In this document: in pieces, positions 1 through 64,000 of the stretch
How positions within the stretch are numbered: position 1 is the first letter of the stretch
Layout of the letters: the number at the start of each line of letters is the position of its first letter
Source: an uncultured Frankiaceae bacterium
Lineage (GTDB): Bacteria; Actinomycetota; Actinomycetes; BP-191
DNA: 64,000 nt
Reading direction: 5' to 3'
Assembly (NCBI GenBank): GCA_964651395.1
Contig: CAZYXZ010000003.1
Span: 52,227 to 116,226, forward strand
Program-made: the position numbers and the translations under genes
The notes under the pieces: model-generated
Seen by the model: the letters and a program-made list of their open reading frames with translations, nothing else
Database searches by the model: none
Told to the model about the DNA's origin: nothing

Positions 1-565
1 TCGTGGCTGCGGCGACACCGAGACACCCTGCGGCAAGCCAGCCGTGCTGCGGGGTTCTGGACAGCGCCGCGACGGCGACGGCGACGAGCGCGATCGCCAT
101 GGGGTCGTCCAGGTGGCCCCAGCGAGCGGCGTAGATCGACCAGGTTCCGGCGACGGCGCCACTGGCCAGGAACATCGCCAGGCGGTAGCCGGTCGCTTGG
201 CGATCGTCGCCGCGGCGATGCGCCGCAAGGTCGACGGCAGCGATCGCGCCCACAGACATGAGCGCCATGCCCATGGTGATGACGAACTTCATGCGCAGGG
301 CCGTCAGCCCGCCCAGCAACGCTCCGATGATCAGTGCCGGCGGGCCGATCTGGATGTGCGGGTTGTCGACGTAGACGTGCAGACGAGGGTCCGTGAACGC
401 GGTGAGGGGGCCGTGATGGTGGTTCAGGGTGTACGCGCCGACCAGGAAGATGACGAAGTCGTTGTTCAGGTACTTCGTCTGCTCGAACCCGACCCACGCC
501 AGGACGCACGCGATGGCAGCGAGCAGCACGTAGCGCACCGTCGTGGACAGCGCTGACGTCCCCAC
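1..565 (-). CDS. Hypothetical polytopic membrane protein, partial (C-terminus beyond window start)
   Basis: Reverse-strand reading from ~565 gives a long hydrophobic open frame (VGTSALSTTVRYVLLAAIACVLAWVGFEQ...ALIIGALLGGLTALRMKFVITMGMALMSVGAIAAVDL...). GTG start at 565 is preceded by a GGGGAG RBS. It runs off the window, so it is absent from the ORF track. The overlapping + ORF 44..556 is R/D-rich junk. Confidence 0.5.
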   Translation of the reverse strand, partial: MGTSALSTTVRYVLLAAIACVLAWVGFEQTKYLNNDFVIFLVGAYTLNHHHGPLTAFTDPRLHVYVDNPHIQIGPPALIIGALLGGLTALRMKFVITMGMALMSVGAIAAVDLAAHRRGDDRQATGYRLAMFLASGAVAGTWSIYAARWGHLDDPMAIALVAVAVAALSRTPQHGWLAAGCLGVAAAT

Positions 566-581
566 AGGTGACTCCCCGCCG

Positions 582-1310
<729 letters not shown>

Positions 1311-1395
1311 GAACGGAAGCGTAGCGACACCCGCCACTTTCAAGATCGGCCAGATAGCGCAACGATGCCGATGTGGGGGCAGATGAGGAGGGCAC

Positions 1396-1749
1396 ATGGC
1401 TGGGATCGCAGGCGGCAGCTTCGAGAAGCCGGACGAGACCCGTACGTTCAGCCACGGCAAGGTGGACGTGATCACGCTCAACGGGCACACCGTGGGCCGC
1501 GCCGAGTTCGAGCCCGGCTGGAAGTGGTCGGAGTGCGTCAAGCCGATCGCCGGGACCGACTCCTGCCAGGCCCTCCACGTCGGCTTCTCCCTGGCCGGGC
1601 GCATGCACATCGTGCACAACGACGGCACCGAGTCCGACGCCGAAGCCGGCGACGTCTACGTGATCGAGCCGGGCCACGACGCGTGGGTCGTCGGCGACGA
1701 GACGTTCGTCGGCCTCGAGTTCCAGAGCGCCGCGACGTACGCGAAGTAG
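1396..1749 (+). CDS. Cupin domain protein
   Basis: 117-aa ORF with a two-His cupin-like core (GHTVGRAEFEPGWKW...HIVHNDGTESD...GDVYVIEPGHDAWVV). Confidence 0.65.
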   Translation: MAGIAGGSFEKPDETRTFSHGKVDVITLNGHTVGRAEFEPGWKWSECVKPIAGTDSCQALHVGFSLAGRMHIVHNDGTESDAEAGDVYVIEPGHDAWVVGDETFVGLEFQSAATYAK

Positions 1750-1775
1750 GTCGCGTACGCGCGGCGCCCCGGCAG

Positions 1776-2054
1776 CTACGCGACTTCCGCCGTGGTCGGG
1801 TCGATGACCGTCCGGACTCGCTGGGTGGCGTCCACGGGGAACCCGCCGGCCTTGCCGTGCTCCTCGACGGTCGCCACGTCGTCGGCGATGTAGACGCAGA
1901 ACAGCTTGTCGTCGGTCACGTACGTGTGGAGCCACTGAGCCCGCCCTGACATCGCGTCGAGGATCTCGTTGGACTTCTGCGAGATCCCCTGCAGCTCGTC
2001 GGCGGTGAGCTTGCCGGCGCCCGGCAGCGTGCGCTCGATCACGAACTTCGGCAT
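1776..2054 (-). CDS. DUF4242-like small protein
   Basis: 93-aa core MPKFVIERTLPGAGKLTADELQGISQKSNEILDAMSGRAQWLHTYVTDDKLFCVYIADDV...; an internal ATG was chosen over the longer ORF 1776..2195. Confidence 0.55.
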   Translation of the reverse strand: MPKFVIERTLPGAGKLTADELQGISQKSNEILDAMSGRAQWLHTYVTDDKLFCVYIADDVATVEEHGKAGGFPVDATQRVRTVIDPTTAEVA

Positions 2055-2175
2055 GGCCGTCTCCCTTGCGTCGACCCAGCGTGCCTGGGTGCCTGGTTGC
2101 GATGTCCCGAGTGTTGATGCGCGCACACCAGCGGGGAATGATCGCCGCACCGCCGTACCTGACCGGGAAGCCACG

Positions 2176-3147
2176 ATGGCAGTCAGCGAGAACACACCCG
2201 CGCCCCTGCAGTCCGCGCTGCAGCAGGTCCGGCTCGATGGTGCGATCTTCTTCCGGTCGGAGTTCAGCGAGGCGTGGGCCTACGAGTCTCCCGAGCCGAC
2301 GATCGTGTGCAGCATCCTGCGACCGGACGCCAGCCGGTTGCTCATGTTTCACATCGTCGCGGCCGGTCGATGCTGGATCGCGCTCGCCGACGGCGAGCGG
2401 CACTGGGCCAGCCGCGGCGACGTCATCGTCATCCCGTACGGCGACCAGCACTGGGTGGGCGGGGAGACTCCGACCGATCCGGTGCCCATCCTCGACCTCT
2501 TCGACGCACCGCCCTGGGACACGATGCCCGTCCTGCGTTACGGCGCAGGCGGCGAGCGCACCGACATCGTCTGCGGCTACTTGCATTCCGAGGATCCGCT
2601 GTTCAACCCGGCGATGGGCGCGCTGCCACCGCTCTTCGTGGTGCGGCCGGAAGGACCAGCCGCGCAGTGGGTCGAGTCGAGCATCCAGTTCGCCCTGGCC
2701 AGCACCACACCGGACCGACCGGCCGAGCTCGACTCCACGCGCCTGCCCGAGCTGCTGCTCATCGAGATCCTGCGCATCCACCTCGCCAGCGCGCCCGCCG
2801 CGGAGCGCGGCTGGATCGCGGCACTGCGCGACCCGGTGCTGGCTCCGGCCATGGCGGCCATGCACGCCGACCCGAGCCGCAAGTGGACGGTCGCTGACCT
2901 GGCCACCACGTGCCTGGTCTCGCGCTCACTCCTCGACGAGCGGTTCCGGGCGATGCTCGGACGTTCCCCGATCCGCTATCTCGCCGACTGGCGCATGCAC
3001 ATCGCCGAGGAGCTCCTCGCGACGACCGAGCTGTCCGTGGCCGCGGTCGCGCGCCGGGTCGGCTACGACGCCGAGGAGGCGTTCAGCCGCGCGTTCAAGC
3101 GCGCGCACGGCGAAGCGCCGAGTGTCTGGCGCGCCGCTCGGGCGTAG
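2176..3147 (+). CDS. AraC family transcriptional regulator (N-terminal cupin-like sensor + C-terminal HTH)
   Basis: C-terminal AraC HTH signature (LADWRMHIAEELLATTELSVAAVARRVGYDAEEAFSRAFKRAHGEAPSVWR). Start is placed at ATG 2176 (MAVSENTPAPL...). Confidence 0.8.
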   Translation: MAVSENTPAPLQSALQQVRLDGAIFFRSEFSEAWAYESPEPTIVCSILRPDASRLLMFHIVAAGRCWIALADGERHWASRGDVIVIPYGDQHWVGGETPTDPVPILDLFDAPPWDTMPVLRYGAGGERTDIVCGYLHSEDPLFNPAMGALPPLFVVRPEGPAAQWVESSIQFALASTTPDRPAELDSTRLPELLLIEILRIHLASAPAAERGWIAALRDPVLAPAMAAMHADPSRKWTVADLATTCLVSRSLLDERFRAMLGRSPIRYLADWRMHIAEELLATTELSVAAVARRVGYDAEEAFSRAFKRAHGEAPSVWRAARA

Positions 3148-3173
3148 TCTCCGGCGCAACGGAGGGGGATGGC

Positions 3174-4664
3174 ATGACCACCGAGCCACCAGCAGGTCCA
3201 CCTCAGGGACCACAGTCCGGACCGCCATCGGGACCACCGTCCGGGCCGCCCTCGGGTCCGCCCTCCGGTCCGCCGTCCGGGCCGCCCTCGGGTCCGCCGG
3301 CCGCGACTCCCTCCGGACCACCCCCCGCATCGCCCTCGGGACCGCCGCCTGGACCACCCGCGGCGGCGCCCCGCGCCGGCAGCAGCTGGCTCCAGCCGCC
3401 CCAACGCAACTGGCTCGCGCTCGTGGTGGTGCTGGCCCTGGTCGGCGGGTTCCTGCTCACGCGTGACGACGAGGCCGGCGGGGGCGAGATCTTCCTGCAG
3501 CCGGTGACCGAGCCGGGCCCCGACCCGTTCAGTCCGTCGGTCGCCCAACCGCGACCGACCGCCTCCCCGTCGCTGCCACAGGGCACCGGCGGACCGTTCG
3601 CGAGCCCCAGCCAGACGCCGACCGACTCGCCGACAGGCCTGCCTACCCCGTCGACGACGCCATCGCCCGACGCCACGCTGACCGCCGGCTCGACGAGCGG
3701 ACCGATCAGCGTCACCGCGAAGTCCGGCGCGACGCCGGGGCTCTACGGCGGGACGCGCGACCAGCAGAGCTGCAACAAGCAGCAGATGATCGCCTTCCTC
3801 GATGCGAACCCGGACAAGAAGGCCGCCTGGGCCGCCGCCCAGGGCATCAGCCCGGCAGAGGTCAGTGGCTACATCGCCGGGCTGGTCGACGGAGAGGTGA
3901 CCGGCAACATCCGCGTGACCAACCACGGCTTCAAGGGCGGCCGGGCCAACCCGTTCCAGGCGATCCTGCAGCACGGCACCGCCGTACTCATCGACAACCG
4001 CGGGCTGCCGCGGGCCCGATGCGCCTGCGGCAACCCCCTGACGCCGCCCAAGGCAGTGTCCACGAAGCCGCGCTACCGCGGCACGCCGTGGGGCGGGCTC
4101 TCGCCGACGAACATCACCGTCATCAACCAGAGCACGACGGTGATCAACGTCATCACCCTCATCGACATCAACACGGGGACCCCCTTCGGCCGTCAGCCGG
4201 GCGGGGTGGACCTGCCGCTCCCAGGCGGCGGCTCCCCGTTCCCGACCTCGCCCGCCACCTCGGGCCCGACGACCGGAACGGGTGGTTTCCGCCTGGTCGC
4301 GGTGAAGGACAACAGCGACAGCTACCGCGCGAACTGGCGGGTCAACGCCAACGCCGGCACAGCTCACATCGAGGGGCCCGGCTACACCGGCGACTACACG
4401 TGGACCGTGCCGCAGACGCTCGACGCACTCGGTACCACCCTGCGCTACGGCGGTACGTCGACCGGCAACTACGCGATCAGCATCAAGCCCTACAACAAGA
4501 GCGGGATCACACTGAACCCGAGCAGCGAGGACGAGCTGCACGCCTACGCGCCGAACTCGGTCAGCAAGGAGGCCGTCGTGACGGTGACCGGCGACGCGAC
4601 GGAGGTCGTGCTGGCCTACTCGATGGGCTTCGCCATCAACGTCGAGTACACGTACCGGCGCTGA
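3174..4664 (+). CDS. Proline-rich membrane-anchored protein with (PPSG)n N-terminus and a large extracytoplasmic domain
   Basis: ATG 3174 follows a GGAGGGGG RBS. The N-terminus is MTTEPPAGPPQGPQSGPPSGPPSGPPSGPPSGPP..., followed by one TM helix (WLALVVVLALVGGFLLT) and then a ~400-aa domain. The overlapping minus ORFs 3063..4541 and 3203..3715 are antisense artefacts. Confidence 0.65.
   Translation: MTTEPPAGPPQGPQSGPPSGPPSGPPSGPPSGPPSGPPSGPPAATPSGPPPASPSGPPPGPPAAAPRAGSSWLQPPQRNWLALVVVLALVGGFLLTRDDEAGGGEIFLQPVTEPGPDPFSPSVAQPRPTASPSLPQGTGGPFASPSQTPTDSPTGLPTPSTTPSPDATLTAGSTSGPISVTAKSGATPGLYGGTRDQQSCNKQQMIAFLDANPDKKAAWAAAQGISPAEVSGYIAGLVDGEVTGNIRVTNHGFKGGRANPFQAILQHGTAVLIDNRGLPRARCACGNPLTPPKAVSTKPRYRGTPWGGLSPTNITVINQSTTVINVITLIDINTGTPFGRQPGGVDLPLPGGGSPFPTSPATSGPTTGTGGFRLVAVKDNSDSYRANWRVNANAGTAHIEGPGYTGDYTWTVPQTLDALGTTLRYGGTSTGNYAISIKPYNKSGITLNPSSEDELHAYAPNSVSKEAVVTVTGDATEVVLAYSMGFAINVEYTYRR
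3205..3300 (+). repeat. Tandem 12-nt repeats encoding (PPSG)n
   Basis: Repeated ccgccgtccgggccgccctcgggtccgccctccggtccg units are visible inside the CDS. Confidence 0.6.
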
Positions 4665-4699
4665 GGTCCGCGCGAGGTTTGTCGCCGTAGGCTGCCGGC

Positions 4700-4978
4700 A
4701 TGGAGGACATCGCTCGCGATTACGCCGCGCAGTTCGGTGGGGACTTCCAGTCGCTCATCGTGCCGGTGGTCGGCGCGGCCGTGCTGCTGGTCGTCGCCAA
4801 GGCGCTGTTCAAGGGTGCGCTCAAGGGCGTCGCGATCGGGCTGATCGTCAGCGCGCTCCTGGTTGTCGGACTCGCCGCGGCTGCCGTCGGCGTGGCGCGC
4901 TCCTCCTGCCGGACGCTGGAGACGAAGGACCCCCGCGCCTACGCCGCCGCGCGTTGCGACCAGATCCTCGGCCGCTGA
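4700..4978 (+). CDS. Small hydrophobic membrane protein
   Basis: 92 aa with two predicted TM segments (VPVVGAAVLLVVAKALF; IGLIVSALLVVGLAAAAVGVA). Confidence 0.4.
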   Translation: MEDIARDYAAQFGGDFQSLIVPVVGAAVLLVVAKALFKGALKGVAIGLIVSALLVVGLAAAAVGVARSSCRTLETKDPRAYAAARCDQILGR

Positions 4979-4982
4979 CGCG

Positions 4983-6389
4983 CTAGCCCGCCTGTGCCGC
5001 CAGCCACGCGGCGGCCGACTTCGCGCGGGCTCTCAGGTCCGCGGCGCCCTCGGGGAGCAGGACACCGCTGCGCAAGGAGGCCTGGACCGCGGTCTCGAAC
5101 TTCCTCGAGAACGCCGCCGGCGAGGGGTAGAGCTCCTTCAGCGTCGCGGCGTCGAACACGCGGGTAGTGCCCTTCAACGCCGCGAAGCCGCCGGCCACAC
5201 CGCACGGGTCGTTCGTCGGCGCCATGTTGAGGCCGGTGAAGTACGACGCGATCGGCACCTCCATGTACGGCAGCCGGACGCCGCCGAGCATGTTGCCCCG
5301 CGCGTCGAACAACCGAGTGCCGTCGGCGGCGCGGGCCGCGCGGGGCTGCGGCTTGGGCGCGCGGCCGGTCCGAACCCACTGGTCGAGTGCCACGAGCGAC
5401 GCCGACCAGACCCACGTGGAGGAGATGTAGTTGGCGCTCAGGCACTCGCCGGCCGCCTTCTGATAGCCCCAGGCCAGGGCGTCGACCGGGTCGTACGAAC
5501 CGACGCTGCGATTGCTCGCGGAGTACTGCAGCACCGCGTCCTGGTAGCGGTCGCTGCCATAGCTCGTGTGCCCCGGGCCAGCCAGCTCCCAGAGCCGGAA
5601 CCGGCCGCTGTCGGGAGGAACCGGCTGCGCCGGGACCTCGGCCTGGCTGTTCACCCAGAGGATGGGAGCGAGGTCGCGGCGTACCTCCTCGGCGCCGATG
5701 ATCTGGGGGCTGAAGCCGTCGAAGACGCGGGCCGACTCGTGCACCTCGTTGATGTAGGACTTCAACCGGCTGGCCGACTGCGAGGCGCCGACCGCGAGCC
5801 GGCGCGCCACGCGCGGGCGCAGCGGGCCGAGCACCGTGGGGTGCACCGCTGCCTGCGCGGCCTGCGAGAAGATGTCGAAGGAGTAGTCGTCGCCCGGGTG
5901 GCTGAGCGAGCCGTAGCGGACCGGGTCGTACTGCTTCAGCGCGATCGGGCTGGCCTCGATGCTCAGCCTCTGCGCGGCCACCGCGACGTAGACGAAGCCT
6001 CTGTTCATGATCGTTCGGTGCATCGGCGCCCAGGACACGTCCTTGTCGAACGCGAGGGTGACGTTGTTCCAGTCGACGATCACGGTGCCGTTGAAGGCGC
6101 GGGGGTCGGTCGGTCGTCGTACCAGGATCCGGCTCTTGTACGGCGTCGTCCGGCTCTCCTCGGTCACGGTCCTCGCCATGCCCTCGAAGAAGAACTCCTG
6201 CTCGATCCAGCCCTTGTCGAGCGGCACCATCGTGCGGCCGAACGGCTCGCCGGTCCGGATGCCCCCGCTGACCGGTCCGCTGACGATCGGCACGGGGACG
6301 CTCGAGCCCCTCGCCGGCGCGGCGACGCCACCATGCGCCAGACCCTCCGCGCACAGCACCAGCGCGGTCACACCGACCAGCCAGGTCAT
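4983..6389 (-). CDS. Secreted hypothetical protein (~470 aa; hydrolase-like)
   Basis: Signal-peptide-like N-terminus MTWLVGVTALVLCAEGLAHGG followed by a long non-repetitive ORF. The overlapping + ORF 4863..6641 is R/G-rich antisense. Confidence 0.6.
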   Translation of the reverse strand: MTWLVGVTALVLCAEGLAHGGVAAPARGSSVPVPIVSGPVSGGIRTGEPFGRTMVPLDKGWIEQEFFFEGMARTVTEESRTTPYKSRILVRRPTDPRAFNGTVIVDWNNVTLAFDKDVSWAPMHRTIMNRGFVYVAVAAQRLSIEASPIALKQYDPVRYGSLSHPGDDYSFDIFSQAAQAAVHPTVLGPLRPRVARRLAVGASQSASRLKSYINEVHESARVFDGFSPQIIGAEEVRRDLAPILWVNSQAEVPAQPVPPDSGRFRLWELAGPGHTSYGSDRYQDAVLQYSASNRSVGSYDPVDALAWGYQKAAGECLSANYISSTWVWSASLVALDQWVRTGRAPKPQPRAARAADGTRLFDARGNMLGGVRLPYMEVPIASYFTGLNMAPTNDPCGVAGGFAALKGTTRVFDAATLKELYPSPAAFSRKFETAVQASLRSGVLLPEGAADLRARAKSAAAWLAAQAG

Positions 6390-6457
6390 CCGGTTGCTTC
6401 GCACGTCCGGCACTTCACCGTGCGGCCGCTCGTTCCTGCCGGGAGCAACCGTCGAGG

Positions 6458-6859
6458 TCAGGACTCGTTCAGGCTCACGGCGGCCTTGATGAGGTTGATG
6501 AAGGCCTTCTCGTCGAGCTTCTCACCCTCGCGCACGTCGATCGCGCGCCGGGTGTTGCCGTCGAGGCTCGAGTTGAACAGGCCGGTCGGGTCCGGCAGTG
6601 ACGCACCCTTCATGAAGGTCAGCTTCACGACGCTCTGGTAGGTCTCGCCGGTGCAGATCATCCCGTTGTGGGACCAGATCGGGACCCCCGGGCTCGATGC
6701 CTTCTGGTACTTCCACTCCTCGACCACGTCGGGGTCGGCCTTCTTGATGAGGCCACGCAGCGTGGCGAGCGTCTTGCCGCGCCAGTCGCCCAGCTCGTTG
6801 ATCCGTGCGTCGATCTGTTGAGAAGGGGACTCGTTCCTGCCCGCGGCGTTCTTCGTCAT
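6458..6859 (-). CDS. DUF1801-like domain protein
   Basis: 133 aa (INELGDWRGKTLATLRGLIKKADPDVVEEWKYQKASSPGVPIWSHNGMICTGETYQSVVKLTFMKGASL) is typical of the DUF1801/YdhG-like family. Confidence 0.6.
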   Translation of the reverse strand: MTKNAAGRNESPSQQIDARINELGDWRGKTLATLRGLIKKADPDVVEEWKYQKASSPGVPIWSHNGMICTGETYQSVVKLTFMKGASLPDPTGLFNSSLDGNTRRAIDVREGEKLDEKAFINLIKAAVSLNES

Positions 6860-8151
6860 CGGGCTGGTCTACCACACCAACGTCTGGTCACTACGGCGAC
6901 AGAGACCAGCAGCAGCGCGACCGGTAGCGCACTGTCCGAACCGGTCGCGGGGAGCGGCTCCGCGGCGCGTGGTGGGAGAGGCGGGGGCTGCGACGGCGCG
7001 CCCGGACCGGCGGCGGCGCCGGTGAGGTCGAGCAGCAGGATGCCGTCGCCCTCGCCCTCCTCACCTTCCACCTTGAGCCCGAAGGCGATCAGCCTCCCGT
7101 CCGGTGAGACCACCGGGTTGTTGGCGCCGAAGCCCCGGTAGTAGTCGAACGTCGTCAACCGTTCGAAGGCGCCGCTGCCGTCCAGCGGAAGTCGCCAGAT
7201 GTCGAGCATGCCCGGGAACAGCGTGACGGTGAGGTCGCGCTCCACGAGCACGTAGCGGCCGGCCGGGTCGGCGCCCTCGGCCTCCTCGTAGTACGGCGAG
7301 GTGGGTGCGTAGTCGGTGACCGCACCGGTGTCGAGGTTGACGCCCATTGCCTGGCCGCCGTTGTGGAAGTACGCCGAGAAGAGCAGCTCGTCGTCGGGGT
7401 CGGCGTCGCCGTCGTCGAGCCGCCGGAAGTCCTGCGCCTCGACCGCCGGCGTGTCCGGCGAGACGTCGCGCTTGTCGAGGACCACGCTCCGGTCGACAAC
7501 GGACGCTGCGCCGTCGGCGGCGTACGCGATCCGACCGGTGAGCACCTGGGACTCGCCGATGAGTGCCTCGACGAAGACGTCCGGCACTTTGGCGAAGTCG
7601 ATGCTCGACTGGTTCCAGGCGATGCGCGTGGAGCCCGGCTGCTTCGAGACCGCGATGCCCTCCCAGCAGCTCTCATCGCCCAGCCGGACCGGCGGCCGCG
7701 AGCCGAGGGGTCGGGGCAGCAGCCAGAGCTTGCCCCGGAAGCGGTCGCCCTCGGCGTCGGTCTCGCTGCGCTCCGTCAGCGCGCAGAGGATCAGGTCGCC
7801 GTTGGAGAGGTGGTGCGCGCGCAGCACCCCGGCCGGCAGCGCAGCCCCGGTCAGGTTGCGGGGCGCTCCCCCTGCCAGCGCGTACTGCCACACGTCACCG
7901 ATCGGCGCGTCGAGGAACACGAGCCGCTTCCCGTCCGGCGACCAGTCGGCCCGCATCGGCCGGCGGTCGTCCGGCAGCCGGATGTCGAGCAGCCGGATGT
8001 TGTCCGGGAGGTGGTCCACCGGCGAGCCGTCGAGCGTCCCCTTGTTCGGGTCGAGGCTGACCGGGTTCTCCTGCGCGACGGTTCGCGCGCTCGGCATAGC
8101 CAGCACCGAGAGCACCGCGAGCAACCCCGCGAGCAGCCCGCTTCGACGCAT
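6856..8151 (-). CDS. Secreted beta-propeller (TolB/PD40-like) protein with C-terminal LPXTG sortase sorting signal
   Basis: N-terminal signal peptide MRRSGLLAGLLAVLSVLAMPSARTVAQ, with repeated DWSPDGKRLVF... and VVSPDGRLIAF motifs. The C-terminus is LPATGSDSALPVALLLVSVAVVTRRWCGRPAR: an LPATG, a hydrophobic stretch and a basic tail. Confidence 0.7.
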   Translation of the reverse strand: MRRSGLLAGLLAVLSVLAMPSARTVAQENPVSLDPNKGTLDGSPVDHLPDNIRLLDIRLPDDRRPMRADWSPDGKRLVFLDAPIGDVWQYALAGGAPRNLTGAALPAGVLRAHHLSNGDLILCALTERSETDAEGDRFRGKLWLLPRPLGSRPPVRLGDESCWEGIAVSKQPGSTRIAWNQSSIDFAKVPDVFVEALIGESQVLTGRIAYAADGAASVVDRSVVLDKRDVSPDTPAVEAQDFRRLDDGDADPDDELLFSAYFHNGGQAMGVNLDTGAVTDYAPTSPYYEEAEGADPAGRYVLVERDLTVTLFPGMLDIWRLPLDGSGAFERLTTFDYYRGFGANNPVVSPDGRLIAFGLKVEGEEGEGDGILLLDLTGAAAGPGAPSQPPPLPPRAAEPLPATGSDSALPVALLLVSVAVVTRRWCGRPAR

Positions 8152-8157
8152 CCGCAG

Positions 8158-9057
8158 TCAGCCGGTCGTCAGGTGGCGACCGTCCACCCAGCACTCCCAG
8201 CCGTTCTCGCACGTGACGTGCGCCCAGTCGCCGTGCCAGGAGTCGACCTGGACGGGCAGCGACGGGTCCAGCTGGGCCACCGGGCCGGGACCGATGTCGG
8301 CGGCGGAGTACGCCGGCAGCCCGGCCGAGGGCACGGTGTGCGTCGGCGCCCAGGCGCCGGCGGTGACCGGTGGCCCGCTGGGAGCGCTGGGTGCGCTGGG
8401 AGCCGGTGCCGTTCCGGCGGTGGCGAGCCGGGGTCCGCGGCCGCGGACGTAGTAGGCGCCGGCGGCCACGACCGCCGCGCCGGCGGCCGCCACCGGGAGT
8501 ACGCCCACGCCGGAGGAGTCGTCGTCCCCCGATGCGGCCGCCGACGGGGCGACACCGCCGTGCGTAGCGCCACCGCCGGCACCGCCTCCACCGCCGCCGG
8601 GCGCCGCGCCCGTGCGCGGGATCTGGAACCCGCCGACCGTGCCTTGATGTGGTCCGTCGAGCGCGTAGACCGTGCCGGTGAGGATCTCCTCGCCGAAGCG
8701 GAGGCTGGTCGAGAACCGGGTCGGCTCCTTCGTCTCGTTCCCGCAGGGGCCGAGCAGGTAGACGCCGCTGGCCTGCACCTCAGTGATGCTCGCGCCCACC
8801 TCGTACGCCTGGCCCTGCCACTGGGCCTGTACGCCGTAGCACATGGAGTTGTCGCTCTGGGAGTGCGCGAGGTAGTCCAGAGTGCCGCTGGAGTCCGTGG
8901 CGCCGAGGGTGAACTGAACGGTGTTGCGCTCGAAGTCGAGCCCGGCCGAGTTCGACATCTCGCCGGCGAAGACGCCGGTCTCCGGCTGCGCCACCGCCCC
9001 CGGTGCGACCAGCAGCACGAACGTGGCCCCGGCTCCGAGCACCCATCGAGTGACCAT
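8158..9057 (-). CDS. Secreted/membrane hypothetical protein
   Basis: Signal peptide MVTRWVLGAGATFVLLVAPGAVAQ, a Gly-rich linker, a predicted TM segment (VGVLPVAAAGAAVVAAGAYYV) and a Trp/Cys-containing C-terminal tail. The start is 6 nt downstream of the preceding gene's end. Confidence 0.55.
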   Translation of the reverse strand: MVTRWVLGAGATFVLLVAPGAVAQPETGVFAGEMSNSAGLDFERNTVQFTLGATDSSGTLDYLAHSQSDNSMCYGVQAQWQGQAYEVGASITEVQASGVYLLGPCGNETKEPTRFSTSLRFGEEILTGTVYALDGPHQGTVGGFQIPRTGAAPGGGGGGAGGGATHGGVAPSAAASGDDDSSGVGVLPVAAAGAAVVAAGAYYVRGRGPRLATAGTAPAPSAPSAPSGPPVTAGAWAPTHTVPSAGLPAYSAADIGPGPVAQLDPSLPVQVDSWHGDWAHVTCENGWECWVDGRHLTTG

Positions 9058-9096
9058 GCGCGTCCCCTCCAGTGCCGCAGGTTACCGACTCCGGTG

Positions 9097-10239
9097 CTAC
9101 CAGTCGCGGGCCAGTGCCGTCGACGGCCCGAGGTCGACCGTGTCGCCGTTGAGTCGGCGGCGGAACAACCGATCCGACTGCTCCCAGAGCAGGTCGCCGA
9201 GTGGACCCACCTGCGGATTGCGCAGGTTCCCGCTGTACGGCGACACGACCTGCTCGGTCTCGCGCCCGTCCGGATAGCGCAGGACGATCGAGCGCTGCCC
9301 GTCCAGCTCGGGGTAGCAGCACAGGTGAAGGAAGACGAGCGCGTCGTCGTACGCCTCGAGCTGGTACGGCGAGTGCTGCAGCGTGATGCGTTCACCGTCG
9401 TCGAGCGTCTCGTCCGTCGTCGTGTCGATGAGCCGCAGGACCGGGCTGCTCTCCCAGTCGAGGGTGACCCAGACCTGACGGCCGTCGTGGTGCCAGGCGT
9501 GGTCGGTGAAGATGTTCGGACCCTCGTTGTTGTCCGCCTGGCCGAACTCCTCGGTGTTGCGGATTCGCTTCACCATGCCCGTCTGCAGGTCGCGGACCAC
9601 GAGAGCCTGCTCCGTGGCCGGACCTCCGCACTTCGAGCGGTAGGCGAGGAGCCTCCCGTTCGGGCTGACCTGGGGATCGATGCCCCGCTCGAGGCGAACG
9701 ACGCGCGGCGTCGGGGTGAGATCGATTCGCGTCATCGGACGCTCTTCCTCGCACGAGGGGTTCCAGGCATCACCGCTCGGGCTGGAGACGTACACCGCCT
9801 TGCGGTCCGGCGTGAGCTCGATCGCGGCGCCCGGACCGCCGTACGGGAGGCCGGTCGCGAGGGTGTCGGTCACCTGCCCGGTCTCTGCGGACACGACCAC
9901 GGCACGGCCGTCCGGCAGCAGGGCGACGAACTGGTCCTGGCTCAGTGCTTGCGGCTCCTCGGCCGGGGCTGAAGTCGACGTCGGTGCCGGCTCGGTGGTT
10001 GCGGACGGCTGCGGCGTGCCGCTCGTGATCGGCACCACCGCGAGCCCGTCGCCGCGCGTCGTCGTGACGACGGCGATGGTCGCCACAACGGCCATCGCGC
10101 TGGCCCCCGCGGTCGCGAGCCAGAGCCGCTGCCGCTGGCGGCGAGCCCTGGCCAGCACGCCGGCGTAGGCGGCCGGGTCCGGCGTGACGGCGGAGGCCCG
10201 TGCCTCCAATGCGTCACGGAGCCGGTTTTCGGTGCTCAT
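9097..10239 (-). CDS. Putative anti-sigma factor: cytoplasmic N-terminus, one TM helix, extracytoplasmic beta-propeller-like domain
   Basis: It overlaps the upstream ECF sigma gene by 4 nt (ATGA). The TM segment is LWLATAGASAMAVVATIAVVTT, followed by a Pro/Thr-rich linker and an extracytoplasmic domain. Confidence 0.6.
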   Translation of the reverse strand: MSTENRLRDALEARASAVTPDPAAYAGVLARARRQRQRLWLATAGASAMAVVATIAVVTTTRGDGLAVVPITSGTPQPSATTEPAPTSTSAPAEEPQALSQDQFVALLPDGRAVVVSAETGQVTDTLATGLPYGGPGAAIELTPDRKAVYVSSPSGDAWNPSCEEERPMTRIDLTPTPRVVRLERGIDPQVSPNGRLLAYRSKCGGPATEQALVVRDLQTGMVKRIRNTEEFGQADNNEGPNIFTDHAWHHDGRQVWVTLDWESSPVLRLIDTTTDETLDDGERITLQHSPYQLEAYDDALVFLHLCCYPELDGQRSIVLRYPDGRETEQVVSPYSGNLRNPQVGPLGDLLWEQSDRLFRRRLNGDTVDLGPSTALARDW

Positions 10240-10763
10240 GGTGTGACCTCCAGGGCGCGAGTGAGCGCCTCGATCCCGCGGTGCGCATGGGTCTTGACCG
10301 ACCCGGCGGAGATGCCGAGGGCGGCCGCGATATCGGCTTCGGACAGCTCGGCGTAGTAGCGGAGCACGAGCACCTCGCGCTGCCGGCCGGGGAGCGCGTC
10401 GAGGGCTCGCAACACCTCGCGACGGTCCTCCCGGTCGACGGCGAGGTCCTCCGCACTGGCCGCCGTGACGTCGTGCGCCGGTGCGTGCGCGCGCGCCGTC
10501 CGCACGCGTCGCCAGCCGGAGCGAGCGCCGTTGGCGACGCAGACGCGCAGGTACGCGCGCGCGTTGTCCGGTTCCGCGAGTCGGGTCCAGCGCCGGTAGG
10601 TCCGCGCGAACGCGTCCTGCACCAGGTCCTCGGCGGCGGAGGCGTCGGTGAGCAGGGTGGCGATGCGCAGCAGTCCTGGGTACTCGGCACGGAACAGCTC
10701 GGCAAAGGCGGCGTCGCGGTCGGCTGCGGCCACGCCCACCCCTTTGCTCGCGTACAGCGGCAT
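10236..10763 (-). CDS. ECF (sigma-70 family) RNA polymerase sigma factor
   Basis: Region 2 (AAFAELFRAEYPGLLRIATLLTDASAAEDLVQDAFARTYRRW) and region 4 (ALPGRQREVLVLRYYAELSEADIAAALGISAGSVKTHAHRGIEALT) signatures are present. Start is placed at internal ATG 10763 (MPLYASKG). Confidence 0.8.
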   Translation of the reverse strand: MPLYASKGVGVAAADRDAAFAELFRAEYPGLLRIATLLTDASAAEDLVQDAFARTYRRWTRLAEPDNARAYLRVCVANGARSGWRRVRTARAHAPAHDVTAASAEDLAVDREDRREVLRALDALPGRQREVLVLRYYAELSEADIAAALGISAGSVKTHAHRGIEALTRALEVTP

Positions 10764-10845
10764 CGTCACATCATGGGGACGTCTGACTCGGCCAGGGGTT
10801 GACCGAGGTCCAGGGATTTGATGGGACCACGGCGAACCTACGGAC

Positions 10846-12708
10846 ATGGCCGGTCACGGGTTGAAGCGCACCCGCGTGCTGCTCGGCATCCTGGCCCTGA
10901 TCGCGTTAGGGCCGATCGGACCGTCCCGCGCCGCCACTACCCCGACAGAGCGGATCGTCGGGGACCTGCCCATGTCCGACGGCGTCACCCTCCGCTACAC
11001 GGTCGTCAAGCCGGTGGGCCAGCAGCGGCTGCCGACGTTGCTGGAGTACTCCGGCTACGACCCCGGCACCAATCCGGACGCCACCTACATCCGCCGGTTC
11101 GTCGAGAGCGGCGCGGGCTACTCCTACATCGGCGTGAGCCTGCGCGGCACCGGGTGCTCGACCGGGACGTTCGACTTCTTCCAGCCCAGCGAGGCCACCG
11201 ACGCGGCCGCGGTCATCGCCTGGATCATCCGCCAGCCGTGGAACAACGGCCGCGTCGGCATGATCGGCAAGAGCTACCCCGGCATCACCCAGCTCTTCGC
11301 GGCCCAGGCCAACCCACCGGGACTGATGGCCATCGCTCCCGGCCACTTCTTCAACGACGCCTACCGCGACGTCGCCCGCCCCGGCGGCATCCAGAACTAC
11401 GGCTTCGCGTCCTTGTGGAGCTTCCTCGGACAGCCGAGCTATGAGGTGCAGAGCGGCACCGAGGCCGCGCTCGGCGGCGACGTGCAGTGTCTCAACGGGA
11501 CGACCGCGCCGTTCCGCGGCCTGCCGACCAACCCGTTCGTCCAGCTGCAGCAGCACCGCTTCGACGACGCGCTGTTCCGCGAGCGCTCCCCGCAGCTGCA
11601 TCTCGACCGGATCAGGGTGCCGGTGCTCGCCACGCTGTCATGGCAGGACGAGCAGCTGGCCTCGCGCGGCACCGACCTGCTCGCCCAGCTCGACGACCTC
11701 AACGCCATACGGCGTGCACGCGGCCAGCGCGAGACGCCGTGGTGGGCGACGCTCACCAACGGCGACCACGGCATGGCCCGGACCGAGACGGAGTACGCAG
11801 ACCTGCGGCGCTTCTTCGACTTCCACCTGAAGGGCATCCGCAACGGCTGGGAGCGCCGGCCGCGGGTGCTGGTGTGGTGGGACGCCACAGTCGGCGAGCG
11901 CGCGCCGAGCTGGGTCACCGGGCTCGACCACTGGTCGGAGCGCCGCCGGATCGCGACGCGCCGGCTGCGACCGACCGCCCTGTACCTACGTGCCGACGGC
12001 GGTCTGACGGCGGCGACGCCGGCCGCGGACGAGCCGAGCTCGCAGTACGTCTACACGCCGGTCGTCGGGTCGCAGGGCATCGGCAACCCGGCGTACGGCG
12101 GCGTCTCGACGGACACGCCGTTCGGAGAGTTCCCGCCGGACCGCTACCTCTGGGACCTCGCGCCCGCACCGGGCACGTCCGCGCAGTGGACGACCGCGGC
12201 GCTGCCCGACGACCTGACACTGCTCGGGTCGGCGTCCCTCGACGTCTGGCTGAGCAGCACGGCGCCCGACACCGACCTGCAGGTGACCCTCACCGAGGTG
12301 CGGCCGGACGGCCAGGAGATGTATCTGCAGAAGGGCTGGCTCAAGGCGAGCCAGCGGCATCTCGACCCGGCACGCTCCACGGCGTTGCGGCCGTACCAGA
12401 CGCATCAGGAGGCGGACGCCGAGCTGCTCCAGCCGGGTACGCCGGTGCTGGCCCGCGTCGAGATCTTCCCGTTCGGCGCACTGCTGCGCCGGGGCTCGCG
12501 GCTGCGCGTCTACCTCGAGTCGCCGACGGTGCTGCCGGAGCTCTGGGCCTTCACCCCGTCGCCCTTCCCGGCCGTGAATACCGTGCTGCACGACCCCGAG
12601 CACGCGTCGCGGCTCGTGCTGCCCGTCGTCCCCAACGACCCCAACCGCAAGCGAGCGCTGCCGGCCTGCGGCGGCCTCATCCGTCAACCCTGCCGCGCGA
12701 GTCGCTGA
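10846..12708 (+). CDS. CocE/NonD family hydrolase (S15 X-Pro dipeptidyl-peptidase-like), secreted
   Basis: Signal peptide followed by the GMIGKSYPGITQ nucleophile-elbow motif (GxSYxG) and a C-terminal beta-sandwich domain typical of CocE/NonD. Confidence 0.8.
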   Translation: MAGHGLKRTRVLLGILALIALGPIGPSRAATTPTERIVGDLPMSDGVTLRYTVVKPVGQQRLPTLLEYSGYDPGTNPDATYIRRFVESGAGYSYIGVSLRGTGCSTGTFDFFQPSEATDAAAVIAWIIRQPWNNGRVGMIGKSYPGITQLFAAQANPPGLMAIAPGHFFNDAYRDVARPGGIQNYGFASLWSFLGQPSYEVQSGTEAALGGDVQCLNGTTAPFRGLPTNPFVQLQQHRFDDALFRERSPQLHLDRIRVPVLATLSWQDEQLASRGTDLLAQLDDLNAIRRARGQRETPWWATLTNGDHGMARTETEYADLRRFFDFHLKGIRNGWERRPRVLVWWDATVGERAPSWVTGLDHWSERRRIATRRLRPTALYLRADGGLTAATPAADEPSSQYVYTPVVGSQGIGNPAYGGVSTDTPFGEFPPDRYLWDLAPAPGTSAQWTTAALPDDLTLLGSASLDVWLSSTAPDTDLQVTLTEVRPDGQEMYLQKGWLKASQRHLDPARSTALRPYQTHQEADAELLQPGTPVLARVEIFPFGALLRRGSRLRVYLESPTVLPELWAFTPSPFPAVNTVLHDPEHASRLVLPVVPNDPNRKRALPACGGLIRQPCRASR

Positions 12709-12711
12709 ACG

Positions 12712-13890
12712 TCAGCCGGACCAGCCGTGCCACTGCACCAGCACGAGAGTGGCGTCATCGCGCAGTGCGGTGACCCGGTGGTCGAGCACGCTACGCACGA
12801 TCTGACGGACGATCTCGGCCGGAGCGAGCTGGTTGGAGGCGTACTGACCGGCGAGATCGGCCAAGCGGTCCATCCCGAACTCCTCGCCGGTCTCCGTTCG
12901 CGCCTCGACCACGCCGTCGGTGAGGAACAGCACGCCGTCGCCCGGTTCGAGTACCTCGTCCGCCAGTTCGGCCGCGCCCCCGCCCAGCCCCCAGGGGAGG
13001 CTCGGAACGGCGTCCAGCTGCTTGATCACCTGACCGTTGCGGATGAGCAGCGGCGGCGGATGTCCCGCGCTCAGCCAGGTCAGCCGACCGGTCTCGAGAG
13101 CGAGCTGGGCGAGCTGCCCGGTGGCGAACGCCTCGCCGTCGTACTCGCGGTGCAACGTCTCGTTCAAGGAGCCATGGATGCCTGCGATGGTGCGGCCCTC
13201 GCGGCGTCCATGCCGGTAGCAGCCGATCACCAGCGCCGCGATCGCTGACGCCGCCACCCCGTGACCCATCGCATCGACCATGGCGAGGTCGAGCGCCCCG
13301 CCGTTGAGGGCGTAGTCGAAGCAGTCACCCCCGACCTCGTACGCCGGCTCGAGTAGAGCGGCCACGCTGCAGTGCGGGGTGTTGAGCACCAGCGGGGGCA
13401 GGAGGTCCCACTGCATGCTGGCCGCGAGTGACATGGCCTTGCGCCGGCGATGCAGCTGGTAGAGGTCCGTACACCGCGCATGCGTCGCGATGAGGTAGCC
13501 CGCCAGGGTGCCGAGATCGCAGCATTCGGCGATGACGCGGTCGTCGAGGTCGGGAAAGGTCAGGGCGAGGACGCCCGTGCGGTCGGAGCCTTCCACGATC
13601 GGCACCCAGACTCGCGTGCCGTCCGGGCGGTCGGCGGTCACCGGAGCACCGGTGAGGAACGCGCGCCCCACCATCGTTCCGGCGACGTCCTCGGTGTGCG
13701 GCAGCTCCGCGTGGGCGGCGCGGTCGGGGAGCGGCTCCAGCAGCTGCTGCTCGAAGTCGACGATGTAGGCGACGACATCGGTGGCACCTGCTTCGCGAGC
13801 CGCGGCGGCGAGGATGTCGACGACGGCGCCGGGGTCCACCACCTGGGAGGCTCGCAGCAGTGCGCGCAGGTCCAGGCTGGCTCTCACCAC
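12712..13890 (-). CDS. PP2C-family (SpoIIE-like) serine phosphatase with N-terminal GAF-like domain
   Basis: C-terminal PP2C motifs (EVGGDCFDY ... DAMGHGVAASAIAALV ... LFLTDGVVEAR). It converges on the CocE gene with a 3-nt gap. Confidence 0.75.
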   Translation of the reverse strand: MVRASLDLRALLRASQVVDPGAVVDILAAAAREAGATDVVAYIVDFEQQLLEPLPDRAAHAELPHTEDVAGTMVGRAFLTGAPVTADRPDGTRVWVPIVEGSDRTGVLALTFPDLDDRVIAECCDLGTLAGYLIATHARCTDLYQLHRRRKAMSLAASMQWDLLPPLVLNTPHCSVAALLEPAYEVGGDCFDYALNGGALDLAMVDAMGHGVAASAIAALVIGCYRHGRREGRTIAGIHGSLNETLHREYDGEAFATGQLAQLALETGRLTWLSAGHPPPLLIRNGQVIKQLDAVPSLPWGLGGGAAELADEVLEPGDGVLFLTDGVVEARTETGEEFGMDRLADLAGQYASNQLAPAEIVRQIVRSVLDHRVTALRDDATLVLVQWHGWSG

Positions 13891-13958
13891 CGCAGCCTAG
13901 ACCCGGCAGTTGACCGCGCTAGACACCGCCCAGACCCCTCGATGCGCCGCAGCGCCAC

Positions 13959-16037
13959 TCAAGGACGCGAGCCGAAGGTGTCCGGCCGCAACCTGAGCCG
14001 CCGCAAGAGCTGCGCGTTGAGCGCGACGACGATCGTGGACACGCTCATCAGCACGGCGCCGACAGCGGGCGCCAGGGTGACACCGGCGAAGGCGAGCACG
14101 CCGGCAGCGAGCGGGATCGCGAAGACGTTGTAGCCGGCCGCCCAGACCAGGTTCTGCACCATCTTGCGGTAGCTGGCCTGGGACAGCCGGATCACGCTGA
14201 CCACCGCGCGCGGGTCGCTGCTGGCCAGCACCACGCCGGCGGACTCGATCGCCACGTCGGTCCCCGCCCCGATCGCCAGGCCAACGTCGGCGCGGGCCAG
14301 CGCGGGCGCGTCGTTCACGCCGTCGCCGACCATCGCGACCGTCAGACCCCTCGCTTGCAGCTCCGCGACCTTGGCGTCCTTGTCCGCAGGCAGCACCTCG
14401 CTCATCACCTCGTCGATGCCGAGCTCGACGCCGACCGCGTCAGCAACTTGGCGCGCATCCCCGGTGATCATGACCACCCGCCGGCCGAGCCGGTGCAACT
14501 GCTCGACCGCCGCGCGTGCCTCCGGACGGATCTGGTCCTCCAGGGACAGCGCACCGAGGATGCGCCGGCCTTGGACCAGGTAGAGCACGGCCGCGCCGCG
14601 ACGCTCCCAGCCTTGCGTGGCGGCGACGAGGTCGTCCGGGACAGCGAGCCCGCGTTCCCGCAGCAGCGCGGGACCACCGACGGCGTACCGCCGCCCACCT
14701 ACAGTGGCTTCGACACCGCGGCCAGCGTGTGACTGGAAGTCCGTGCCGGACAGCGCATCGCCGTGCTCCGCTGCCGCGCTGACGATGGCCCGGGCGAGCG
14801 GGTGCTCACTGTCGGCCTCGACCGCGGCCGCGATCCGCAACAGCTCATCCTCTTCCAGTCCTGCACCCGCCACTCCGCTGACGGTGTGCTCGCCCTTGGT
14901 CAGGGTGCCGGTCTTGTCGAACATGACGATGTCGACGGTGCGCATGCGTTCCAGCGCCAGCCGGTCCTTGACGAGGATCCCGGCCTGCGCGGCCACGGCG
15001 CTGGACAACGACACGACCAGCGGGATCGCCAGGCCGAGTGCGTGGGGGCAGGCGATCACCAGCACCGTCACGGACCGGACCACGGCGTCGTTGCTGTTGC
15101 CGACCGCGAGCCAGGCGAGGAAGGTCACGACGCCGGAACCAGCGGCCACGTAGAACAGCAGGGCGGCGAACCGGTCGGCAAGTGCCTGAGCCCGGCTGCG
15201 CGATGTCTGCGCCTCACCTACCAGCCGCTGGATGCCGGCCAGCGCCGTGTCCTCACCCACCGCATCGACGCGCACGCGGACTGCGCTGTCGGTGGCCACC
15301 GTGCCGGCTACGACCTTCTCCGCCACGGTCCGGCGTACCGGTCGGGATTCACCGGTGACCATCGACTCGTCGAACTCCGCCGCCCCTTGCACGATCTCTC
15401 CGTCGGCGGGAACGCGAGCCCCTGGTCGGACCAGGACGAGGTCGCCGACCTGGAGCTCGTCGATCGCGACCGAGGTGGCCAGGCCGTCCGGTCCGAGCCG
15501 CTCGGCGACGTCTGGCAGCAATGCCGCGAGTGCAGACAGTGCACTGCTGGCTTGGCCCAGGGCCTTCATCTCCTGCCAATGACCGAGCAGCATGATGGTG
15601 ATCAATGCGGCGAGCTCCCACCAGAACTCGAGGGCGAATGCGCCGAGGCTGGTGGCCAGCGATGCGGCGAATGCGACGCTGATCGCCATCGAGATGAGCA
15701 GCATCATCCCTGGCTGGCGCGCGCGGATCTCCGCCCAGCCGCCGGCCAGGAACGGCCAGCCCGCCCAGGCGAAGACGATCGTGCCGAGTACCGGGCCGAC
15801 CAGGCTCATCCCGGGGAAGTCGATGGAGTAGCCGAACCAGTCCATGACCATGTGGCTGGTCGCGATGATCGGCAGGCTCAGCATGAGGCTCCAGACGAAC
15901 CTCCGCCGGAACTGCGCCTCGTGGCCTCCATGGCCTCCGCTGCCCGCGTCGTGGTCGCCATGGCCGTGGTGGGCAGAACCCACCGACGCGCCGTCGAGGT
16001 CAGCCGAGAGCATGGGGTGCGGGTGTGTAGTCGTCAT
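13959..16037 (-). CDS. copB: Heavy-metal (copper) translocating P1B-type ATPase, CopB-like (His-rich N-terminus, CPH motif)
   Basis: Contains DKTGTLT, GDGVNDAPAL and TGE motifs. A TM CPH motif (CPHALGLAIPL) replaces the usual CPC, and the N-terminus is His-rich (HHGHGDHDAGSGGHGGHE). ATG 16037 is preceded by a GAGGTG RBS; the upstream ORF extension is R/G-rich junk. Confidence 0.85.
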   Translation of the reverse strand: MTTTHPHPMLSADLDGASVGSAHHGHGDHDAGSGGHGGHEAQFRRRFVWSLMLSLPIIATSHMVMDWFGYSIDFPGMSLVGPVLGTIVFAWAGWPFLAGGWAEIRARQPGMMLLISMAISVAFAASLATSLGAFALEFWWELAALITIMLLGHWQEMKALGQASSALSALAALLPDVAERLGPDGLATSVAIDELQVGDLVLVRPGARVPADGEIVQGAAEFDESMVTGESRPVRRTVAEKVVAGTVATDSAVRVRVDAVGEDTALAGIQRLVGEAQTSRSRAQALADRFAALLFYVAAGSGVVTFLAWLAVGNSNDAVVRSVTVLVIACPHALGLAIPLVVSLSSAVAAQAGILVKDRLALERMRTVDIVMFDKTGTLTKGEHTVSGVAGAGLEEDELLRIAAAVEADSEHPLARAIVSAAAEHGDALSGTDFQSHAGRGVEATVGGRRYAVGGPALLRERGLAVPDDLVAATQGWERRGAAVLYLVQGRRILGALSLEDQIRPEARAAVEQLHRLGRRVVMITGDARQVADAVGVELGIDEVMSEVLPADKDAKVAELQARGLTVAMVGDGVNDAPALARADVGLAIGAGTDVAIESAGVVLASSDPRAVVSVIRLSQASYRKMVQNLVWAAGYNVFAIPLAAGVLAFAGVTLAPAVGAVLMSVSTIVVALNAQLLRRLRLRPDTFGSRP

Positions 16038-16048
16038 CGCGTTCACCT

Positions 16049-16330
16049 CTAGGACTTCAGGAGGCGCTCGACCGCAGTCGTCGCCTCGGTGAGCTTGCGC
16101 GCCGCGTCCGGACCGCCAGTGGCGACCGCATCGGCCACGCAATGACGCAGGTGGTCGTCGAAAAGCCCCAGGGCGATGCCCTGCAGACCCTTGGTGGCCG
16201 CGGCGACCTGCGTGAGGACATCGATGCAGTAGCGGTCCTCGTCCACCATCGCCGCGATGCCACGCACCTGACCCTCGACCCGACGAAGCCGGGCGAGCAC
16301 ATCTGCCTTGCTCATCTCGTATCCAGCCAT
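16049..16330 (-). CDS. csoR: CsoR/RcnR-family metal-sensing transcriptional repressor (copper-responsive)
   Basis: 93 aa with the conserved C-H-C metal ligand pattern (RYCIDVLTQVAAATKGLQGIALGLFDDHLRHCV). It sits directly upstream of the P-type ATPase in the same orientation. The alternative ATG at 16315 is possible. Confidence 0.8.
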   Translation of the reverse strand: MAGYEMSKADVLARLRRVEGQVRGIAAMVDEDRYCIDVLTQVAAATKGLQGIALGLFDDHLRHCVADAVATGGPDAARKLTEATTAVERLLKS

Positions 16331-16333
16331 GGA

Positions 16334-16360
16334 GGTACCATACCCCCCTAGGGTACCCTG
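16334..16360. promoter_or_regulatory. Candidate CsoR operator: GC-rich pseudo-palindrome GGTACCATACCCCCCTAGGGTACC (core CCCTAGGG)
   Basis: A C-tract/G-tract palindrome lies immediately 5' of csoR. It resembles the published CCCC-N-GGGG style of CsoR operators. Confidence 0.4.
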
Positions 16361-16723
16361 TCAAGGGGTCACGGCCCATACTCCGAAGGCATCCCGCCCA
16401 GCAAGAACCTCTTCGTGCCTGACCGGCAGCTCGACCACGGCCTCGCCCCCCTGCCTCGCTGCGTTCGGCACGCTAGACACGAGGTGCGGCCTCGATAGCG
16501 CGCGGTCTACCGCCCGCCGTTGCGCAACAGGGGCCCCGGATCCGCACGCGATGCTGAGCAGAGCGTCACCTCCGGTTGTCAGCAGATGACGGCCTACATC
16601 GCGGAGGTGCAGCGAGTGCCGGACTGCGTCGCCGAGAAGATCCATGAGCAAATGGCCGCCGCTGGCGCCGCGCTCATGGAGGGGCGAGTGCGGCGAATGA
16701 AGTCGCGCTTCCGGCGCCCACGC

Positions 16724-17185
16724 TCAGTTGGCTTCCTTCCATGCGGCTCGCGCGCTCTGGCATTCCACCCGGACATCGACCTCGAAACGCTGCGTTCCGT
16801 CGTCCGTACGGACCTGGTTGAGATAGAGCCGGACCTGACGACGTCCAGCGCTGTCGCGCCACTCCACCTGCCGCTGACCGGTCGGGGCGCGCTCGGGCAA
16901 CTCCCGGAACTCCGCAACGGGCGCCCCTTCGCCGGCGAACGCGGCTCGGACTGCCTCTTCGACGCTTCGGTGCTCCGGGAACGTGCCGCTGACCCGGTCT
17001 ACCGGCCCTTGGCCGCCCGTACCGACGCCTGCCGGACACTGCAGGTCGTACTGCTTCGTCGGCGTTGGCGCGGGTTGAGAAGCACCCGGGCTGACGGAGC
17101 TCCTCGGATCTTGCTCATCGCTGCACGAGGCCACCCCTGCTGTGATGGTCAGCACGACGGCCCACACCAGCTTCACTCGCGACAT
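16724..17185 (-). CDS. Putative lipoprotein
   Basis: N-terminus MSRVKLVWAVVLTITAGVASCSDEQD is signal-peptide and lipobox-like (VASC). Confidence 0.5.
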   Translation of the reverse strand: MSRVKLVWAVVLTITAGVASCSDEQDPRSSVSPGASQPAPTPTKQYDLQCPAGVGTGGQGPVDRVSGTFPEHRSVEEAVRAAFAGEGAPVAEFRELPERAPTGQRQVEWRDSAGRRQVRLYLNQVRTDDGTQRFEVDVRVECQSARAAWKEAN

Positions 17186-17493
17186 GGCCCAATGATGCAA
17201 TCAGCGGCGCGTTACGTGCAGACGGGATCACGCTCCGCGCGGAAAGCCGCCCTGCCTGCGCCGGCTGCCGAACACGACGAGCACTGAGCCGGAAAGCGAG
17301 CAACGTCGCGGCCGTGAGCGCCATCTGGCCGACCGGTCGACCGGTGTTGGGTAGGTGGGGGCGGCACGGGTGACGGTGAAAGCGACTGGATTCTTGCCGG
17401 AATGGCCGTGCGCGAAGATCTGCGCCGGCCCGGCGGCGGCCCAGCCGGGAACCGTCACCCGCTGCGAGATCCGATAGCGCTCCCCGCTCGCCC

Positions 17494-17760
17494 TCACGCG
17501 CGCTGCGAGTTCAACTCGCCCTGTTTGAAGAGCAAGCGCACCGTGTCGGGAGCTGCGACTCGACGTGGCTGCCCAACCGTCTGCATGTCCTCGCAACTAG
17601 CCATGTAGCCCTCGCCGCTCACCGTCACGCGGCTGCCTGCCGGGGAACGCGCTGGAGTAACGCGAAGACTCGGTCCATCACATGCAGCGCTTGCCGGCAT
17701 GGCCAGCATGAAGGAACCAGCGGACCCAACCGCCGCGGCCACACCCAGGAGTCGACGCAT
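17494..17760 (-). CDS. Small secreted hypothetical protein
   Basis: N-terminus MRRLLGVAAAVGSAGSFMLAMPASAA is a signal peptide. It is an 89-aa internal start within ORF 17494..17856. Confidence 0.35.
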   Translation of the reverse strand: MRRLLGVAAAVGSAGSFMLAMPASAACDGPSLRVTPARSPAGSRVTVSGEGYMASCEDMQTVGQPRRVAAPDTVRLLFKQGELNSQRA

Positions 17761-17916
17761 GAGCACAACGTACGCGGGCGCCGACCGCGTGGGGCACTGG
17801 ACAAGCCACGAACAGCGGACCAACCGCCCCCCTCCTCGCCAGCCGCCCTGTGTCACGTCCCTTGCAGACGCCAGCCGCCGACGAGGCGCATGATCGCCCT
17901 GCTACAGGGGGTTGCG

Positions 17917-18921
17917 ATGAACGCTCGCGCGCTCGGACTTGCGGTGGCTCTTGCGGTGGTGGCCTGCTCCGGTAGCACGCCTTCGCCTTCCCCTTCCCCG
18001 AGCTCGGTCTCCCCGACGACGGGATCGACTCCTACGCCATCGATTTCTCCATCGGTGGCGCGGACCGCGCAGGTCGAGAGCTCCCGGCCAGCGGAGTACG
18101 TCGCCGTCGACGACACCGACCGGCTCGCTGTCTTCCGCTCCAGCGACGGCTCACGAGTGCGCTACCTGACCGCGCAGCAGCCAGGTGGGGGCGTGAAGCA
18201 CCCGGTAGTACGGGGCGATCTCGTCTACTTCATCCGCGCCCTCGGCACGTGTGCTGCGAGCATCAACATCGCTCGGCTGGATGGCACCGGCGAAGAGCAA
18301 CAGCTCATCGACTTTGACGGCGTCCACATCCCCGACGACCTCACGTTATCAGGCAACGGCGTCAAGATGGGGTACACGAAGACACGTTGCTCCGACGGCC
18401 GGCAGTGGATCGTCACGCGACTCAACGACGGCAATGCGAAGGAGTCCAGCTTCCTCTCCCTGGAACCGGGCACGGAATCTGGTCCCGCATTCTCCCTGGC
18501 ACTCGACGGTGCTGGCGACACGATCTACTACCTGCAGTTCGCCGACAACGAGAACGGTCCGTCACTCCAAGCGCGGGCGCTTGTCGGCGATCCACACGCA
18601 GCCGAAGGCGGTCTCTCGGCGCAGCCCGGGTGCATGCTGCATGCCGCTACGTGGAGCAGGGTGCACGGCCCAGTAGTGGCCTGCGCCACGTCGCGCGGTC
18701 ACCAGGCCAAGAAGGTCTTGCCGGGGGGCGGCACGAATCCGCTGTTCTCGATGGCAGACGGAGCGAGAGCAGGCATCGACCGGCTGTCGTTCGACCTGAG
18801 CGGCAAGCACCTGCTGTTCGCGACTGTCACGGGCGACACCCGCGGATCGACCTACCGCTGGTCCGGCGATGGCAACACCCCTACGCAAGTGGCCCGCAAC
18901 CAGATATCCCCAACTTGGTAG
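17917..18921 (+). CDS. Putative lipoprotein with Pro/Ser-rich linker
   Basis: N-terminus MNARALGLAVALAVVACSGSTPSPSPSPSS has a signal peptide and a lipobox (VVAC), followed by a ~300-aa domain. Confidence 0.55.
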   Translation: MNARALGLAVALAVVACSGSTPSPSPSPSSVSPTTGSTPTPSISPSVARTAQVESSRPAEYVAVDDTDRLAVFRSSDGSRVRYLTAQQPGGGVKHPVVRGDLVYFIRALGTCAASINIARLDGTGEEQQLIDFDGVHIPDDLTLSGNGVKMGYTKTRCSDGRQWIVTRLNDGNAKESSFLSLEPGTESGPAFSLALDGAGDTIYYLQFADNENGPSLQARALVGDPHAAEGGLSAQPGCMLHAATWSRVHGPVVACATSRGHQAKKVLPGGGTNPLFSMADGARAGIDRLSFDLSGKHLLFATVTGDTRGSTYRWSGDGNTPTQVARNQISPTW

Positions 18922-19058
18922 ATCCAGCGTGCGGCTCCCGGATCAGAACACTGGTCCTCGGCAGCTTCTGAGAAGTTGATCTTCCTTCGCGTCGCAGGCG
19001 CCGACCTGGCAGAGTCGCGCCCACGACCCGTCCTCGCCTCATCGCCAAGGACTGCCGG

Positions 19059-19769
19059 ATGGCGACAGCACCTCGCCCACGTATCCTCGTCACTGGTTCC
19101 GCCGGCTACGTCGGGCAGCTCGTTCTGCCCTCGCTCCGCGCGCGCTACCAGCTTCGGTGTCTCGACCTGGAACAACAGCACCCCGTCGACGACGACGAGA
19201 TCGTCACTGCTGACATCAACGATCTCGACCGGATGGTGGCGGCCTGCGACGGCGTCTTCGCGATCGTGCACCTAGCAGCCAAGGCTTTCGAGGACGACTT
19301 CCCTACTGTCCTACAGCCGCGCAACATCACCGGCGCATGGACCATGTTCCAGTCCGCCGTGCAGGCCGGTGTCCGCAAGGTCGTCTTCGCCAGTACTGGT
19401 CAGGCCGTCGGCGGCAATGAGCCCGGCCTTCGCATCGACCCCGACCAGCCAGCGCGACCGATCTCCGAGTACGCCTGCACCAAGATCTTCGGCGAAGCTC
19501 TCGGGCGGTTCCATTCGGACACCCACGGGCTTCAGGTCGCCTGCCTCCGCCTTGGCTGGGTCGTCACCAACGACAGCCCCCTGTTTCTCACAGAACCGAC
19601 ACTGCCCGGCGCCTGGTGCTCCCCGGACGACCTCTCGCGCCTTATCCACGCAGCCATCACGGCCGACGTCCCCTACGCAGTCGTTCTCGCCGTCTCGCCA
19701 CCAGCAACGGAACGGTTCGACACACGCAACCCGTACGGCTGGATTCCGGCTGACCAGATCCAACGCTGA
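19059..19769 (+). CDS. NAD-dependent epimerase/dehydratase family protein
   Basis: Rossmann motif ILVTGSAGYVGQ and catalytic YxxxK (YACTKIF). Confidence 0.75.
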   Translation: MATAPRPRILVTGSAGYVGQLVLPSLRARYQLRCLDLEQQHPVDDDEIVTADINDLDRMVAACDGVFAIVHLAAKAFEDDFPTVLQPRNITGAWTMFQSAVQAGVRKVVFASTGQAVGGNEPGLRIDPDQPARPISEYACTKIFGEALGRFHSDTHGLQVACLRLGWVVTNDSPLFLTEPTLPGAWCSPDDLSRLIHAAITADVPYAVVLAVSPPATERFDTRNPYGWIPADQIQR

Positions 19770-19851
19770 CCTGGCTACTAACCACGTGCTCAGATGTTCT
19801 GCAATTGCGCAGCAGAAACTGCGCCCTACACCACTTCTAGTGCCGACGATG

Positions 19852-19940
19852 CGGCTTCTGTGAGAAGTCCTGAGCGCGAGGAATACGTCCGTGAGAAGTC
19901 CACTGGGTCGTTTCATGAGAAGTTGATCTTGCGCGCCGTA
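19852..19940. repeat. Three direct copies of GTGAGAAG(T) at ~28-30-nt spacing, the last extended as TGAGAAGTTGATCTTGCGCGCC
   Basis: ctgtGAGAAGtcc, ccgtGAGAAGtcc and catGAGAAGttgatctt lie upstream of the 19984 ORF. A further 15-nt identical copy (TGAGAAGTTGATCTT) is at 18969-18983, upstream of the epimerase gene. Confidence 0.45.
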
Positions 19941-19983
19941 CAGCAGCAGAACATGGTGGACGAGCAACCTATGTGCCCCTTCG

Positions 19984-20643
19984 ATGCCCCACAATCATCT
20001 GATGTCGGGCGGCCGCCTCATGAGCATGTGCCTGAGCGCCGGTGTTGTAGTGCTGTTCTGTTCGTGCAGCGCGGATGTGCCGCCGTCCCAGCCCAGGTCC
20101 CAGCAAGCATTGCGCGACGCCCTCCCCGAGGCGGACGACCTAGGTTCCCAATGGGTTGAACTGGATACGGGGCCGGTTCCCACAGCGACGCCCACAGGAC
20201 CCACGTCCTTCTGCAATGAGACGTTCGTGCGGCCAAAAATGGCGGACTACGCCGTGCGCCACTTTGAGGACGAAGACCGCGGTCGCACGGGCGTGGAGCT
20301 CATGCGCTATGCCGACCCGGCGATCGCCCAGGGACGACTCGCCGAGTACGAAAAGCTCGCCGGGTCATGCACCAACTTCACCTTCGAAATGCGGGCGGAA
20401 ACGTTGCCCGCGACGCTGGCGACCACGGAGCCGTACCCGTTGCCTGGCACCGACGTCAGGGCCAGCTGTTACCTGCTTTCGCTCGTGGAAAGAGAATCGA
20501 CCGGCTGGTTCGGTGTCTGTCTCGCTGTGATTGACGACGTCTTCGTGTCTACGAGTTCCCAGAGCTATCAGCGGTCCGCAACAGAAGCGAGTGCGCTATC
20601 CCGCCTGGTGATCCTGAAAGCGATCGAGCGGCTGCAGCGCTGA
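19984..20643 (+). CDS. Secreted or lipoprotein-like hypothetical protein
   Basis: Signal-peptide-like MSMCLSAGVVVLFCSCSA, with an alternative start at ATG 20020. It lies in a lower-GC stretch. Confidence 0.45.
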   Translation: MPHNHLMSGGRLMSMCLSAGVVVLFCSCSADVPPSQPRSQQALRDALPEADDLGSQWVELDTGPVPTATPTGPTSFCNETFVRPKMADYAVRHFEDEDRGRTGVELMRYADPAIAQGRLAEYEKLAGSCTNFTFEMRAETLPATLATTEPYPLPGTDVRASCYLLSLVERESTGWFGVCLAVIDDVFVSTSSQSYQRSATEASALSRLVILKAIERLQR

Positions 20644-20904
20644 CTTCCGCCCGGTGGCACGCTCGAGCACGATCTGCTTCTCACGAAGGTCTGCAATTTC
20701 TCACGCTTCTTAGGCAACAAGCCTATTTCGCAAGAAGCCCGCATCGTCGGCATCTAGTGCCGGCACAGCGCCGCGCAGGCGAATTCCTAAGCGTGAGCCG
20801 GCCGCGCAGGCGATTTTGTTCCGGGTGGTTTCCAGGCGAATTTGATCTCGTACCCGGATCCGCTCTCTCGCAGAGAAGCCAATGACTCTGTTATGTCGGC
20901 GGGA

Positions 20905-21423
20905 TCAGTCGGACGGGCCAAGATCCGCCCTGGTGAGGGCCGCCCGCAGCGCAATGCCCTGGGCGGCCAAATTCTTAACGCCACCTTGCTCGCGATCGAT
21001 CGCACAGACCACGGTGTCTATGAGTGCACCCGCGGCGCGCAGCTCGAGGCAGCCCTTGACCAGTGCGCCACCGGTGGTGACGACGTCCTCCACACCAACG
21101 ACGCGCAGGCCGTCGACTGGCCCGCCTTCGGCCACCTTGCACGTGCCATAGGGCTTCGCTTCCTTGCGAACGAAGACCGCTGGGATCCCGGTCAGCTGCG
21201 ACATCACGGTGACGAGCGGGATGCCCCCCATCTCCATTCCGGCCAAGACGTCGCATGCGGGTACCAAGGCGACCATGTGCTCGGCTACCTGGCGCAGCAA
21301 TGCCGGCTGGCCCTCGAACAGATACTTGTCGAAGTACTCCTTGCTGACCTGGCCCGAACGTAGAGTGAAGGAACCAGTCAGGTGGCAGGCGTCGTAAACG
21401 AGCCGGCCGAGGGGGGTTGCCAT
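20905..21423 (-). CDS. pyrE: Orotate phosphoribosyltransferase
   Basis: 172 aa with a PRTase fold and a PRPP-binding loop (VVGVEDVVTTGGALVKG); it matches actinobacterial PyrE (LRSGQVSKEYFDKYLFEGQPALL). Start is ATG 21423. Confidence 0.7.
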   Translation of the reverse strand: MATPLGRLVYDACHLTGSFTLRSGQVSKEYFDKYLFEGQPALLRQVAEHMVALVPACDVLAGMEMGGIPLVTVMSQLTGIPAVFVRKEAKPYGTCKVAEGGPVDGLRVVGVEDVVTTGGALVKGCLELRAAGALIDTVVCAIDREQGGVKNLAAQGIALRAALTRADLGPSD

Positions 21424-21540
21424 GTGGTCATCCTTCCGGACCCGGGTCGTGAGTCCGCGCGGGAGCAACGGGCCACGGTGACCAGGTCCCGCTGCGCCTG
21501 ATGAAGTGGCTTCGCCAGGCGCTGTCTCGCTGGTAGCTGA

Positions 21541-22215
21541 TCAACGCCCGCCGTAGTAGCGAATAGCCGACTCACCAAGGGCGCGCGCGAAACTCCGGTC
21601 GACGGTGTATCCGACTGCGGCGCCCGCGATGGGCACTAGCTTCACAAAGGACGTGAGCGACTTCTCGCCCGCTTTGGTCAGGATCTTTCGACTGACCACC
21701 TTGTTGACCCGCTTCATCGTCTCTCGCGTGACGATCTTCTGGACCCACTTCTTACCCATGTCGTTCGCTGCAGCGACTCCAAACGTTCTCAGCGCGCTGA
21801 CAGCGCTGTTGCCGGCCAGGATGAGTACTAGATCTTGCCGGAGATCGGGGCTGTCGAGTTCGTCATAGACGGCGGCGACCGCCAGCACTAGCGACGCTTG
21901 CAGGGTCAGCACCGACGAGATATTCAGCGCCAGAGTCGGGGCACCACCGAAGCCAGTGGCGAAGCTGGCCGCTCCCACCCGGCGGGTGCCACGCTTGACG
22001 ACCAGACGGGCAAGTTGGTCCTGCGAAAGACCAGGATTTCGTTTGCGGGCACGCTCGACGTCGGCGACGACGATCCCGCGGGCGCGAGCGATGGCGCCCA
22101 GTAGCAGATCGTCGAGGCGACCCACATCGTCCGAAGGGTCCAACTCTGGGCTGCTAACCGGGCCGTCGACAGTCATAAGAGCGCCATGGCATCCGTCATA
22201 TCCCGAGTCGATCAC
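21541..22215 (-). CDS. Hypothetical protein (possibly EcsC-family-like)
   Basis: 224-aa ORF with internal hydrophobic segments. The family assignment is only a tentative recollection. Confidence 0.45.
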   Translation of the reverse strand: MIDSGYDGCHGALMTVDGPVSSPELDPSDDVGRLDDLLLGAIARARGIVVADVERARKRNPGLSQDQLARLVVKRGTRRVGAASFATGFGGAPTLALNISSVLTLQASLVLAVAAVYDELDSPDLRQDLVLILAGNSAVSALRTFGVAAANDMGKKWVQKIVTRETMKRVNKVVSRKILTKAGEKSLTSFVKLVPIAGAAVGYTVDRSFARALGESAIRYYGGR

Positions 22216-22432
22216 GACCTAGTCCTCGTTGGCCACCGGCTAGACGCAAGCAGAACCCAATGCCAATCAACTTCGTCGTGACCAGCCGGCCGGAACCTGT
22301 CTCAAGGGTCCGGACATGCGCAGGCGCTAGATCAGATCCGGCGAGATGCGACACCGATCATCCCTTGGACATGCGAAGAATGGCAGCTGAGTCTGAGCCC
22401 GCGGCTGGCGCGCCGGACTAACGCTGTACCTG

Positions 22433-25400
22433 CTAATCCAGGTCGCCGGTAGCCGAGCTAGGGCCTTCCTCGGACTCGGTAAAGGGGACATCGATCGCGC
22501 GCCGAGTGCGAATTCCACCCAAGTGAATCGTCGTGGATGGTCGCCACTCCAACTCGGTGAGTGGTGACTTGAAGATGCGCATCCTCGTCGGCCAGCCGCG
22601 TTCCAGACCCGCGATAACGGCAAGGAAGTACGCATTGCCTTGTCGCGATGCTTGATGTGACTCGGCCGCCGTGAGCGAAACCTCATCGGGCATCTCCCTG
22701 GCATGCGCCTTGATCTCGAAGTATCGAAGAAGCTCATCGACGGCGTCTGCTCCAATACCGTGTTGGTTTCGGAAGTCAGTCAGCTCGGCTATCTCTCTGA
22801 CACGAAGTGTCTCTCTGAGTAGCTCCAGCCCGAACGTTTCGACGTCGTCCTGGGTAAAGGCAGCTGGCGCAGTGCGCGGCGCCGCGCGCGGCTTGGGCGC
22901 GGGCAAGTTGTCCTTTAGTGGCCGCTTGCCACGTCGCTTGTTGGTCGGCTGGCCCTCACCGATCTCTATGGCTGCGACGTCAACTTCTACGCTCGTCTTC
23001 AACTGCCGTGTGGGCGGCGTGTCAGGGTCTTCAGTGTCTGTCGCTGTGGGTGTTGCCGGTCTGGCGACAGGTCGGCGCCCCTTCCGTGGTGCCTGCAGTT
23101 CAGCTGCGAGGTCCGCGAGTGAGTCGTCGCTGTCGCCGGCCACAGCGATCTGAATGTTCTCCGGCGCTTCACCTCGCTCAGCCCGACGCCACGCCTTCTC
23201 CCACAACAGGGCCACCTTTGTGCGATCGACCATGTCCTCGCCGGAACGGCCGAACAACGCAGCGATGGCAAGGCCGCCCGTCTCGGAATCGCGCAGTGCC
23301 TCCACGGTCCGAGCGGCGACGATGGTCGGAGTGCGGGAGACATGAGCCCCGATGGGAACCGCAACGGACCGACTCTCGGGTAGTTGAACTTCGACCGAGA
23401 GGTGGGCGGTCAGAGCGACCTGGGCGCCGATCAGCTCTGCCCATGTGAGGGACAGCCCGGCGTACACATCCGGATCCTCAGCGAGGATCATGTCGTGTAG
23501 ATGACGTACGGCGGCTTCGAAGGTCTGACGGACAGTCACGCCCGCGAGCTGTGCTGCCGGCGTCAGGCCATTGAGAGCGAACTCGGAGCGGTCGAGCGTT
23601 ATCACGCCGGCCCACGATGGAAAGTCGCCAAAGGAATCCAGGCCGCCGGGCGGGATCCACACCTGTGCATGCTCGCCCAGCGCCTCCGCTAGTGCGCGGT
23701 CGTCCACCGCGTAGATCGGTCGTTGCGTCTGCCAACCGCTGACGGTTTGGAGCGGAATCTTTCGCAACTCATCTCGCTGACGGCCCCGCATTTCTGGGTG
23801 CCTGCTCAGGTAGCGATAGACCTGCAGAAGGACTCCGCGCTCGTGTGGCTGTGGCGGGTCTTGTGCAATCTCGTTGAGCACGGCAAAGCAGACGTCCGGC
23901 TTGGGGGTACTGAGTGCCAGGACTTCCCATAGCGGTTCCAACTGGGGCTGCTCTGGGACGAATGGTCGTCTTGATCCAAAGATGGGATCGCCGCGGTAGA
24001 CGGCGGATGGGGGATACCAGCGTCCGTGCCAGTACAGCAGTCCCGGCGACTTGCGACCGATGCCAAATCTTCCGCGCAGCTGGGCAACCGTGAGCTCGCC
24101 AACCAGTGATGAGGACGTGGCGGTACCTAACGCCGGGCAGCGTTGCGCGAGGGCGAGATACAAGCTGACCGCGTCCATCGGATCCACCGTGTCAGCGTCC
24201 GTGTCGCGCAACGCCGTGAGCTCGCGGAGGACGTCCTCGGTGGTCGGAGAGGTCTTCATGCCTAGGGCATGGAGCACTGTTAGATCGCGATCTGCATCGA
24301 CTTCCGCTGCGTACCACTCTGGTTGCTCACCGAAGACACTGAGCATCTCCGGGGTTCGGACGGCGAGCTCTCTTGGAGCCTTGGCCTCACCTGCCATGTT
24401 CGACATCCAGGGGGCACTCGCCAGCCGCGATAACCAGGTCGCCGGCACCGGCCCAACTCGCTTCCAGCGGTAGTCCGAGTACACGGCGTGTGCGAACTCG
24501 TGGTCTGCATAGACGCGCCTCCAGCCGCGGCTGATGGTGGCCAAGAGGCCGCGCGCCCGTTCGCGGCGGGACCTGACAGGGCTTGCGACGATCTCTGCTA
24601 CGACAGCATCCAGGTCGGCTGATACGCGGTCTGCTTGCAGGTGCGTCGGCCGTCGCTTCAGTGCGTCGATCGCCAAGGCCTGCATCGCGCCGTTGGCCTG
24701 CCTGTGGATAGGCGACGCGGGATCATCGCGACGGAAGTCGCGCTGTCTGGGGACCGTCAGCCGAGGTACCACCTCCGCGCCCAGCGAGGAAAGAAAGGCT
24801 CGAGCACCCAAGCCCCCGCCTTCGGTCGGCCTCAGCAAGGCGCTGTACCGGCCGTCTATCCACAACAACCCGGCCGCAGTGCCGGCTGCGGGAGCCCAGC
24901 CAGCACTGCCCCCTTCGATTCGACTTGGCAGGTACGCGGTGGGTGGTGTGACCAAGCGTTCGGATCTGCTTCCGTTCTCGTGGCTGAAACCGGCTAGTAG
25001 TAGGCGTTGCCCGAGGGCAGGCGCGAGCCGGTCTCTGCGTGCGGCTGGCGCTGCCGCGAGAAGGTCCCTGATCTGCGTCAATTGCGAGTCACTCGGGGTG
25101 ATCTTGCTCTCGTGGTCAGCGATGACCTGTAGAGCAAGCTCGGGTGTGATGACGCTGTGCAGCGTGCCCGCATGCTTGAGCCAGGCCGTCACGTCTTCGC
25201 CAGCCGAGGCCCCCAGGAACTCAGGATGCAGCTGCCACGCGAAGCCCAGCTGGTGCAGGAGTTGCCCTGCTGGGCCCCCATCGTGCTGGCTTACGAGCAC
25301 ACCTTGGGAAAGTGTCTGTGGTGGCCGCACGCGGGCACCGCTGGCGAGGACCGCGCAACGATGCGTGGCGACTGTTCTGCCGAGGCCCGCGGCGAGCGCG

Positions 25401-26908
25401 GCCCCGACCAGGTCTGCGTACCACGCTGGTGGTCGCGGGTGGCGCTCATCTTCGAGAAGAGTCAGCGCCAGCGGCAAGTCGACTCGTTTGCTCACGGCCA
25501 GCTCGTCGAGAACCAGTCGCCACCGACCACCAGGATCCCGCACCGCGTTGGCGAGGGGTGTTGCCTCCGGCGCAAGCTCGGCGATGTCTGCTGCTGTGAG
25601 AACTCCGTCCAGCTCGTCAACTTCGTACGCCAATTGCTGAAGGGCGACGCCGTCGGGCATCGGCAGCAGGAGACTCTCGGCGATCTGCCTATGCACACCC
25701 TCGATGTGCTTACGCAGTCGGTCCTGGAGCCACGCGTCTTCCGCCACGAAAGACTCGTCCGCAAGCGGCACGATCTCCCAGGTCAGCGCCGGTGTGGCGC
25801 TGGCTACCTGAACCGCGATCGTCGACACAAGACGAGCGAGCTCATCTATCAGCCAGGCATTCCATGGTTCGTGTTGAAGGCGGGATCGGGCCGTGTCAGG
25901 GTCGAACTGGGCTTGCAACGCGTACGGCATTCGCGTGCGGAGCGCGATTGGCAGTCCAGCATGAATTCGCCCCGGCTCCGCCCGCGAGGGGACGGCAACT
26001 GCGATCGGGACCTCGTCGGCGGTTTCCTTTCCCGCACGACGCAGGGTGGTTGGGTGGCGGACGGTGGTCGAATACCGCGTCCAATAGCGGTCTTCACTCG
26101 GGTCGCGCACTAGGTCGACCTCGATTGACAGATCCCGCCAACGATCTGTGGTGATTGTTTCGAGGACGATGCCTCGCCGGTCGAGTTCGCGCGCTTCCGC
26201 ATCGAACAGGCGGACGGTTGAGACCGCATCCAGGAACAGGAGAAATCCGGCGTCGAAGGTACTGAACCAATCGACGACGGTGGCGGCGCTGACCTCCTCC
26301 CTGAGTGCCAGCACTAGCAACGTGTCGAGCTGCTCAGGGTCGTAGAAGCCGGGAATGCCCGGGACGGCCGGGATGATCCGGGGACCATCGCTTTCCGCTT
26401 CGAAGTGGTACGGGTGGCAATGAACCGCCATCGCGGTGCTGATCCTGCTGAGCGTCTTTAGGCCGATGCCGAACTTGCCCTTGCTGGCCGCCTCTCCTCG
26501 CTTCGTCGATACATACGCCAAGGCCATCGCCGCGGTATCGACGAACCCAATGCGAGCCCCGTCATGGGCGACGAGAAGTTCCGTTCGAGAACCCACGGTG
26601 CGAATGAGGAACCGAACTTCGTGCGCGCCCTCGTCGTCTGCATTTTGCAGAATCTCGACGAGGCCGGTCAGGCCCTCCACGTTCAGCTGTTCGGCACTGA
26701 ACGTTGCCCCTTCTAGGACGTCGCGAAGTAGACCAGGCGTCTCGTCGCGAATCAGCCGGCTCAGCTCTTGGAGGGCGGATTCTGCGAAGCTGGTGGTGAA
26801 GCGGTCCTCTATCGAGTGCTTGCGCCCATGCCGGTACAGCTGATCAGCTGCCTGTGTCCCGGCAGCACTGTCATCCGATGTCGGTCCTTCGCCGCCGTCG
26901 TTGTTCAT
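22433..26908 (-). CDS. Giant 1491-aa protein: N-terminal sacsin/Hsp90-like GHKL ATPase (HATPase_c_3-type) + long middle region + C-terminal DUF3883-like (restriction-endonuclease-like) domain
   Basis: Bergerat motifs are present: VEILQNADDEGA (motif I), HDGARIGF (motif II) and KGKFGIGLKT (motif III). The C-terminal ~150 aa (ELLRYFEIKAHAREMPDEVSLTAAESHQASRQGNAYFLAVIAGLERG) resembles DUF3883. It starts 285 nt downstream of the second tniQ on the same strand. Confidence 0.8.
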   Translation of the reverse strand: MNNDGGEGPTSDDSAAGTQAADQLYRHGRKHSIEDRFTTSFAESALQELSRLIRDETPGLLRDVLEGATFSAEQLNVEGLTGLVEILQNADDEGAHEVRFLIRTVGSRTELLVAHDGARIGFVDTAAMALAYVSTKRGEAASKGKFGIGLKTLSRISTAMAVHCHPYHFEAESDGPRIIPAVPGIPGFYDPEQLDTLLVLALREEVSAATVVDWFSTFDAGFLLFLDAVSTVRLFDAEARELDRRGIVLETITTDRWRDLSIEVDLVRDPSEDRYWTRYSTTVRHPTTLRRAGKETADEVPIAVAVPSRAEPGRIHAGLPIALRTRMPYALQAQFDPDTARSRLQHEPWNAWLIDELARLVSTIAVQVASATPALTWEIVPLADESFVAEDAWLQDRLRKHIEGVHRQIAESLLLPMPDGVALQQLAYEVDELDGVLTAADIAELAPEATPLANAVRDPGGRWRLVLDELAVSKRVDLPLALTLLEDERHPRPPAWYADLVGAALAAGLGRTVATHRCAVLASGARVRPPQTLSQGVLVSQHDGGPAGQLLHQLGFAWQLHPEFLGASAGEDVTAWLKHAGTLHSVITPELALQVIADHESKITPSDSQLTQIRDLLAAAPAARRDRLAPALGQRLLLAGFSHENGSRSERLVTPPTAYLPSRIEGGSAGWAPAAGTAAGLLWIDGRYSALLRPTEGGGLGARAFLSSLGAEVVPRLTVPRQRDFRRDDPASPIHRQANGAMQALAIDALKRRPTHLQADRVSADLDAVVAEIVASPVRSRRERARGLLATISRGWRRVYADHEFAHAVYSDYRWKRVGPVPATWLSRLASAPWMSNMAGEAKAPRELAVRTPEMLSVFGEQPEWYAAEVDADRDLTVLHALGMKTSPTTEDVLRELTALRDTDADTVDPMDAVSLYLALAQRCPALGTATSSSLVGELTVAQLRGRFGIGRKSPGLLYWHGRWYPPSAVYRGDPIFGSRRPFVPEQPQLEPLWEVLALSTPKPDVCFAVLNEIAQDPPQPHERGVLLQVYRYLSRHPEMRGRQRDELRKIPLQTVSGWQTQRPIYAVDDRALAEALGEHAQVWIPPGGLDSFGDFPSWAGVITLDRSEFALNGLTPAAQLAGVTVRQTFEAAVRHLHDMILAEDPDVYAGLSLTWAELIGAQVALTAHLSVEVQLPESRSVAVPIGAHVSRTPTIVAARTVEALRDSETGGLAIAALFGRSGEDMVDRTKVALLWEKAWRRAERGEAPENIQIAVAGDSDDSLADLAAELQAPRKGRRPVARPATPTATDTEDPDTPPTRQLKTSVEVDVAAIEIGEGQPTNKRRGKRPLKDNLPAPKPRAAPRTAPAAFTQDDVETFGLELLRETLRVREIAELTDFRNQHGIGADAVDELLRYFEIKAHAREMPDEVSLTAAESHQASRQGNAYFLAVIAGLERGWPTRMRIFKSPLTELEWRPSTTIHLGGIRTRRAIDVPFTESEEGPSSATGDLD

Positions 26909-27193
26909 GAGCGGATTCTCTCGGTTGCGGCCCTGACGTGAGCGGTCGTCTACAGACCGACCCGCCCGGACGCACTGTGTGACATCAGCTGCTCGCGTTT
27001 CACGTAACTGAGCAGTGCCCCGGTGCTACGGATCCCGGACTGGTAGCCGACTAGGTGTGAAGCGACACCGACGCGGGCCGCCGTCTGGAGGAATCCACGT
27101 CGAAGACTCGCGAAGTTGTGTTGGCCCAGTAGGCCGGCTCTTCGGCGCGGCGGCGGACAAGCGCACTCAGGGCCGGGACCTCGATGCCTCTTG

Positions 27194-28678
27194 CTACTGA
27201 CACGTTCCGGACGACATATGTCCCGTCCCTAATCGGCTCGCGCACGGGCACCACCATCCTTCGATGGAGCAGGGGGCAGCGGTTACCCGGTCAAGGCGGT
27301 GGCGCGCCAGTCGGCGAGTAGGCCACGGCCGCGTCCAGCCGCTGCTTGATGCGAGTTCACGTGCCAGCGCCATCGCCTGCTTATCAAGGCGGACCTTGTC
27401 GGCTGCTGGAAGTGCGTTGTGGACGTAGTGGGCCCACCGCTTTCCCTGCTCAGCCGGCAGTCCCAGGCTTCGGGCGGCATCCGCCCACGACGTGGTGTGC
27501 GTGCGGGCTACCGCGAGGCTGATGTACGCACGCAAGACGTCGAGCGTCGGACGGCGCAGAGCGTGAAGGTCTGCCGGGACCGCGCACGACCACGCGAGCT
27601 GTGGCATGTCGGCAAGGAACGCTGAGTGATCGGAGGTGGTGCGGGAGCGATTGAGACGGGACGACGGTCGGCCGGTCCGCCTCAGGACGTGATCCAGGAA
27701 CTCGCGCAGGACTGGTTGCCTGCCGCGGGCAAGCTGCTCAGTCAAGACCTTTCCCGCCGGCACTCTGTTGTGGCTGGCAGCCTCCTCAACGAACGCGCTG
27801 CTTGCGGAGGCAGGATCCGCCGCTTCCGCCCAGCGCCGGGCGCCGGAAACCAGTTCGCGGACACCCGCGAGATCTCTGGGAGGGCTTCGCCAGAAGCGTG
27901 TCGTTGCCGGCTGGGCTGCAAGCCCGTTGCTCAGCCAGTTCTGCAAGGACAGGACTTCGCGTAGAGCGCGCAGGCCTTCGTTCGCTGCTATCTCCACACC
28001 CGCGACACGGATGGGGCTGCCGGCGAGGACGGTGTCCACGAGGTGTTGCCAGGCAGCCTCGTGTGGCTGCATCGGCTCGGTGACGGCGGTCCGCAGATCG
28101 CCGCCACAGGGCCTTGCTCCCCGTCCGCGACCGCGGACTTCGGACATCTCTGGACGGTGGCATCGCGCGGGTTGACGGACCTGCTCCATGAAGACTGGTT
28201 GAGCACTGGTGCCGTTGCCGCCGTGGGGCCACCCGAGGCATGTGGGGCAGCGGTCAGCGAGTGTGCGGCCATGCTCGATGCATCCGACGTTGACGGCGAT
28301 TCGATGTGCGAGTTGCCACGCGCCGTCGTCGGCCAAGTGCTGCGGGCAGAAGAAGGAACCGCCAAGGTGCACCCATTCGCGGCAGGCCCACAGTCCCAAG
28401 TGCTCGCGTGTGAGTGCACTCGGAGGGGTAACGGCGTGCGTGTATGCAGCGAGCGTCATTCCGCGAACTTCTGCCGCGTCCAGATCAAGCGAATCGGCGA
28501 CATCCTCGATCAATTCGTCGGGTAGGTATGCCCCCCAGCCGGCTCGGAAGCCTGCGGGCAGCCCCACCGCATCAAGCACGAACCCGAACGGCGCCTGAAG
28601 CGCGGCGCTGAGCCGTTCGAGGTAGCTGTCGTAGCCCTCGCCGGCGATCAGCAAGGGCATCGTGGGAAGTTGGGTCAT
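27194..28678 (-). CDS. tniQ: TniQ-family protein (second paralog; TnsD/TniQ-like target selector)
   Basis: N-terminus MTQLPTMPLLIAGEGYDSYLERLSAAL and a Cys/His Zn-finger-like region FCPQHLADDGAWQLAHRIAVNVGCIEHGRTLADRCPTCLGW. It overlaps the upstream tniQ by 4 nt. Confidence 0.7.
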   Translation of the reverse strand: MTQLPTMPLLIAGEGYDSYLERLSAALQAPFGFVLDAVGLPAGFRAGWGAYLPDELIEDVADSLDLDAAEVRGMTLAAYTHAVTPPSALTREHLGLWACREWVHLGGSFFCPQHLADDGAWQLAHRIAVNVGCIEHGRTLADRCPTCLGWPHGGNGTSAQPVFMEQVRQPARCHRPEMSEVRGRGRGARPCGGDLRTAVTEPMQPHEAAWQHLVDTVLAGSPIRVAGVEIAANEGLRALREVLSLQNWLSNGLAAQPATTRFWRSPPRDLAGVRELVSGARRWAEAADPASASSAFVEEAASHNRVPAGKVLTEQLARGRQPVLREFLDHVLRRTGRPSSRLNRSRTTSDHSAFLADMPQLAWSCAVPADLHALRRPTLDVLRAYISLAVARTHTTSWADAARSLGLPAEQGKRWAHYVHNALPAADKVRLDKQAMALARELASSSGWTRPWPTRRLARHRLDRVTAAPCSIEGWWCPCASRLGTGHMSSGTCQ

Positions 28679-30057
28679 CCGGTGGCCTCTCGCGTGGCCA
28701 AGGTGCGGGCCGAGGTAGACGGCCACCGCGCGTGTAGGTCCTGAAGGATGCGGAACCACGCATCTGGCCCGGGGCCTTTGAGGGCCTCCATGGCAGCACC
28801 GAGTTCGGCGAGCAGTGTTTCGCCGATCTCGCCTTCAGCATGGCGAAAGCGCTTCGCGTCGAGGGCAGCGGCAACTGCGGCCAGCCAACAGCGCGCAGAC
28901 GCCGGGCCGTCTGGAATCGTCTCTTCGACGAAGTCTCGGAGCGCGGGTTCATACAGGCCGATCGCGTCCTCGTCGCTCAGCACGTGGGGTGGTTGCCGGC
29001 AAGGGACGTTCGACCAGAGGCCAAACAGTGTGCGTTGCGACTTTGGCGCGCGGAGGTGTGCCCCCTGTGGCCGGATGCTGTTCAGGTGCTCTCGGGCTTC
29101 GGCCAAGTCCGCGAGCATCGCCTGGGATGTGTACTTGCTCACGCCACGATGAGTGACGAGCTGGCTTGCGACTCTGCCGAGCAGCGTCTTCCACGAGTCG
29201 TCTCGCCGGGCGATGGAGACTGCCGCTGGCAGAAGCACGCCGGTCGTTGCGCGGCCGAGCATCTCGTGCCTACCCAGGCTTTCCCGAGGCCAACGATCGG
29301 TGCGAGAGGCCACGACGCCGTCGATGCCGAAAATGATGAGGAGCTGAGCCCAGTCAGCGACCGCGGCCAGTTGGCCGGGGGCCATGTCCGGCTCGTCGAT
29401 GAGCCGCTGCAGCCATGTACTGGATGCCAGCAGCCCCGGCACGTCCGTGGCATCGAGCGGCGTCGCGTCAGCCAACGAGGACTGACAGTGCTGGCACGAT
29501 GGGGGGTCGGAGCGTGCGCTGAGTTCGAGGGGGGCATGGCAGCCCGCTTGCCCGCAGCTCGAGCAGTCATCGAGGAGCAGGACGCCGTGCTTGACGCAGA
29601 CCGGCTGGAGTGGGACGAGCCACGTGAATCGGTCAACCGTGGGGCGCTCGGCCAGGCACAGTGGGCAGTACCCGGAGGTGTGACCGGGCATCCATTTGCC
29701 TGGGCGAGGGTCGCGGGGGTGCAGGCCCCACCGTGAGGCACCAAGGCTTGCGACGTCATGCGAGATGGGGGTGAGGCTCGAGAACCGGAGGCCGGTCATC
29801 GCCGCCAGCTGCTCCGCGCTACGGTCGAGTGCCGTGGCGAGCTGCTGTAGGTCGCCATCGGAAGGCAGCATCAATCGGCAGGACCAGCGCTTGGTGAATT
29901 TCACGTCGTGGCGGTGACCGGGATCGAATCCAACGGCTCGAAGGAAGGTGTGTAGAGGCAGATCGTTGGCGCGTGCCAGTCGCCGTACCAAGCTCTGCAA
30001 TGACTCGTCGGCGGCAGGCTCAACGTCGGACGGCAGCCCCGCGGCATCATCAGTCAC
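28675..30057 (-). CDS. tniQ: TniQ-family protein (first paralog)
   Basis: Classic TniQ N-terminus ESLQSLVRRLARANDLPLHTFL and a Cys cluster YCPLCLAERPTVDRFTWLVPLQPVCVKHGVLLLDDCSSCG. It overlaps tnsC by 4 nt (ATGA). Confidence 0.8.
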   Translation of the reverse strand: MTDDAAGLPSDVEPAADESLQSLVRRLARANDLPLHTFLRAVGFDPGHRHDVKFTKRWSCRLMLPSDGDLQQLATALDRSAEQLAAMTGLRFSSLTPISHDVASLGASRWGLHPRDPRPGKWMPGHTSGYCPLCLAERPTVDRFTWLVPLQPVCVKHGVLLLDDCSSCGQAGCHAPLELSARSDPPSCQHCQSSLADATPLDATDVPGLLASSTWLQRLIDEPDMAPGQLAAVADWAQLLIIFGIDGVVASRTDRWPRESLGRHEMLGRATTGVLLPAAVSIARRDDSWKTLLGRVASQLVTHRGVSKYTSQAMLADLAEAREHLNSIRPQGAHLRAPKSQRTLFGLWSNVPCRQPPHVLSDEDAIGLYEPALRDFVEETIPDGPASARCWLAAVAAALDAKRFRHAEGEIGETLLAELGAAMEALKGPGPDAWFRILQDLHARWPSTSARTLATREATG

Positions 30058-31088
30058 GCGGACAGACGCTTCCGCGAAAGGGATGCCGACTCGAGCTCGG
30101 CGAACCCAACGCGCTCTGTCTGCCCGACTGCTCGATAGGCGGTGCGCGCCACCAGGTCAAGCGCGGCACCGATTTTGCCGAGGCTCTGGTTGAACAGGAG
30201 CGTGAGGGCGGGGCTCTCTAGGAGGTCACTGCCGGCCTGGTTGCTCAGCCGCAGCATCACTGCCTGGCTGTGGATCGCGTCGCGGAGCATCAGTCGCGCG
30301 TCGACGTCGTCAGCGTCGACGGCCGGGAACTCAAAGGTTTCCTTGCGCTCGTGCAGTTGGGCCAGCAGGTCGCGGAGCTCACCTTCCGGCACCAGCATCG
30401 GGTTGCACAGCGGCGACTGGTCGAAGTCAAGTGCGGTGAAGAGAACGATCGCGGGCACGAGGTCGACGACGCGCTTGAGGAAGTTCACCATGTCGGCGAA
30501 CTTCGACGACGCGAAGTTCACCATCCCGGCCCTGCGCGCCGACGCGTTGTGAACGTCGTCAATGATTACCAGGCGAACACCGTAGGTGTGGCATTCCTCG
30601 GCGAACTGGTCAAGCATCTCGTTCGCCGTCATCCCCAATCTCCTCGGCGGGATCCCGAGGCTGGCCAGCAGGACGCGCGCGAGGTCCTTGATTTCACTAG
30701 TGGGCGCCTTCACGCATACCACCGGGATGATCTTGTGGCGGCGATCGCCGTCCAAGTAGTCCCGTCCAGTGCGCCAGTCCCGTTCGCACAGTTCCAACCC
30801 GAGGCGAATCGCGAAGGCAGTCTTGCCCGATCGTGCCGGTCCGCCGACACAGAACAACTTGGAGTCCGTTCGAGGTTCCTGGAGGACTTGCCAGGCGTAG
30901 TCGAAGGCGGCGGTCCAACGCGGATACTTCACGTGCCCGAGCCCAATGTTGTAGCGCCGGCGGTTGTCGTCGTCGAGGTCCATTGGCGCGTCACGGTGCC
31001 GAACGTGCCAGTCGTAGTAGCGCTCCAGCATCGGGAGACGGGTCGGCAGTTCCGCGGGGCGCTCGGGGACCCACAACGTCGCTTTCAC
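30054..31088 (-). CDS. tnsC: TnsC/TniB-family AAA+ ATPase (transposition regulator)
   Basis: Walker A FCVGGPARSGKT and Walker B LVIIDDVHN. It sits between the Mu-type transposase and tniQ. Confidence 0.85.
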   Translation of the reverse strand: MKATLWVPERPAELPTRLPMLERYYDWHVRHRDAPMDLDDDNRRRYNIGLGHVKYPRWTAAFDYAWQVLQEPRTDSKLFCVGGPARSGKTAFAIRLGLELCERDWRTGRDYLDGDRRHKIIPVVCVKAPTSEIKDLARVLLASLGIPPRRLGMTANEMLDQFAEECHTYGVRLVIIDDVHNASARRAGMVNFASSKFADMVNFLKRVVDLVPAIVLFTALDFDQSPLCNPMLVPEGELRDLLAQLHERKETFEFPAVDADDVDARLMLRDAIHSQAVMLRLSNQAGSDLLESPALTLLFNQSLGKIGAALDLVARTAYRAVGQTERVGFAELESASLSRKRLSA

Positions 31089-33091
31089 GGCTCTCCGACG
31101 GGCGGCAGGTCCCAGGGGTCAAGTGCGGTCGGTGGCGCCGCGCCTACCCCCACGGGCTCCATGGTCGGCGTGTGCCGGCGGGTGTTGCTCAGCGCAATGT
31201 CTCGGAGCGCATCGCTGACGAGTGCTACCGCCCCGCGGTACCACTCCTTCGGCAACCGGCTGGCGTCCAGCAGCGCATCACGAACCAGTTGAGCTCTGAC
31301 GTCGTTCAGCGGCGCCAGCGGCATGCCGTTGTTGCGGTTGGGCACCATGAGCTTGCGACCGTCCATGTCGGTCACCCAGATGCACTCCAAACGCGTGGGG
31401 TCGAAGCGCACCGACAGCGGCCTGGGCTTGAAGTGGTCGTCGCCTTGCGAGTGCCGCTTCAGGTCTTGGATCTCGTCGCAGTCGAAGTCCTCGCCGAGGA
31501 CACGGATGCCCTCATCGTTCGCCACACGCTTGCTGGCAGTAAGCAGGTTGAGCGCGGCAAGTGGGTCTTCGTCAATGGGGATCTCGCCGGCCGTCTCGAG
31601 CTCGATCCAGAACTTCTCTCGCGGTGTCATCTTGAGCGTCTTGTGCCAGGTGTTGTGGTAGATCTCCTCGATGTAGAACATGAATGCCGCCTCGAGGGTG
31701 TGGATGTCGACAGGCGCGAGTTGCTTGCCGCGTCCGCGGTGTTCGGCACGGCGCCCCTTGGACCCAGGCCACGACTGGATGACGCTGCTGAGTCGGCGGA
31801 ATAGCGCTTCGACGATGGCCTTGGCCCACCCGGTGCCGGGTGGAGCGATGTCGATGCTGGAGCCGGCTCGCAAGAGCTGCGCAAGGGCGCGTAGGCCGAC
31901 CATCTGCAGGCCGTTGTCCGTGCCAGTTCGCGAGATTGCGCGCTCGCGTTCCCCAACCTGTTCCAGCACTTCCTCCGTCACCAAGACTAAGGGCGGGACG
32001 CACGGCGCTGTCGCCTCCTCGGTCGGCCACAGGGAGCCCCCTCGTCGCATGTTGAACACGAGCAGGCATACGTCTTCGGCGGAGTACGCCTTCGGTACGA
32101 CGCGCAACGCGAGGACGACCCGTGTGCAGACGTCGATGGCGAGCAGCAGGGCCGCATTGATCAGCTTGCCGTACTGGTCCAGGACGAAGGCGTTGATGTC
32201 CCAGGCGTCAATCTGTACCTGCTCGAAGGGGGCCGCTGCATGGAATCGGTCCTGTGGGCCCCGCTTGCGATCCGCCTTGGACTGCCGGCTCGCGGCAGCC
32301 GCGTTGACACGCTTGCCGCGCAGCATCTCGCGCGTGACAAGGTCGAGCAGGCGACGGGAGTAGTGGACCGGGTCCAGGTCGGTTTCTTCGCGCAGGTAGC
32401 GTCGGAAGTTCTCGTAGTGGACCGCGATGTCCTGGGTGTTCGCCGACGCGACACCCTCGGCCCATGCCCGTCCGGCAGCAACGAGCCGTGGGTCCTTGCC
32501 ATGGAGGGGACCGAAGACGCGCTTCAGCTGCGTCTTGGTGAGAACGGCAGTGATGCTGCCGCCGCTTTTCTTTAGGGCGGCAATGCGCTCGTAGAGCGCC
32601 TTCGGGCGCACGTCGGTGTGGCCCTTTCGGCGCAACTGAACACTGAGTGCCTCGTAGGCCTCCTTGCGGCGCCTCTTCCCCTTCTCGGGCTGCCTCGCGC
32701 CAGGGTCGACGTCGTCCGGGTGCAATGGCTGTTCCGCGGCGATGTCGCCGTGCGGATCGCCGGTGATGAATTTGGTGAGTTCCTCGCGGAGGCCCTTTGC
32801 CATCTTCTGTTCGTGGTCCGTCAACCTGTCGAGGATCTCGTCTTCGAAGATGCGGGGACGGTTCTCCTCAGCATCTGATGGCCCCAGCGGTCCTAGTGCC
32901 TCCTCCGCAAAGTCGGCCAGGCTGAGGATGAATTCGTCACCGTGTGGATCGGTGCATACCGCGCCGACCGAGAAGGCTGTTAGCAGTTCTTTGGGCTGGC
33001 GCTCGAATCGCTTGAACGTCCAAATGCCCCCGACGCCGTGCCAAGTGTGCTCGCGCATGACCATGTAGTGGGGCAGTCGGCGGGTGCTCAC
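31085..33091 (-). CDS. tnsB: TnsB/TniA-type Mu-like DDE transposase (rve integrase core)
   Basis: DDE triad context: QVQIDAWDINAFVLD, TDNGLQM and YHNTWHKTLKMTPREKF. Size is 668 aa. Confidence 0.85.
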   Translation of the reverse strand: MSTRRLPHYMVMREHTWHGVGGIWTFKRFERQPKELLTAFSVGAVCTDPHGDEFILSLADFAEEALGPLGPSDAEENRPRIFEDEILDRLTDHEQKMAKGLREELTKFITGDPHGDIAAEQPLHPDDVDPGARQPEKGKRRRKEAYEALSVQLRRKGHTDVRPKALYERIAALKKSGGSITAVLTKTQLKRVFGPLHGKDPRLVAAGRAWAEGVASANTQDIAVHYENFRRYLREETDLDPVHYSRRLLDLVTREMLRGKRVNAAAASRQSKADRKRGPQDRFHAAAPFEQVQIDAWDINAFVLDQYGKLINAALLLAIDVCTRVVLALRVVPKAYSAEDVCLLVFNMRRGGSLWPTEEATAPCVPPLVLVTEEVLEQVGERERAISRTGTDNGLQMVGLRALAQLLRAGSSIDIAPPGTGWAKAIVEALFRRLSSVIQSWPGSKGRRAEHRGRGKQLAPVDIHTLEAAFMFYIEEIYHNTWHKTLKMTPREKFWIELETAGEIPIDEDPLAALNLLTASKRVANDEGIRVLGEDFDCDEIQDLKRHSQGDDHFKPRPLSVRFDPTRLECIWVTDMDGRKLMVPNRNNGMPLAPLNDVRAQLVRDALLDASRLPKEWYRGAVALVSDALRDIALSNTRRHTPTMEPVGVGAAPPTALDPWDLPPVGEP

Positions 33092-34149
33092 GACGTTCGC
33101 CCGAACACAGCCCTACCTACGCCGGCGTTCAACCGCGCCCGCAGCCCCTGACCCTCTGAGACGCGGCGAGTCATGTCCACCAGATCCGCGATTTCTGGTC
33201 GCGTCATGATGTCCGGCCGTTGCTCGAAGGCAGGCTCCCTCGTGATCCAGGTGGGGCCGATGATCGGCGGGCCGAGCGGAAGGTGCAGACGGCCGTTCTG
33301 AATCAGGTGCTCGGTCGCGTGGAGCGGAGCGACAGGCCCTCTGAAGGTGGTGCGGATTCGCTGCATCGAGCACCCGTTCGCCGGCAGCCACTCCTCGATC
33401 CGTTCGGCGAGGGCGACATAGCGCCTGGGGGGATCCGCCCACTGGTCGAGGGCTCGCAGGTTGAAAGCACGCTGTGCCGTCATGGGGTGGCGGACCTCGT
33501 ACGTCCAGCCCACGGACTCTGCGAAGCGTGCCGTCAGCTCCCACTGCAGCAGCACGTCGAGCGGCGGCCGCTCGTAACTGGTGACGTCGAGCAGAACCCT
33601 CTCGCCGGCGTCGGTGAACACCAGCAGATCCGGGTCGTGCCGCAGGTCCAGGCTGCCGTGCCGCCAAGACAGCCGGACCATCTGGGTCACGAGTGCTCGG
33701 TCGGGCCTGCCGCGGAGCGCATCCCACATGTGCTCGAGCTCGTTCTGGCTCGCGCCGGCGACATGGAACGGCACCCGCCGCTTGATCAACTGGAACCTGA
33801 TCTGATTCGTGCGGCCCTTGTAGTTCGCGGCTCGGCGGACCTCAGCCAACCGAAGTGGATCGATGGCCGCGAACTCCGAGGGAGTGAGCCGCGTCTGCTT
33901 GCCTTCGTGCTGGTCCGTGGCGTCGAGCAGTGCCAGACAGGAGCAGCTTTCGGCCAGCGAGTCCAGCGTCGCGTCATCGACCAGAGCGTCGAAAACGGCC
34001 CGCACACGCTCATCCCGCCCGATCTGCAGGCGGGGGATGTCGTCGACGACGTAGACGCTGCGGGTGCGGCGTCGCTGCGGCCGCGGCTGCCTGCGCGTGG
34101 TCGCTGACTCCGTCACGCGGGAGAGCAGGACGCGCACAGGCACCGACAT
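33088..34149 (-). CDS. tnsA: TnsA-like endonuclease subunit (putative)
   Basis: First gene of the ATGA-coupled operon. It has restriction-endonuclease-like motifs (NELEHMW ... DPDLLVFTDAGERVLLDVT) resembling the TnsA E...D...K region, but the canonical Lys position is not evident. Confidence 0.5.
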   Translation of the reverse strand: MSVPVRVLLSRVTESATTRRQPRPQRRRTRSVYVVDDIPRLQIGRDERVRAVFDALVDDATLDSLAESCSCLALLDATDQHEGKQTRLTPSEFAAIDPLRLAEVRRAANYKGRTNQIRFQLIKRRVPFHVAGASQNELEHMWDALRGRPDRALVTQMVRLSWRHGSLDLRHDPDLLVFTDAGERVLLDVTSYERPPLDVLLQWELTARFAESVGWTYEVRHPMTAQRAFNLRALDQWADPPRRYVALAERIEEWLPANGCSMQRIRTTFRGPVAPLHATEHLIQNGRLHLPLGPPIIGPTWITREPAFEQRPDIMTRPEIADLVDMTRRVSEGQGLRARLNAGVGRAVFGRTS

Positions 34150-34823
34150 GGCGCGTCGGGCGGCTCGCTTCCTATGGGTTCGAGCGTCCAGGCGTCCAGG
34201 ACAACTGCCGCGGGGACCCTGCAGGGCTCGACGTCGGGCGCTCCTGGACGATCACTGCGCTGGTGGCCCGGCGTTGCTCTCTCGGCGCAGTCTGTGGACA
34301 AGGATGCGGGCGATGGCAGACTTCGCATAGCGGTACTCCCAGGACTCGGCTTGCTGGCTGACGTTTGAGGGGCGACCGCGAGTAGGGCCCGCGACGGCGG
34401 CAACTGTCGCGGGCCTTACGCATTGCTCTCGGCACATGTGGGCCGTCCTCGAACGAACTCGGCGCGCTGGCTGACTCAAGGCTTCAGCAACACGCCCCGT
34501 GGCGACGGCAACCGCCCACGGTGACGTTGACAGCCCACAGAACTCGGCCATCACGCTGCCACCAGACCTCTTGGCGCGGGAGCGTATTGCCGTCCGCCTC
34601 ATTACGCCAGTCCAACGTGGCCGATTTTTGCAACGCCAGGTGCGTCTCACGTCTCCGGAATTGTGCCTACAGTCCGGGAAGTGCTGCTGGGTGACAGCAC
34701 ATCTGTGCCGAATTTCGCGCGCATTTAGCGGTGCGCATGGACTGATATCGCTTTCTTGCCAAGGGATCTGACACGTAGCCTGGCAACTGCTTCCGGTGAC
34801 CTGTCAACGCTAGACTCGCCGCC

Positions 34824-35150
34824 ATGGGGCGCCAACGACCGCACGCAGCCGTCCCGCCGTGGGCGACCAGGGTGATCGGCGGAACCACGTTCTTGGCTCG
34901 ACCATGCGCCAATCCGGGTTGCCGGCGACCAGTCTTTTGGGACGGCGGACGGGGTCGGCCGAGCGAGTACTGCTCCCCTCAGGGCAACCCGATCGGCAAC
35001 TGTCGACTGGAACGACTGCGCCGGCGACGCGAGGTAACCGCCCGCATCGCCCACGTTCGACGGCAACTGAGCGAGGCTCGAAGTGGGACTGACCGCGACG
35101 AACTCGAGTCCGGTCTGCGCCAGCTGGAGTGGTTGCGCGGTGCGCTGTAG
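34824..35150 (+). CDS. Small Cys-containing (Zn-ribbon-like) hypothetical protein
   Basis: 108 aa, CANPGC...YCS...NC followed by a basic coiled region. It lies between tnsA and hsdM. An overlapping minus ORF 34725..35357 is equally possible, and both are uncertain. Confidence 0.25.
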   Translation: MGRQRPHAAVPPWATRVIGGTTFLARPCANPGCRRPVFWDGGRGRPSEYCSPQGNPIGNCRLERLRRRREVTARIAHVRRQLSEARSGTDRDELESGLRQLEWLRGAL

Positions 35151-35322
35151 CCGCAGAAGGCGGCCGCGCAGTCGTGAGAGCCGGTTCGGTAAGTCCAGGT
35201 GCGGAGGCGACTGCTGAGACCAGGCTCGCGCGGGCTGTCCGAGCGGCACCAGTACGGGCCACTCGTCCTTTCCGCAGAGCGGGCAGACTCCACTAGTACC
35301 CGCGACGACCAGGGGCCGCTCG

Positions 35323-36885
35323 ATGACCAAGCACAAGACCCGCGAAACGGTGGACATCTACAACATCGCCGATCGCCTATGGGCGACCGCCGACGAGCTA
35401 CGCGCCAACTCCCACCTGAAGGCCGCCGAGTACTCCGTGCCGGTTCTCGGCCTGATCTTTCTCAAGTTCGCCGACAGCAGGTTCGCCCAGGCCGAAGCCG
35501 AGTTGGCAGGGAGCAGCACCGGTCGTCGCGAGATCGGCAAGGCCAACTACCAAGCCAAGAGCGTCCTCTACCTGCCTGATGGGGCCCGGTTCGCCAACCT
35601 GCTCAACCTCAAAGAGGGCGACAACCTCGGCAAGGCGATCAACGACGCCATGTCGGCCATCGAGGCGGAGAACCCGTCGCTGAAAGGCGTCTTGCCACGG
35701 ACCTACCAAGCGCTGACCAACGACACATTGGTAAGCCTGCTTCGCTCCGTGAACTCCATCCTCGGCGACATCGAAGGCGACGCCTTCGGCAAGGTCTACG
35801 AGTACTTCCTCGGCAAGTTCGCAGTGGTCGAAGGTTCAAAGGGAGGCGAGTACTTCACGCCTACCCCGATCGTTCGCCTGATCGTCGAGATCATCGAACC
35901 GTTCAACGGCAAGATCCTCGACCCAGCATGTGGGTCAGGCGGCATGTTCGTTCAGAGCGCCCGCTTCGTGGAGGAACACCGCAACGGCAAGTCCGGTCGG
36001 CTCTCGATCTACGGCCAGGAGCGAGTGAACGAGACCATCCGGCTGTGCAAGATGAACCTCGCCGTGCATGGGCTTGAAGGCCAAGTGCGCCAGGCCAACA
36101 CTTACTACGACGATCCCTTCAAGTCTGTTGGTCAGTTCGACTACGTGATGGCTAACCCGCCCTTCAACGTCAACAAGATCGACAAGACCAAGCTTGAGGG
36201 CGACAAGCGATTCCGGCTCGGAGTGCCGAAGGCCGACAACGGCAACTACATCTGGATCCAGACCTTCTACTCGGCGCTGAACGAGAAGGGCCGCGCTGGG
36301 TTCGTCATGGCCAATTCAGCCGCTGATGCAGGCGGGAGCGAGTTGGCAATTCGCCAAAGGATGCTGGCGGAGAAGGCAGTGGATGTCGTTGTCTCGGTTG
36401 GACCGAACTTCTTCTACAGCGTGACGTTGCCGGTCACGCTGTGGTTCCTGGACCGGGGCAAGGCCACCGACGAGCGCGCGGAGAAAGTGCTGTTCATTGA
36501 CGCGCGCAGAGTCTTCCGCCAGATCGATCGTGCGCATCGCGACTGGACCCCCGACCAGATTGAGTTCTTGGCAAACATCGCCCGCATGTACCGAGGCGAG
36601 GAGCCAGAGTTGGTCCACGGATCAGCCTTGCTGTCTTCAGCGTTTCCGGACGGGAAGTACACCGACGTTCCGGGGCTTTGCGCAGTTGCGACCATTGAGC
36701 AGATCCAAGAGCAGGGTTGGAGCCTCAATCCCGGCCGCTATGTAGGCGTCGCAGAGGCGAAGCACGACGGAGTCGACTTCAAGACACGCTTGGCTGAGCT
36801 GACCAAAGAGTTGGACGAGCTGACCACCGAAGCTGCACAGCTCCAGTCAAGGATCGCAGCCAACGCCGCAGAGCTGCTGCGTTGA
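35323..36885 (+). CDS. hsdM: Type I restriction-modification system DNA methyltransferase subunit
   Basis: HsdM N-terminal domain ([34 protein letters not shown]), AdoMet motif [10 protein letters not shown] and catalytic NPPFN. Confidence 0.9.
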
Positions 36886-38117
36886 ACACGTCGTGGCCGG
36901 CGGTCCGACTCGCCAACGTGTGCGATCGGATCACGGTGGGTTGGGTTGGCCCGATGGTCGACCAGTATGTGGACGCCGGAGTTCCCTTCCTGCGGTCGCA
37001 AAACATCACGCCGTTCCGCATTGCCACAGAGAACATCAAGTTCATCACGCCGGAATTCCACGAGCGCATCCGCAAGTCAGCGCTTCGCCCCGGAGACGTC
37101 GCAGTTGTCCGCACGGGTTACCCCGGCACAGCCGCGGTAGTGCCTGCGTCACTAGGCGAGGCCAACTGCGCCGACCTCGTCGTGATCACCCCTGGCCCGC
37201 AGCTCGACTCGCGGTTCCTCGCAGCAATCTTCAACTCGTCCTGGGGGGTTGCCTCTGTCGGAGGCAATCTCGTTGGCTCTGCTCAGCAGCACTTCAATGT
37301 CGGGGCAGCCAAACACATGGAAGTGCGACTTCCCCCGATAACGATCCAGCAGAAGATCGCTGGTGTCCTCACGGCCTACGACGCCCTCATCGACAACAAC
37401 ATGCGTCGGATCAAGCTCTTCGAGGAGTTGGCGCAGCGCATCTACCGTGAATGGTTCGTTGAGTTTCGCTATCCCGAGCACCGAACGGTTCCGCTCGTCG
37501 ACACGGAACTTGGCTGTGCGCCGCAAGGCTGGTCGGTAGAGCCATTGTTCGCAGTAGCTGACGTTGCCTTCGGGTTTGCATTCAAGTCCACGGGATTCAA
37601 CGAAGAGCACGGAACGCCGGTGGTGCGAATCCGTGACATCCCTAATGGAGAGAGCCGGACGCTAACCACGGAGGACCCCGGTGATCAATATCGCATCAGG
37701 GACGGCGACATCCTCATCGGCATGGACGGCGACTTCCACATGGGCCGATGGTCAGCTGGTGAGGCGTGGCTCAACCAGCGGGTCACACGCGTTCGGCCAG
37801 CGACTCCGGGCCTCTCGACGTACTCCCTCTACATGGCCCTCGAGGATCCCATCGCAAGGTGGAACGAAGCAATCGTGGGAACGACGGTTGCTCACTTGGG
37901 CAAGCGCCACCTCGAGAGAATCAGCATCCTGATCCCGCCTGCACCGTTGCGAGAGGCAACGTCACGCCTGCTTGATCCCATCCTTTCCATGGAGATCACT
38001 CTTCGGAAAGCCAACCGCCAACTCCGAGCCAGCCGCGATCTCTTGCTGCCGCGCCTGATCGCAGGTGACCTCGAATTGGCAAAGCTCACTATCGACGTCG
38101 ACACGGATGCCTCGTGA
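36882..38117 (+). CDS. hsdS: Type I restriction-modification system specificity subunit
   Basis: Two target-recognition domains separated by conserved coiled repeats. It overlaps hsdM by 4 nt. Confidence 0.85.
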
Positions 38118-41100
38118 CTCCGTCAGGGCGGTACACCGAGGACCAACTCGTGGAGCAACCCGCCATCCAGCTGTTCGAGTCGCTGGGTTGGGAGGCGGTT
38201 AACGCGTACCACGAGACGCTTGGGCCGAACGGCACGTTAGGGAGGGACAACAAGTCTGAAGTCTTTCTGACGCGGCGCCTCCGCGCGGCGATAGAGCGAT
38301 TGAACCCAATGGCGCCGAGCGAGGCCGTGGAGCAGGCCGTCGCGGAACTCACCAAGGCTCGCACGGTCATGCACTACGCGAGGGCCAATGCAGAGATCCA
38401 TGGGTTGCTACGTGACCGTGTTGAGGTCTCCGTCCGACAGCCAGACGGGACCACCTTGCCCGAGCGGCTCATCGTCATCGACTGGGACAACCCCGAGAAC
38501 AACGACTTCCTGCTGGTCTCTCAGCTCTGGGTTCACTCGGACCTGTACCGCCGTCGAACGGATCTCGTCGGCTACGTCAACGGGATCCCGCTTGTTTTCA
38601 TCGAGTTAAAGGCGTCGCATCGCAGCCTCAAGCACGCATACGACGACAACCTTCGCGACTACCGCGACGCCATCCCAGAGCTATTCACTCCGAACGGGTT
38701 CATCGTCCTGTCCAACGGAGCAGACACGAAGGTCGGATCGATCACCGCCGGCTGGGAGTTCTTCTCCGAGTGGAAGAAGATCGACTCCGAAGGTGAACAG
38801 GGCTCGGTCTCGCTCGAGACCGTCATCCGGGGCATGTGCACCAAGGATCGCCTGCTCGACATCGTGGAGAACTTCATCGCCTACCAGGACCTGCCCGGTG
38901 GCTTCGTCAAGATCCTTGCCCGCAACCACCAGTACCTCGGCGTCAACAACGCCATGGCCCGCCTGGAGGAGCTCCGGCACGCAACGCCCGAGGAGCGCGG
39001 CAAACTCGGCGTCTTCTGGCACACCCAAGGCTCCGGCAAGACCATCTCGATGTTGTTCTTCTCGCAGAAGGTGCTACGCAAGCTCCCCGGCAACTGGTCG
39101 TTCGTCATCGTCACCGACCGCGACGACCTCGATGAGCAGGCCTATAAAGAGTTCTCCTACGCTGGGGCAATCGCCGAAAAGCACATGCGTGCAACGAGTT
39201 CCGAGCACCTTCGACAGCTGCTCGGCGAAGACCACCGCTACGTCTTCACGCTGATACACAAGTTCCGCACCGACAAGGGCGAGACACACCCGGTCATCTC
39301 AGACCGCGACGACGTCATCGTGATCACGGACGAAGCTCATCGCACTCAGTACGACACCCTGGCGCTCAACATGCGCAATGCGCTTCCGAATGCGAGCTTC
39401 CTCGGGTTCACCGGCACCCCGCTCATCGCGGGCGAGGAGCGGACGCGAGAGGTCTTCGGCGACTACGTCTCTGTCTACAACTTCGCCGCGTCCGCGGCTG
39501 ACAAGGCGACCGTCCCGTTGTACTTCGAGAACCGCATTCCCCAAGTCGCGATCGAGAACCCAAACTTCGCAGACGACCTCATGGCCATCGTCGAGGAGGC
39601 GGATCTCGATGACGACCAGGAGCGCAAGCTCGGCCGCCTCCTGGGCCAGCAATACGAGCTGATCACCCGGGATGACCGACTAGATGCCGTCGCTGGGGAC
39701 ATCGTCGACCACTTCCTCGGCCGGGGTTTCCCCGGCAAGGCTCTCGTCGTTTCCATCGACAAGATCACCGCGGTACGAACCTACGAGAAAGTGCAACGGT
39801 TCTGGGCAGAACGGTTGGAGCACAGCAAGCAGGCCATCGCGGGCGGAGGTCTCACGGAGGACGAACACGACCGGCTCGTCCGCGAGATCGTCTTCATGCG
39901 CAACACCGACATGGCTGTGGTCATCTCGCAGTCGCAGAACGAGATCTCGGATATGGCGGCGCGGGGGCTCGATATCAAGCCTCACCGCAAGCGCATGGTG
40001 GAAGAAAGCCTGGAAGACAGGTTCAAGGACGCGCAGGACCCGCTGCGAATAGCGTTCGTCTGCTCCATGTGGACCACGGGTTTTGACGTGCCATCTCTGT
40101 CCACCGTGTACCTGGACAAGCCGTTGCGCAACCACACGCTGATGCAGACGATCACACGCGCCAACCGGGTGTTCCCCGAGAAGAACAACGGACTGATCGT
40201 CGCCTACGTGGATGTGTTCAGCAACCTTCAGAAGGCTCTCGCCATCTACGCGATCGGGGGTAAGCCCGGCGATGTTCCCGTCGAGGAGAAGGGAGCCCTG
40301 GTCGACGCGCTGAGCGAGGCTGTCGGCGATCTCCGCGCATTCTGCGCCGCACGGGAGGTCGACCTCGACGCACTTGCCGGCCTAACAGGCTTCGAGTTGG
40401 TCGCGGAAGGCAAGCGAACCGTCGAACTGTTGATGGTCGACGACGACGAGAAGATCGCATTCCTCTCTCGCACCGCCCTCGTTGACCGGCTCTACAAGGC
40501 CATCCTGCCGGACACCCGCGCGAATCAGTTCAGCCGGCTTCGCGCAGTCTCCAAGTTCCTCGCCGACGGCATCGCTGCGTACACCGAGCGCCCGGACGTC
40601 GGCAGCGTCCTAGGGAGAATTCAGCAGCTCCTCGATGAGTCCGTCGCCGCTCAGGAGTACGTGATCCCACGGACCGACGCCGAGGCGTTGTTCGATCTCG
40701 GAGCTGTTGACTGGACGGGCCTTCAAGACGCCTTCAAGCAAGGCCGGCCCCGCACGGCGGCGCAACGGCTTCGCACCCTGCTCGCCGCCAGGATCACCGC
40801 TCTCGTTCGGCTCAACCCATCACGAGTAGACCTCGTCGAACGCTTCGAGAAGCTGGTCGCCAACTACAACGCCGGCAGCATCAACACCGAGACGTTCTTC
40901 CAAGAGCTACTGAGCTTCAGCGCATCGCTTTCCACCGAAGAGGCACGGGCGTTGTCCGAGAACCTCAACGAAGAGCAGCTCGCCATCTTCGACCTGCTCA
41001 TGCGCCCAGCACCCGACCTATCTGACGAGGAGCACGCGCAAGTGAAGCGCGTCGCCGAGGAACTGCTTGCAGTCCTGAAGCGCGACAAGATCGTGCTCGA

Positions 41101-41278
41101 CTGGCGCAAGGAGCAAGCAACCCGCGCCGCGGTGAGAGTCGCGGTCGAGGAAACCCTCGACCGGTTGCCGGAGAAGTTCACCCGGCAGCTCTACGCACAG
41201 AAGTGCGACGCGGTCTATCAGCATGTCTTCGACAGCTACTGGGACGACGGACACTCGATATACGAGCACGTCGCCTAG
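38114..41278 (+). CDS. hsdR: Type I restriction enzyme endonuclease/helicase subunit
   Basis: 1054 aa with an N-terminal PD-(D/E)xK region, the SF2 helicase motifs GSGKT and ITDEAHRTQ, and a C-terminal domain. It overlaps hsdS by 4 nt. Confidence 0.9.
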   Translation: MTPSGRYTEDQLVEQPAIQLFESLGWEAVNAYHETLGPNGTLGRDNKSEVFLTRRLRAAIERLNPMAPSEAVEQAVAELTKARTVMHYARANAEIHGLLRDRVEVSVRQPDGTTLPERLIVIDWDNPENNDFLLVSQLWVHSDLYRRRTDLVGYVNGIPLVFIELKASHRSLKHAYDDNLRDYRDAIPELFTPNGFIVLSNGADTKVGSITAGWEFFSEWKKIDSEGEQGSVSLETVIRGMCTKDRLLDIVENFIAYQDLPGGFVKILARNHQYLGVNNAMARLEELRHATPEERGKLGVFWHTQGSGKTISMLFFSQKVLRKLPGNWSFVIVTDRDDLDEQAYKEFSYAGAIAEKHMRATSSEHLRQLLGEDHRYVFTLIHKFRTDKGETHPVISDRDDVIVITDEAHRTQYDTLALNMRNALPNASFLGFTGTPLIAGEERTREVFGDYVSVYNFAASAADKATVPLYFENRIPQVAIENPNFADDLMAIVEEADLDDDQERKLGRLLGQQYELITRDDRLDAVAGDIVDHFLGRGFPGKALVVSIDKITAVRTYEKVQRFWAERLEHSKQAIAGGGLTEDEHDRLVREIVFMRNTDMAVVISQSQNEISDMAARGLDIKPHRKRMVEESLEDRFKDAQDPLRIAFVCSMWTTGFDVPSLSTVYLDKPLRNHTLMQTITRANRVFPEKNNGLIVAYVDVFSNLQKALAIYAIGGKPGDVPVEEKGALVDALSEAVGDLRAFCAAREVDLDALAGLTGFELVAEGKRTVELLMVDDDEKIAFLSRTALVDRLYKAILPDTRANQFSRLRAVSKFLADGIAAYTERPDVGSVLGRIQQLLDESVAAQEYVIPRTDAEALFDLGAVDWTGLQDAFKQGRPRTAAQRLRTLLAARITALVRLNPSRVDLVERFEKLVANYNAGSINTETFFQELLSFSASLSTEEARALSENLNEEQLAIFDLLMRPAPDLSDEEHAQVKRVAEELLAVLKRDKIVLDWRKEQATRAAVRVAVEETLDRLPEKFTRQLYAQKCDAVYQHVFDSYWDDGHSIYEHVA

Positions 41279-41399
41279 GGCGCAAACTGTCGTTGTCGAG
41301 CATCTGCTCGCCGCTACCTTCGCGCACTCGGCACCTGACGCCGCCCGTGGAGGACGATACGTGGCGCGATCTGCGATGAGAGGCATTGAGGATCTGCTC

Positions 41400-41858
41400 A
41401 TGACACGAGTGCTAGGCATCAACGTCGCGGGTTCGACGGCCTATCTCGCGCTCTGCGACGACGCGGAGATCACGAACGACAAGCCGGAGAAACTCGTCGC
41501 ACCCGATGGGCTGGCGGCTGACAGTGGCACGCTCGCATTTCTCGACGACATCGGCCGTGTGCTTGGTCAGCTCCGGGTTGAACGCGTTCGCGTCCTGGAC
41601 CCCGAGCCGACTTATTCGACCAGCGTCCAGAGTGTCGTCCCGAGGATCACGATCGAGACCCTGTTCCTGCTAGCCGCGTGGCAGCGAGGCCTCGACGCCG
41701 GCCGCATCAGTCGCGCCCGTATCCGGTCGCTGCTCGACCTGGGCCGATCGGGCTCGCTCAGCTCCTTGGCCGCGAGCGTGACCAAGCCCGTAGGCTCCTC
41801 GTGGACCGGCAAGCGCGATCTGGCGGCGCTGGCAGCGCTCGCCGGCGGGCGGGAGTGA
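41400..41858 (+). CDS. Hypothetical protein coupled to the Ser/Thr kinase (N-terminus faintly RNase-H/YqgF-like)
   Basis: GAGGA RBS and ATG 41400. The protein reads MTRVLGINVAGSTAYLALCDD.... Its stop is 2 nt before the kinase ATG, inside the kinase RBS (GGGAGTGAccATG). Confidence 0.45.
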   Translation: MTRVLGINVAGSTAYLALCDDAEITNDKPEKLVAPDGLAADSGTLAFLDDIGRVLGQLRVERVRVLDPEPTYSTSVQSVVPRITIETLFLLAAWQRGLDAGRISRARIRSLLDLGRSGSLSSLAASVTKPVGSSWTGKRDLAALAALAGGRE

Positions 41859-41860
41859 CC

Positions 41861-42967
41861 ATGGTGCTGCACGGCGAACGACTGGACCGGCCCACCTACA
41901 ACTTCCTGACGACCATCAACGAGGGCAACACTGGGATGGCGTACCTGGGCGTGCATGAGGTGTACGACCGCAAAGTCGTCCAAAAGGTCATCTCGCTGCT
42001 CGGGGTCGAGGACGCGATCGCGTTCAACGAGCCCCGCATGCTGAACGAGATGCGCCACCCACATCTCGTAGAGGTCTGGGAGGCCCAATGGGACCCGGAC
42101 AACAAGGCAGTCAAGGCGATCACATTCACCATGCCGTTCTACGAGGGCGGCAGCGTCAACCAGCAGCTCGCGACCGGCAGCCGGTTCAGCCTCGCCGAGG
42201 CGGTCAGCGTCACGCGCGGCACGCTCTCCGCGTTGCACTACCTCCACGTCGAGCGCGCCGTGCTGCACCGCGATATCAAGCCCGGCAACATCTTCCTCTC
42301 CGCAGACCGTCGTCACCCCTACCTCGGCGATCTGGGCAGCGCCGTCACCATGACCCCAGCCAGGGATGCAGAAGCGCGAAGCGGTACTCCGCTTTACCGC
42401 CCCCCGGAGAACCACCTCGGGCGGTACACCGTGCGCGGGGAGCTCTACGGACTCGGTATGACCCTGCGGGAGATGCTCCACGGGCCATACCCCTACGCCG
42501 ACTTCGACGACGCCACGATTGCCACTCGCCTGGACGCCGGCCGACGAGCCATCCCCGATCGCTTCTACGAGATCACGGCGCCGCAGGTTCCGGATGCACT
42601 AGCTCGACTCGCCCGCAGTCTCACCCATGCCGATCCGGCGCGACGGCCGGCGTCCGCCGCAGACGCTCTCAGGCGACTCGACAGCATCCGTTATCTGACG
42701 TGGCACGTCGTCCATGAGGACGCCGACAGGGTCGTGTGGGATGCCACGTGGTCTAACCAGCCCGCCAACCGGGCGAGGGTCTATCGCATTGAACTGACGC
42801 AGATTCGGCGCGGCCGCTACGCGGGACTCGTTCGTGCAGAGGCCCGCTGGCGCCCACCGGGCACCGCCGCCTGGCGTGGCATACGCGCCTTGGATGCCCG
42901 GCTTCGCTCGGACGATCGGGCGGCGCTACGGGGCGTCTTTTCAGCGGTCGAGCAAGCCGCGAGGTAA
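41861..42967 (+). CDS. Ser/Thr protein kinase (Hanks-type) with ~100-aa C-terminal extension
   Basis: Motifs: VVQKV (beta-3 Lys), catalytic loop HRDIKPGNIFL, LGDLGSA, GTPLYRPPE. Confidence 0.75.
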   Translation: MVLHGERLDRPTYNFLTTINEGNTGMAYLGVHEVYDRKVVQKVISLLGVEDAIAFNEPRMLNEMRHPHLVEVWEAQWDPDNKAVKAITFTMPFYEGGSVNQQLATGSRFSLAEAVSVTRGTLSALHYLHVERAVLHRDIKPGNIFLSADRRHPYLGDLGSAVTMTPARDAEARSGTPLYRPPENHLGRYTVRGELYGLGMTLREMLHGPYPYADFDDATIATRLDAGRRAIPDRFYEITAPQVPDALARLARSLTHADPARRPASAADALRRLDSIRYLTWHVVHEDADRVVWDATWSNQPANRARVYRIELTQIRRGRYAGLVRAEARWRPPGTAAWRGIRALDARLRSDDRAALRGVFSAVEQAAR

Positions 42968-43350
42968 CCGCTCACTTCGTCCACTGCTTGAACAACCGTC
43001 GGGTCCAGCCGTAGCACCGCACGCCTCGCCGCCGTCCGCGCACCCGCCGCAATTGCATACCCTGCAGTCAAGCCCGGGGCTTCCGTGACGAGCGAGCCCT
43101 CGGCCGCGAGCTCCCACAACGCGGGAGTAACCCCTCGAGCCCGACGCCCAACCTCGGCGTCCGGCTCGATCCGCAGCACTGGTAACCGAGCGTGAGACCA
43201 CGCCGCCCGGAACGCGTCGTCGCTGGCCACCCGGTCCATCAGCGTGCTGAGTCCGCGATGCAGCGGTGTGTGGTCGCGCGCGTCTAGCCAGCAGTCGTCG
43301 GCTGCTGCGAAGATCAGACGAAGCAGAAATGTCAGACCTGTATCAGACAT
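42817..43350 (-). CDS. Hypothetical protein
   Basis: ATG 43350 sits in an AT-rich divergent promoter region. The ~135-aa protein-like N-terminus is MSDTGLTFLLRLIFAAADDCWLDARDHTPLHRGL.... The C-terminal low-complexity tail overlaps the kinase 3' end by ~150 nt. Confidence 0.3.
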   Translation of the reverse strand: MSDTGLTFLLRLIFAAADDCWLDARDHTPLHRGLSTLMDRVASDDAFRAAWSHARLPVLRIEPDAEVGRRARGVTPALWELAAEGSLVTEAPGLTAGYAIAAGARTAARRAVLRLDPTVVQAVDEVSGYLAACSTAEKTPRSAARSSERSRASKARMPRQAAVPGGRQRASARTSPA

Positions 43351-43372
43351 ATGTTTATCGTAGGAGGCCGGT

Positions 43373-43702
43373 GTGACATCGGGAGTCGACGACACGTTGG
43401 ATCCCGGAGAACTCCTCTGCACATCACGCGACCGCCAGGTCGGGCTGCGGGTTCCTGTCGCCGTCAGCCAGCGCGTCGATGCACTCCTCGCCCGGGCCCG
43501 AGCGGCGGGCGAGCGGACGGACCGCAAGGAACTGATCACGGCCTTGTTGGCGGAGACAGATCTCTCCGGCGACCAACTGGGCGACTTGCTGCGGCGGTAT
43601 CGACGCATGACTGTCGCGCACGCCCTTCTGGACCAGAGCGCTGATGGCTCCGTTGTGAGACTCGCGCGAGCTCGGCCCGGGCCGCGCCCGCGTGCCTCCT
43701 GA
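43373..43702 (+). CDS. Small hypothetical protein (possible DNA-binding/regulatory)
   Basis: GTG start 7 nt after a TAGGAGG RBS; 109 aa, charged and helical (RKELITALLAETDLSGDQLGDLLRRYRR). Confidence 0.4.
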   Translation: MTSGVDDTLDPGELLCTSRDRQVGLRVPVAVSQRVDALLARARAAGERTDRKELITALLAETDLSGDQLGDLLRRYRRMTVAHALLDQSADGSVVRLARARPGPRPRAS

Positions 43703-43912
43703 CGCAGTAGCGGGGATGGCCCGTCATCACCGCAAGACTCAGCACGGCCATGACGAGTACTCCGGCCCAGTAGAGCCACGCGTTGCGTCCGCCGCGCTGA
43801 GGCGGATCGCTTGTGGCTCGATGCCCCGCCCATCGACAGGAACCCCGCTCACGGCGTCACCTTTCCACGAACGCGTCGGCGCGACATTGCGCGACAGCCC
43901 GGATCGACAGCG

Positions 43913-45085
43913 TCACGGAAGGCTCCAAAGCGGTTCGTAAGGTCCGGTCTTTCCCAACCAGTTCATCAATCGGAGAGGACCAACCGCGTTAGCCCACCAG
44001 CCGATGGCGACTGCCAGCTCAACTGGGGTCGCCAAGTACAGGTCTATGCAGTCGATGTCGTTCCGGTCCGAGAGCTCCGTCAGGGTGCTGCCAATCTGTG
44101 CAGCCCAAGCCGCGCAAGTGTTTGCGTCTTGAACTGCCGTTCTCGCGGTCCCTTTCGGGGGCTTGAGCGTGAGCCGTTCACGGTATTTGTCGCCGGCCCG
44201 CACCCGTGCAGTGATCCCGGCGTCGACGTCGCGACTCACTGCGACCCCCAACGCCGCCGCTCGGGCATCGATCGGACCGGCCGGGAAGGCTTCCCGCACA
44301 AGAGGCTCGACGGCATCGGGCCTACGGATCGTGTGGAACTCCTCCTCTCCCCGTGGCATGCGAATGGTGTAGCCGGTTGGTTCGGCGAACGCGTACCCAA
44401 TGGCTGCAGCAATGGGCAGGTGCGACTTGATGGCCAGTTGGAGGGTCGACGGCCCGTATCGGGCCTTCAGCAATCCGGCCACAGTTGCGAGGGCTTCCTT
44501 CAGATCCGCACGCGTGGCTTCGTCGATCGCACCTGAGCTGAATCGATGGCGCCAATCGACACTGAGGACAGCGGTGTCTCGCATGTCTGCCGTGTCGTCG
44601 TAGGTGACGAGGCGCATCGACGCCGGCAGGTTCTCGCTGTAGGCCCGCGCAATGAGTGCCTCTGCCACACGCGCTGCGACGGCGCGCGCCGTCACAGTCG
44701 GATCAGAGCCTGGCTGAACGACGTGGCCGTTCTGCTCGCCCAGTTCGAATCCTGTCGCCTCGCGCAGGCGATCGCTGCCTTCGCTCGGCGTCATGTCATC
44801 GAACACCGGGATGACGAGCAGGCCGTGGCCGGACCGCGCCGCGGCGATAGCTGGGAGCTCGACAGTCGCGACGTACTCGGACGCCAACAGCCTCGCATCG
44901 ACCCACACAATCGCCGCCCTGCAGGTGGCGAGGTCCGCAAGCACGAACTCGGTCGTCCCTGCTCCTACCGTTAGGCTCTCGACGTCGCGCCATGGCGTGA
45001 CTCCATGTTCAGAGAGTGCCTCGACAAGAAGGCGTCGTTCGTCCCGACTACCCGAGTAGCTGATGAACGTTCGGTTCACGCGCAA
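43913..45085 (-). CDS. TIR-domain effector with C-terminal putative SAVED-like sensor domain (CBASS Cap-type effector)
   Basis: The N-terminus FISYSGSRDERRLLVEALSEHGVTPWRD... is a typical TIR fold with a WxxxE-like segment (SEYVATVEL). The ~250-aa C-terminal domain is putative SAVED. The TTG start overlaps the upstream gene's stop by 10 nt. Confidence 0.65.
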   Translation of the reverse strand: MRVNRTFISYSGSRDERRLLVEALSEHGVTPWRDVESLTVGAGTTEFVLADLATCRAAIVWVDARLLASEYVATVELPAIAAARSGHGLLVIPVFDDMTPSEGSDRLREATGFELGEQNGHVVQPGSDPTVTARAVAARVAEALIARAYSENLPASMRLVTYDDTADMRDTAVLSVDWRHRFSSGAIDEATRADLKEALATVAGLLKARYGPSTLQLAIKSHLPIAAAIGYAFAEPTGYTIRMPRGEEEFHTIRRPDAVEPLVREAFPAGPIDARAAALGVAVSRDVDAGITARVRAGDKYRERLTLKPPKGTARTAVQDANTCAAWAAQIGSTLTELSDRNDIDCIDLYLATPVELAVAIGWWANAVGPLRLMNWLGKTGPYEPLWSLP

Positions 45086-47142
45086 GCCTCCGGGGATGCA
45101 GCGGGCAGGTCGCCGGCCTCGCAGATGTCAGCCGGGATCAGCTGCCCTTCGGTGACTACGTGCCCACGAACGAGTCTTGTGTCCGCGTGCACGATCACAA
45201 GCACCGGTTCGTCGGTGCCCGACTCCTCGGCGAGCGCAAGCATGCTGGCGACGTCGAGGTGGCTCGGACCGCTGGGCTCCGGGCCTGTGTGGGAGTGCCA
45301 CTCACCGAGATAGCCCAGACGCTCGTCCGCGTCGTGAAACGGTTCCACGGTGCGCGGAACGCTGTGCGCGGCGATCCTGAAGCTCTGGGGAGCAGCACCG
45401 GGATCGGAGACCTCGACTGCGGCTGTCACAACTGGTCTGGCATCGATGAGCGCGCCGACAAGGACCCCGCCGGTCTCGTTGGGCGCAGCGGCACTGGCCG
45501 CGGACCGCATACTCGCCAGCGCGCTCTCCACCACGTCGATCGTCCTCGTCATGTCCGTCCGACGCAGGCGCCCCACTCTGTGGAACGGGACGGGTCCCGA
45601 ACGAAGTACCTCGATCACCTCGTCGGGCTGCTCATTGCGGCCGACAAGGAAGTCGACGACCACCTCGGAAGCTAGTGCGGCTGCATGCACGACTGCGATC
45701 GGAGGCGAGTTGTGGACCAGCGCTAGGCAACCCGTCTCCGAGCCGACGTATTCGACCTCCTCCTCTAACGGGGTGATTTCGGGATACGCGTCGAGGTGCG
45801 GGCGCCGGATGAACAGAGTGTCCGAAGGCAGCGCTTGTCGGCGTACTCGCGCAACGGTCCCTCCCCGAAACAGCGCGGCCGAGACCAACGGCCTCTGCTG
45901 GGCGGCCGCGACCTGTCCGGCCAGCTGAGACAGACCCACGAAACCGGTCGCTTCGACAGTCACATCGACGTCCGCGAGCAGTTCGCGCAGCCCGTCAATC
46001 GACCACTTGATGCCGTAGTCGTCCTCCGCTGGTACTTCGACGCGGACCCACGGGTATTGCTCCAGGTCCGCCTGCAGGGCGTGGGTCTTCAACGTCGCCG
46101 CGGGAGTGCCCGGCGCGGCAGCATGGCGGATCAGGTTGGCTGGCCAGAGCCGGTCCGAGTCCACAAGGCGCAGCGTGCCCACGCCGGCACGGGCGAGGAG
46201 CTCGGCGACGTGCGACCCGACGGCACCGACGCCGAGGATCGCGACCCGTTTCCCCTGCAGTGTCGCCGCGTCGGGTCCGGCCCGCAGCAGCAGCTCGTCC
46301 GGGCCGTTTGGCCGTAGCGCTACGAGGGCGGTTTCCCGCGCGCCGTCAGCGCCGCGGACCGAGAGAAGCATCGTCGCCACGAGCCCGGCGTTGTTGCGCC
46401 AGATGAGGCCGAACATGACGACAGCGCGATCGCGAAGGTCCTTGTCGAGTCGTTCGCGTTGCCGATCGGTCAGCAGTGACCGGAACTCATCGAGGTTGCG
46501 TGGTGGCCCTGAGACGTTTTCGCGCAAGAACCATCGGCCGCGGACCTGGCCGTAGTTCACTCCGCCGGGCAGCGGGCTGCCCGCTGTGTACGCGCCCGGG
46601 CGCAGGTCGTAGACAGCTCCTGGACTGGGGCGCCCGTCCGCCGATACCGCATCCGCGAACTGGAACTCACCGTGCTGACCATCGGCGGTCTCGCCGGACA
46701 GCAGCCCCTCCAGATCGACGAGTCCGGCAACCATCGGCATCGGCTGCTGCCAGTAGATCTCGGGGTTGCGCGCATTCTCCGAACGAGCAAATCCGAGATC
46801 AGCGTCCTCGACCCACTCTGCGATCCGCGCACTCAACCCGTCGAGAGTGGTCCACCGTTGGCTCGCATCCTCCGCCTGCCAGATGCACAGGCGTTCTTGG
46901 TCGGCGTGCCAGTTTGAGATCCCCGGGACGATGAGCAGTGGCGGAAGGTATGGCCACGAGACCCTCAGACGGATGCCCATGCGCTCCGCGGTCGTGTACC
47001 CAGCGGAGATAAGGGCGGGATCCGTGGGGCCCGTCCAGGTCCAATCGTCTTCGCGTACGTAGCCGGCCCGCTCGAGTTCACCGATGAAGGATCGGAGGCT
47101 GTCGGGGTCTGCAGCGGAGTCGAACGGCGGGTCAGCGACCAC
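45076..47142 (-). CDS. E2-like / E1 (ThiF/MoeB Rossmann) / JAB (JAMM) deubiquitinase-like fusion protein (Cap2+Cap3-type CBASS accessory)
   Basis: The N-terminus is E2-like (WHADQERLCIW, candidate catalytic Cys). The middle is a ThiF Rossmann domain (RVAILGVGAVGSHVAELLARAGVGTLRLVDSDRL). The C-terminus carries JAMM-type GEWHSHTGPEPSGPSHLD. The GTG start at 47142 overlaps the CD-NTase stop. The longer ORF N-terminal extension (to 47562) is low-complexity and is rejected. Confidence 0.7.
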   Translation of the reverse strand: MVADPPFDSAADPDSLRSFIGELERAGYVREDDWTWTGPTDPALISAGYTTAERMGIRLRVSWPYLPPLLIVPGISNWHADQERLCIWQAEDASQRWTTLDGLSARIAEWVEDADLGFARSENARNPEIYWQQPMPMVAGLVDLEGLLSGETADGQHGEFQFADAVSADGRPSPGAVYDLRPGAYTAGSPLPGGVNYGQVRGRWFLRENVSGPPRNLDEFRSLLTDRQRERLDKDLRDRAVVMFGLIWRNNAGLVATMLLSVRGADGARETALVALRPNGPDELLLRAGPDAATLQGKRVAILGVGAVGSHVAELLARAGVGTLRLVDSDRLWPANLIRHAAAPGTPAATLKTHALQADLEQYPWVRVEVPAEDDYGIKWSIDGLRELLADVDVTVEATGFVGLSQLAGQVAAAQQRPLVSAALFRGGTVARVRRQALPSDTLFIRRPHLDAYPEITPLEEEVEYVGSETGCLALVHNSPPIAVVHAAALASEVVVDFLVGRNEQPDEVIEVLRSGPVPFHRVGRLRRTDMTRTIDVVESALASMRSAASAAAPNETGGVLVGALIDARPVVTAAVEVSDPGAAPQSFRIAAHSVPRTVEPFHDADERLGYLGEWHSHTGPEPSGPSHLDVASMLALAEESGTDEPVLVIVHADTRLVRGHVVTEGQLIPADICEAGDLPAASPEACA

Positions 47143-48256
47143 CGAATCCTCGCTCTGCGCTCCCGCCCACGGCCAGATTGGCCGCTGCGGCGCCCATCGT
47201 GGCGCCCGTGCCACGGCAACCAGGCGGGAGTGGGAAGACCTGCGTGTCCCGGCCGTTGCCTCCGAAGACCGCACGCCATTCATGTGCCGCCTGGCATTGC
47301 GAGTCCGCGGTGACGGCGCTCCTCGCTCGTCTTGCCAGCATCGCGAATGTCTCCGCAGCGACTTGCGATTCGGCTTGCGTTGGCGCCGGCTGGTAGGGCA
47401 CGTCGAGAACTGGGTCGCGGATCGGCTCGCTCGAAGCCAGGCGGGACGCCAAGAACACCAACGCAGACTCTGCGATATCAGCCCAGCTCGCTCCAACGAT
47501 CGCACCCGTTCGGAAACCCTCGTGTAGAGCCATCTCGTAGTAGAGCGCGCCTGGCTTTGCATCGGGCAAGTGCGCGGACTTGATCTGCCGGACCATCCTC
47601 ACGACGCGAACGAATCCACCGATGCCGTCGATCTGCGGATCCCGGTTGCGCTCGTGAGTGAGGTCCGTGAGTGCAACTGGGTTGGTGAGACGCCAACGTC
47701 CGCTGCGCGCCACTACATCTGTTCGGGGATCGCGCTGCACCTCGGGGATTCCGTAGTGCTTCCCCCACTTGACCGCAGGCACGACGTCCACCGAGAACTC
47801 GAACGCCAGCTCCGGTAGCCGCTGAATCACCGACTCCGCGCGGGTTGCCTCCCATTCGTAGACCTGTGCCGCGCTTCTCAGTGATGCCACGCTCGGCGTT
47901 CGAGTGCGACTGAAGGCGATCTTGAACGACCGCGGTTGCCTTGTGAGTCGTGATTGCGCAGCGAACGGGTCCAAGGCTCGGCCGAACATCTCGTAGGTTT
48001 CGTCGGCAGTGATCGACTCCGTGTTCTCTGAGGACAGCCGCCCGAAGACGTCGACATCCTTGCCCGGCCACGTGGATACCTTGCGCCCGTAGCTGCCGAT
48101 GAGGACGTCTTCCAGGCCGTGCCCGAGCAGCTCGGTGCTGGATCGCAGGACCTGCCGCACCTCTTGATGCGCCGCGATCGCGATCAGGGCTCTGTCCCCC
48201 AGCCGGATCCGCTGCTGCATGACCGTGAATTGAGGGTTCAGCTCGAACCTCGCCAT
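47132..48256 (-). CDS. cGAS/DncV-like nucleotidyltransferase (CD-NTase, SMODS family)
   Basis: Polymerase-beta-type motif IGSYGRKVSTWPGKDVDVFGRL (GS...DxD). Start is placed at ATG 48256 (MARFELNPQF...). Confidence 0.75.
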   Translation of the reverse strand: MARFELNPQFTVMQQRIRLGDRALIAIAAHQEVRQVLRSSTELLGHGLEDVLIGSYGRKVSTWPGKDVDVFGRLSSENTESITADETYEMFGRALDPFAAQSRLTRQPRSFKIAFSRTRTPSVASLRSAAQVYEWEATRAESVIQRLPELAFEFSVDVVPAVKWGKHYGIPEVQRDPRTDVVARSGRWRLTNPVALTDLTHERNRDPQIDGIGGFVRVVRMVRQIKSAHLPDAKPGALYYEMALHEGFRTGAIVGASWADIAESALVFLASRLASSEPIRDPVLDVPYQPAPTQAESQVAAETFAMLARRARSAVTADSQCQAAHEWRAVFGGNGRDTQVFPLPPGCRGTGATMGAAAANLAVGGSAERGFGGR

Positions 48257-48427
48257 CTGCGGTCCAATCGATGCGCTGTCGTGGGGTCTACACGGCCCTT
48301 GCGGTCCCATCAGAGATATCACTCGGGTGTGACAACTTGGCCCGGTGTGGGGCATGCCTGTGGACGACCGGGGACAACGGATGGCTAGGGGTCGGACTCC
48401 GCTTCCGCACGGTCATGGTGATCAGGT

Positions 48428-48495
48428 CGTGCGCAGAAGTTTGATCACGCGCTGATCAGATAGCTCTGCAATTGATCACTGGAATTGCCACCTAC
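48428..48495. repeat. Related motif copy GCGCAGAAGTTTGATCACGCGC plus TCTGCAATTGATCACTGGAATTGC palindrome at the right island edge
   Basis: Similar to AGAAGTTGATCTTGCGCGC (19918) and TCTGCAATTGCGCAG (19797). It lies in the lower-GC spacer between the CD-NTase start and the dnaB stop. Confidence 0.4.
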
Positions 48496-48574
48496 AATTC
48501 GCCTCGGAACGCCCGCGATTCGCCGAAGTCGCCCCGTGACGCGGGAATTTGCCCCTAGGGTGCTGTGTCAGCAT

Positions 48575-50422
48575 CTAGGTCGTAGGACTCATGTCGACGA
48601 AGCGGGAGTAGTGACCCTGGAAGGCGACGGTCACGGTGTTGGTCGGGCCGTTGCGGTGCTTGGCCACGATGAAGTCGGCCTCGCCGGCGCGCGCCGACTC
48701 CCGCTCGAATGCGTCCTCGCGGTACAGCAGGATCACGACGTCTGCGTCCTGCTCGAGACTGCCTGACTCTCTCAAGTCCGAGAGCTGCGGCTTCTTGTCG
48801 GAGCGCTGCTCAGGGGAACGGTTGAGCTGGCTGATCGCAACGACCGGGACGTCGAGCTCCTTGGCCAGCAGCTTCATCGACCGGGAGATCTCGCTGACCT
48901 CCTGCTGGCGGTTCTCGACGCGCTTCGGTGACGTCATCAGCTGCATGTAGTCGACGACGACGAGCTGGAGGTCGTGACGCTGCTTGAGCCGCCGCGCCTT
49001 CGCGCGGATCTCCATCATCGTGAGGTTCGGCGAGTCGTCGATGAACAGCGGCGCGTTGGCCACCTCGCCCATCCGCCTCGCGAGCCGGCCCCAGTCCTCC
49101 TCGCTCATCCGACCGGTGCGCATGCTCTGCAGGTGCACGCGCGCCTCGGCGGACAGCAGACGCATGGTGATCTCGAGCTTGCTCATCTCCAGCGAGAAGA
49201 TGACCGCCGGCAGCTGGTGCTTGATCGCCGCCGACCGCGCGATGTCGAGACCGAGCGTCGAGTTGTGCGTGGGGATCTTCGTGGGCCCGGCGAGGAACAG
49301 GTGGTCGGCGGCATCGACCTGCACGCACCGCACGGGCACGCTGGGCACCCGCCGGGCTCCCGTGACGAAGACCTCGCTGTCCCCCTCGCCGATCGCATGG
49401 TTCGGCGCGCCCGCGACGCGCAGCGTCGCGGCGATCTCGACCGTCGTGACCACGGCGGCAGCGGTGAAGGGTTCGGCTCGTGCGCCGACCGTGACCAACG
49501 CGCGGGCGCGTCGCCGAGTGTGCGTCGTCGTCAGCCACTGGTGCTGCGCGTCGGCGACGATCGTCGCGCCGTCGGAGAAGGTCAGCTCGAAGCACGCGCG
49601 AAGGTGCATGACCTCCGTCGCGGCCACCACCCGCGTCGGCTGACCTTCTGAGCCGAGCAGGAAGTCACCGACCTGTACCTCACCCATCGTGGTCCAGCCG
49701 GTGGGCGTGGGCAGCGGAGTGTCGAGGGCCAGCGCCTTACCCACCGCCGGGCGCGCGGCGAGGATGACGAGGTTGCCAGGGTGCAGGCCGTTGGTGAGCT
49801 TGTCGAGCTCGATGAAGCCGGTCGGTACGCCGGTCATGATGCCGTCGCGCGACTCGATCGACTCGATCTCGTGCAGGGTCGGCTGGAGCAGGTCCTCGAG
49901 GCGGATGTAGTCCTCGCTGGCCCGCCGCTCGGTCACATCGAAGATGGCCTGTTGCGCGCGGTCGACGATGTCGTCGACGTCCTGCCCGCGCCCGGCGAAG
50001 CCGAGCTGCACGATGCGCGTGCCGGCCTCGACCAGCCGGCGCAGGATCGCCTGCTCGGCCACGATCTTCGCGTAGTAGCCCGCGCTCGCCGCAGTCACGA
50101 CCGTCGAGACCAGGGTGTGCAGGTACGGCGCGCCGCCGGCCCGCGCGAGGTCGCCGCGCCGGTTGAGCTCGGCCATCACGGTCACCGCGTCGGCGGGGTC
50201 GCCGCGCGCGTAGAGGTCGAGCGCGGCCTCGTAGATGGTCTGGTGCGCCGGCCGGTAGAAGTCGGTCGGCTTGAGTACCTCGAGGACGTCGCTGATCGCG
50301 TCCTTCGACAGCAGCATCCCGCCGAGCACACCCTGTTCCGCCTCGATGTTCTGAGGGGGCGTGCGCTCGAACTCCGAGGGCGGCGCAGACGACGGGCCCG
50401 GCGCGTTGAGGTCGATGCTCAC
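48575..50422 (-). CDS. dnaB: Replicative DNA helicase DnaB, interrupted by a 158-aa mini-intein in the P-loop
   Basis: N-terminal DnaB domain, and Walker A AARPAVGK | intein | STLGLDIA. Intein block A is ALALDTPLPTPTGW, block B is LTTTHT, and the terminal blocks end ...HLFLAGPTKIPTHN with Ser at the +1 position. RecA-like C-terminal motifs are intact. Confidence 0.9.
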   Translation of the reverse strand: MSIDLNAPGPSSAPPSEFERTPPQNIEAEQGVLGGMLLSKDAISDVLEVLKPTDFYRPAHQTIYEAALDLYARGDPADAVTVMAELNRRGDLARAGGAPYLHTLVSTVVTAASAGYYAKIVAEQAILRRLVEAGTRIVQLGFAGRGQDVDDIVDRAQQAIFDVTERRASEDYIRLEDLLQPTLHEIESIESRDGIMTGVPTGFIELDKLTNGLHPGNLVILAARPAVGKALALDTPLPTPTGWTTMGEVQVGDFLLGSEGQPTRVVAATEVMHLRACFELTFSDGATIVADAQHQWLTTTHTRRRARALVTVGARAEPFTAAAVVTTVEIAATLRVAGAPNHAIGEGDSEVFVTGARRVPSVPVRCVQVDAADHLFLAGPTKIPTHNSTLGLDIARSAAIKHQLPAVIFSLEMSKLEITMRLLSAEARVHLQSMRTGRMSEEDWGRLARRMGEVANAPLFIDDSPNLTMMEIRAKARRLKQRHDLQLVVVDYMQLMTSPKRVENRQQEVSEISRSMKLLAKELDVPVVAISQLNRSPEQRSDKKPQLSDLRESGSLEQDADVVILLYREDAFERESARAGEADFIVAKHRNGPTNTVTVAFQGHYSRFVDMSPTT

Positions 50423-50672
50423 GGTCTCGCTCCCCCCTTCGAAATCGTCCTCGAAACAGGATCGAGCGGACCTGTGACAAGACTGCGAGGGGGCAGGCTA
50501 AGCAGCGCCGTGGGTGGGGACAAGGGCGCCGTCCACCGCCACCTGTGCGCAACGTGTGCACGCTCCGGCGCGGCGCTGTGTGCAAGGTGTGCACGCGTTG
50601 TGGACGGCGGTACGCCGCACCGCGCTGACCTGCGACAAGGAACGCACAGGCTGTGTGTGGAAGAAACTTCGC

Positions 50673-52034
50673 ATGAATCGAGCGCTGAGACCGCTACTCG
50701 CCGTCGCGGTCATCGCGCTGGCCGTTCCGCTGCCGAAGCTGTCGCGGCAGGCCCACGCTGCGCCGACCCGGGTCCCCATCGCGCAGTTCACCCCGCTGCC
50801 GGCCGCCCCGACCGTCTCACCCGCCGCGCGCGCGGTCCGCGACCAGCTGCTCGGCGACCACTGGGACGACCCGGCGTACGTGACGCTGCACTGGACCGGC
50901 GTGTCGAGCTTCGTCATCACGATCGGCGGCCACCTGCTGCTCTTCGACGCGTGGGAGATCATCGGCGCGGTCGAGGACTACCTGCCGCTCGGCCGCGAGG
51001 AGCTCGCCGCACTCGACCCCGAGGCGATCCTCGTCGGGCACGGCCACTTCGACCACGCCGGCGACCTCGGCTACGTCGCCGGCCTCGCCAACGCGGTCGT
51101 CGTCGGCAGTGAGGAAATCTGCACGGTCGGCGAGGAGGGCGCGGCACGCGAGGGCGTGCCCACCGACTTCACCTGCGCGATCACCGGCACGATGACCTCA
51201 CCGGCACCCGGTACGGCGGCGCCGCTCAAGCTCTTCGCCGACCTCGACCCGGTGACCGTCCTCCAGCACATCCACTCCAACACCAGCCCACCCGGCGGCG
51301 GCAACGAGCTCGACCCGTACGTGCCGGTCATGGACCCGCAGCCCTACATCGAGCACTTCCAGGACAACCCCGAGGAGCTGGAGCGCTTCCTCGCGCAGCA
51401 GAACGAGAGCAACCAGGGCGGCACCTGGCTCTACCACTTCCGGATCGGCGACTTCACGCTCGTCGTCGGCGACTCGGCCGGGCCGATCTTCGACCAGCCC
51501 GCGGTGCAGCAGGCGCTCGACGCCTTCCCCGGCTGCATCGACGTGCTGGCCAACGCGATCCTCGGCTTCGACCAGCCGGTCTCCGGCCTGCAGGACCCCC
51601 GCCTCTACGTCCAGTACGGCCACCCGAAGGTCTTCGTCCCGACGCACGGCGACGCGTGGGCGCCGGTCATCTCGGCCGGCCAGGCGGCCTACGCCGACGA
51701 GCTGGCCAGCCAGCTCAACGCGCTGCCCAACCCGCCGGAGATCGACCACCTGCTCGACCCGGCCGACTACCTGAAGGAGCGCGCGTACCGCGTCGCCGAC
51801 CCGAAGTGGGTCGCGCCGATGCCCGGCTCGAGCTGCGCCACGGCCGCCGGCGGACCGGCCACACCCGTCGTACCACCGGCGGCCCCGTCCCCTGCACCGG
51901 CACCGGGCGGACCGCCGATGCCCAGCACCGGTGCGTCGGGTACGACGGCCCTGCTCGGTCTGGCCTGTCTCCTGGTCGCGGGGCTGTTGCTTCAGCGCCG
52001 GCGCGCGGTGACCACCCAGCAGGCCGACGGATAG
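50673..52034 (+). CDS. MBL-fold metallo-hydrolase, secreted, with C-terminal hydrophobic anchor (possible sortase-type signal MPSTG)
   Basis: Signal peptide MNRALRPLLAVAVIALAVPLP. Contains HxHxDH (LVGHGHFDHAG). The C-terminus is PPMPSTGASGTTALLGLACLLVAGLLLQRRRA. Confidence 0.7.
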   Translation: MNRALRPLLAVAVIALAVPLPKLSRQAHAAPTRVPIAQFTPLPAAPTVSPAARAVRDQLLGDHWDDPAYVTLHWTGVSSFVITIGGHLLLFDAWEIIGAVEDYLPLGREELAALDPEAILVGHGHFDHAGDLGYVAGLANAVVVGSEEICTVGEEGAAREGVPTDFTCAITGTMTSPAPGTAAPLKLFADLDPVTVLQHIHSNTSPPGGGNELDPYVPVMDPQPYIEHFQDNPEELERFLAQQNESNQGGTWLYHFRIGDFTLVVGDSAGPIFDQPAVQQALDAFPGCIDVLANAILGFDQPVSGLQDPRLYVQYGHPKVFVPTHGDAWAPVISAGQAAYADELASQLNALPNPPEIDHLLDPADYLKERAYRVADPKWVAPMPGSSCATAAGGPATPVVPPAAPSPAPAPGGPPMPSTGASGTTALLGLACLLVAGLLLQRRRAVTTQQADG

Positions 52035-52858
52035 ACGACGCCGTCGGCCGTCACGTGCTCGGCGAGCGTCGTCCGTAGCGCCTCGAGCGCGCCGGCCTGC
52101 GCATCCGCGTCGAGGTCGCGGAGCATGAACCGCGCGAAGCCCAGGCCGCTGACGAACCGGTAGGCGTCGTCGAGGTCCCGGCCGAAGTACATGGGCTCGC
52201 TGCGCCCGCCCAGCGCGACGTCACCGAAACCGCCGGCGGTGAGGATCGTCCGCACGCGATCCGGATCGGAGAGCGAGAACGGGCCGGGCGCGTCCGGCGC
52301 GGGCGGTGGCATCGTGCGGCCCGCGGCGAGCGCCTGGCCGAACGCGAGGAACCAGTCGTTGAGCGGGATCGGCTGCCACACCAGCAGCGAGAGCCGCCCA
52401 CCCGGCCGCAGCGCGCGACCGATGTTGCTGAACGCCGCGACCGGGTCGGCGAAGAACATCGCGCCGGTCCGGCTCACCGCGACGTCGTACGACCCCGCGC
52501 CGAAATCGTGGATCTGCGCATCGGCCTGCAAGTACTCGGTGTTGTCCAGACCCTCCTCGCTCGCGCGCCGCCGGGCGACAGCGAGCATCCGCGACGACAG
52601 GTCCACGCCGAGGACGCGGCCCTCGGCGGCGAGCCGAGCCGCGTCGCGCGTGGTCTGGCCGTTGCCGCAGCCGATGTCCAGGACGCGGTCCGTCGCCTCG
52701 ATCCTCGCGGCCGCGAGGAACGGCTCCTGGTAGCGCTGGATGGCGGCGTCGAAGATCCGCTCCTCCTGCGCCCAGTACTCGCCGTCCTCGCCGTCCCAGG
52801 CGAGCAAGGCGTACCCGTTGTCCGGTGCGGTCGGGATGGTGGTGGGGGTGCTCGTCAT
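51992..52858 (-). CDS. Class I SAM-dependent methyltransferase
   Basis: AdoMet motif I VLDIGCGNGQ. Start is placed at ATG 52858 (MTSTPTT). Confidence 0.75.
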   Translation of the reverse strand: MTSTPTTIPTAPDNGYALLAWDGEDGEYWAQEERIFDAAIQRYQEPFLAAARIEATDRVLDIGCGNGQTTRDAARLAAEGRVLGVDLSSRMLAVARRRASEEGLDNTEYLQADAQIHDFGAGSYDVAVSRTGAMFFADPVAAFSNIGRALRPGGRLSLLVWQPIPLNDWFLAFGQALAAGRTMPPPAPDAPGPFSLSDPDRVRTILTAGGFGDVALGGRSEPMYFGRDLDDAYRFVSGLGFARFMLRDLDADAQAGALEALRTTLAEHVTADGVVYPSACWVVTARRR

Positions 52859-52874
52859 GGCGTCTCCTCCGGCT

Positions 52875-52915
52875 ATACTCCCTTTGGGAGTTATAAATAG
52901 TCCCTTTGGGAGCAA
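52875..52915. promoter_or_regulatory. Two copies of palindrome (C/G)TCCCTTTGGGAG flanking a TTATAAATAG -10-like element (candidate PadR operators)
   Basis: ctccctttgggag at 52878-52890 and gtccctttgggag at 52900-52912. They lie in the 73-bp divergent intergenic region between the methyltransferase and the PadR gene. Confidence 0.45.
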
Positions 52916-52931
52916 GAGTCAAGGAGTGCCG

Positions 52932-53567
52932 GTGACCACGACGTCGTACGCGATCCTCGGCCTGCTGGCGATCCAGTCGTGGACGTCGTACGAGCTGGTG
53001 CAGCAGGTCGCGCTGAGCACGCGCCGGATCTGGCCGCGCGCGCAGAGCAAGCTCTACGAGGAGCCGAAGAAGCTCGTCGCGCTCGGCTTCGCCCGCGCCG
53101 CCGAGGAGACCGTCGGCAAGCGCAAGCGGACCCGCTACACGATCACTCCGAAGGGTCGCCGTGCCCTGGCCGCGTGGGTGGCGGAGCCGGGCGCCGGGCC
53201 GGAGCTCGAGTTCGAGCAGCTGCTCAAGATCCACTTCGCGGACAGCGGCACGAAGGCGGACGTGCTGGCCAACCTCGAGGCAGCACGAGCGTGGGCGCAC
53301 GAGCAGAACGCCGAGAGCCTCCAGGTGGGGCGCGCGTACCTGGCCGGCGCCGACCCGTTCCCGGGACGCGCGCCGATCAACCAGCTGGTCGGCGGCTTCC
53401 TCACGCAGTTCTACGCACTTGTCGACGACTGGGCCGTCTGGGCGGGCGAGGTCGTGACCGACTGGCCGGACGACGTCACACAAGCCGAGCTCAACCTGCC
53501 CGAGCTGGCGGCCACGGTCCGCGTCGCGGAGCGGATCGCGAGCGGCGCGCCGGGGATGGCATCCTGA
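52932..53567 (+). CDS. PadR family transcriptional regulator
   Basis: GTG start after an AAGGAG RBS. Winged-HTH signature YAILGLLAIQSWTSYELVQQV...IWPRAQSKLYEEPKKLVALGF. Confidence 0.75.
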   Translation: MTTTSYAILGLLAIQSWTSYELVQQVALSTRRIWPRAQSKLYEEPKKLVALGFARAAEETVGKRKRTRYTITPKGRRALAAWVAEPGAGPELEFEQLLKIHFADSGTKADVLANLEAARAWAHEQNAESLQVGRAYLAGADPFPGRAPINQLVGGFLTQFYALVDDWAVWAGEVVTDWPDDVTQAELNLPELAATVRVAERIASGAPGMAS

Positions 53568-53572
53568 CGCCC

Positions 53573-54352
53573 ATGGAGATCTCGAACTCAGTAGCCATCG
53601 TCACCGGCGGAGCCTCCGGGCTCGGCGAAGCCACGTCCCGCGCCCTCGCGGCGCAGGGCGCCTTCGTCGTCGTCGCCGACCTGCAGGACGAGCGCGGCGA
53701 AGCGCTCGCGAAGGAGCTCGGCGGCGCGTTCGCGCACACCGACGTCACGTCGACCGAGCAGAACATCGCGACCGTCGACCAGGCGGCCGCCCACGGGCAG
53801 CTGCGCATCCTGGTCAACTGCGCGGGCGTGGGCTCCGCGTCGCGCATCGTCGGCCGCGACGGGAAGTACGAGTCGGCGTTCCCGATCGACCACTTCCGCA
53901 AGGTGATCGAGATCAACCTGGTCGGGACCTTCGACATGATGCGGCTCGCGGCGACGGCGATGAGCCGGCTCGAGCCGACCAACGCCGACGGCGCGAAGGG
54001 CGTGGTGATCAACACCGCGTCGGTGGCCGCGTTCGACGGCCAGATCGGGCAGTCGGCGTACACCGCGAGCAAGGCCGGCATCACGGGGCTGACCCTCACC
54101 GCGGCGCGCGACCTGGCGGCGGTCGGCGTCCGCGTGAACACCATCGCGCCCGGGCTGATCGACACGCCGATCTACGGCAGCGGCGAGGCCTCCGAGGCGT
54201 TCAAGGAGGGCCTGAAGAAGGACGTCGTCTTCCCGAAGCGGCTCGGCGAGGCGACCGAGTTCGCGCAGCTGGTGGTCGCCATGGTCGCGAACGACTACCT
54301 CAACGGCGAAGTCATCCGCCTCGACGGCGCCGCGAGGCTCGCACCCAAGTAG
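53573..54352 (+). CDS. SDR family oxidoreductase (3-hydroxyacyl-CoA dehydrogenase type-2-like)
   Basis: TGGASGLG cofactor motif, NAG-like segment (VNCAGV) and catalytic YxxxK (YTASKAG). Confidence 0.85.
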   Translation: MEISNSVAIVTGGASGLGEATSRALAAQGAFVVVADLQDERGEALAKELGGAFAHTDVTSTEQNIATVDQAAAHGQLRILVNCAGVGSASRIVGRDGKYESAFPIDHFRKVIEINLVGTFDMMRLAATAMSRLEPTNADGAKGVVINTASVAAFDGQIGQSAYTASKAGITGLTLTAARDLAAVGVRVNTIAPGLIDTPIYGSGEASEAFKEGLKKDVVFPKRLGEATEFAQLVVAMVANDYLNGEVIRLDGAARLAPK

Positions 54353-54370
54353 CCCCAGCAGCGTGCGGAG

Positions 54371-54817
54371 CTAGGCGGAGACGACCTCGACGGTGATCTT
54401 CGCGTCGACCTCGGCGTGCACCCGTACGCCGACCGTGTGCGTCCCGAGCGACTTGATCGGCGTCTCGATGTGCACCCGCCGCTTGTCCAGCGCCGGCCCG
54501 CCCGAGGACTTGACCGCGTCGACCACGTCGGAGGCCGTGACCGCACCGAAGAGCCGGCCGCCCGCGCCGGAGCGCATCGGCAGCTTCACGTCGAGCGACT
54601 GGAGCTGGGACGCGAGGTCCTGCGCCTGGCCGAGGTCGTGCACTTCCCGTACCTCGCGGGCCCGCTTGATCGTGGCGACCTGCTTCTCGGCGCCCTTGGT
54701 GGCGACGATCGCGAAGCCGCGCGGCACGAGGTAGTTGCGGCCGTAGCCGTCCTTGACCTCGACGATCTCGCCGGGCCCACCGAGGCCGGAGACCTCCTGC
54801 GTGAGGATCAGCTTCAT
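54371..54817 (-). CDS. rplI: 50S ribosomal protein L9
   Basis: MKLILTQEVSGLGGPGEIVEVKDGYGRNYLVPRGFA... is a classic L9 sequence. Confidence 0.9.
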   Translation of the reverse strand: MKLILTQEVSGLGGPGEIVEVKDGYGRNYLVPRGFAIVATKGAEKQVATIKRAREVREVHDLGQAQDLASQLQSLDVKLPMRSGAGGRLFGAVTASDVVDAVKSSGGPALDKRRVHIETPIKSLGTHTVGVRVHAEVDAKITVEVVSA

Positions 54818-54827
54818 CCCCGCGCCC

Positions 54828-55064
54828 CTATCGGGCGGTGCTGCTGTAGGGCAGCAGCGCCATCTCGCGGGAGTTCTTGACCGCGACGGCGACGTCGCGC
54901 TGGTGCTGGCTGCAGTTGCCGGACACGCGCCGCGCGCGGATCTTGCCGCGGTCGCTGATGAACTTCCGGAGCAGCCCGGTGTCCTTGTAGTCGACGTACG
55001 TGATCTTGTCCTTGCAGAAGACGCAGACCTTGCGCTTCGGCTTGCGGACCGGTGCCTTGGCCAT
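54828..55064 (-). CDS. rpsR: 30S ribosomal protein S18
   Basis: [51 protein letters not shown]... Confidence 0.9.
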
Positions 55065-55108
55065 CGGGATTCGTCGCTTTCGTCAGTAAGGGGAAGGGAT
55101 GCGAGCCG

Positions 55109-55588
55109 CTAGAACGGCGGCTCGTCGGTGCTCGGTACGCCGGCGCCCGCCGTCGCCCACTGGTCCTCGGCCGGAGCCGACGCCGGTGCGCCGCCGAAGC
55201 CGCCGCCGCCGGGTGCCGCACCGCGCTGCTGGCGGTTGACCTTGGCGGTCGCGTACTTCAGCGAGGGACCGATCTCGTCGACCTCGACCTCGTAGACGGT
55301 GCGCTTCTCGCCTTCCTTGGTCTCGTACGAGCGCTGCTTGAGCCGCCCGGTGACGATGACCCGCATGCCGCGCTGGAGCGACTCGGCGACGTTCTCCGCG
55401 GCCTGGCGCCAGATCGAGCAGCGCAGGAACAGGGCGTCGCCGTCGCGCCACTCGTTGGTGGTCTTGTCGAGGAACCGCGGCGTGGAGGCCACGGTGAAGT
55501 TGGCCACGGCCGCCCCGTTGGGGGTGAACCGCAGCTCCGGGTCGTCGGTGAGGTTCCCGACCAGGGTGATCGTCGTGTCGTTGGCCAT
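55109..55588 (-). CDS. ssb: Single-stranded DNA-binding protein
   Basis: OB-fold N-terminus [34 protein letters not shown]..., a Gly-rich tail and the acidic C-terminus DEPPF. Confidence 0.9.
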
Positions 55589-55684
55589 GTGAGTCCTTTG
55601 CCCTTCCGCCCTAGTCGGGCTGGTGCCGGGCTGCGGCGGGTGCCGGAGCCATGAGGGGAAGGGTTCGTGTCGGGTGTCCGGGGG

Positions 55685-55975
55685 CTAGCGGAGCTCGGGT
55701 CGCAGCACCTTCGTGCGCATGACGACCTCGTTGAGGTTGAGCTGGCGGTCCAGCTCCTTGACGGTCGCCGGCTCGGCCTGGAGGTCGACGACGGCGTAGA
55801 TGCCTTCCCACCGCTTGTCGATCTCGAACGACAGGCGGCGCCGGCCCCAGATGTCGATCTTCTCCACGGTCCCGCCGTCGTCCTTGACGACCTTGAGGAA
55901 CGTGTCGAGCGCCGGTCCTACCAAGCGCTCTTCGAGGTCCGGGCTGAGGATGAGCATCAGCTCGTAGTGACGCAA
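55685..55975 (-). CDS. rpsF: 30S ribosomal protein S6
   Basis: TTG start ([15 protein letters not shown]...) 8 nt after a GGAGGTGG RBS; 96 aa. Confidence 0.85.
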
Positions 55976-56155
55976 AACAGTCCACCTCCTTCGGTCTAAG
56001 CGGTCACGGTCGATCCGTGACAGGAGGCTGTCCGCGTCGCGAACAAGTGCGAAACCTAACACGCGGCCCCCGGGCCGAACGAACCCGAAGACGACAGTAG
56101 GGGCCACGTCCGACAGTCCCCGCCGTACGCCGGACGGGCTGTGGACGGGCGGGCG

Positions 56156-56878
56156 TCAGTCCTTGGCGGTGGGGACGGACAGCAGCACCCGCACCTCGGC
56201 CGTGCCCACGCCCAGCAGCGCGATCACGGCCAGCGCGATGGGCAGGCCGCGCTCCCGGTGGGTCGGCTCGGCACCCTTCAGCCCGCCGAAGCCCAGCTCG
56301 AGCGGGGCCGGGGTCACGGCGGGCTCGACGTGCCGGGTCGGCAGCTGGGTCTGCGGGGTAAGGGGGGCGCTGCGCGACGGCGAGGGCTTCGCGGTCGCCG
56401 ACGGCGTACGGCTGGGCGTCCGGGTCGGCGTCGGGGAAGGCGCGACCGAGGGGCTGACCGAGGGCTTGGGCGTCGGCTTCGGGGTCGGCTTCGCGGAGGG
56501 ACTGGCCGGCGGCGTCGGCGACGCGGCCCCACGGACGACGACCGTGCCGCTCATGCCCGACCCGGGACCGCCGTGCGTCTGGCAGTAGTAGCCGTAGGTG
56601 CCGGGCGACTCGAACGTGTAGGCGGTGCTCTGCCCCGAGAAGCCGATGCTGTTGTTCTTCGCCCAGTTGTTCGTGGACGCGGTGACCGTGTGGTTGAGCC
56701 CGCCGTTGTTGGTCCAGGTCACCGTGTCGCCGACGTCCACCGTCACCGAGGCCGGCGAGAAGGTGTTGCCACCCGTGGTCTGCACCGCCGCGTCGTCGGC
56801 CCACGCGGGCAGGCCGGCCAGCCCCAGCACCGGCGCGGCGAGCAGCGCGGCGAGGGCGGTCCGGCGTACGGCGGTCAT
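56156..56878 (-). CDS. Cupredoxin (plastocyanin/pseudoazurin-like blue copper) domain protein with Pro/Ser/Thr-rich linker and C-terminal TM anchor
   Basis: Signal peptide MTAVRRTALAALLAAPVLGLAGLPAWA. Cu ligands YGYYCQTHGGPGSGM. Linker PTPKPTPKPS.... C-terminal TM segment GLPIALAVIALLGVG. The long ORF 56156..58393 is otherwise antisense to the aldehyde dehydrogenase gene. Confidence 0.7.
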   Translation of the reverse strand: MTAVRRTALAALLAAPVLGLAGLPAWADDAAVQTTGGNTFSPASVTVDVGDTVTWTNNGGLNHTVTASTNNWAKNNSIGFSGQSTAYTFESPGTYGYYCQTHGGPGSGMSGTVVVRGAASPTPPASPSAKPTPKPTPKPSVSPSVAPSPTPTRTPSRTPSATAKPSPSRSAPLTPQTQLPTRHVEPAVTPAPLELGFGGLKGAEPTHRERGLPIALAVIALLGVGTAEVRVLLSVPTAKD

Positions 56879-56950
56879 GGGGCAAGTGTGGCATCCGGCG
56901 GGACCGGCCCGCTCTGGCACGGGTGCAGGCCCCCGCGTAGCGTTCGAGCC

Positions 56951-58462
56951 ATGACCGAGACCTACCAGCTGTTCATCGACGGCGAGCTCTGCCCGGCCGC
57001 CTCCGGCGCGACCTTCGAGTCGCACGACCCGTCCACCGGCGAGGTGGTCGGCGTCGCCGCCGACGGCGGCGTCGCGGACGTCGAGCGGGCCATCGCGGCC
57101 GCACGCCGCGCGTTCGACACCGGCGACTGGGCGACGCAGAGCCGCGAGTCGCGGATCCGCCTCGTGCGCGACTTCGTCGAGCGGATCACCGCCGCACTGC
57201 CCGAGTTCATCGACATGGAGAGTCGCGACGCCGGCCACACCATGCGCCTCGCGTCGATGTTCACGGTGCCGCTCGGCGTCGAGCACTCCCGCACGGTCAT
57301 CGATCTCTACGAGTCGCGGCGCGACATCGAGGGCCTGCCGCAGAACGCGACGCCCGAGCTGTCCTGGGACTACGCGCGCAAGGAGCCGGTCGGCGTCTGC
57401 GCCCTGATCGCGCCGTTCAACTTCCCGCTCATCCTCGCGATGTGGAAGGTCGCGCCGGCGCTCGTCACCGGCTGCACCGTCGTCCTCAAGCCCTCGACGT
57501 TCACGCCGGGCACCGCCGCGCTGCTCGGCCGGGTCGCCGCCGAGGCCGGCCTGCCGCCGGGCGTCTTCAACGTCGTCACCTCGACCTCGATCGCCGTCGG
57601 CGAGGCGATGACCGCCTCGCCGCTGGTGGACAAGGTCGCCTTCACGGGCTCGACCGAGGTGGGCAGGCGGATCATGCGTGGCGCCGCCGACACGGTGAAG
57701 AGCCTCACGCTCGAGCTCGGGGGCAAGGGCGTCACGCTGCTCCTCGACGACGCCGACCTCGACCTCGCGATCCCCGGCGCGCTGTGGGGATTCCTCACCC
57801 ACCAGGGCCAGATGTGCGAGTCGGGCACGCGCCTCCTCGTCCCGCGCCGGATGTACGACGAGGTGCTCGACCGGCTCGTCCCCCTGGCCGAGGCGCTCAA
57901 GGTCGGCCCGGCCGGCGACTTCGAGAGCGACCTCGGGCCGCTGATCTCCGCGGCGCAGATCGAGCGCGTGCAGGGCTACGTGAAGATCGGCCTCGACCAG
58001 GGCGCCCGGCTGGTCACCGGCGGCGAGGTGCTCACCGACGGCGAGCTCGCGAAGGGCCACTTCCACGCGCCGACGATCTTCGCCGACGTCACCAACGACA
58101 TGACCATCGCGCAGGAGGAGATCTTCGGCCCGGTGCTCTCGGTGATCGGCTACGACGGCGACTCCGAGGCGGTCGCGATCGCCAACGACTCGCCGTACGG
58201 CCTGGCCAACTCGGTCTGGTCGACGAACATCCCGCGCGCGATCGCCGTCGCCAACCGGCTGCGCAGCGGCGCCGTCTGGGTCAACGAGAACCACGCGATG
58301 AACGCGAGCTCGCCGTTCGGCGGCTACAAGCAGTCCGGTGTCGGCCGCGAGCTCGGCAGCGCCGGCCTCGACGCGTACCTCGAGACCAAGCACGTGCGGG
58401 TCGACCAGACGACCTCGCTCGCCCAGCGCTACTGGTACGGCGTCATCGGCCTCGGCGACTAA
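56951..58462 (+). CDS. Aldehyde dehydrogenase family protein
   Basis: Catalytic Cys/Glu context (ELGGKG ... GQMCESGTRLLV) and a Rossmann GxxxxG (FTGSTEVG). Start is MTETYQLFIDGEL. Confidence 0.85.
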   Translation: MTETYQLFIDGELCPAASGATFESHDPSTGEVVGVAADGGVADVERAIAAARRAFDTGDWATQSRESRIRLVRDFVERITAALPEFIDMESRDAGHTMRLASMFTVPLGVEHSRTVIDLYESRRDIEGLPQNATPELSWDYARKEPVGVCALIAPFNFPLILAMWKVAPALVTGCTVVLKPSTFTPGTAALLGRVAAEAGLPPGVFNVVTSTSIAVGEAMTASPLVDKVAFTGSTEVGRRIMRGAADTVKSLTLELGGKGVTLLLDDADLDLAIPGALWGFLTHQGQMCESGTRLLVPRRMYDEVLDRLVPLAEALKVGPAGDFESDLGPLISAAQIERVQGYVKIGLDQGARLVTGGEVLTDGELAKGHFHAPTIFADVTNDMTIAQEEIFGPVLSVIGYDGDSEAVAIANDSPYGLANSVWSTNIPRAIAVANRLRSGAVWVNENHAMNASSPFGGYKQSGVGRELGSAGLDAYLETKHVRVDQTTSLAQRYWYGVIGLGD

Positions 58463-58475
58463 CGCGCCCCTTTTC

Positions 58476-58530
58476 GGATCTCACGTACCGTCAGGGGTCG
58501 CTTTTCGACCCCTACTGGTACGTGAGATCC
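58476..58530. repeat. Long imperfect inverted repeat (25-nt arms, 5-nt loop): GGATCTCACGTACCGTCAGGGGTCG-cttttCGACCCCTACTGGTACGTGAGATCC
   Basis: Located between the aldehyde dehydrogenase stop (58462) and the nfo start (58559). Possible terminator or structured RNA. Confidence 0.45.
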
Positions 58531-58558
58531 GGAAGTGGGGGGGTCGTAGGGTGAGGGG

Positions 58559-59320
58559 ATGCTGAAGATTGGCGCGCATGTCGACCCGAAGGACCCGATC
58601 AGCGAGGCGAAGGCGCGCGACACCGACTTCGTGCAGCTCTTCCTCGGCGACCCGCAGGACTGGAAGAAGCCGGTCCCGCGCGACGACATCACCGAGCTGC
58701 GCGCGAGCGGTCTGACGTACGTCGTCCACGCGCCGTACGTCGTCAACGTCGCGACGCTGAACAACAAGATCCGGATCCCCAGCCGGAAGATCCTGCAACA
58801 GCACTGCGACGGCGCGGTCGAGCTCGGCGCGGTGGCCGTCGTCGTGCACGGCGGCCACGTCGCCAGCGACGACGAGATCGACAAGGGCATCGACAACTGG
58901 CGCAAGGCGGTGGAGCAGCTCGAGACGCCCGTCCAGCTGCTGCTCGAGAACACCGCCGGCGGCGACCACGCGCTCGCCCGGCGCTTCGAGCGGCTCGCGA
59001 GGCTCTGGGACGCGATCGGCGACAGCGGCATCGGCTTCTGCCTCGACACCTGTCACGCGCATGCCGGTGGCGAGGAGCTGCCCGGCATCGTCGACCGCGT
59101 GCTGTCCATCACCGGGCGGATCGACCTGGTCCACGCCAACGACTCCAAGGACGCCGCCGACTCCGGCCGCGACCGGCACGAGAACTTCGGCGCCGGCCAG
59201 ATCGACCCGCAGCTGCTCGTCGAGGTGGTGAAGAAGGCCAAGGCGCCGGTGGTCTGCGAGACCCCCGGCGGCGCCGAGGGTCAGGGCGCCGACATCGCCT
59301 TCCTGCGCGAGCGCCTGTAG
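58559..59320 (+). CDS. nfo: Deoxyribonuclease IV (AP endonuclease family 2)
   Basis: TIM-barrel AP endonuclease motifs: [31 protein letters not shown]. Confidence 0.8.
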
Positions 59321-62109
59321 GTCAGCGCCCCCACGGCCGACAGCAGCAGGGCCGTCGTCGGACCGACCATGCCCCAGCCGGTCGCGGGGAGCGGGCGGTC
59401 ACTGGGCCGCGGCCGGATCACGGGGTCGCCGTGCGGCGCGGCCGGTCGCACGCGATGGGTCCGGATGTCGACGACCTGCTGGAACGTCGGCCGGTTCTGC
59501 CAGTCGATCGGCCGTACGCCGACCACGCCGACCGCGGAGTGGCGGATGCTGTCCTGCGTCTTGTCGTAGGTCCAGGTCTCCATGTTCTCGCCCTGGTCCG
59601 TGCGGATGTTCTCGACGACGGTGGCGAGTGACGCGCTCAGCTGGTTGCGGCAGGTCGCGAGGACGCCGCCGCCGCAGTACGTGCGGTGCCAGCGGCCCTG
59701 CACCGGGCGGCCCAGGATCTGGCGCAGGTCCTTGCTGAGGTAGCCGTACCAGGCGACGCCGTTCCAGGACGAGCCGATGCCCTGCCGCGGGTGGTCGTCG
59801 ATGCCGGCCGGCAGCTGGTCGACCAGGTCGCCGAGCGTGCCCCGCAGGATGTCGCGGGCGAGCGTCTCGTACCACGCGTCGAAGATCGCGATGGCCGGCT
59901 GGTGGCTGTAACCGGCGGTGCGGTCGTTGTCCTCGCGCAGGGCGCCGTCGTCGACCCACGCCTTGAGGACGGCGCGCGCCTCCGCGGTCTGCGCGTCGTT
60001 GCCCAGCACGTCGAGCACGAGCGGCAGCAGCTCGGCCCCGCGCGTGTCGACGTGCGCCGCCTCGGCCATCACGCCGACCAGCTGGGCACGGGTCATCTTC
60101 TTCGGCCCGGCGATGCCGGCCTCGATCCGCCGCGAGAGGTTGAGGGAGCGGTAGACCGGCCCGTAGGCCCACTCGCCGTCCGAGGAGTCGAAGTCGGGCG
60201 CCTGCTTGTTGTTCCAGTTCGCGATGTAGCCGGGCGCGGGGTTGATCGACCGCGGGTGCGCCTCGAACGGCAGCTCGCCCTTCCAGTCGTACTGACCCGT
60301 GCCCCACGTCGGGAAGTCCGGGTCCACGCCCGCCGCGCGGCGCGGCATCTTCGCCGAGTTGAAGTACGCGATGTCCTTGTCGTCGGCGTAGAACCAGTTG
60401 AACGTGTAGCCGACACCGTGGAAGGCCTTCTGGAAGCTGGCGGCGTCCTTCACGAAGTTCGGGTTCATGGCGCGCAGGAACCCGATGCCGCTGTCCAGCT
60501 CGCCGTTGAACGTCGAGCGCTGGTTCACGATCGCGACCGGCTTGCCCTTGGCCATGGTGCGGAACGCGACGTTGCCGTGGACGGTGCGCTGCAGCTCCAT
60601 CGTCACGAGGATCGGCGTGCCCTGGCCGCCGGCCGACGGCTTGGCCATCTGCTCGTGGTCGCGGATGAGCATCTCGACGCACTGCCCGTTGTACATGTAG
60701 CCGGTCGACTCGAGCGTCGGCTCGGAACCGTCGGCGTTGCACAGCTCCTCGGCGATCTGGTCCACGACGTCGTTGCCCGAGCTGGTCGCGGACCACGCGA
60801 AGTCGCGGCCGTGCCCGAGCTGCACGACGGCGTTGGTGCCGGCGAAGGACACGCCGCGCGCGTCGATGTTCGGCCCGTGCAGGTCGATCTCGACGAGCAG
60901 CTGCGGCGCGTAGTAGCTGGTCTGCGGGCCGAACACGGCCAGCGGGTGCCCGGTCGCCGACTCCGCCGCCGACACCAGCAGCGCGTTGCTGTTGCCCTGC
61001 TTGAGGTTGAGGTGGATCGGGCCGAACGGTCCGTCGACCTTGGTCGGGATGGCCAGTTCCGGGGGCAGCGTGGTCACGACGCCGCCCGTGCCGGGAGCCG
61101 TCGGTCCGTCGACGTCGGGCAGCACGATGGCCGCGGCCTGCGGCGTCGGCAGCTGCTGCGCCGGGAAGCGGTCGGGGATGGTCACCGGCGCCTCCGGGTC
61201 GTCCTTCATCCGGAAGTCGTCGTACATCTTGCGGCCCTCGACCGCGCCGAACTTCGCCTGCAGCCGCTGCAGCCAGATCGCGTTGGCGTACTCGCGGCCG
61301 CCGCCCTTGCCGAAGATGCCACCGACGAGCGAGGCGATGTAGACGATGTCCTTCGGGGTCCACGGCGTCGGGAGGATCTGCAGTGCGGCGTACTCGCCGG
61401 GCAGCTTGGTCACGTCGCGTATCGCCGCGTCCTGCGCCGCGTTGATGCCGTCGACGTAGGCCTGGATCCCGTCCTCGAAGAGCTGGCCCTCCGCCCCGAA
61501 CTTCTCCGACATCGAGTCGATCTGCGCCTGCGCCTCCTCGTCGTTGTAGCCGGCCGCGAGCAGCTGTCCGCGGTCCATCGCGAGGTTGGCCGGGGAGGCG
61601 CCGAGGAACTCGGACATGCGGGCGGCGCCGACGTGGCGCAGCGCGTCCTGGAGGAACATCCGGTCCTCGGTGCCGGCGTAGCCCGCCCCGTACGCCGTGT
61701 CGAGGTCGGTGTCGCCGTAGATGTGCGGCACGCCGAAGGTGTCCCTGATGATCGTCACGCCGGGGCGCGGCGAGTACATGCGCACGATGTTGGCCGGCTC
61801 GACGCCGAACGACCCGTCCTTGAAGACGGCGTCGACGTCCGCCTCGGTCAGCTCGTTCGGGTCCTTGGTGCCGAGGGCGTCGTAGAGCTCCAGCTGGTCC
61901 GCGTAGTTGGGCGGCACGGTGCCGAAGAGCTGCGCCTGGGCGATGTCGAAGGCGCTCATGGTGCCGTTGCTGCCCGGGGGCAGGACGTTGCGGATGTTGC
62001 CGTAGCCGTTGGCGCCGTACTCCGTCGGCGTGACCGCGTGGCCGCCCGGCAGGGCCAGGGTCACGGAGAGAGTGCCGGCAATTGCGACAATCGGTAGAAG
62101 TCGACGCAT
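59281..62109 (-). CDS. Penicillin acylase (Ntn-hydrolase) family protein with C-terminal LPXTG sortase signal
   Basis: 942 aa with a signal peptide. The family resemblance (…[15 protein letters not shown]…) is recalled, not searched. The C-terminus is [31 protein letters not shown]. Confidence 0.85.
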
Positions 62110-62161
62110 CCTTACCCGTTCGTCACTTCAGGGTCCGGCCCCTGCCGCCGATGTCCCGCCC

Positions 62162-63484
62162 ATGCGCCTGCGCCGCTCCGCCGTACTGCTGGCCGTGGCG
62201 CTCGGCCTGACGGCCACGGCGCTGCCCGGTCTGGGCACCGAGCTCGTACCGGTCTCGCAGGTCCTCCGCTCCTCCCTCCGCGCCGGCGTCAGTGCCCTGG
62301 ACCTGGCGCCGGGGACGCAGCTGCTGGGCGTCACGTGGTCGTCCGGTACGCCGGAGATCGCGGTCCGCTGGCACGGCCGGGCCGGCTGGTCGCCCTGGCA
62401 GGCCGCGGAGGCCGACGGCGGCCCGGACGCCGACAGCGCCGAGGGCCGCGGCGCCCGGGCGGGCACCGAGCCGCTGTGGGTCCCGGCCGGCGCCGACCGC
62501 CCGGAGGTCCGCTCCTCCGTCGCCGGCACGGAGCTGGTCGTCGTCCGCGAGCGGCAGCAGCGCCGCTGGCGCGCCGGTACGCCGGCCCGCGCCACGGTCG
62601 CGCTGCCCCGGCTGGGCGACGTCGTCACCCGGGCCGAGTGGGGCGCGAACGAGAAGCTCCGCGGCAAGACGGAGTACGGCCCCCGCCCCGTCGCCGCCGT
62701 CGTGCACCACACGGTGAACTCGAACAGCTACACGCAGGCGGAGGCCGCGGGACTGATCCGCGGCATCTACGCGTACCACGTGCAAGGGCGCCGCTGGGAC
62801 GACATCGCCTACCACCTGGTCGTCGACCGGTTCGGTCGCGTCTTCGAAGGCCGGTACGGCGCGCTCGGCGCGAAGCCGGTCGTCGGGGCGCACACCGCCG
62901 GCTTCAACACCGGGACGGTGGGCATCGCGATGCTCGGCGACGCCGACCTGGCAGCGCCCGCGCAGGAGCAGATGCATCGGGTCGCCGCTGCCGGTGCATG
63001 GGCGGCGGACCGGTGGGGGTTCGACCCGCGCACGTCGGTGACGCTGACGTCGCGCGGGTCGCCGCGGTTCAAGAGCGGCACCAAGGTGTCGGTGGCTCGC
63101 ATGCCGGGGCACCGGGATCTCGGTCAGACCGCGTGTCCGGGGCGATATGCGTATCCGGCTCTACCCCAGCTGCGCGACAAGGCGTGGTCGCTGCTGGCTC
63201 CGGTGTTCACCGCGGTCTCGGTTACCGGGCCGGCTCAAGCGAGTACGCCGGCGCGGGTCGCCGCTGTCCTGACTGGTGCTGCGTCGTGGCAGGTCACGGT
63301 GGAGAACGCTCTTGGTCTCACCGTGAAAAACGCAGCTGGGACAGGGCGGGCGGTCGAACTGACGTGGGACGGCACCTTCCTCGGGTTGCCGCTGCCGGGC
63401 AGGTACACCTGGACCATGACCGCTGACGACGGCATCCACGGCCCGTCGGAGCCTGTGTCCGGAACGGTCGACGCGACTTTCTGA
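62162..63484 (+). CDS. N-acetylmuramoyl-L-alanine amidase (PGRP / Amidase_2 domain) with signal peptide and C-terminal extra domain
   Basis: Signal peptide MRLRRSAVLLAVALGLTATALP. The amidase_2 core is AVVHHTVNSNSYTQAEAAGLIRGIYAYHVQGRRWDDIAYHLVVDRFGRVFEGR...GAHTAGFNTGTVGIAMLGD. Confidence 0.75.
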   Translation: MRLRRSAVLLAVALGLTATALPGLGTELVPVSQVLRSSLRAGVSALDLAPGTQLLGVTWSSGTPEIAVRWHGRAGWSPWQAAEADGGPDADSAEGRGARAGTEPLWVPAGADRPEVRSSVAGTELVVVRERQQRRWRAGTPARATVALPRLGDVVTRAEWGANEKLRGKTEYGPRPVAAVVHHTVNSNSYTQAEAAGLIRGIYAYHVQGRRWDDIAYHLVVDRFGRVFEGRYGALGAKPVVGAHTAGFNTGTVGIAMLGDADLAAPAQEQMHRVAAAGAWAADRWGFDPRTSVTLTSRGSPRFKSGTKVSVARMPGHRDLGQTACPGRYAYPALPQLRDKAWSLLAPVFTAVSVTGPAQASTPARVAAVLTGAASWQVTVENALGLTVKNAAGTGRAVELTWDGTFLGLPLPGRYTWTMTADDGIHGPSEPVSGTVDATF

Positions 63485-63486
63485 AG

Positions 63487-63521
63487 ACTTATGCGCTGTC
63501 AGCGCGAATAAGTCTTCATGA
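63487..63521. terminator. Hairpin between convergent genes (GAAGACTTATGCGC-tgtca-GCGCGAATAAGTCTTC)
   Basis: AT-richer near-perfect inverted repeat lying exactly between the amidase stop and the GT2 gene stop. Confidence 0.4.
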
Positions 63522-64000
63522 TCACGGCTTCTGGACGCCGCGGAGGCGGACCTTCATCAGGATCCACAGCGCCTCGACGCCGTCCTTCCACGTCAGCTTC
63601 TTGCCGGCCTCGCGCGTCCGGGCCTTGTAGCTGATCGGCACCTCGAACGGTCGCAGCCCGCGTGCCAGCACCTTGCCGGTCAGCTCCGCCTCCATGCCGA
63701 AGCCCGTCGCCTTCACGTCCAGCTCCCGGTAGAACGCGAGCGGCATGAGCTTGAAGCAGGTCTCGAGGTCGCTGATCCAGCTGTTGAACAGCACGTTGGC
63801 GAACATCGTCACGGCCTTGTTGCCCATGACGTACCAGAACGAGAACGCCGTGTTCGACCCGAACGAGCGGGTGCCGTAGACGATCGTCGCCTCGCCCTGC
63901 AGGACCGGCTGCAGCAGCGACGGCAGCTGCTCCGGCGCGTACTCGAGGTCGGCGTCGCAGATCACCATGTAGTCGCCGGACGCCAGCCCGGCGGCCGTCC
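63522..64000 (-). CDS. Glycosyltransferase family 2 (polyprenol-phosphate mannose/glucose synthase-like), partial
   Basis: C-terminal 148 aa (…VICDADLEYAPEQLPSLL...TRSFGSN...) match GT2 Dpm1-like enzymes. The N-terminus is beyond the window end. Confidence 0.7.
   Translation of the reverse strand, partial: TAAGLASGDYMVICDADLEYAPEQLPSLLQPVLQGEATIVYGTRSFGSNTAFSFWYVMGNKAVTMFANVLFNSWISDLETCFKLMPLAFYRELDVKATGFGMEAELTGKVLARGLRPFEVPISYKARTREAGKKLTWKDGVEALWILMKVRLRGVQKP

Follow-up and report, generated by a model that had tools for sequence, protein, structure and literature searches.

Positions 41400-43702 of the window (the whole stretch of DNA that was analysed, 64,000 nucleotides from an uncultured Frankiaceae bacterium) form a self-contained cassette of three core genes, here called A, B and C, and a frequent fourth, gene D. 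It lies between a type I R-M system and a type II CBASS, and its features are as follows:

35323-41278, HsdM, HsdS and HsdR of a type I R-M system, upstream of gene A
41400-41858, plus strand, gene A, a 152-aa RuvC-fold protein predicted to be catalytically inactive (AF2, Foldseek and profile search)
41850-41863, plus strand, the A-B junction: GGGAG Shine-Dalgarno, gene A stop TGA at 41856-41858, gene B start ATG at 41861 (direct reading)
41861-42967, plus strand, gene B, a 368-aa Hanks-type Ser/Thr kinase (Pfam Pkinase, motifs and AF2)
41897-42685, plus strand, kinase domain of gene B (aa ~13-275)
42686-42964, plus strand, family-specific C-terminal domain of gene B (aa ~276-368)
42817-42967, no strand assigned, 151-nt stretch shared by the converging 3' ends of genes B and C
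42817-43350, minus strand, gene C, a 177-aa conserved protein, convergent with A-B
43357-43362, minus strand, TACGAT, predicted promoter of gene C, a TAnnnT box of the -10 type occupying -12 to -7 relative to the start codon
43373-43702, plus strand, gene D, a 109-aa small protein, divergent from gene C with a 22-nt gap
43913-48355, type II CBASS (TIR-SAVED, E1/E2-JAB and cyclase), downstream of the cassette

The original prediction had set a kinase and its small partner between type I R-M upstream and CBASS downstream, and the gene matches bear out both flanks. Besides CBASS, the island also encodes Tiamat TmtA, and the methyltransferase near the cassette is the HsdM of a conventional type I system (MTase_I 6e-209 vs mad2 4e-39). 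The view of the locus as a two-gene unit, on the other hand, has to be abandoned: there are three to four genes, C and D having been overlooked between the kinase and CBASS. Terminator-like hairpins were sought across 41200-43950 and none was found, and the cassette region contains no Rfam family and no match to a terminator or promoter consensus.

Structure prediction for the 152-aa partner, proposed as a check on the pair, gave a confident RuvC resolvase fold. The AF2 model of gene A (pLDDT 96.1, pTM 0.91) has the topology b1-b2-b3-a1-b4-a2-b5-a3-a4-a5, and its best Foldseek matches in the PDB are bacterial RuvC structures (TM 0.70-0.75, E 1.5e-8), from Thermus, Deinococcus, Pseudomonas and E. 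coli; a profile search adds D. radiodurans RuvC at E 4e-4, in an alignment restricted to residues 1-111. Gene A is thus a member of the RNase H-like RuvC fold class and shares with bacterial and phage RuvC both the full-length fold and the size. It differs from them in lacking a conserved catalytic tetrad, in lying outside a ruvABC context, and in always preceding a kinase.

The acidic tetrad of RuvC (D7, E66, D138 and D141 in E. coli) is not conserved in the family. In an alignment of 52 sequences, position 8, which aligns with the first catalytic Asp, is N, H, S or A in 47, with Asp outside the four commonest residues; E69, the sole tetrad residue retained, is found in 42, and a second conserved acidic residue, E86, in 51. 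W135, R139 and A142 are invariant, and our own alignment suggests that the C-terminal helix carries the invariant R139 and an alanine in place of RuvC's two Asp, the candidates for the last catalytic Asp being the invariant Ala or D140, which is present in just 23 of the 52. As the family has not kept the catalytic carboxylates of RuvC, gene A is probably a pseudo-nuclease, a catalytically dead RuvC, and would be expected to bind rather than cut DNA.

Gene A homologues make up a family of 269 representatives (50% clustering), nearly all of them stand-alone proteins of ~150 aa, and searches of Pfam, NCBIfam and PHROGs returned no match for it. It must diverge fast, as tblastn with gene A misses even a known plasmid copy. 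The 52-sequence alignment proved too diverse for locus scans, whereas a 6-sequence alignment worked on metagenomes.

The coupling of gene A to the kinase is as originally described: the gene A TGA at 41856-41858 lies inside ...GGGAGTGACCATG..., within the kinase ribosome-binding site, and the kinase ATG follows at 41861. Across the 11 loci measured, the distance from the gene A stop to the gene B start always falls between -17 and +3 nt, so this tight arrangement is not due to chance, and the spacing is consistent with translational coupling.

Gene B is a Hanks-type kinase whose catalytic residues, judged from the sequence, are all intact. It matches Pfam Pkinase PF00069 over aa 13-264 (E 5e-33, 115 bits vs a cut-off of 31.7), and the motifs reported earlier are all present in the translation: LHRDIKPGN at aa 135-143, DLG at 157-159 and PPE at 181-183. 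The VAIK Lys, alpha-C Glu, HRD, Asn, DFG Asp and APE Glu of the Hanks class can all be found, with K42, E57, H136-R137-D138, K140, N143, D157, G159 and E183 invariant among 22 family members; the Gly-rich loop (EGNTGMAY) is degenerate. The AF2 model (pLDDT 87, pTM 0.86) gives Foldseek matches to kinase domains with a probability of 1.00.

Downstream of the kinase domain, the C-terminus of ~100 aa that had previously resisted assignment still does so by sequence: ~95-100 residues are without a Pfam match, and a profile search against the PDB also gave none. Structure prediction was more informative, with the AF2 model showing five beta strands and a terminal helix. A likeness of this domain to the AMPK-alpha C-terminal or KA1-type domain was considered, as full-length AMPK-alpha chains top the Foldseek results; the alignments have an rmsd of ~21 A and bring no gain in TM-score, and we treat it as a lead only. 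Gene B contains no transmembrane segment, no PASTA and no additional Pfam domain. Its family is sharply bounded, with full-length relatives down to E 1e-66 and the next kinases at E 1e-21. The concern that the kinase might group with housekeeping PknB-type enzymes in conserved loci can be set aside: it belongs to a separate family of ~370 aa in variable, mobile loci, and scores 70 bits against the PknB/Stk1 PASTA model, whose cut-off is 450.

Gene C is usually missed by annotation pipelines. A homologue (~140-180 aa) occupies the same position and orientation in all 13 loci with sufficient downstream sequence. Its coding strand was settled by counting stop codons across loci, GC3 being uninformative in lower-GC island genes: the gene C frame is the sole one of six that is open in all eight loci tested. 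Nine residues (D23, H31, D64, V67, R70, G73, T75, A77 and W79) are invariant. Its 3' end overlaps that of gene B in 11 of 11 loci, by 49-157 nt, and a TAnnnT box stands at -12 to -7 of its start codon in 10 of 10. We take this box to be a leaderless-type actinobacterial promoter, and the gene C transcript appears to be leaderless, arising from its own predicted promoter. No match to gene C was found in Pfam, NCBIfam, PHROGs, PADLOC or PDB sequences; the failure of both A and C to match any PADLOC defence model is a point against an anti-phage role.

Gene D, preceded by AGGAGG at 43362-43367, is present in 7 of 13 loci (homologues in L084, L089, L091, L097, L099 and L100, and a frameshifted copy in L088). 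Searches of Pfam, NCBIfam and PHROGs brought up nothing for it, and a PDB-sequence profile search nothing significant; there the best fold hint, itself non-significant at E 0.66, is a CopG/Arc/MetJ antidote protein; it is possibly a ribbon-helix-helix regulator. In loci without gene D, the fourth position can be taken by other proteins, such as an 80-aa MazE/AbrB-like protein (L094) or a 203-aa DUF433 protein (L093).

Conservation of the partner alongside the kinase had been set beforehand as a check on the pairing, and it was borne out: A and B are adjacent in 16 of 16 other loci, whether these were reached from the kinase or, independently, from the partner. All cassette loci are high-GC, and the named hosts are Actinomycetota. 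The cassette is horizontally mobile. Two AICEs with RepSA, FtsK and integrase genes carry it, as does a 108-kb Curtobacterium plasmid; in L093, L089 and L100 it sits immediately beside Tn7-like tnsB/tniB/tniQ, and the Mycobacteroides abscessus copy lies in an island with three integrases. The window and Janibacter cassettes are found in islands downstream of dnaB, adjoining type I R-M systems that are unrelated to one another (22-26% identical, vs 44% for the kinases). R-M and CBASS are both absent from the surroundings of at least 11 other loci; overall, 2 of ~14 loci adjoin well-established defence systems, the rest having a mobile-element context. As its locations range from AICEs and a plasmid to Tn7-like transposons and chromosomal islands, the cassette must be autonomous, and not an accessory of R-M or CBASS. 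Its distribution is patchy, almost every 90%-identity kinase cluster comprising one to four sequences on few contigs. Among 50,697 phage genomes no homologue of A, B or C was found, and a search of IMG/VR with the 6-sequence alignment found none of gene A. The mobile-element context of most loci would suit an addiction or anti-defence cargo just as well as an anti-phage one.

What, then, could this cassette do? Its context most likely points to defence or addiction, and we give about even chances to the view that it is a kinase-based module directed against phages or other mobile elements, with toxin-antitoxin-like behaviour. This reading draws on its anatomy and conserved linkage, its mobile and accessory context, its patchy distribution, the scores of gene B against defence kinase models, and the precedent of the toxic defence kinases of Stk2 and KKP. 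In such a scheme, A and B would be made in a fixed ratio and form a complex, in which a dimer of the dead RuvC would both restrain the kinase and serve as its sensor. The trigger could be branched or junction DNA arising from phage replication and recombination, or else a phage protein, for example a resolvase of RuvC type. Once the trigger is sensed, two kinase molecules would meet and undergo trans-autophosphorylation; in its active state the kinase would phosphorylate proteins of the host or the phage, halting growth or phage development in the manner described for Stk2 and the KKP kinases. Gene C could set the threshold of A-B, acting on RNA by virtue of its convergent transcription or, as a protein, by inhibiting the pair or serving as its substrate, its own transcription from the leaderless-type promoter possibly being controlled by gene D.

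We can take this one step further and posit, as an unlikely speculation, that an immune kinase has acquired its sensor by co-opting a dead Holliday-junction resolvase: the dimeric resolvase would recognise branched phage DNA, or bind or heterodimerise with a phage RuvC-type resolvase, whereupon the bound Hanks kinase would arrest the cell, with the convergent transcription of gene C setting the threshold. RuvC-type resolvases are encoded by several actinophages.

Could the cassette instead be an addiction module, a toxin-antitoxin unit that stabilises its carrier element, with the kinase as toxin, A and/or C as antitoxin, and any defence as a side effect? We consider this unlikely, although its presence on AICEs, a plasmid and Tn7-like transposons would fit, as would the order of a coupled small gene followed by an enzyme, which is the typical antitoxin-toxin layout, and the antitoxin-like DNA binders of the fourth position, be they the possibly ribbon-helix-helix-like D, the MazE-like protein or DUF433. 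The KKP system, composed of the kinases PfkA and PfkB and the phosphatase PfpC of Pf prophages, also counts in favour, being a toxin-antitoxin and an anti-phage system at once (PMC11341870). Hanks-type kinases, however, are to our knowledge no established class of toxin in such systems, the HipA kinases being a different family, and the cassette is also kept in chromosomal islands without an obvious element to stabilise. Moreover, addiction and defence are overlapping readings, and the one does not shut out the other.

Less plausible still is a role as an anti-defence or establishment factor, in which the kinase would disarm the defences or recombination of a recipient upon entry of the element, and the RuvC mimic would target the host recombination machinery. 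Carriage by conjugative or integrative elements and transposons would suit such a factor, and there is a phage precedent in the T7 kinase, reported to disarm defences broadly (PMC13645617). Against this stand the lack of homologues in the phage genome collections searched, the position of the cassette as cargo beside defence genes (R-M, CBASS and RES toxins), and a convergent gene C that is regulated separately and accompanied by a regulator, an arrangement which suggests the tight control of a dangerous activity and not a factor for early entry.

It is very doubtful that gene A is an active, divergent junction resolvase working on element or host DNA, with the kinase merely its regulator. The full-length RuvC fold and the conserved acidic E69 and E86 would allow for it, but the first catalytic position is mostly occupied by N, H, S or A, our alignment places the invariant Arg and Ala where RuvC has two Asp, and in E. 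coli RuvC the substitution D7N abolishes cleavage. Finally, a housekeeping or signalling function of the kinase, or a part for it as an accessory that regulates type I R-M or CBASS, is hardly credible and largely refuted by the context survey: gene A does begin ~60-120 bp after the end of hsdR on the same strand in both the window and Janibacter, but these R-M systems have diverged further than the kinases, most loci have neither R-M nor CBASS, and gene B, which carries no membrane or PASTA segment, lies far below the PknB, MAD6 and PglW cut-offs. Of the two roles first suggested for the locus, that of an independent system stands, and that of an accessory regulator finds no support.

The cassette is a three-to-four-gene, undescribed unit, in all likelihood a new module built on a kinase and serving anti-phage defence or addiction; our survey of the literature on defence modules combining a kinase with a RuvC-like protein found no description of it. 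Few systems of bacterial kinase immunity are known (Stk2, PD-T4-6, KKP, PglW and MAD6), and how they sense infection is mostly unclear. The pairing of an intact kinase with an inactivated DNA-junction enzyme offers a concrete and testable hypothesis for precisely this step. If true, it would represent a new sensing principle, leading from a DNA junction or resolvase to phospho-signalling, in a defence system restricted to Actinomycetota and their mobile elements. The hosts of this candidate system include Mycobacteroides abscessus and plant-pathogenic Curtobacterium, and the defence repertoires of these Actinomycetota bear on phage therapy and strain engineering.

How does the cassette compare with the kinase systems already described? 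The kinase domain of gene B fits defence kinase models slightly better than the housekeeping one (NCBIfam MAD6 2.7e-25 vs PknB 2e-19), and PADLOC returns mad6 at 1e-39 and several PD-T4-6 models, the best of them at 3.7e-34; these PADLOC matches are limited to the generic kinase domain (aa 12-278) and score on a par with Pfam Pkinase (116 vs 115 bits). With MADS and BREX type 2, gene B shares a best-scoring defence kinase model, MAD6, and a methyltransferase nearby. The MAD6 and PglW models, however, are 612-659 and ~1,400 positions long, as opposed to the 368 aa of gene B. Assignment to MADS was rejected, as NCBIfam MAD6 NF047741 matches partially (aa 132-276) with 88.9 bits vs a cut-off of 460, and the neighbours are a standard type I R-M system with no other mad genes; PglW was likewise rejected, at 40.7 bits vs a cut-off of 990 and with no BREX genes nearby. 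A housekeeping PASTA kinase was discarded on its score, the lack of PASTA and a locus that varies among genomes.

Another relative to weigh is PD-T4-6, a defence kinase of the E. coli pangenome, which like gene B is a soluble Hanks-type enzyme of ~300-450 aa from accessory regions of the genome. PD-T4-6 is a single-gene system, whereas gene B invariably has the pseudo-RuvC A on one side and the convergent C on the other, has a C-terminal domain of its own, and belongs to a different host phylum. The match to PD-T4-6 is no more specific than that to Pfam Pkinase, and the PD-T4-6 label that automated tools would probably give gene B would likely mislabel it as a single-gene system.

KKP resembles the cassette in being a multi-gene system with a kinase module on mobile elements. 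Its antagonist is a phosphatase, whereas the cassette has none, a further point against an anti-phage role, and offers as partners a dead RuvC and two small proteins; KKP is also prophage-borne, and no copy of the cassette was seen in the phage genome collection. A further parallel is Stk2 of staphylococci, an abortive-infection, eukaryote-like Ser/Thr kinase that becomes active during phage infection and brings about cell death through the phosphorylation of core proteins of the host (PMC6532042). Stk2 acts alone, in response to a phage protein, and is without a described RuvC-like partner or convergent gene; the likeness drawn here is one of effector logic, the very one that we propose for gene B.

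The original prediction had placed a two-gene unit, a small ORF tightly coupled to a Ser/Thr kinase, between a type I R-M system and CBASS. Its coordinates and motifs for both ORFs are correct in sequence and translation, and both neighbours are present, the R-M system complete and the CBASS of type II; two further genes, C and D, had been overlooked. The unit is a conserved, autonomous and horizontally mobile cassette, A-B-C(-D), lying in the window amongst these features:

27194-34149, minus: Tn7-like transposition module, comprising
27194-28759 and 28675-30057, minus: two TniQ
30054-31088, minus: TniB/AAA_22
31085-33091, minus: TnsB-like, Mu-transposase C domain
33088-34149, minus: 353-aa ORF at the TnsA position, no Pfam match
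35323-36885, 36882-38117 and 38114-41278: HsdM, HsdS and HsdR of the type I R-M system, upstream of A
41400-41858, plus: gene A, 152 aa; GAGGA Shine-Dalgarno 7 nt ahead of the ATG
41856-41858: A-B junction, the A stop TGA, preceded by a GGGAG box and followed by the kinase ATG at 41861
41861-42967, plus: kinase B, 368 aa; LHRDIKPGN, DLG and PPE present; Pfam Pkinase E 5e-33, residues 13-264
42817-43350, minus: gene C, 177 aa
43373-43702, plus: gene D, on the strand opposite to C and 22 nt away; AGGAGG box at 43362-43367
43913-48355, minus: type II CBASS downstream of the cassette, with TIR-SAVED (43913-45085), E1/E2-JAB fusion (45076-47562) and cyclase (CD-NTase, 47132-48355)

The A-B region is part of a lower-GC island (~17-48.5 kb; GC 0.60-0.67 vs 0.70-0.73 in the flanks). 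As listed, the E1/E2-JAB ORF has 828 aa and overlaps the cyclase ORF by ~430 nt; its true start is probably internal, since the PADLOC match begins only at residue 152. Within the hsdR-A spacer stands a perfect palindrome, GAGCATCTGCTC (41298-41309), which recurs 90 nt on as GAGGATCTGCTC (41388-41399), directly before the A ATG; the pair may be an operator. Between the Tn7-like genes and hsdM there is a 210-aa ORF without a PADLOC match (34725-35357, minus), which overlaps the hsdM start at its 5' end.

Across ten loci sampled through kinase homologues, and six or more sampled independently through gene A homologues, the partner is conserved with the kinase: A lies immediately 5' of B in 16/16 loci, the two being -17 to +3 nt apart wherever the spacing was measured, and kinase, C and D still follow the most distant gene A relative examined (E 1e-15). 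All cassette loci have a GC of 59-70%. The window and Janibacter anophelis, whose DnaB proteins are ~65% identical (that of Janibacter with a ~170-aa insertion), both carry the cassette in an island downstream of dnaB, directly after the hsdR of unrelated type I R-M systems. These systems are 22-26% identical, against 44% for the kinases, so cassette and R-M system came together independently in the two genomes, and the cassette is tied to no particular R-M system. Of the two roles originally envisaged, an independent system is favoured, most loci having neither R-M nor CBASS, whilst an accessory regulator is disfavoured by the unrelated R-M neighbours.

The stretch 3' of dnaB appears to be an integration hotspot (window ~17000-48500; Janibacter locus 1-11800). 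Elsewhere, the cassette is found on two AICEs (Pseudonocardia and Amycolatopsis) with RepSA, FtsK/TraB, Xis and Int, on a 108-kb Curtobacterium flaccumfaciens plasmid, and, in M. abscessus, downstream of gyrA in an island that has three integrases. It also appears to be a recurrent first cargo of Tn7-like transposons, because it directly adjoins their genes in loci L093 (2172-9134; tnsB/tniB, with a DUF4379 protein), L089 (7504-12022; tniQ) and L100 (1857-6243; tniQ). A search of 50,697 phage genomes gave no copy of the cassette, and one of IMG/VR no copy of gene A. RES-domain (NAD+ phosphorylase toxin) genes stand within a few kb of the cassette in L089 (1279-2052) and another locus, L099 (6590-7213). 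In the window, a 1,491-aa protein (22433-26908, minus) matches TmtA (Tiamat) over its full length (PADLOC PDLC03968, E 0, 1,241 bits); its gene follows the tniQ genes closely on their downstream side, in the cargo position of the Tn7-like element.

The ORF list holds a 338-aa minus-strand ORF (42817-43833) overlapping the kinase 3' end, of which, by cross-locus BLAST and HMM, only the C-terminal 177 codons, from the ATG at 43350, are conserved; these are gene C. Equivalents occupy the same place and strand in 13/13 loci with enough sequence, including copies skipped by gene callers, such as that of the Curtobacterium plasmid (E 9e-39 with an HMM built without it), and this frame is the only one of six open throughout 8/8 loci tested. 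The B/C overlap spans 49-157 nt (11/11 loci); the homology of C lies mostly outside it, and is therefore no echo of kinase conservation. Invariant residues include D23, H31, D64, R70, G73, T75 and W79, and no relative of known function was detectable in Pfam, NCBIfam, PHROGs or PDB sequences. In 10/10 loci the start codon has a TAnnnT hexamer at precisely -12 to -7; in actinobacterial promoters such spacing is the layout expected for a leaderless transcript, as we predict for gene C. No terminator-like hairpin was found between B and C, so their transcripts should be complementary at their 3' ends. Homologues of gene D occur in seven other loci; the one from Actinomadura sp. KC06 (L088, 11487-11901) lies in two frames through a frameshift or sequencing error. 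Gene D looks like a ribbon-helix-helix protein, a likeness suggested solely by a non-significant CopG-family match (E 0.66). Loci lacking D have other genes in its position, for example an 80-aa MazE/AbrB-like protein (L094) or a 203-aa DUF433 protein (L093).

Amongst 5.8 billion proteins, the kinase has ~64 full-length relatives (357-379 aa, 40-52% identity, E 1e-116 to 1e-66), after which scores fall sharply to generic kinases (E 1e-21). Those with names are all Actinomycetota (Micromonospora, Pseudonocardia, Amycolatopsis, Janibacter, Actinomadura and Mycobacteroides abscessus), and nearly all 90%-identity clusters have one to four members on few contigs; the distribution is patchy. In a 22-member alignment the catalytic residues are all invariant (K42, E57, H136-R137-D138, K140, N143, D157-x-G159, E183), as are C-terminal positions including W281, G322, W338 and R339. 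The ~100 residues past the Pfam match resist assignment, as originally remarked: modelling (AF2, pLDDT 87, pTM 0.86) does predict a fold of five β-strands and a terminal helix (residues 279-367), but the tail has no sequence match in Pfam or the PDB. Foldseek with the model returned eukaryotic CaMK/AMPK-group kinases, full-length AMPK-alpha chains ranking top; a KA1/AMPK-CTD-like tail is only a lead, because the AMPK-alpha rmsd is ~21 Å, without gain in TM-score. The PADLOC mad6 and PD-T4-6 models cover the kinase domain only and score no higher than Pfam Pkinase; identity as MAD6 (88.9 vs a curated cut-off of 460) or PglW (40.7 vs 990) was rejected. In the metagenomic locus L097 (368-2917) the kinase gene falls into three ORFs (HMM positions 2-233, 228-272 and 277-373), split by an apparent ~1 kb insertion, perhaps an intein, IS element or assembly artefact.

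What, then, might the cassette do? The most likely reading, in which we place about even confidence, is a defence or abortive-infection module built on the kinase, with properties like those of toxin-antitoxin systems. This would fit the way it sits as cargo, both on mobile elements and in a defence island with R-M, CBASS and Tiamat, its patchy distribution, and its tight, multilayered control, as expected of a dangerous enzyme; precedent comes from the staphylococcal abortive-infection kinase Stk2 (PMC6532042) and from KKP, the Pf-prophage kinase/phosphatase toxin-antitoxin and anti-phage system (PMC11341870). A pure addiction module seems unlikely, and cargo directed against host defences distinctly improbable.

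Within the defence reading, gene A is the best candidate for a sensor or regulator: its production is stoichiometric with that of the kinase, and the fold it has kept is one specialised for junctions in DNA. Searched against Pfam, NCBIfam, PHROGs and PADLOC, gene A gave no match, but an exhaustive profile search found 269 representatives of its family at 50% clustering, nearly all ~150 aa and stand-alone. Structure prediction from a 52-sequence alignment (AF2, pLDDT 96, pTM 0.91; topology b1-b2-b3-a1-b4-a2-b5-a3-a4-a5) gives a RuvC fold: the top PDB matches in Foldseek are, along the full length, bacterial RuvC resolvases (Thermus, Deinococcus, Pseudomonas and E. coli; TM 0.70-0.75, best E 1.5e-8), the best viral ones are phage RuvC resolvases, and the family profile matches D. 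radiodurans RuvC in sequence (E 4e-4, residues 1-111). Despite this likeness, an active resolvase is very improbable, as the catalytic tetrad is not conserved. The position of the first Asp (GID in RuvC, GIN in A) holds N in 24, H in 9, S in 8 and A in 6 of the 52, Asp being outside these four commonest residues; D140 occurs in only 23/52; the invariant W135, R139 and A142 appear, by our own alignment of the ALA motif, to stand in for RuvC's two helix Asp residues; and E69 (42/52) is plausibly the sole survivor. E. coli RuvC D7N keeps junction binding and loses cleavage. On both counts we take gene A to encode a pseudo-nuclease, possibly still able to dimerise and to bind junctions. The cassette thus pairs a kinase that is apparently active with a RuvC-fold partner predicted to be inactive. 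Dimer-driven trans-activation of the kinase would be a reasonable mechanism; gene C could act by RNA-level antagonism, as a protein inhibitor or as a substrate, and its Thr75, invariant and with Arg-rich surroundings, is only speculatively a phospho-site. That B is instead a housekeeping kinase or an R-M/CBASS accessory is scarcely credible; its PknB-PASTA score lies far under the curated cut-off (70 vs 450).

The interest of the cassette depends on experimental confirmation. We found no description of it in full-text literature on kinase + RuvC-like modules, PD-T4-6, Hanks-type defence kinases or AICE cargo, an open-access corpus in which absence is no proof of novelty. Kinase-based defence is of a known kind; what is new here is that the kinase has an obligatory partner of pseudo-RuvC type and a C-terminal domain of its own, and that a convergent gene overlaps it.

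Follow-up and report, generated by a model that had tools for sequence, protein, structure and literature searches.

Three overlapping genes on the minus strand of a 64,000-nt stretch of DNA from an uncultured Frankiaceae bacterium (the window) raise the question of whether they encode a working type II CBASS defence, and how a cyclase that runs two residues past its conserved C-terminal Gly could enter ubiquitin-like conjugation. A type-II-style CBASS had already been proposed here in a sequence-only reading, and PADLOC, Pfam, PDB profile searches and AlphaFold/Foldseek all agreed with it. The peptides and coordinates quoted in that reading were all found in the sequence, and the genes for the CD-NTase (48256..47132), the E2-E1-JAB protein (47142..45076) and the TIR-SAVED protein (45079..43913) are intact, with 0 frameshifts or internal stops in the three ORFs and full lengths relative to their own families. 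Very probably they form a type II CBASS operon that functions in abortive infection/defence and is expressed as one translationally coupled transcription unit. The features discussed below are as follows.

48313..48334, minus strand: promoter-like element TGTCACAC-N8-TATCTC, 57-78 nt 5' of the cyclase ATG (motif comparison)
47132..48256, minus strand: CD-NTase (CBASS cyclase), 374 aa, catalytic G54-S55, D67, D69 and D157 (PADLOC, Foldseek, homologue alignment)
47135..47188, minus strand: disordered cyclase tail, aa 357-374, ending ...GGSAERGFG372-G373-R374 (pLDDT < 50, homologue alignment)
47132..47142, minus strand: 11-nt overlap of the cyclase gene and gene 2 (direct sequence reading)
45076..47142, minus strand: Cap2-Cap3 fusion, 688 aa, with E2, linker, E1 adenylation and JAB domains (PADLOC, Pfam, AF2/Foldseek)
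45079..45546, minus strand: JAB/JAMM (Cap3-like) domain, fusion aa 533-688 (PADLOC JAB PDLC00904 and Pfam PF14464)
43913..45079, minus strand: TIR-SAVED effector, 388 aa from the most likely GTG start; TIR ~aa 1-130 (catalytic E74), SAVED ~aa 210-388 (Pfam, PADLOC, profile search)

The cyclase gene starts with ATG and ends with a TGA (47134-47132) lying within gene 2, which confirmed the previously described overlap of about 11 nt with the GTG-started second gene. This GTG consists of nucleotides 2-3 of the Gly372 codon and nucleotide 1 of the Gly373 codon, and is closely preceded by GAGGA; an 11-nt overlap is likewise found in loci L001, L002, L003, L005, L006 and L033. The TGA of gene 2 (45078-45076) in turn overlaps gene 3, for which a TTG start giving a 10-nt overlap had been proposed. 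That TTG, at 45085, is spaced 1 nt from GGAGG, whereas the GTG at 45079 is spaced 7 nt from it and overlaps gene 2 by 4 nt (GTGA). Because of this spacing, because homologues of the effector begin at the equivalent of the 45079 GTG (MN[RK].FISYS), and because the fusion-ORF stop overlaps the equivalent effector start by 4 nt in L002 and L004, gene 3 most likely spans 45079..43913 and encodes 388 aa. The suggested translational coupling of the three genes holds with this change, given the overlaps and the Shine-Dalgarno sites present.

Gene 1 had been read as a GS...DxD nucleotidyltransferase of the CD-NTase type, and this identity stood: the PADLOC Cyclase model PDLC00810 matched it at 3e-69, and G54-S55, D67, D69 and D157, which make up a GS...DxD...D polymerase-beta-type active site, were invariant in 27 homologues, so that careful alignment revealed no loss of the GS/DxD residues. 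The profile searches proposed for this gene were split, with PADLOC positive and Pfam SMODS (19.9 bits) under its gathering score of 26.5. The AF2 model (pLDDT 90.4) retrieved exclusively CD-NTase/cGAS-family enzymes among the top 50 Foldseek PDB matches shown, the best being P. aeruginosa CdnD and E. cloacae CdnD, and the nearest solved structures (P. aeruginosa and E. cloacae/S. enterica CdnD) aligned with TM 0.6-0.72 at 16-22% identity. By sequence, a search of the PDB returned a single match, P. aeruginosa CdnD at E = 1e-3. The predicted structure thus appears closest to clade-D CD-NTases, with clade and product uncertain because the SMODS score is sub-threshold and identity to the nearest solved CD-NTase is only 21-22%. 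A family-specific insertion at ~aa 117-150 is predicted with high confidence to be helical, and the C-terminal tail is the sole segment with pLDDT < 50. We also considered a phage-protease "activation loop" (Hobbs & Kranzusch 2026) and rejected it, as the AF2 model contains no long disordered internal loop.

For gene 2, the claim that E2, ThiF-type E1 and JAMM parts are combined in 688 aa was supported by PADLOC (E1-E2 2e-97, aa 12-532; JAB 6e-25, aa 534-685), by Pfam (ThiF 4e-17, 294-434; Prok-JAB 4e-12, 540-653) and by structure prediction, in which the AF2 model (pLDDT 78, loop 462-478 disordered) found E. cloacae Cap2 7TO3 as its best Foldseek match (6e-16, 601 columns). Across 15 homologues we found invariant H79 and C86 in the E2 domain, G304xG306xxG309, D328, R339, K352, D397 and crossover-loop C472 in the E1 domain, and the JAMM motif E...HxH...S..D (E556, H616, H618, S627, D630). 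The protein therefore has the E2 and E1 domains, catalytic cysteines and ATP-binding motif of a Cap2, together with a Cap3 JAB domain present as a C-terminal fusion instead of its own gene.

Gene 3 had been described as a TIR domain joined to a putative SAVED domain, and both were recognized by Pfam (TIR_2 3e-7, SAVED 8e-17) and by PADLOC SAVED_TIR (1e-33), which gives the operon an effector with a cyclic-oligonucleotide sensor domain. The domain matches of all three genes are far stronger than chance would give. While a single-sequence phmmer search of the effector against the PDB gave marginal TIR matches only and did not find 7QQK, a profile of 11 homologues matched this M. ketosireducens TIR-SAVED over its full length (9e-11, residues 1-371). 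The effector has the same N-terminal TIR with catalytic Glu and C-terminal SAVED, its E74 aligns with catalytic E84 of 7QQK, and its catalytic residues are invariant across homologues. In M. ketosireducens, E84Q makes TIR-SAVED catalytically dead and the product of the cyclase, cA3, activates its own TIR-SAVED (10.1101/2022.05.04.490601). Homology and the clade-D-like cyclase would predict cA3 activation and filament formation of the window effector as well.

The fusion and the gene order had both been regarded as unusual, and neither proved to be so. Single-polypeptide E2-E1-JAB proteins recur in ~100 protein clusters, the existing PADLOC E1-E2 models PDLC00835 and PDLC00827 already run into JAB, and a studied Haloferax type II CBASS has a named 'E1-E2-JAB' protein with a TIR-SAVED effector (10.1101/2025.06.19.660554). 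As for gene order, a published description of the type II operon of B. cereus runs cyclase, Cap2, Cap3, effector (10.1101/2023.09.29.560134), and remote relatives in which cap2 and cap3 are unfused have the same order as the window operon. A scan of GTDB representatives yielded 32 related loci, all of which keep the order cyclase, E2E1(JAB), effector, with the effector slot occupied by TIR-SAVED, another X-SAVED protein or DUF6602 and the cyclase always co-inherited with it. Such effector swapping is typical of CBASS. Each of the three window proteins is at most ~60% identical to the closest relative found here.

We then compared the operon with systems already described. With canonical type II CBASS (V. 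cholerae DncV-Cap2-Cap3-CapV; E. cloacae CdnD-Cap2-Cap3-Cap4) it shares a CD-NTase with a disordered conserved tail, an E2-linker-E1 protein with cysteines on E2 and the E1 crossover loop, as well as a peptidase of the JAMM type and an effector activated by nucleotides. It differs in having Cap2 and Cap3 in one polypeptide, a cyclase that ends ...FG-GR whereas canonical ones end at Gly or Ala, and a TIR-SAVED effector instead of a phospholipase or nuclease; sequence identity is very low (~16-22%). The M. ketosireducens type II CBASS (7QQK; Hogrel et al.) has in common with it an actinobacterial host, a full-length TIR-SAVED, the aligned Glu and a ubiquitin-like module, but that operon also has NucC, its cyclase is 31 kDa compared with 374 aa in the window, and its TIR-SAVED is distant in sequence from the window effector, whose ligand specificity is putative. 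By description, which is the basis of this comparison, Haloferax sp. Atlit-48N H-CBASS2 (Choudhary et al.) shares the cyclase, 'E1-E2-JAB' and TIR-SAVED; it was tested in vivo and, unlike the window system, is archaeal. The window operon is thus a further, divergent type II CBASS of an architecture already known. The two-residue cyclase extension may be new; it is the one point on which the operon differs from the type II CBASS papers compared.

The sequence-only reading, right about the cyclase itself, had overlooked these two residues past the conserved C-terminal Gly. The terminal Gly or Ala of a type II cyclase would be obtained here only once they are removed. Within the tail F371-G372 is invariant and the final two residues are variable, and in 109 of 117 close homologues exactly two variable residues follow an invariant ...ER[SG]FG (FG|GR in the window), the last being Arg in 66 of the 109. 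In remote relatives the cyclase terminates exactly at [FY][GA], and where cap2 and cap3 are separate genes it ends precisely FG, FA or YA. The nature of the terminal residue matters in tested systems, as changing the terminal Gly to Arg abolishes conjugation (PMC10097602). Peptidases that make comparable cuts are known: Cap3 cleaves a linear cGAS-GFP exactly past the terminal residue (10.1101/2022.03.31.486616), and JAB peptidases in sister systems, including the JAB-E1 fusion BubCD, cut pre-proteins to expose a reactive Gly (PMC11601596). Neither 'extension' nor 'precursor' appears as a word in the Ledvina preprint, although absence from the literature is not provable.

From these observations we infer a pro-cyclase that would need clipping before E1 adenylation, most plausibly by the fused JAB. 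In its full form, which we regard as evenly balanced, the proposal is that the cyclase is a pro-enzyme whose ...ER[SG]FG tail carries a disposable dipeptide cap, that the fused JAB is an obligatory maturation protease and hence an essential positive component in this actinobacterial/Acidimicrobiia clade, and that such processing is perhaps general in type II CBASS, because further related cyclase lineages also have short caps past [FY][GA]. Upon infection, the CD-NTase would make a cyclic oligonucleotide, which is most likely built of three nucleotides as in 3'3'3'-cA3, and the E2-E1-JAB protein would treat the flexible cyclase tail like a ubiquitin tail. The GR past Gly372 would first have to be removed by a peptidase, for which the fused JAB is the obvious candidate; E1 would then adenylate the C-terminal Gly and pass the cyclase as a thioester to C472 and on to E2 C86, leading to ligation to target amines and a primed cyclase activity. 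The E1/E2 steps are established for Cap2 and are suggested here by the conserved residues, and JAB would serve twice, in maturing the pro-cyclase and in undoing conjugation. Assembly of the effector would form a composite TIR active site (E74) whose hydrolysis of NAD+ brings the infected cell to a halt, as established for M. ketosireducens TIR-SAVED and presumed here by analogy.

The closest likeness for the clipping step lies in type I Bub (BubCD/BubAB), in which a JAB fused to E1 cuts a precursor right after a conserved Gly to allow adenylation, as we envisage for the window protein; in Bub, however, JAB is N-terminal to E1 and acts on a beta-grasp Ubl, and oxyesters are formed, while in the window the cyclase would be the substrate and the E1/E2 cysteines are kept. 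In yeast, Atg4 clips Atg8, whose C-terminus reads FG|R. The putative window processing resembles this eukaryotic pair in its cut after FG. Cap3 acts in the model systems as a brake that can be dispensed with; should JAB have to cleave the capped C-terminus, Cap3 would be an essential activator in the window clade. The situation would then resemble how precursors of ubiquitin and Atg8 are processed, and the joining of JAB to the E1-E2 ligase would have a functional reason. Type II CBASS may more generally be controlled by such pro-cyclase processing, a layer so far overlooked.

A competing explanation accepts the type II CBASS and takes the two extra residues for a neutral by-product of the 11-nt overlap, trimmed by a housekeeping carboxypeptidase or never removed, with JAB acting as the usual deconjugase only and the fusion having no special meaning. 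The position of the gene 2 GTG on the Gly372 codon, with the first in-frame stop two codons later, fits this account, as does the variable sequence of the dipeptide. Six close homologues, moreover, terminate exactly at FG, one of which (P0127) is probably the neighbour of a fused 701-aa protein (P0059), as the longest contig of each measures 12,709 nt; and fusion and extension are not strictly coupled across loci, since L012 and L014 have fused Cap2-Cap3 with a cyclase ending FG, while L016 and L020 have unfused Cap2/Cap3 and a cyclase with a 5-aa extension. A neutral origin nevertheless sits poorly with a length of exactly 2 in 109/117 homologues and the favoured last Arg, and extensions past [FY][GA] recur in several more distant cyclase lineages. 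The tail is strongly constrained up to FG, which is sensible only if Gly372 is still used, and a terminal residue other than Gly/Ala abolishes conjugation in tested systems; therefore some processing step is needed, and the operon encodes no dedicated, sequence-specific peptidase other than JAB. We consider the neutral explanation possible but rather doubtful.

We rate as improbable that the effector answers mainly a host messenger such as c-di-AMP, with the cyclase and Cap2-3 mostly modulating it. This would follow the Haloferax H-TIR-SAVED, which belongs to a system of the same three components, works without the cyclase and senses c-di-AMP (10.1101/2025.06.19.660554); against it, the cyclase catalytic residues are strictly conserved, cyclase and effector slot are inherited together in the 32 loci, and the closest solved homologue is activated by cA3 only, among the nucleotides tested. 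It is highly improbable that the operon persists on a mobile island as a relic, decaying or silent, whose defence is lost. It does lie beside dnaB in a horizontally acquired, low-GC3 defence island that also carries type I R-M, TmtA and a defence-type kinase, and scans around the operon found no sigma-70 consensus promoter and no terminator. Yet the pseudogenised remnant that the first reading had allowed for is not what we found, as all three ORFs are full length with every catalytic residue intact, neither the coupling overlaps nor the Shine-Dalgarno sequences have been lost, and an upstream motif is conserved and common to homologous operons. A functional type II CBASS, with a putative clipped cyclase precursor, remains the reading we prefer.

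The upstream motif just mentioned has the arrangement TGTC[AC]CAC-N8-TAnnnT, which in L001, L003, L005 and L010 also precedes the cyclase, at a distance of 72-215 nt. A promoter role may be inferred for its window version, TGTCACAC-N8-TATCTC, at which the sigma-70 consensus scan gave no match. A cluster of four TGATCA sites upstream, significant within the window, was rejected as a conserved CBASS operator, being absent from homologous loci. An inverted-repeat search for the ends of a Tn7-like transposon was uninformative. Four neighbouring ORFs (211-aa, kinase, 183-aa and 109-aa) were considered as accessory genes and set aside, having no homologue in the 32 related loci; the kinase alone among them matches Pfam or PADLOC. 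A second copy of the TGTC[AC]CAC-N8-TAnnnT arrangement precedes window ORF 43350.

Three minus-strand ORFs were found to fill exactly the interval reported earlier, in the high-GC DNA of the window:

48256..47132, minus strand: gene 1, CD-NTase cyclase, 374 aa
GTG start at 47142 to stop TGA at 45078-45076, minus strand: gene 2, E2-E1-JAB fusion, 688 aa
45079..43913, minus strand: gene 3, TIR-SAVED effector, 388 aa from GTG

Gene 1 ends in ...TTC GGT GGT CGC TGA, and the GTG of gene 2, with GAGGA a short way upstream, takes two bases from the end of the Gly372 codon and one from the start of the codon after it, so that the two genes overlap by 11 nt. This start and overlap had been proposed in the sequence-only reading and could be read directly from the DNA, and all the peptides it quoted were present in the window translations. 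The TTG start that it gave for gene 3 (45085) lies 1 nt from GGAGG and was replaced: the GTG at 45079 is spaced from this motif by 7 nt and forms a GTGA overlap with the gene 2 stop, and homologues, which show stop/start overlaps of 4 nt, begin at the corresponding position (MN[RK].FISYS). We therefore placed gene 3 at 45079..43913. No frameshift was found in the three ORFs, the sign of pseudogenisation that had been proposed as a check; as read from the sequence, the genes are intact and coupled.

Domain, residue and fold evidence bore out the assignment of the three proteins to type II CBASS. Gene 1, taken to be a CD-NTase, matched the PADLOC CBASS cyclase model PDLC00810 (3e-69), with Pfam SMODS sub-threshold (19.9 bits), and G54-S55, D67, D69 and D157 showed no variation in 27 homologues. 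The top 50 Foldseek PDB matches shown for its AlphaFold model (pLDDT 90.4) were all CD-NTase/cGAS-family enzymes, led by CdnD of P. aeruginosa and of E. cloacae/S. enterica (TM 0.6-0.72, 16-22% identity). Disorder in this model was confined to residues 357-374, the C-terminal tail, and an internal disordered "activation loop" like those cut by phage proteases was not predicted.

The 688-aa protein of gene 2 combines, as proposed, an E2, a ThiF-type E1 and a JAMM domain, matching PADLOC E1-E2 PDLC00847 (2e-97, aa 12-532), JAB PDLC00904 (6e-25, aa 534-685), and Pfam ThiF and Prok-JAB; alignment and model give the domain order E2-linker-E1-JAB. Invariant in 15 homologues were E2 residues H79 and C86, the E1 nucleotide-binding motif G304xG306xxG309 with D328, R339, K352 and D397, the crossover-loop C472, and JAMM residues E556, H616, H618, S627 and D630. 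Foldseek of the AF2 model (pLDDT 78) returned E. cloacae Cap2 7TO3 as the best match (6e-16, 601 columns), then BubCD and Atg7. Loop 462-478 was disordered in the model, as is the crossover loop beside the E1 catalytic cysteine of E. cloacae Cap2 (10.1101/2022.03.31.486616). The TIR and putative SAVED domains of gene 3 were recovered by Pfam (TIR_2, aa 7-99; SAVED, aa 216-388) and PADLOC SAVED_TIR (1e-33). A profile of 11 effector homologues reached the cA3-activated M. ketosireducens TIR-SAVED (7QQK) over its full length (9e-11), with window E74 aligned to its catalytic E84, a residue whose E84Q change is catalytically dead (10.1101/2022.05.04.490601).

The implied unusualness of a single-protein E2/E1/JAB, and of a gene order departing from the common layout, was not sustained. 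Full-length relatives of the fusion number about 100 (40-60% identity, ~685 aa, ThiF+JAB); metagenomes of Acidimicrobiia and Actinomycetota supply most of them, and the closest shares only 59% identity. Species-representative genomes, when scanned, yielded 32 related loci, which come from Acidimicrobiia, other Actinomycetota, and Tepidiformaceae and Dormiibacterota MAGs, together with a few cultured actinobacteria, and the order cyclase, E2-E1(-JAB), effector held in every locus with the genes on the contig. The effector slot varies (TIR-SAVED in ten; elsewhere a ~500-aa SAVED-domain protein with a GDDYQH N-terminus, or a DUF6602 protein), and such swapping is typical of CBASS. The remoter loci L015-L022, L027, L029 and L031 carry separate adjacent cap2 and cap3 genes in the same order, and thus the triple fusion simply joins neighbouring genes. 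PADLOC already includes E1-E2 models extending into JAB and JAB-TIR-SAVED effector models, a Haloferax type II CBASS has been described as cyclase, "E1-E2-JAB" and TIR-SAVED (10.1101/2025.06.19.660554), and a B. cereus type II operon as cyclase, Cap2, Cap3 and Cap4 in order (10.1101/2023.09.29.560134). Because of these models, descriptions and unfused relatives, neither fusion nor gene order is new, and the system is a rather divergent type II CBASS of a known sort. On one metagenomic contig (L033, 4001-7222; protein P0037), E2-E1-JAB-TIR-SAVED forms a single 1073-aa protein whose gene likewise overlaps that of the preceding cyclase by 11 nt, so that two genes make up an all-in-one type II CBASS.

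The sole potentially new biology lies in the capped cyclase C-terminus. Characterised type II CBASS cyclases end in the Gly or Ala that Cap2 adenylates, and changing this residue to Arg abolishes conjugation (PMC10097602), whereas the window cyclase is predicted to end in ...GGSAERGFG-GR, with GR beyond the FG. A recognisable tail (...GGT.ER[SG]FG) was present in 117/120 cyclase homologues, and an alignment of 27 sequences showed no variation at its F and G; exactly two variable residues follow FG in 109 of the 117, with Arg last in 66 of these 109, and six homologues stop exactly at FG. Canonical ends (...ARGFG, ...RRFG, ...GRFA) are the rule in remote relatives whose Cap2 and Cap3 are separate, and a few of these carry 2-5 extra residues. 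A wider profile search (43 near-full-length representatives of 300-450 aa at 50% identity) gave 1-8 residues after [FY][GA] in ~11 of ~38 recognisable tails, as judged by eye. Conservation of the tail extends exactly as far as the residue with which canonical relatives end. Most simply, this is read as removal of the extra residues ahead of adenylation.

The cut that Cap3 makes in a linear cGAS-GFP fusion falls immediately behind the last cyclase residue (10.1101/2022.03.31.486616), and in the sister Bil and Bub systems JAB peptidases, including the JAB-E1 fusion BubCD, process pre-proteins to expose a reactive Gly (PMC11601596); we therefore infer that the fused JAB domain may mature a pro-cyclase as well as deconjugate it. 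A serious alternative is that the extension is a neutral by-product, merely tolerated, and it does coincide with the 11-nt overlap of genes 1 and 2. Fusion and extension are also not strictly linked: the fused loci L012 and L014 lack an extension, and the unfused loci L016 and L020 have one. We found no mention of cyclase C-terminal extensions in the accessible type II CBASS literature, key bioinformatic papers lying outside that scope. Confirmation of JAB-dependent maturation would raise the interest of the system.

All active sites are conserved in the alignments, the conserved cyclase tail is predicted to be disordered, and the effector joins TIR to SAVED. As in homologues where these steps are established, Cap2-type adenylation, thioester transfer and conjugation of the cyclase would prime signalling, JAB would reverse the conjugation, and SAVED-driven filament assembly would activate the TIR NADase. 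More tentatively, JAB might remove the GR dipeptide from the cyclase, and the messenger might be a cyclic trinucleotide, because the cyclase fold is clade-D-like and the nearest effector homologue responds to cA3.

Upstream of the operon we noted a conserved motif:

48313-48334 and ~43357-43378, minus strand: TGTC[AC]CAC-N8-TAnnnT, entered also for related loci L001, L003, L005, L010 and L019

In the window and in four homologous loci it stands 72-215 nt upstream of the cyclase gene, and the second window copy directly precedes an apparently leaderless ORF starting at 43350; of the 17 copies of the core in 415 kb, 5 are in ~4 kb of cyclase-upstream DNA. Its geometry resembles the actinobacterial PafBC/RecA-NDp promoter (tTGTCRgtg-N8-TAnnnT), which would suggest DNA-damage-inducible expression. 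The dnaB-cyclase intergenic region also holds four TGATCA palindromes in 60 bp (48419-48478; 21 copies in the whole window vs 8.8 expected), a cluster not conserved upstream of homologous operons.

The operon sits at the edge of a stretch of roughly 30 kb (~18000-48500) with GC3 of ~0.72-0.82 vs >0.9 in the flanks, which marks a horizontally acquired defence island. The island adjoins dnaB, the low GC3 stopping right at the dnaB 3' end, and no tRNA gene was found anywhere in the window. Features in and beside it are:

22436-27025, minus strand: TmtA homologue, 1530 aa (PADLOC TmtA PDLC03968, E = 0, full length)
28678-34251, minus strand: Tn7-like module (TniQ, TniB/AAA_22, Mu-transposase-C-like protein, unassigned 387-aa ORF)
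35218-41278, plus strand: complete type I restriction-modification system (hsdM, hsdS, hsdR)
41678-42967, plus strand: defence-type Ser/Thr protein kinase (PADLOC mad6 1.7e-39, PD-T4-6 5.8e-34)
48575-50422, minus strand: DnaB helicase, 615 aa (DnaB_C match in two stretches)

Beyond the Tn7-like module, at 34300-35100, several GGCAACTG/GGCAACCG repeats look like transposase-binding sites at a transposon end; this end and dnaB flank the restriction-modification, kinase and CBASS block. The transposon probably carries the TmtA homologue as defence cargo. Related loci lack all the immediate neighbours of the operon, including the kinase, which stands between the restriction-modification system and the operon. 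In DnaB, an insert at ~aa 225-385 (...C...THNS) looks by eye like a mini-intein.

Follow-up and report, generated by a model that had tools for sequence, protein, structure and literature searches.

Class 3 inteins have as their prototype the intein of mycobacteriophage Bethlehem (MP-Be; Tori et al. 2010, PMC2807308), and are defined by a non-nucleophilic residue 1, a Trp at B:12, a Cys at F:4, a Thr at G:5, and Ser or Thr at the +1 position (PMC2807308; PMC3196547). The block F Cys is absolutely required in this class (PMC2807308; restated in PMC3196547); for example, the Cys F:4 mutant of MP-Be, C320A, is dead (PMC2807308). A phage origin has been proposed for class 3 inteins (PMC3196547).

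Within this class, two mycobacterial inteins located in the replicative helicase DnaB are known to splice experimentally, i.e. those of Mycobacterium smegmatis and M. chimaera (PMC6195587; PMC7360933; PMC7664689), and both have crystal structures (2018 and 2020) along with in vivo splicing data. In M. smegmatis DnaBi1 (6BS8, apo form; 6OWN, zinc-bound), the intein occupies the P-loop, uses Cys118 as the nucleophile and Ser at +1, and is abolished in its splicing by C118A (PMC6195587; PMC7360933). Its Cys48 is also required for splicing, and H2O2 blocks the reaction reversibly via a Cys48-Cys118 disulfide (PMC6195587; PMC7360933). Zinc blocks splicing as well, and is bound by the Cys118 sulfur, the Val119 backbone, and the Tyr128 hydroxyl; the original paper called Cys48 nonconserved (PMC6195587; PMC7360933). 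M. chimaera DnaB1 (6RIX/6RIY, PMC7664689) is found at the same site, with Ala1 and a Cys-His-Thr catalytic set.

We find that, in a 64,000-nucleotide stretch of DNA from an uncultured Frankiaceae bacterium (hereafter the window), the gene for the chromosomal replicative helicase very probably carries a class 3 mini-intein that is able to splice. It occupies the DnaB-b (P-loop) site and is an ortholog of both M. smegmatis DnaBi1 and M. chimaera DnaB1. Listed below are the features of this locus.

48575..50422, minus strand: dnaB precursor coding sequence, 615 aa plus stop, chromosomal replicative helicase (ORF, Pfam, TIGR00665, and neighbours)
49736..50422, minus strand: N-extein, aa 1-229, ending in the first half of Walker A, …AARPAVGK
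49262..49735, minus strand: predicted class 3 mini-intein, 158 aa, precursor aa 230-387 (PDB homology, residues, and relatives)
49733..49735, minus strand: Ala1 codon GCG, the non-nucleophilic first residue
49592..49594, minus strand: Cys48 codon, counterpart of M. smegmatis DnaBi1 Cys48
49529..49570, minus strand: block B, residues 56-69, GATIVADAQHQWLT, with Asp62, His65 (B:10), and Trp67 (B:12) (alignment to 6BS8 residues 56-69)
49361..49528, minus strand: linker, residues 70-125, remnant of the segment preceding the first LAGLIDADG motif of full-length relatives, with the endonuclease core deleted (alignment)
49286..49336, minus strand: block F, residues 134-150, PVRCVQVDAADHLFLAG, aligned to M. 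smegmatis C118 and Y128
49325..49327, minus strand: Cys137 codon (F:4, WCT residue, catalytic by homology)
49295..49297, minus strand: Phe147 codon (block F)
49259..49282, minus strand: block G, residues 152-158, TKIPTHN (Thr156, His157, Asn158), with the P-loop Ser+1
48575..49261, minus strand: C-extein, aa 388-615 plus stop (228 aa), starting STLGLDIA

The host gene is one continuous ORF with a GTG start, and Pfam analysis of the precursor recovers both the DnaB N-terminal (3e-35) and C-terminal (1e-100) domains, the latter being interrupted by the insert. The precursor also passes the NCBIfam DnaB equivalog model TIGR00665, with 542.9 bits vs a cut-off of 385. Upstream of dnaB and on the same strand are rplI (L9), ssb (SSB), and rpsF (S6), and the order rpsF-ssb-rpsR-rplI…dnaB is the canonical actinobacterial gene neighbourhood. 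Because the precursor passes TIGR00665 and resides in the rpsF-ssb-rplI context, the dnaB of the window is the housekeeping replicative helicase rather than a prophage paralog.

Removal of residues 230-387 in silico leaves 457 aa, which align over the entire length with the DnaB of G. stearothermophilus (2R6A, E = 2e-133). At the junction this alignment is free of gaps, with AARPAVGKSTLGLDIA against AARPSVGKTAFALNIA, and the insert is thus positioned exactly between the Walker A Lys and Ser/Thr. The original prediction had proposed a 158-aa DnaB mini-intein within the Walker A P-loop at 49262-49735, and the exact coordinates, the flanks, and the PDB homology all agree with it. A second intein is absent from this DnaB, based on the 2R6A alignment of the spliced product and on the 228-aa length of the C-extein. 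By contrast, M. smegmatis DnaB harbors a second intein in its C-extein (DnaBi2, H4-motif), and among the best 80 related loci at least 31 have an extra C-extein insert of 330-425 aa (5 loci were not scorable).

Directly downstream of dnaB, between approximately 16 and 48.5 kb of the window, lies a stretch of lower GC content (~60-67% vs 70-72% elsewhere) that is without ORFs of high GC3. This stretch includes a type II CBASS-like operon (CD-NTase, E1-E2/JAB fusion, and TIR-SAVED effector), a type I restriction-modification system, Tn7-like TniB and TniQ genes, and several large ORFs with no family matches.

Read on the minus strand, 49262..49735 translates into the 158-aa insert, ALALDTPLPTPTGW…KIPTHN, which splits Walker A between Gly-Lys and Ser-Thr (AARPAVGK/ALAL…PTHN/STLGL) and is flanked by …ILAARPAVGK and STLGLDIARS…. 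Pfam searches of the 158 aa matched no family, intein models included, and NCBIfam returned just a weak, sub-threshold match to an intein-containing radical SAM model, so the identification of the insert rests on PDB homology and on its relatives. This also affects annotation, as the precursor has 615 aa while the mature DnaB would have 457, and the insert is not flagged by Pfam. Well above chance expectation, phmmer searches of the insert against the PDB retrieve 6BS8/6OWN (M. smegmatis DnaB1, E = 7e-41) and M. chimaera DnaB1 (6RIX, 3e-39; 6RIY, 2e-38), with the gp41-1 intein matched more weakly; the DnaB1 intein chains in the PDB all start with ALAL, the same as the insert. Homology to DnaBi1, together with a site between GK and S/T of a bona fide DnaB, points to the DnaB-b (P-loop) allele.

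Residue 1 of the insert is Ala (codon GCG) rather than the Cys, Ser, or Thr found at this position in class 1 inteins, while the insert ends in His-Asn (CAC AAC) and is followed by Ser (TCG) at +1. These residues had been read correctly in the original prediction, which also recognised that intein blocks are present. However, it took LTTTHT as block B and overlooked the WCT triplet, on which the choice of mechanism turns. LTTTHT is the start of the linker, and the structure-anchored alignment gives DAQHQW, with GATIVADAQHQWLT as the true block B. This block contains IVADAQHQW, in which DxxH takes the place of the usual TxxH, and a DxxH block B has also been described for M. smegmatis DnaBi1 (PMC6195587; PMC7360933). 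The WCT triplet is complete in the insert: Trp67 (B:12) lies in His65-Gln66-Trp67, aligned to M. smegmatis His65/Trp67, Cys137 (F:4) lies in VPVRCVQV, aligned to M. smegmatis Cys118, and Thr156 (G:5) is followed by the terminal His157-Asn158. The best sequence and fold matches of the insert are all class 3 inteins. Tori and Perler are said to have broadened the class 3 definition in 2011 and to have defined a monophyletic class 3 clade.

Comparison with the known systems reveals how closely the insert resembles its mycobacterial counterparts. M. smegmatis DnaBi1 shares the host protein, the site after GK of the P-loop, and Ser+1, and is likewise a mini-intein without an endonuclease. Residues 1-76 and 122-158 of the insert align with DnaBi1, with identical numbering for Ala1, Cys48, Asp62, His65, and Trp67, while Cys137, Thr156, His157, and Asn158 align to Cys118, Thr137, His138, and Asn139; the block F motif VPVRCV and the block G motif PTHN are common to both. 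The two differ in length (158 vs 139 aa), as the linker in the window is longer, unrelated-looking, and retains a pre-LAGLIDADG remnant, and they differ in having Phe147 vs Tyr128, which in 6OWN supplies one of three zinc ligands through its hydroxyl. M. chimaera DnaB1 aligns over its full length (residues 1-158 of the insert to 1-145) at approximately 50% identity, although its linker differs in sequence and length. Based on these comparisons, the insert is an ordinary member of the known class 3 family, with orthologs at 50-60% identity.

Similarities are also found beyond mycobacterial DnaB. MP-Be and the phage class 3 inteins, located in terminase and helicase P-loops (PMC5050341), share with the insert the WCT triplet, a non-nucleophilic residue 1, Ser or Thr at +1, and a P-loop ATPase as host, and MP-Be also has a Phe at the aromatic block F position. 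MP-Be differs from the insert, however, in having Pro1, 341 aa, and an active LAGLIDADG endonuclease, and the phage class 3 inteins are mobile whereas the intein of the window is not.

An AlphaFold2 model of the insert, built with 29 homologs, has a moderate mean pLDDT of 72.5, and its last 10 residues are below 50 because many of the homolog fragments lack them. Foldseek searches of this model against the PDB return 6bs8, 6riy, and 6rix as best matches (E ~1e-10), with low TM values of 0.4-0.5 (0.43-0.52 for 6BS8). Next in rank are other HINT domains, namely gp41-1, further inteins, and hedgehog autoprocessing domains. The predicted model supports the HINT fold indicated by homology to 6BS8/6RIX and adds little beyond the sequence match.

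Relatives of the insert were obtained by scanning one genome per species, with at least 382 genomes encoding a relative. Genome loci were used since a first homology search gave mostly short, fragmentary, or frameshifted gene calls. The intein was extracted from each of the best 80 loci, and counts of 81 refer to these 80 plus the window. All of the best 80 loci are from Actinomycetota, including Nocardioides, Mycobacterium, Mycolicibacterium, Nocardia, Promicromonospora, Nonomuraea, Saccharopolyspora, Knoellia, Frankia, and Kineococcus, as well as many MAGs. The junction GK/AL…THN/S is present in 80/80 extracted loci (the best 80 of at least 382 genomes), and Ala1, Leu2, Asp62, His65, Trp67, Cys137, Thr156, His157, and Asn158 are found in all 81 sequences. 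Ala1 is therefore the rule for the DnaB-b intein family. The original prediction had regarded it as unusual, yet it is invariant and is part of the class 3 definition; the apparent anomaly of an intein that lacks an N-terminal nucleophile although its host is an essential helicase was accounted for in 2010 by the class 3 mechanism.

Other positions are more variable among these sequences. Cys48 is present in 79 of 81, and all 80 relatives have Tyr at position 147, where the window alone has Phe. The insert also has Lys153 where the relatives from the best 80 loci mostly have Met, and Ala142 where they mostly have Asn. Phe147 and the conserved redox partner Cys48 are the only individual features of the insert. 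In 78 loci, identity to the window in the intein does not correlate with identity in the extein (Spearman -0.07, P = 0.55; extein identity reaches 75% at best), a result that reveals nothing on vertical vs horizontal inheritance. At 0.89, the GC3 of the insert approaches the 0.93-0.95 of the exteins, which argues against a recent acquisition and is consistent with long residence.

The original prediction attributed Ala1 either to a class 2 or 3 route or to impaired splicing, and of these only the class 3 route is retained, given that the WCT triplet is complete, residue +1 is Ser, and no catalytic residue has been lost. A decayed intein that no longer splices, with DnaB function provided by another copy or with the precursor being tolerated, as in Arth_1007 of Arthrobacter FB24, appears very unlikely. 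Inactive class 3 inteins do exist (PMC3196547), the Tyr-to-Phe substitution at position 147 is unique to this insert, and, as our scope is the 64-kb window, a second dnaB copy elsewhere in the genome could relax selection. However, Arth_1007 is without Cys F:4 and His B:10 and has an extein of 66 aa only (PMC3196547), whereas the catalytic residues in the window are all intact, and its exteins together make up a complete DnaB, one that passes the equivalog model and is encoded in the canonical rpsF-ssb-rplI-dnaB neighbourhood. Strong coding bias is also maintained along the gene (GC3 of 0.89-0.95), and a Phe at the aromatic block F position is native to the active MP-Be (PMC2807308). A class 2 intein of the KlbA type, in which the +1 nucleophile attacks the N-terminal junction directly with no block F branch, is highly improbable. 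Ala1 is common to class 2 inteins, including that of Methanococcus jannaschii KlbA, where, as in the window, the linear thioester cannot form. Yet class 2 is known only from archaeal KlbA, with Cys+1 and Asp F:4 (PMC2807308; PMC3196547), and the M. jannaschii intein has no WCT triplet and a different first step, whereas the insert has Ser+1, Cys F:4, the complete triplet, a DnaB host, and nearest relatives by sequence and fold that are experimentally class 3.

The two remaining explanations dispense with an Ala1 intein altogether. That the insert is a non-excised insertion or linker domain of DnaB, rather than a splicing element, is hardly credible: it splits the invariant GK/S-T of Walker A, adopts a HINT fold, ends in His-Asn, and has homologs among inteins with demonstrated splicing. 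The original prediction had named relatives lacking conservation of His-Asn and of the +1 Ser as a sign of such a linker, but H157 and N158 are found in 81/81 sequences, and Ser+1 in 80/80 of the best 80 loci. A sequencing error at the first codon was also raised there. That the insert is an ordinary class 1 intein whose true residue 1, Cys or Ser, was lost to such an error or to misassembly has a probability that is practically negligible. Ala1 is rare among inteins overall and nothing else favours an error, while the residue is present in all 81 orthologs (the best 80 loci plus the window), which come from different assemblies, and in three crystallised proteins, and its pairing with the WCT triplet is precisely what the class 3 definition predicts.

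A splicing-competent class 3 mini-intein thus remains by far the most probable reading of the insert. Against this reading stand the moderate confidence and low TM values of the model, the absence of a match to the Pfam intein models, and the three residues of blocks F and G (Phe147, Lys153, and Ala142) that depart from the family majority. The residues involved are seen directly in the sequence, and from the orthologs we infer by homology the following splicing chemistry. The Cys137 thiol would attack the Lys(-1)-Ala1 bond with assistance from His65 and Asp62, which Trp67 and Thr156 would hold in position, and the N-extein would then be held on Cys137 as a block F thioester branch. From there, it would pass to the hydroxyl of Ser+1, i.e. 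the Walker A serine, after which Asn158 would cyclise with the help of His157 and free the intein. An O-to-N acyl shift would finally produce the native GK-ST peptide bond and restore the P-loop ARPAVGKST. Before splicing the ATP-binding loop is split, and the precursor should be without helicase activity; because of this split ATP site, helicase activity should need splicing.

The same homology bears on how splicing may be controlled. The insert retains Cys48, Cys137, and Val138, while Phe147 at the Tyr128 position lacks the hydroxyl that acts as a zinc ligand. As both Cys48 and Cys137 are kept, the intein may be reversibly inhibited by oxidants, in the manner of its M. smegmatis ortholog. 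Phe147 would itself be compatible with splicing because the Bethlehem intein naturally has Phe at the aromatic block F position and tolerates an exchange of Phe and Tyr there (PMC2807308).

The absence of a homing endonuclease, which the original prediction had also pointed out, holds for the 158 aa, where Pfam detects no such domain, LAGLIDADG included. Inteins from the best 80 loci and the window fall into two sizes, with 60 sequences of 130-182 aa, the window included, and 21 of 319-419 aa. The Pfam models LAGLIDADG_3 and Hom_end match long relatives (412-413-aa members of the 319-419-aa class) and have no match on the window. In the multiple alignment, the linker of the window (…VVTTVEIAATLRVAGAPNHAI…) pairs with the pre-LAGLIDADG segment of the long forms (…VKTTEEIAGTVRCGGAEQRLNHAV…LGAWLGDG…), approximately 255 aa of the 410-419-aa relatives are then absent, and the alignment resumes about 15 residues before block F. 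Because the linker aligns to the pre-LAGLIDADG segment and ~255 residues are missing after it, the mini-intein is a deletion derivative of a LAGLIDADG-bearing ancestor, now fixed and immobile.

Class 3 inteins related to the insert also occur in phage genomes, for the most part in terminase large subunits (387 records), with similarity over residues 1-67 only and identities of 50-62%. In Brevibacterium phage Rousseau, a DnaB-like helicase carries a full-length intein at the corresponding point of its P-loop (GAGK/ALALDTP…HQW…VRCIAV…IPTHN/TT). These phage relatives of the insert are in agreement with the proposed phage origin of class 3 inteins.

The intein of the window provides an additional natural sequence for class 3 intein engineering, and its natural Tyr-to-Phe variant at a zinc-ligand position is usable to separate zinc from redox inhibition of DnaB splicing. 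More tentatively, it is possible, although we consider it rather doubtful, that the Cys48-Cys(F:4) redox trap and the zinc switch, which have been described only in mycobacteria, represent an ancestral and widely conserved replication brake of Actinomycetota. The Phe147 intein would then be a natural variant of this brake, one that is redox-sensitive and less zinc-sensitive.

The GC content drops to 60-67% across window positions ~16000..48500, compared with 70-72% in the flanks, and this tract, which directly adjoins the 3' end of dnaB, contains no high-GC3 ORFs. No tRNA genes were found in the entire window. The tract looks like a defence and mobile island gained horizontally, and carries the following features (window coordinates):

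22433..26908, minus strand: 1491-aa ORF, no Pfam family at E<=1e-4
28675..34149, minus strand: Tn7-like gene set
28675..30057, minus strand: TniQ
30054..31088, minus strand: TniB/AAA_22
31085..33091, minus strand: 668-aa ORF
33088..34149, minus strand: 353-aa ORF
35323..41278, plus strand: complete type I restriction-modification system (hsdM, hsdS, hsdR)
42817..43833, minus strand: 338-aa ORF, no Pfam family at E<=1e-4
43913..48355, minus strand: type II CBASS-like operon, which directly follows dnaB on its downstream side
43913..45085, minus strand: TIR+SAVED effector of this operon
45076..47562, minus strand: ORF of the E1-E2 and JAB fusion (PDLC00847, E 2e-97; Pfam ThiF and Prok-JAB)
47132..48355, minus strand: CD-NTase (PADLOC Cyclase PDLC00810, E 4e-69), without a Pfam match

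In the CBASS-like operon, the HMM match of the E1-E2/JAB fusion begins only at residue 152 of the ORF, and the real start of the fusion gene is therefore probably near 47130. The two ORFs lying ahead of TniQ and TniB (668 and 353 aa) have no Pfam match; they are candidates for the transposase and for a TnsA-like protein. The restriction-modification genes encode N6_Mtase and HsdM_N in hsdM, Methylase_S in hsdS, and HSDR_N, SWI2_SNF2, and T1RH-like_C in hsdR.

Automatic domain annotation would overlook the class 3 mini-intein of dnaB itself (49262..49735), because no Pfam-A model detects it at E<=0.1; the protein that bears it has an NCBI entry without a protein name. Among the best 80 related loci, 21 P-loop-site inteins are full length (319–419 aa, with LAGLIDADG) and 59 are mini-inteins (130–182 aa), and their varied linker lengths imply that the endonuclease was deleted several times independently. 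Unlike at least 31 of these 80 loci, where a second insert of 330–425 aa is found in the C-extein (5 loci are unscorable), the window dnaB has no such insert. A full-length class 3 intein also follows the P-loop GK in the DnaB-like helicase of Brevibacterium phage Rousseau (OV696622.1, 30189..32483), with Ala1, the WCT triplet, Thr+1, and two LAGLIDADG motifs; this is a plausible vehicle for moving the family between phage and host helicases.

Two residues bear on how these inteins may be regulated. Position 147 (codon 49295..49297, minus strand) is Phe in the window intein only and Tyr in the other 80 of 81 DnaB-b class 3 inteins. It is equivalent to Tyr128 of M. smegmatis DnaBi1, whose hydroxyl is one of three zinc ligands in the Zn-bound structure (6OWN). 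The window intein may represent a naturally occurring variant whose sensitivity to zinc is altered. In the same M. smegmatis intein, Cys48 forms a disulfide with the catalytic Cys and was termed "non-conserved" in the DnaBi1 paper. We find Cys48 (codon 49592..49594, minus strand) in 79 of 81 DnaB-b inteins across Actinomycetota, i.e. the best 80 related loci and the window, which suggests that the redox trap is common to the whole DnaB-b intein family.
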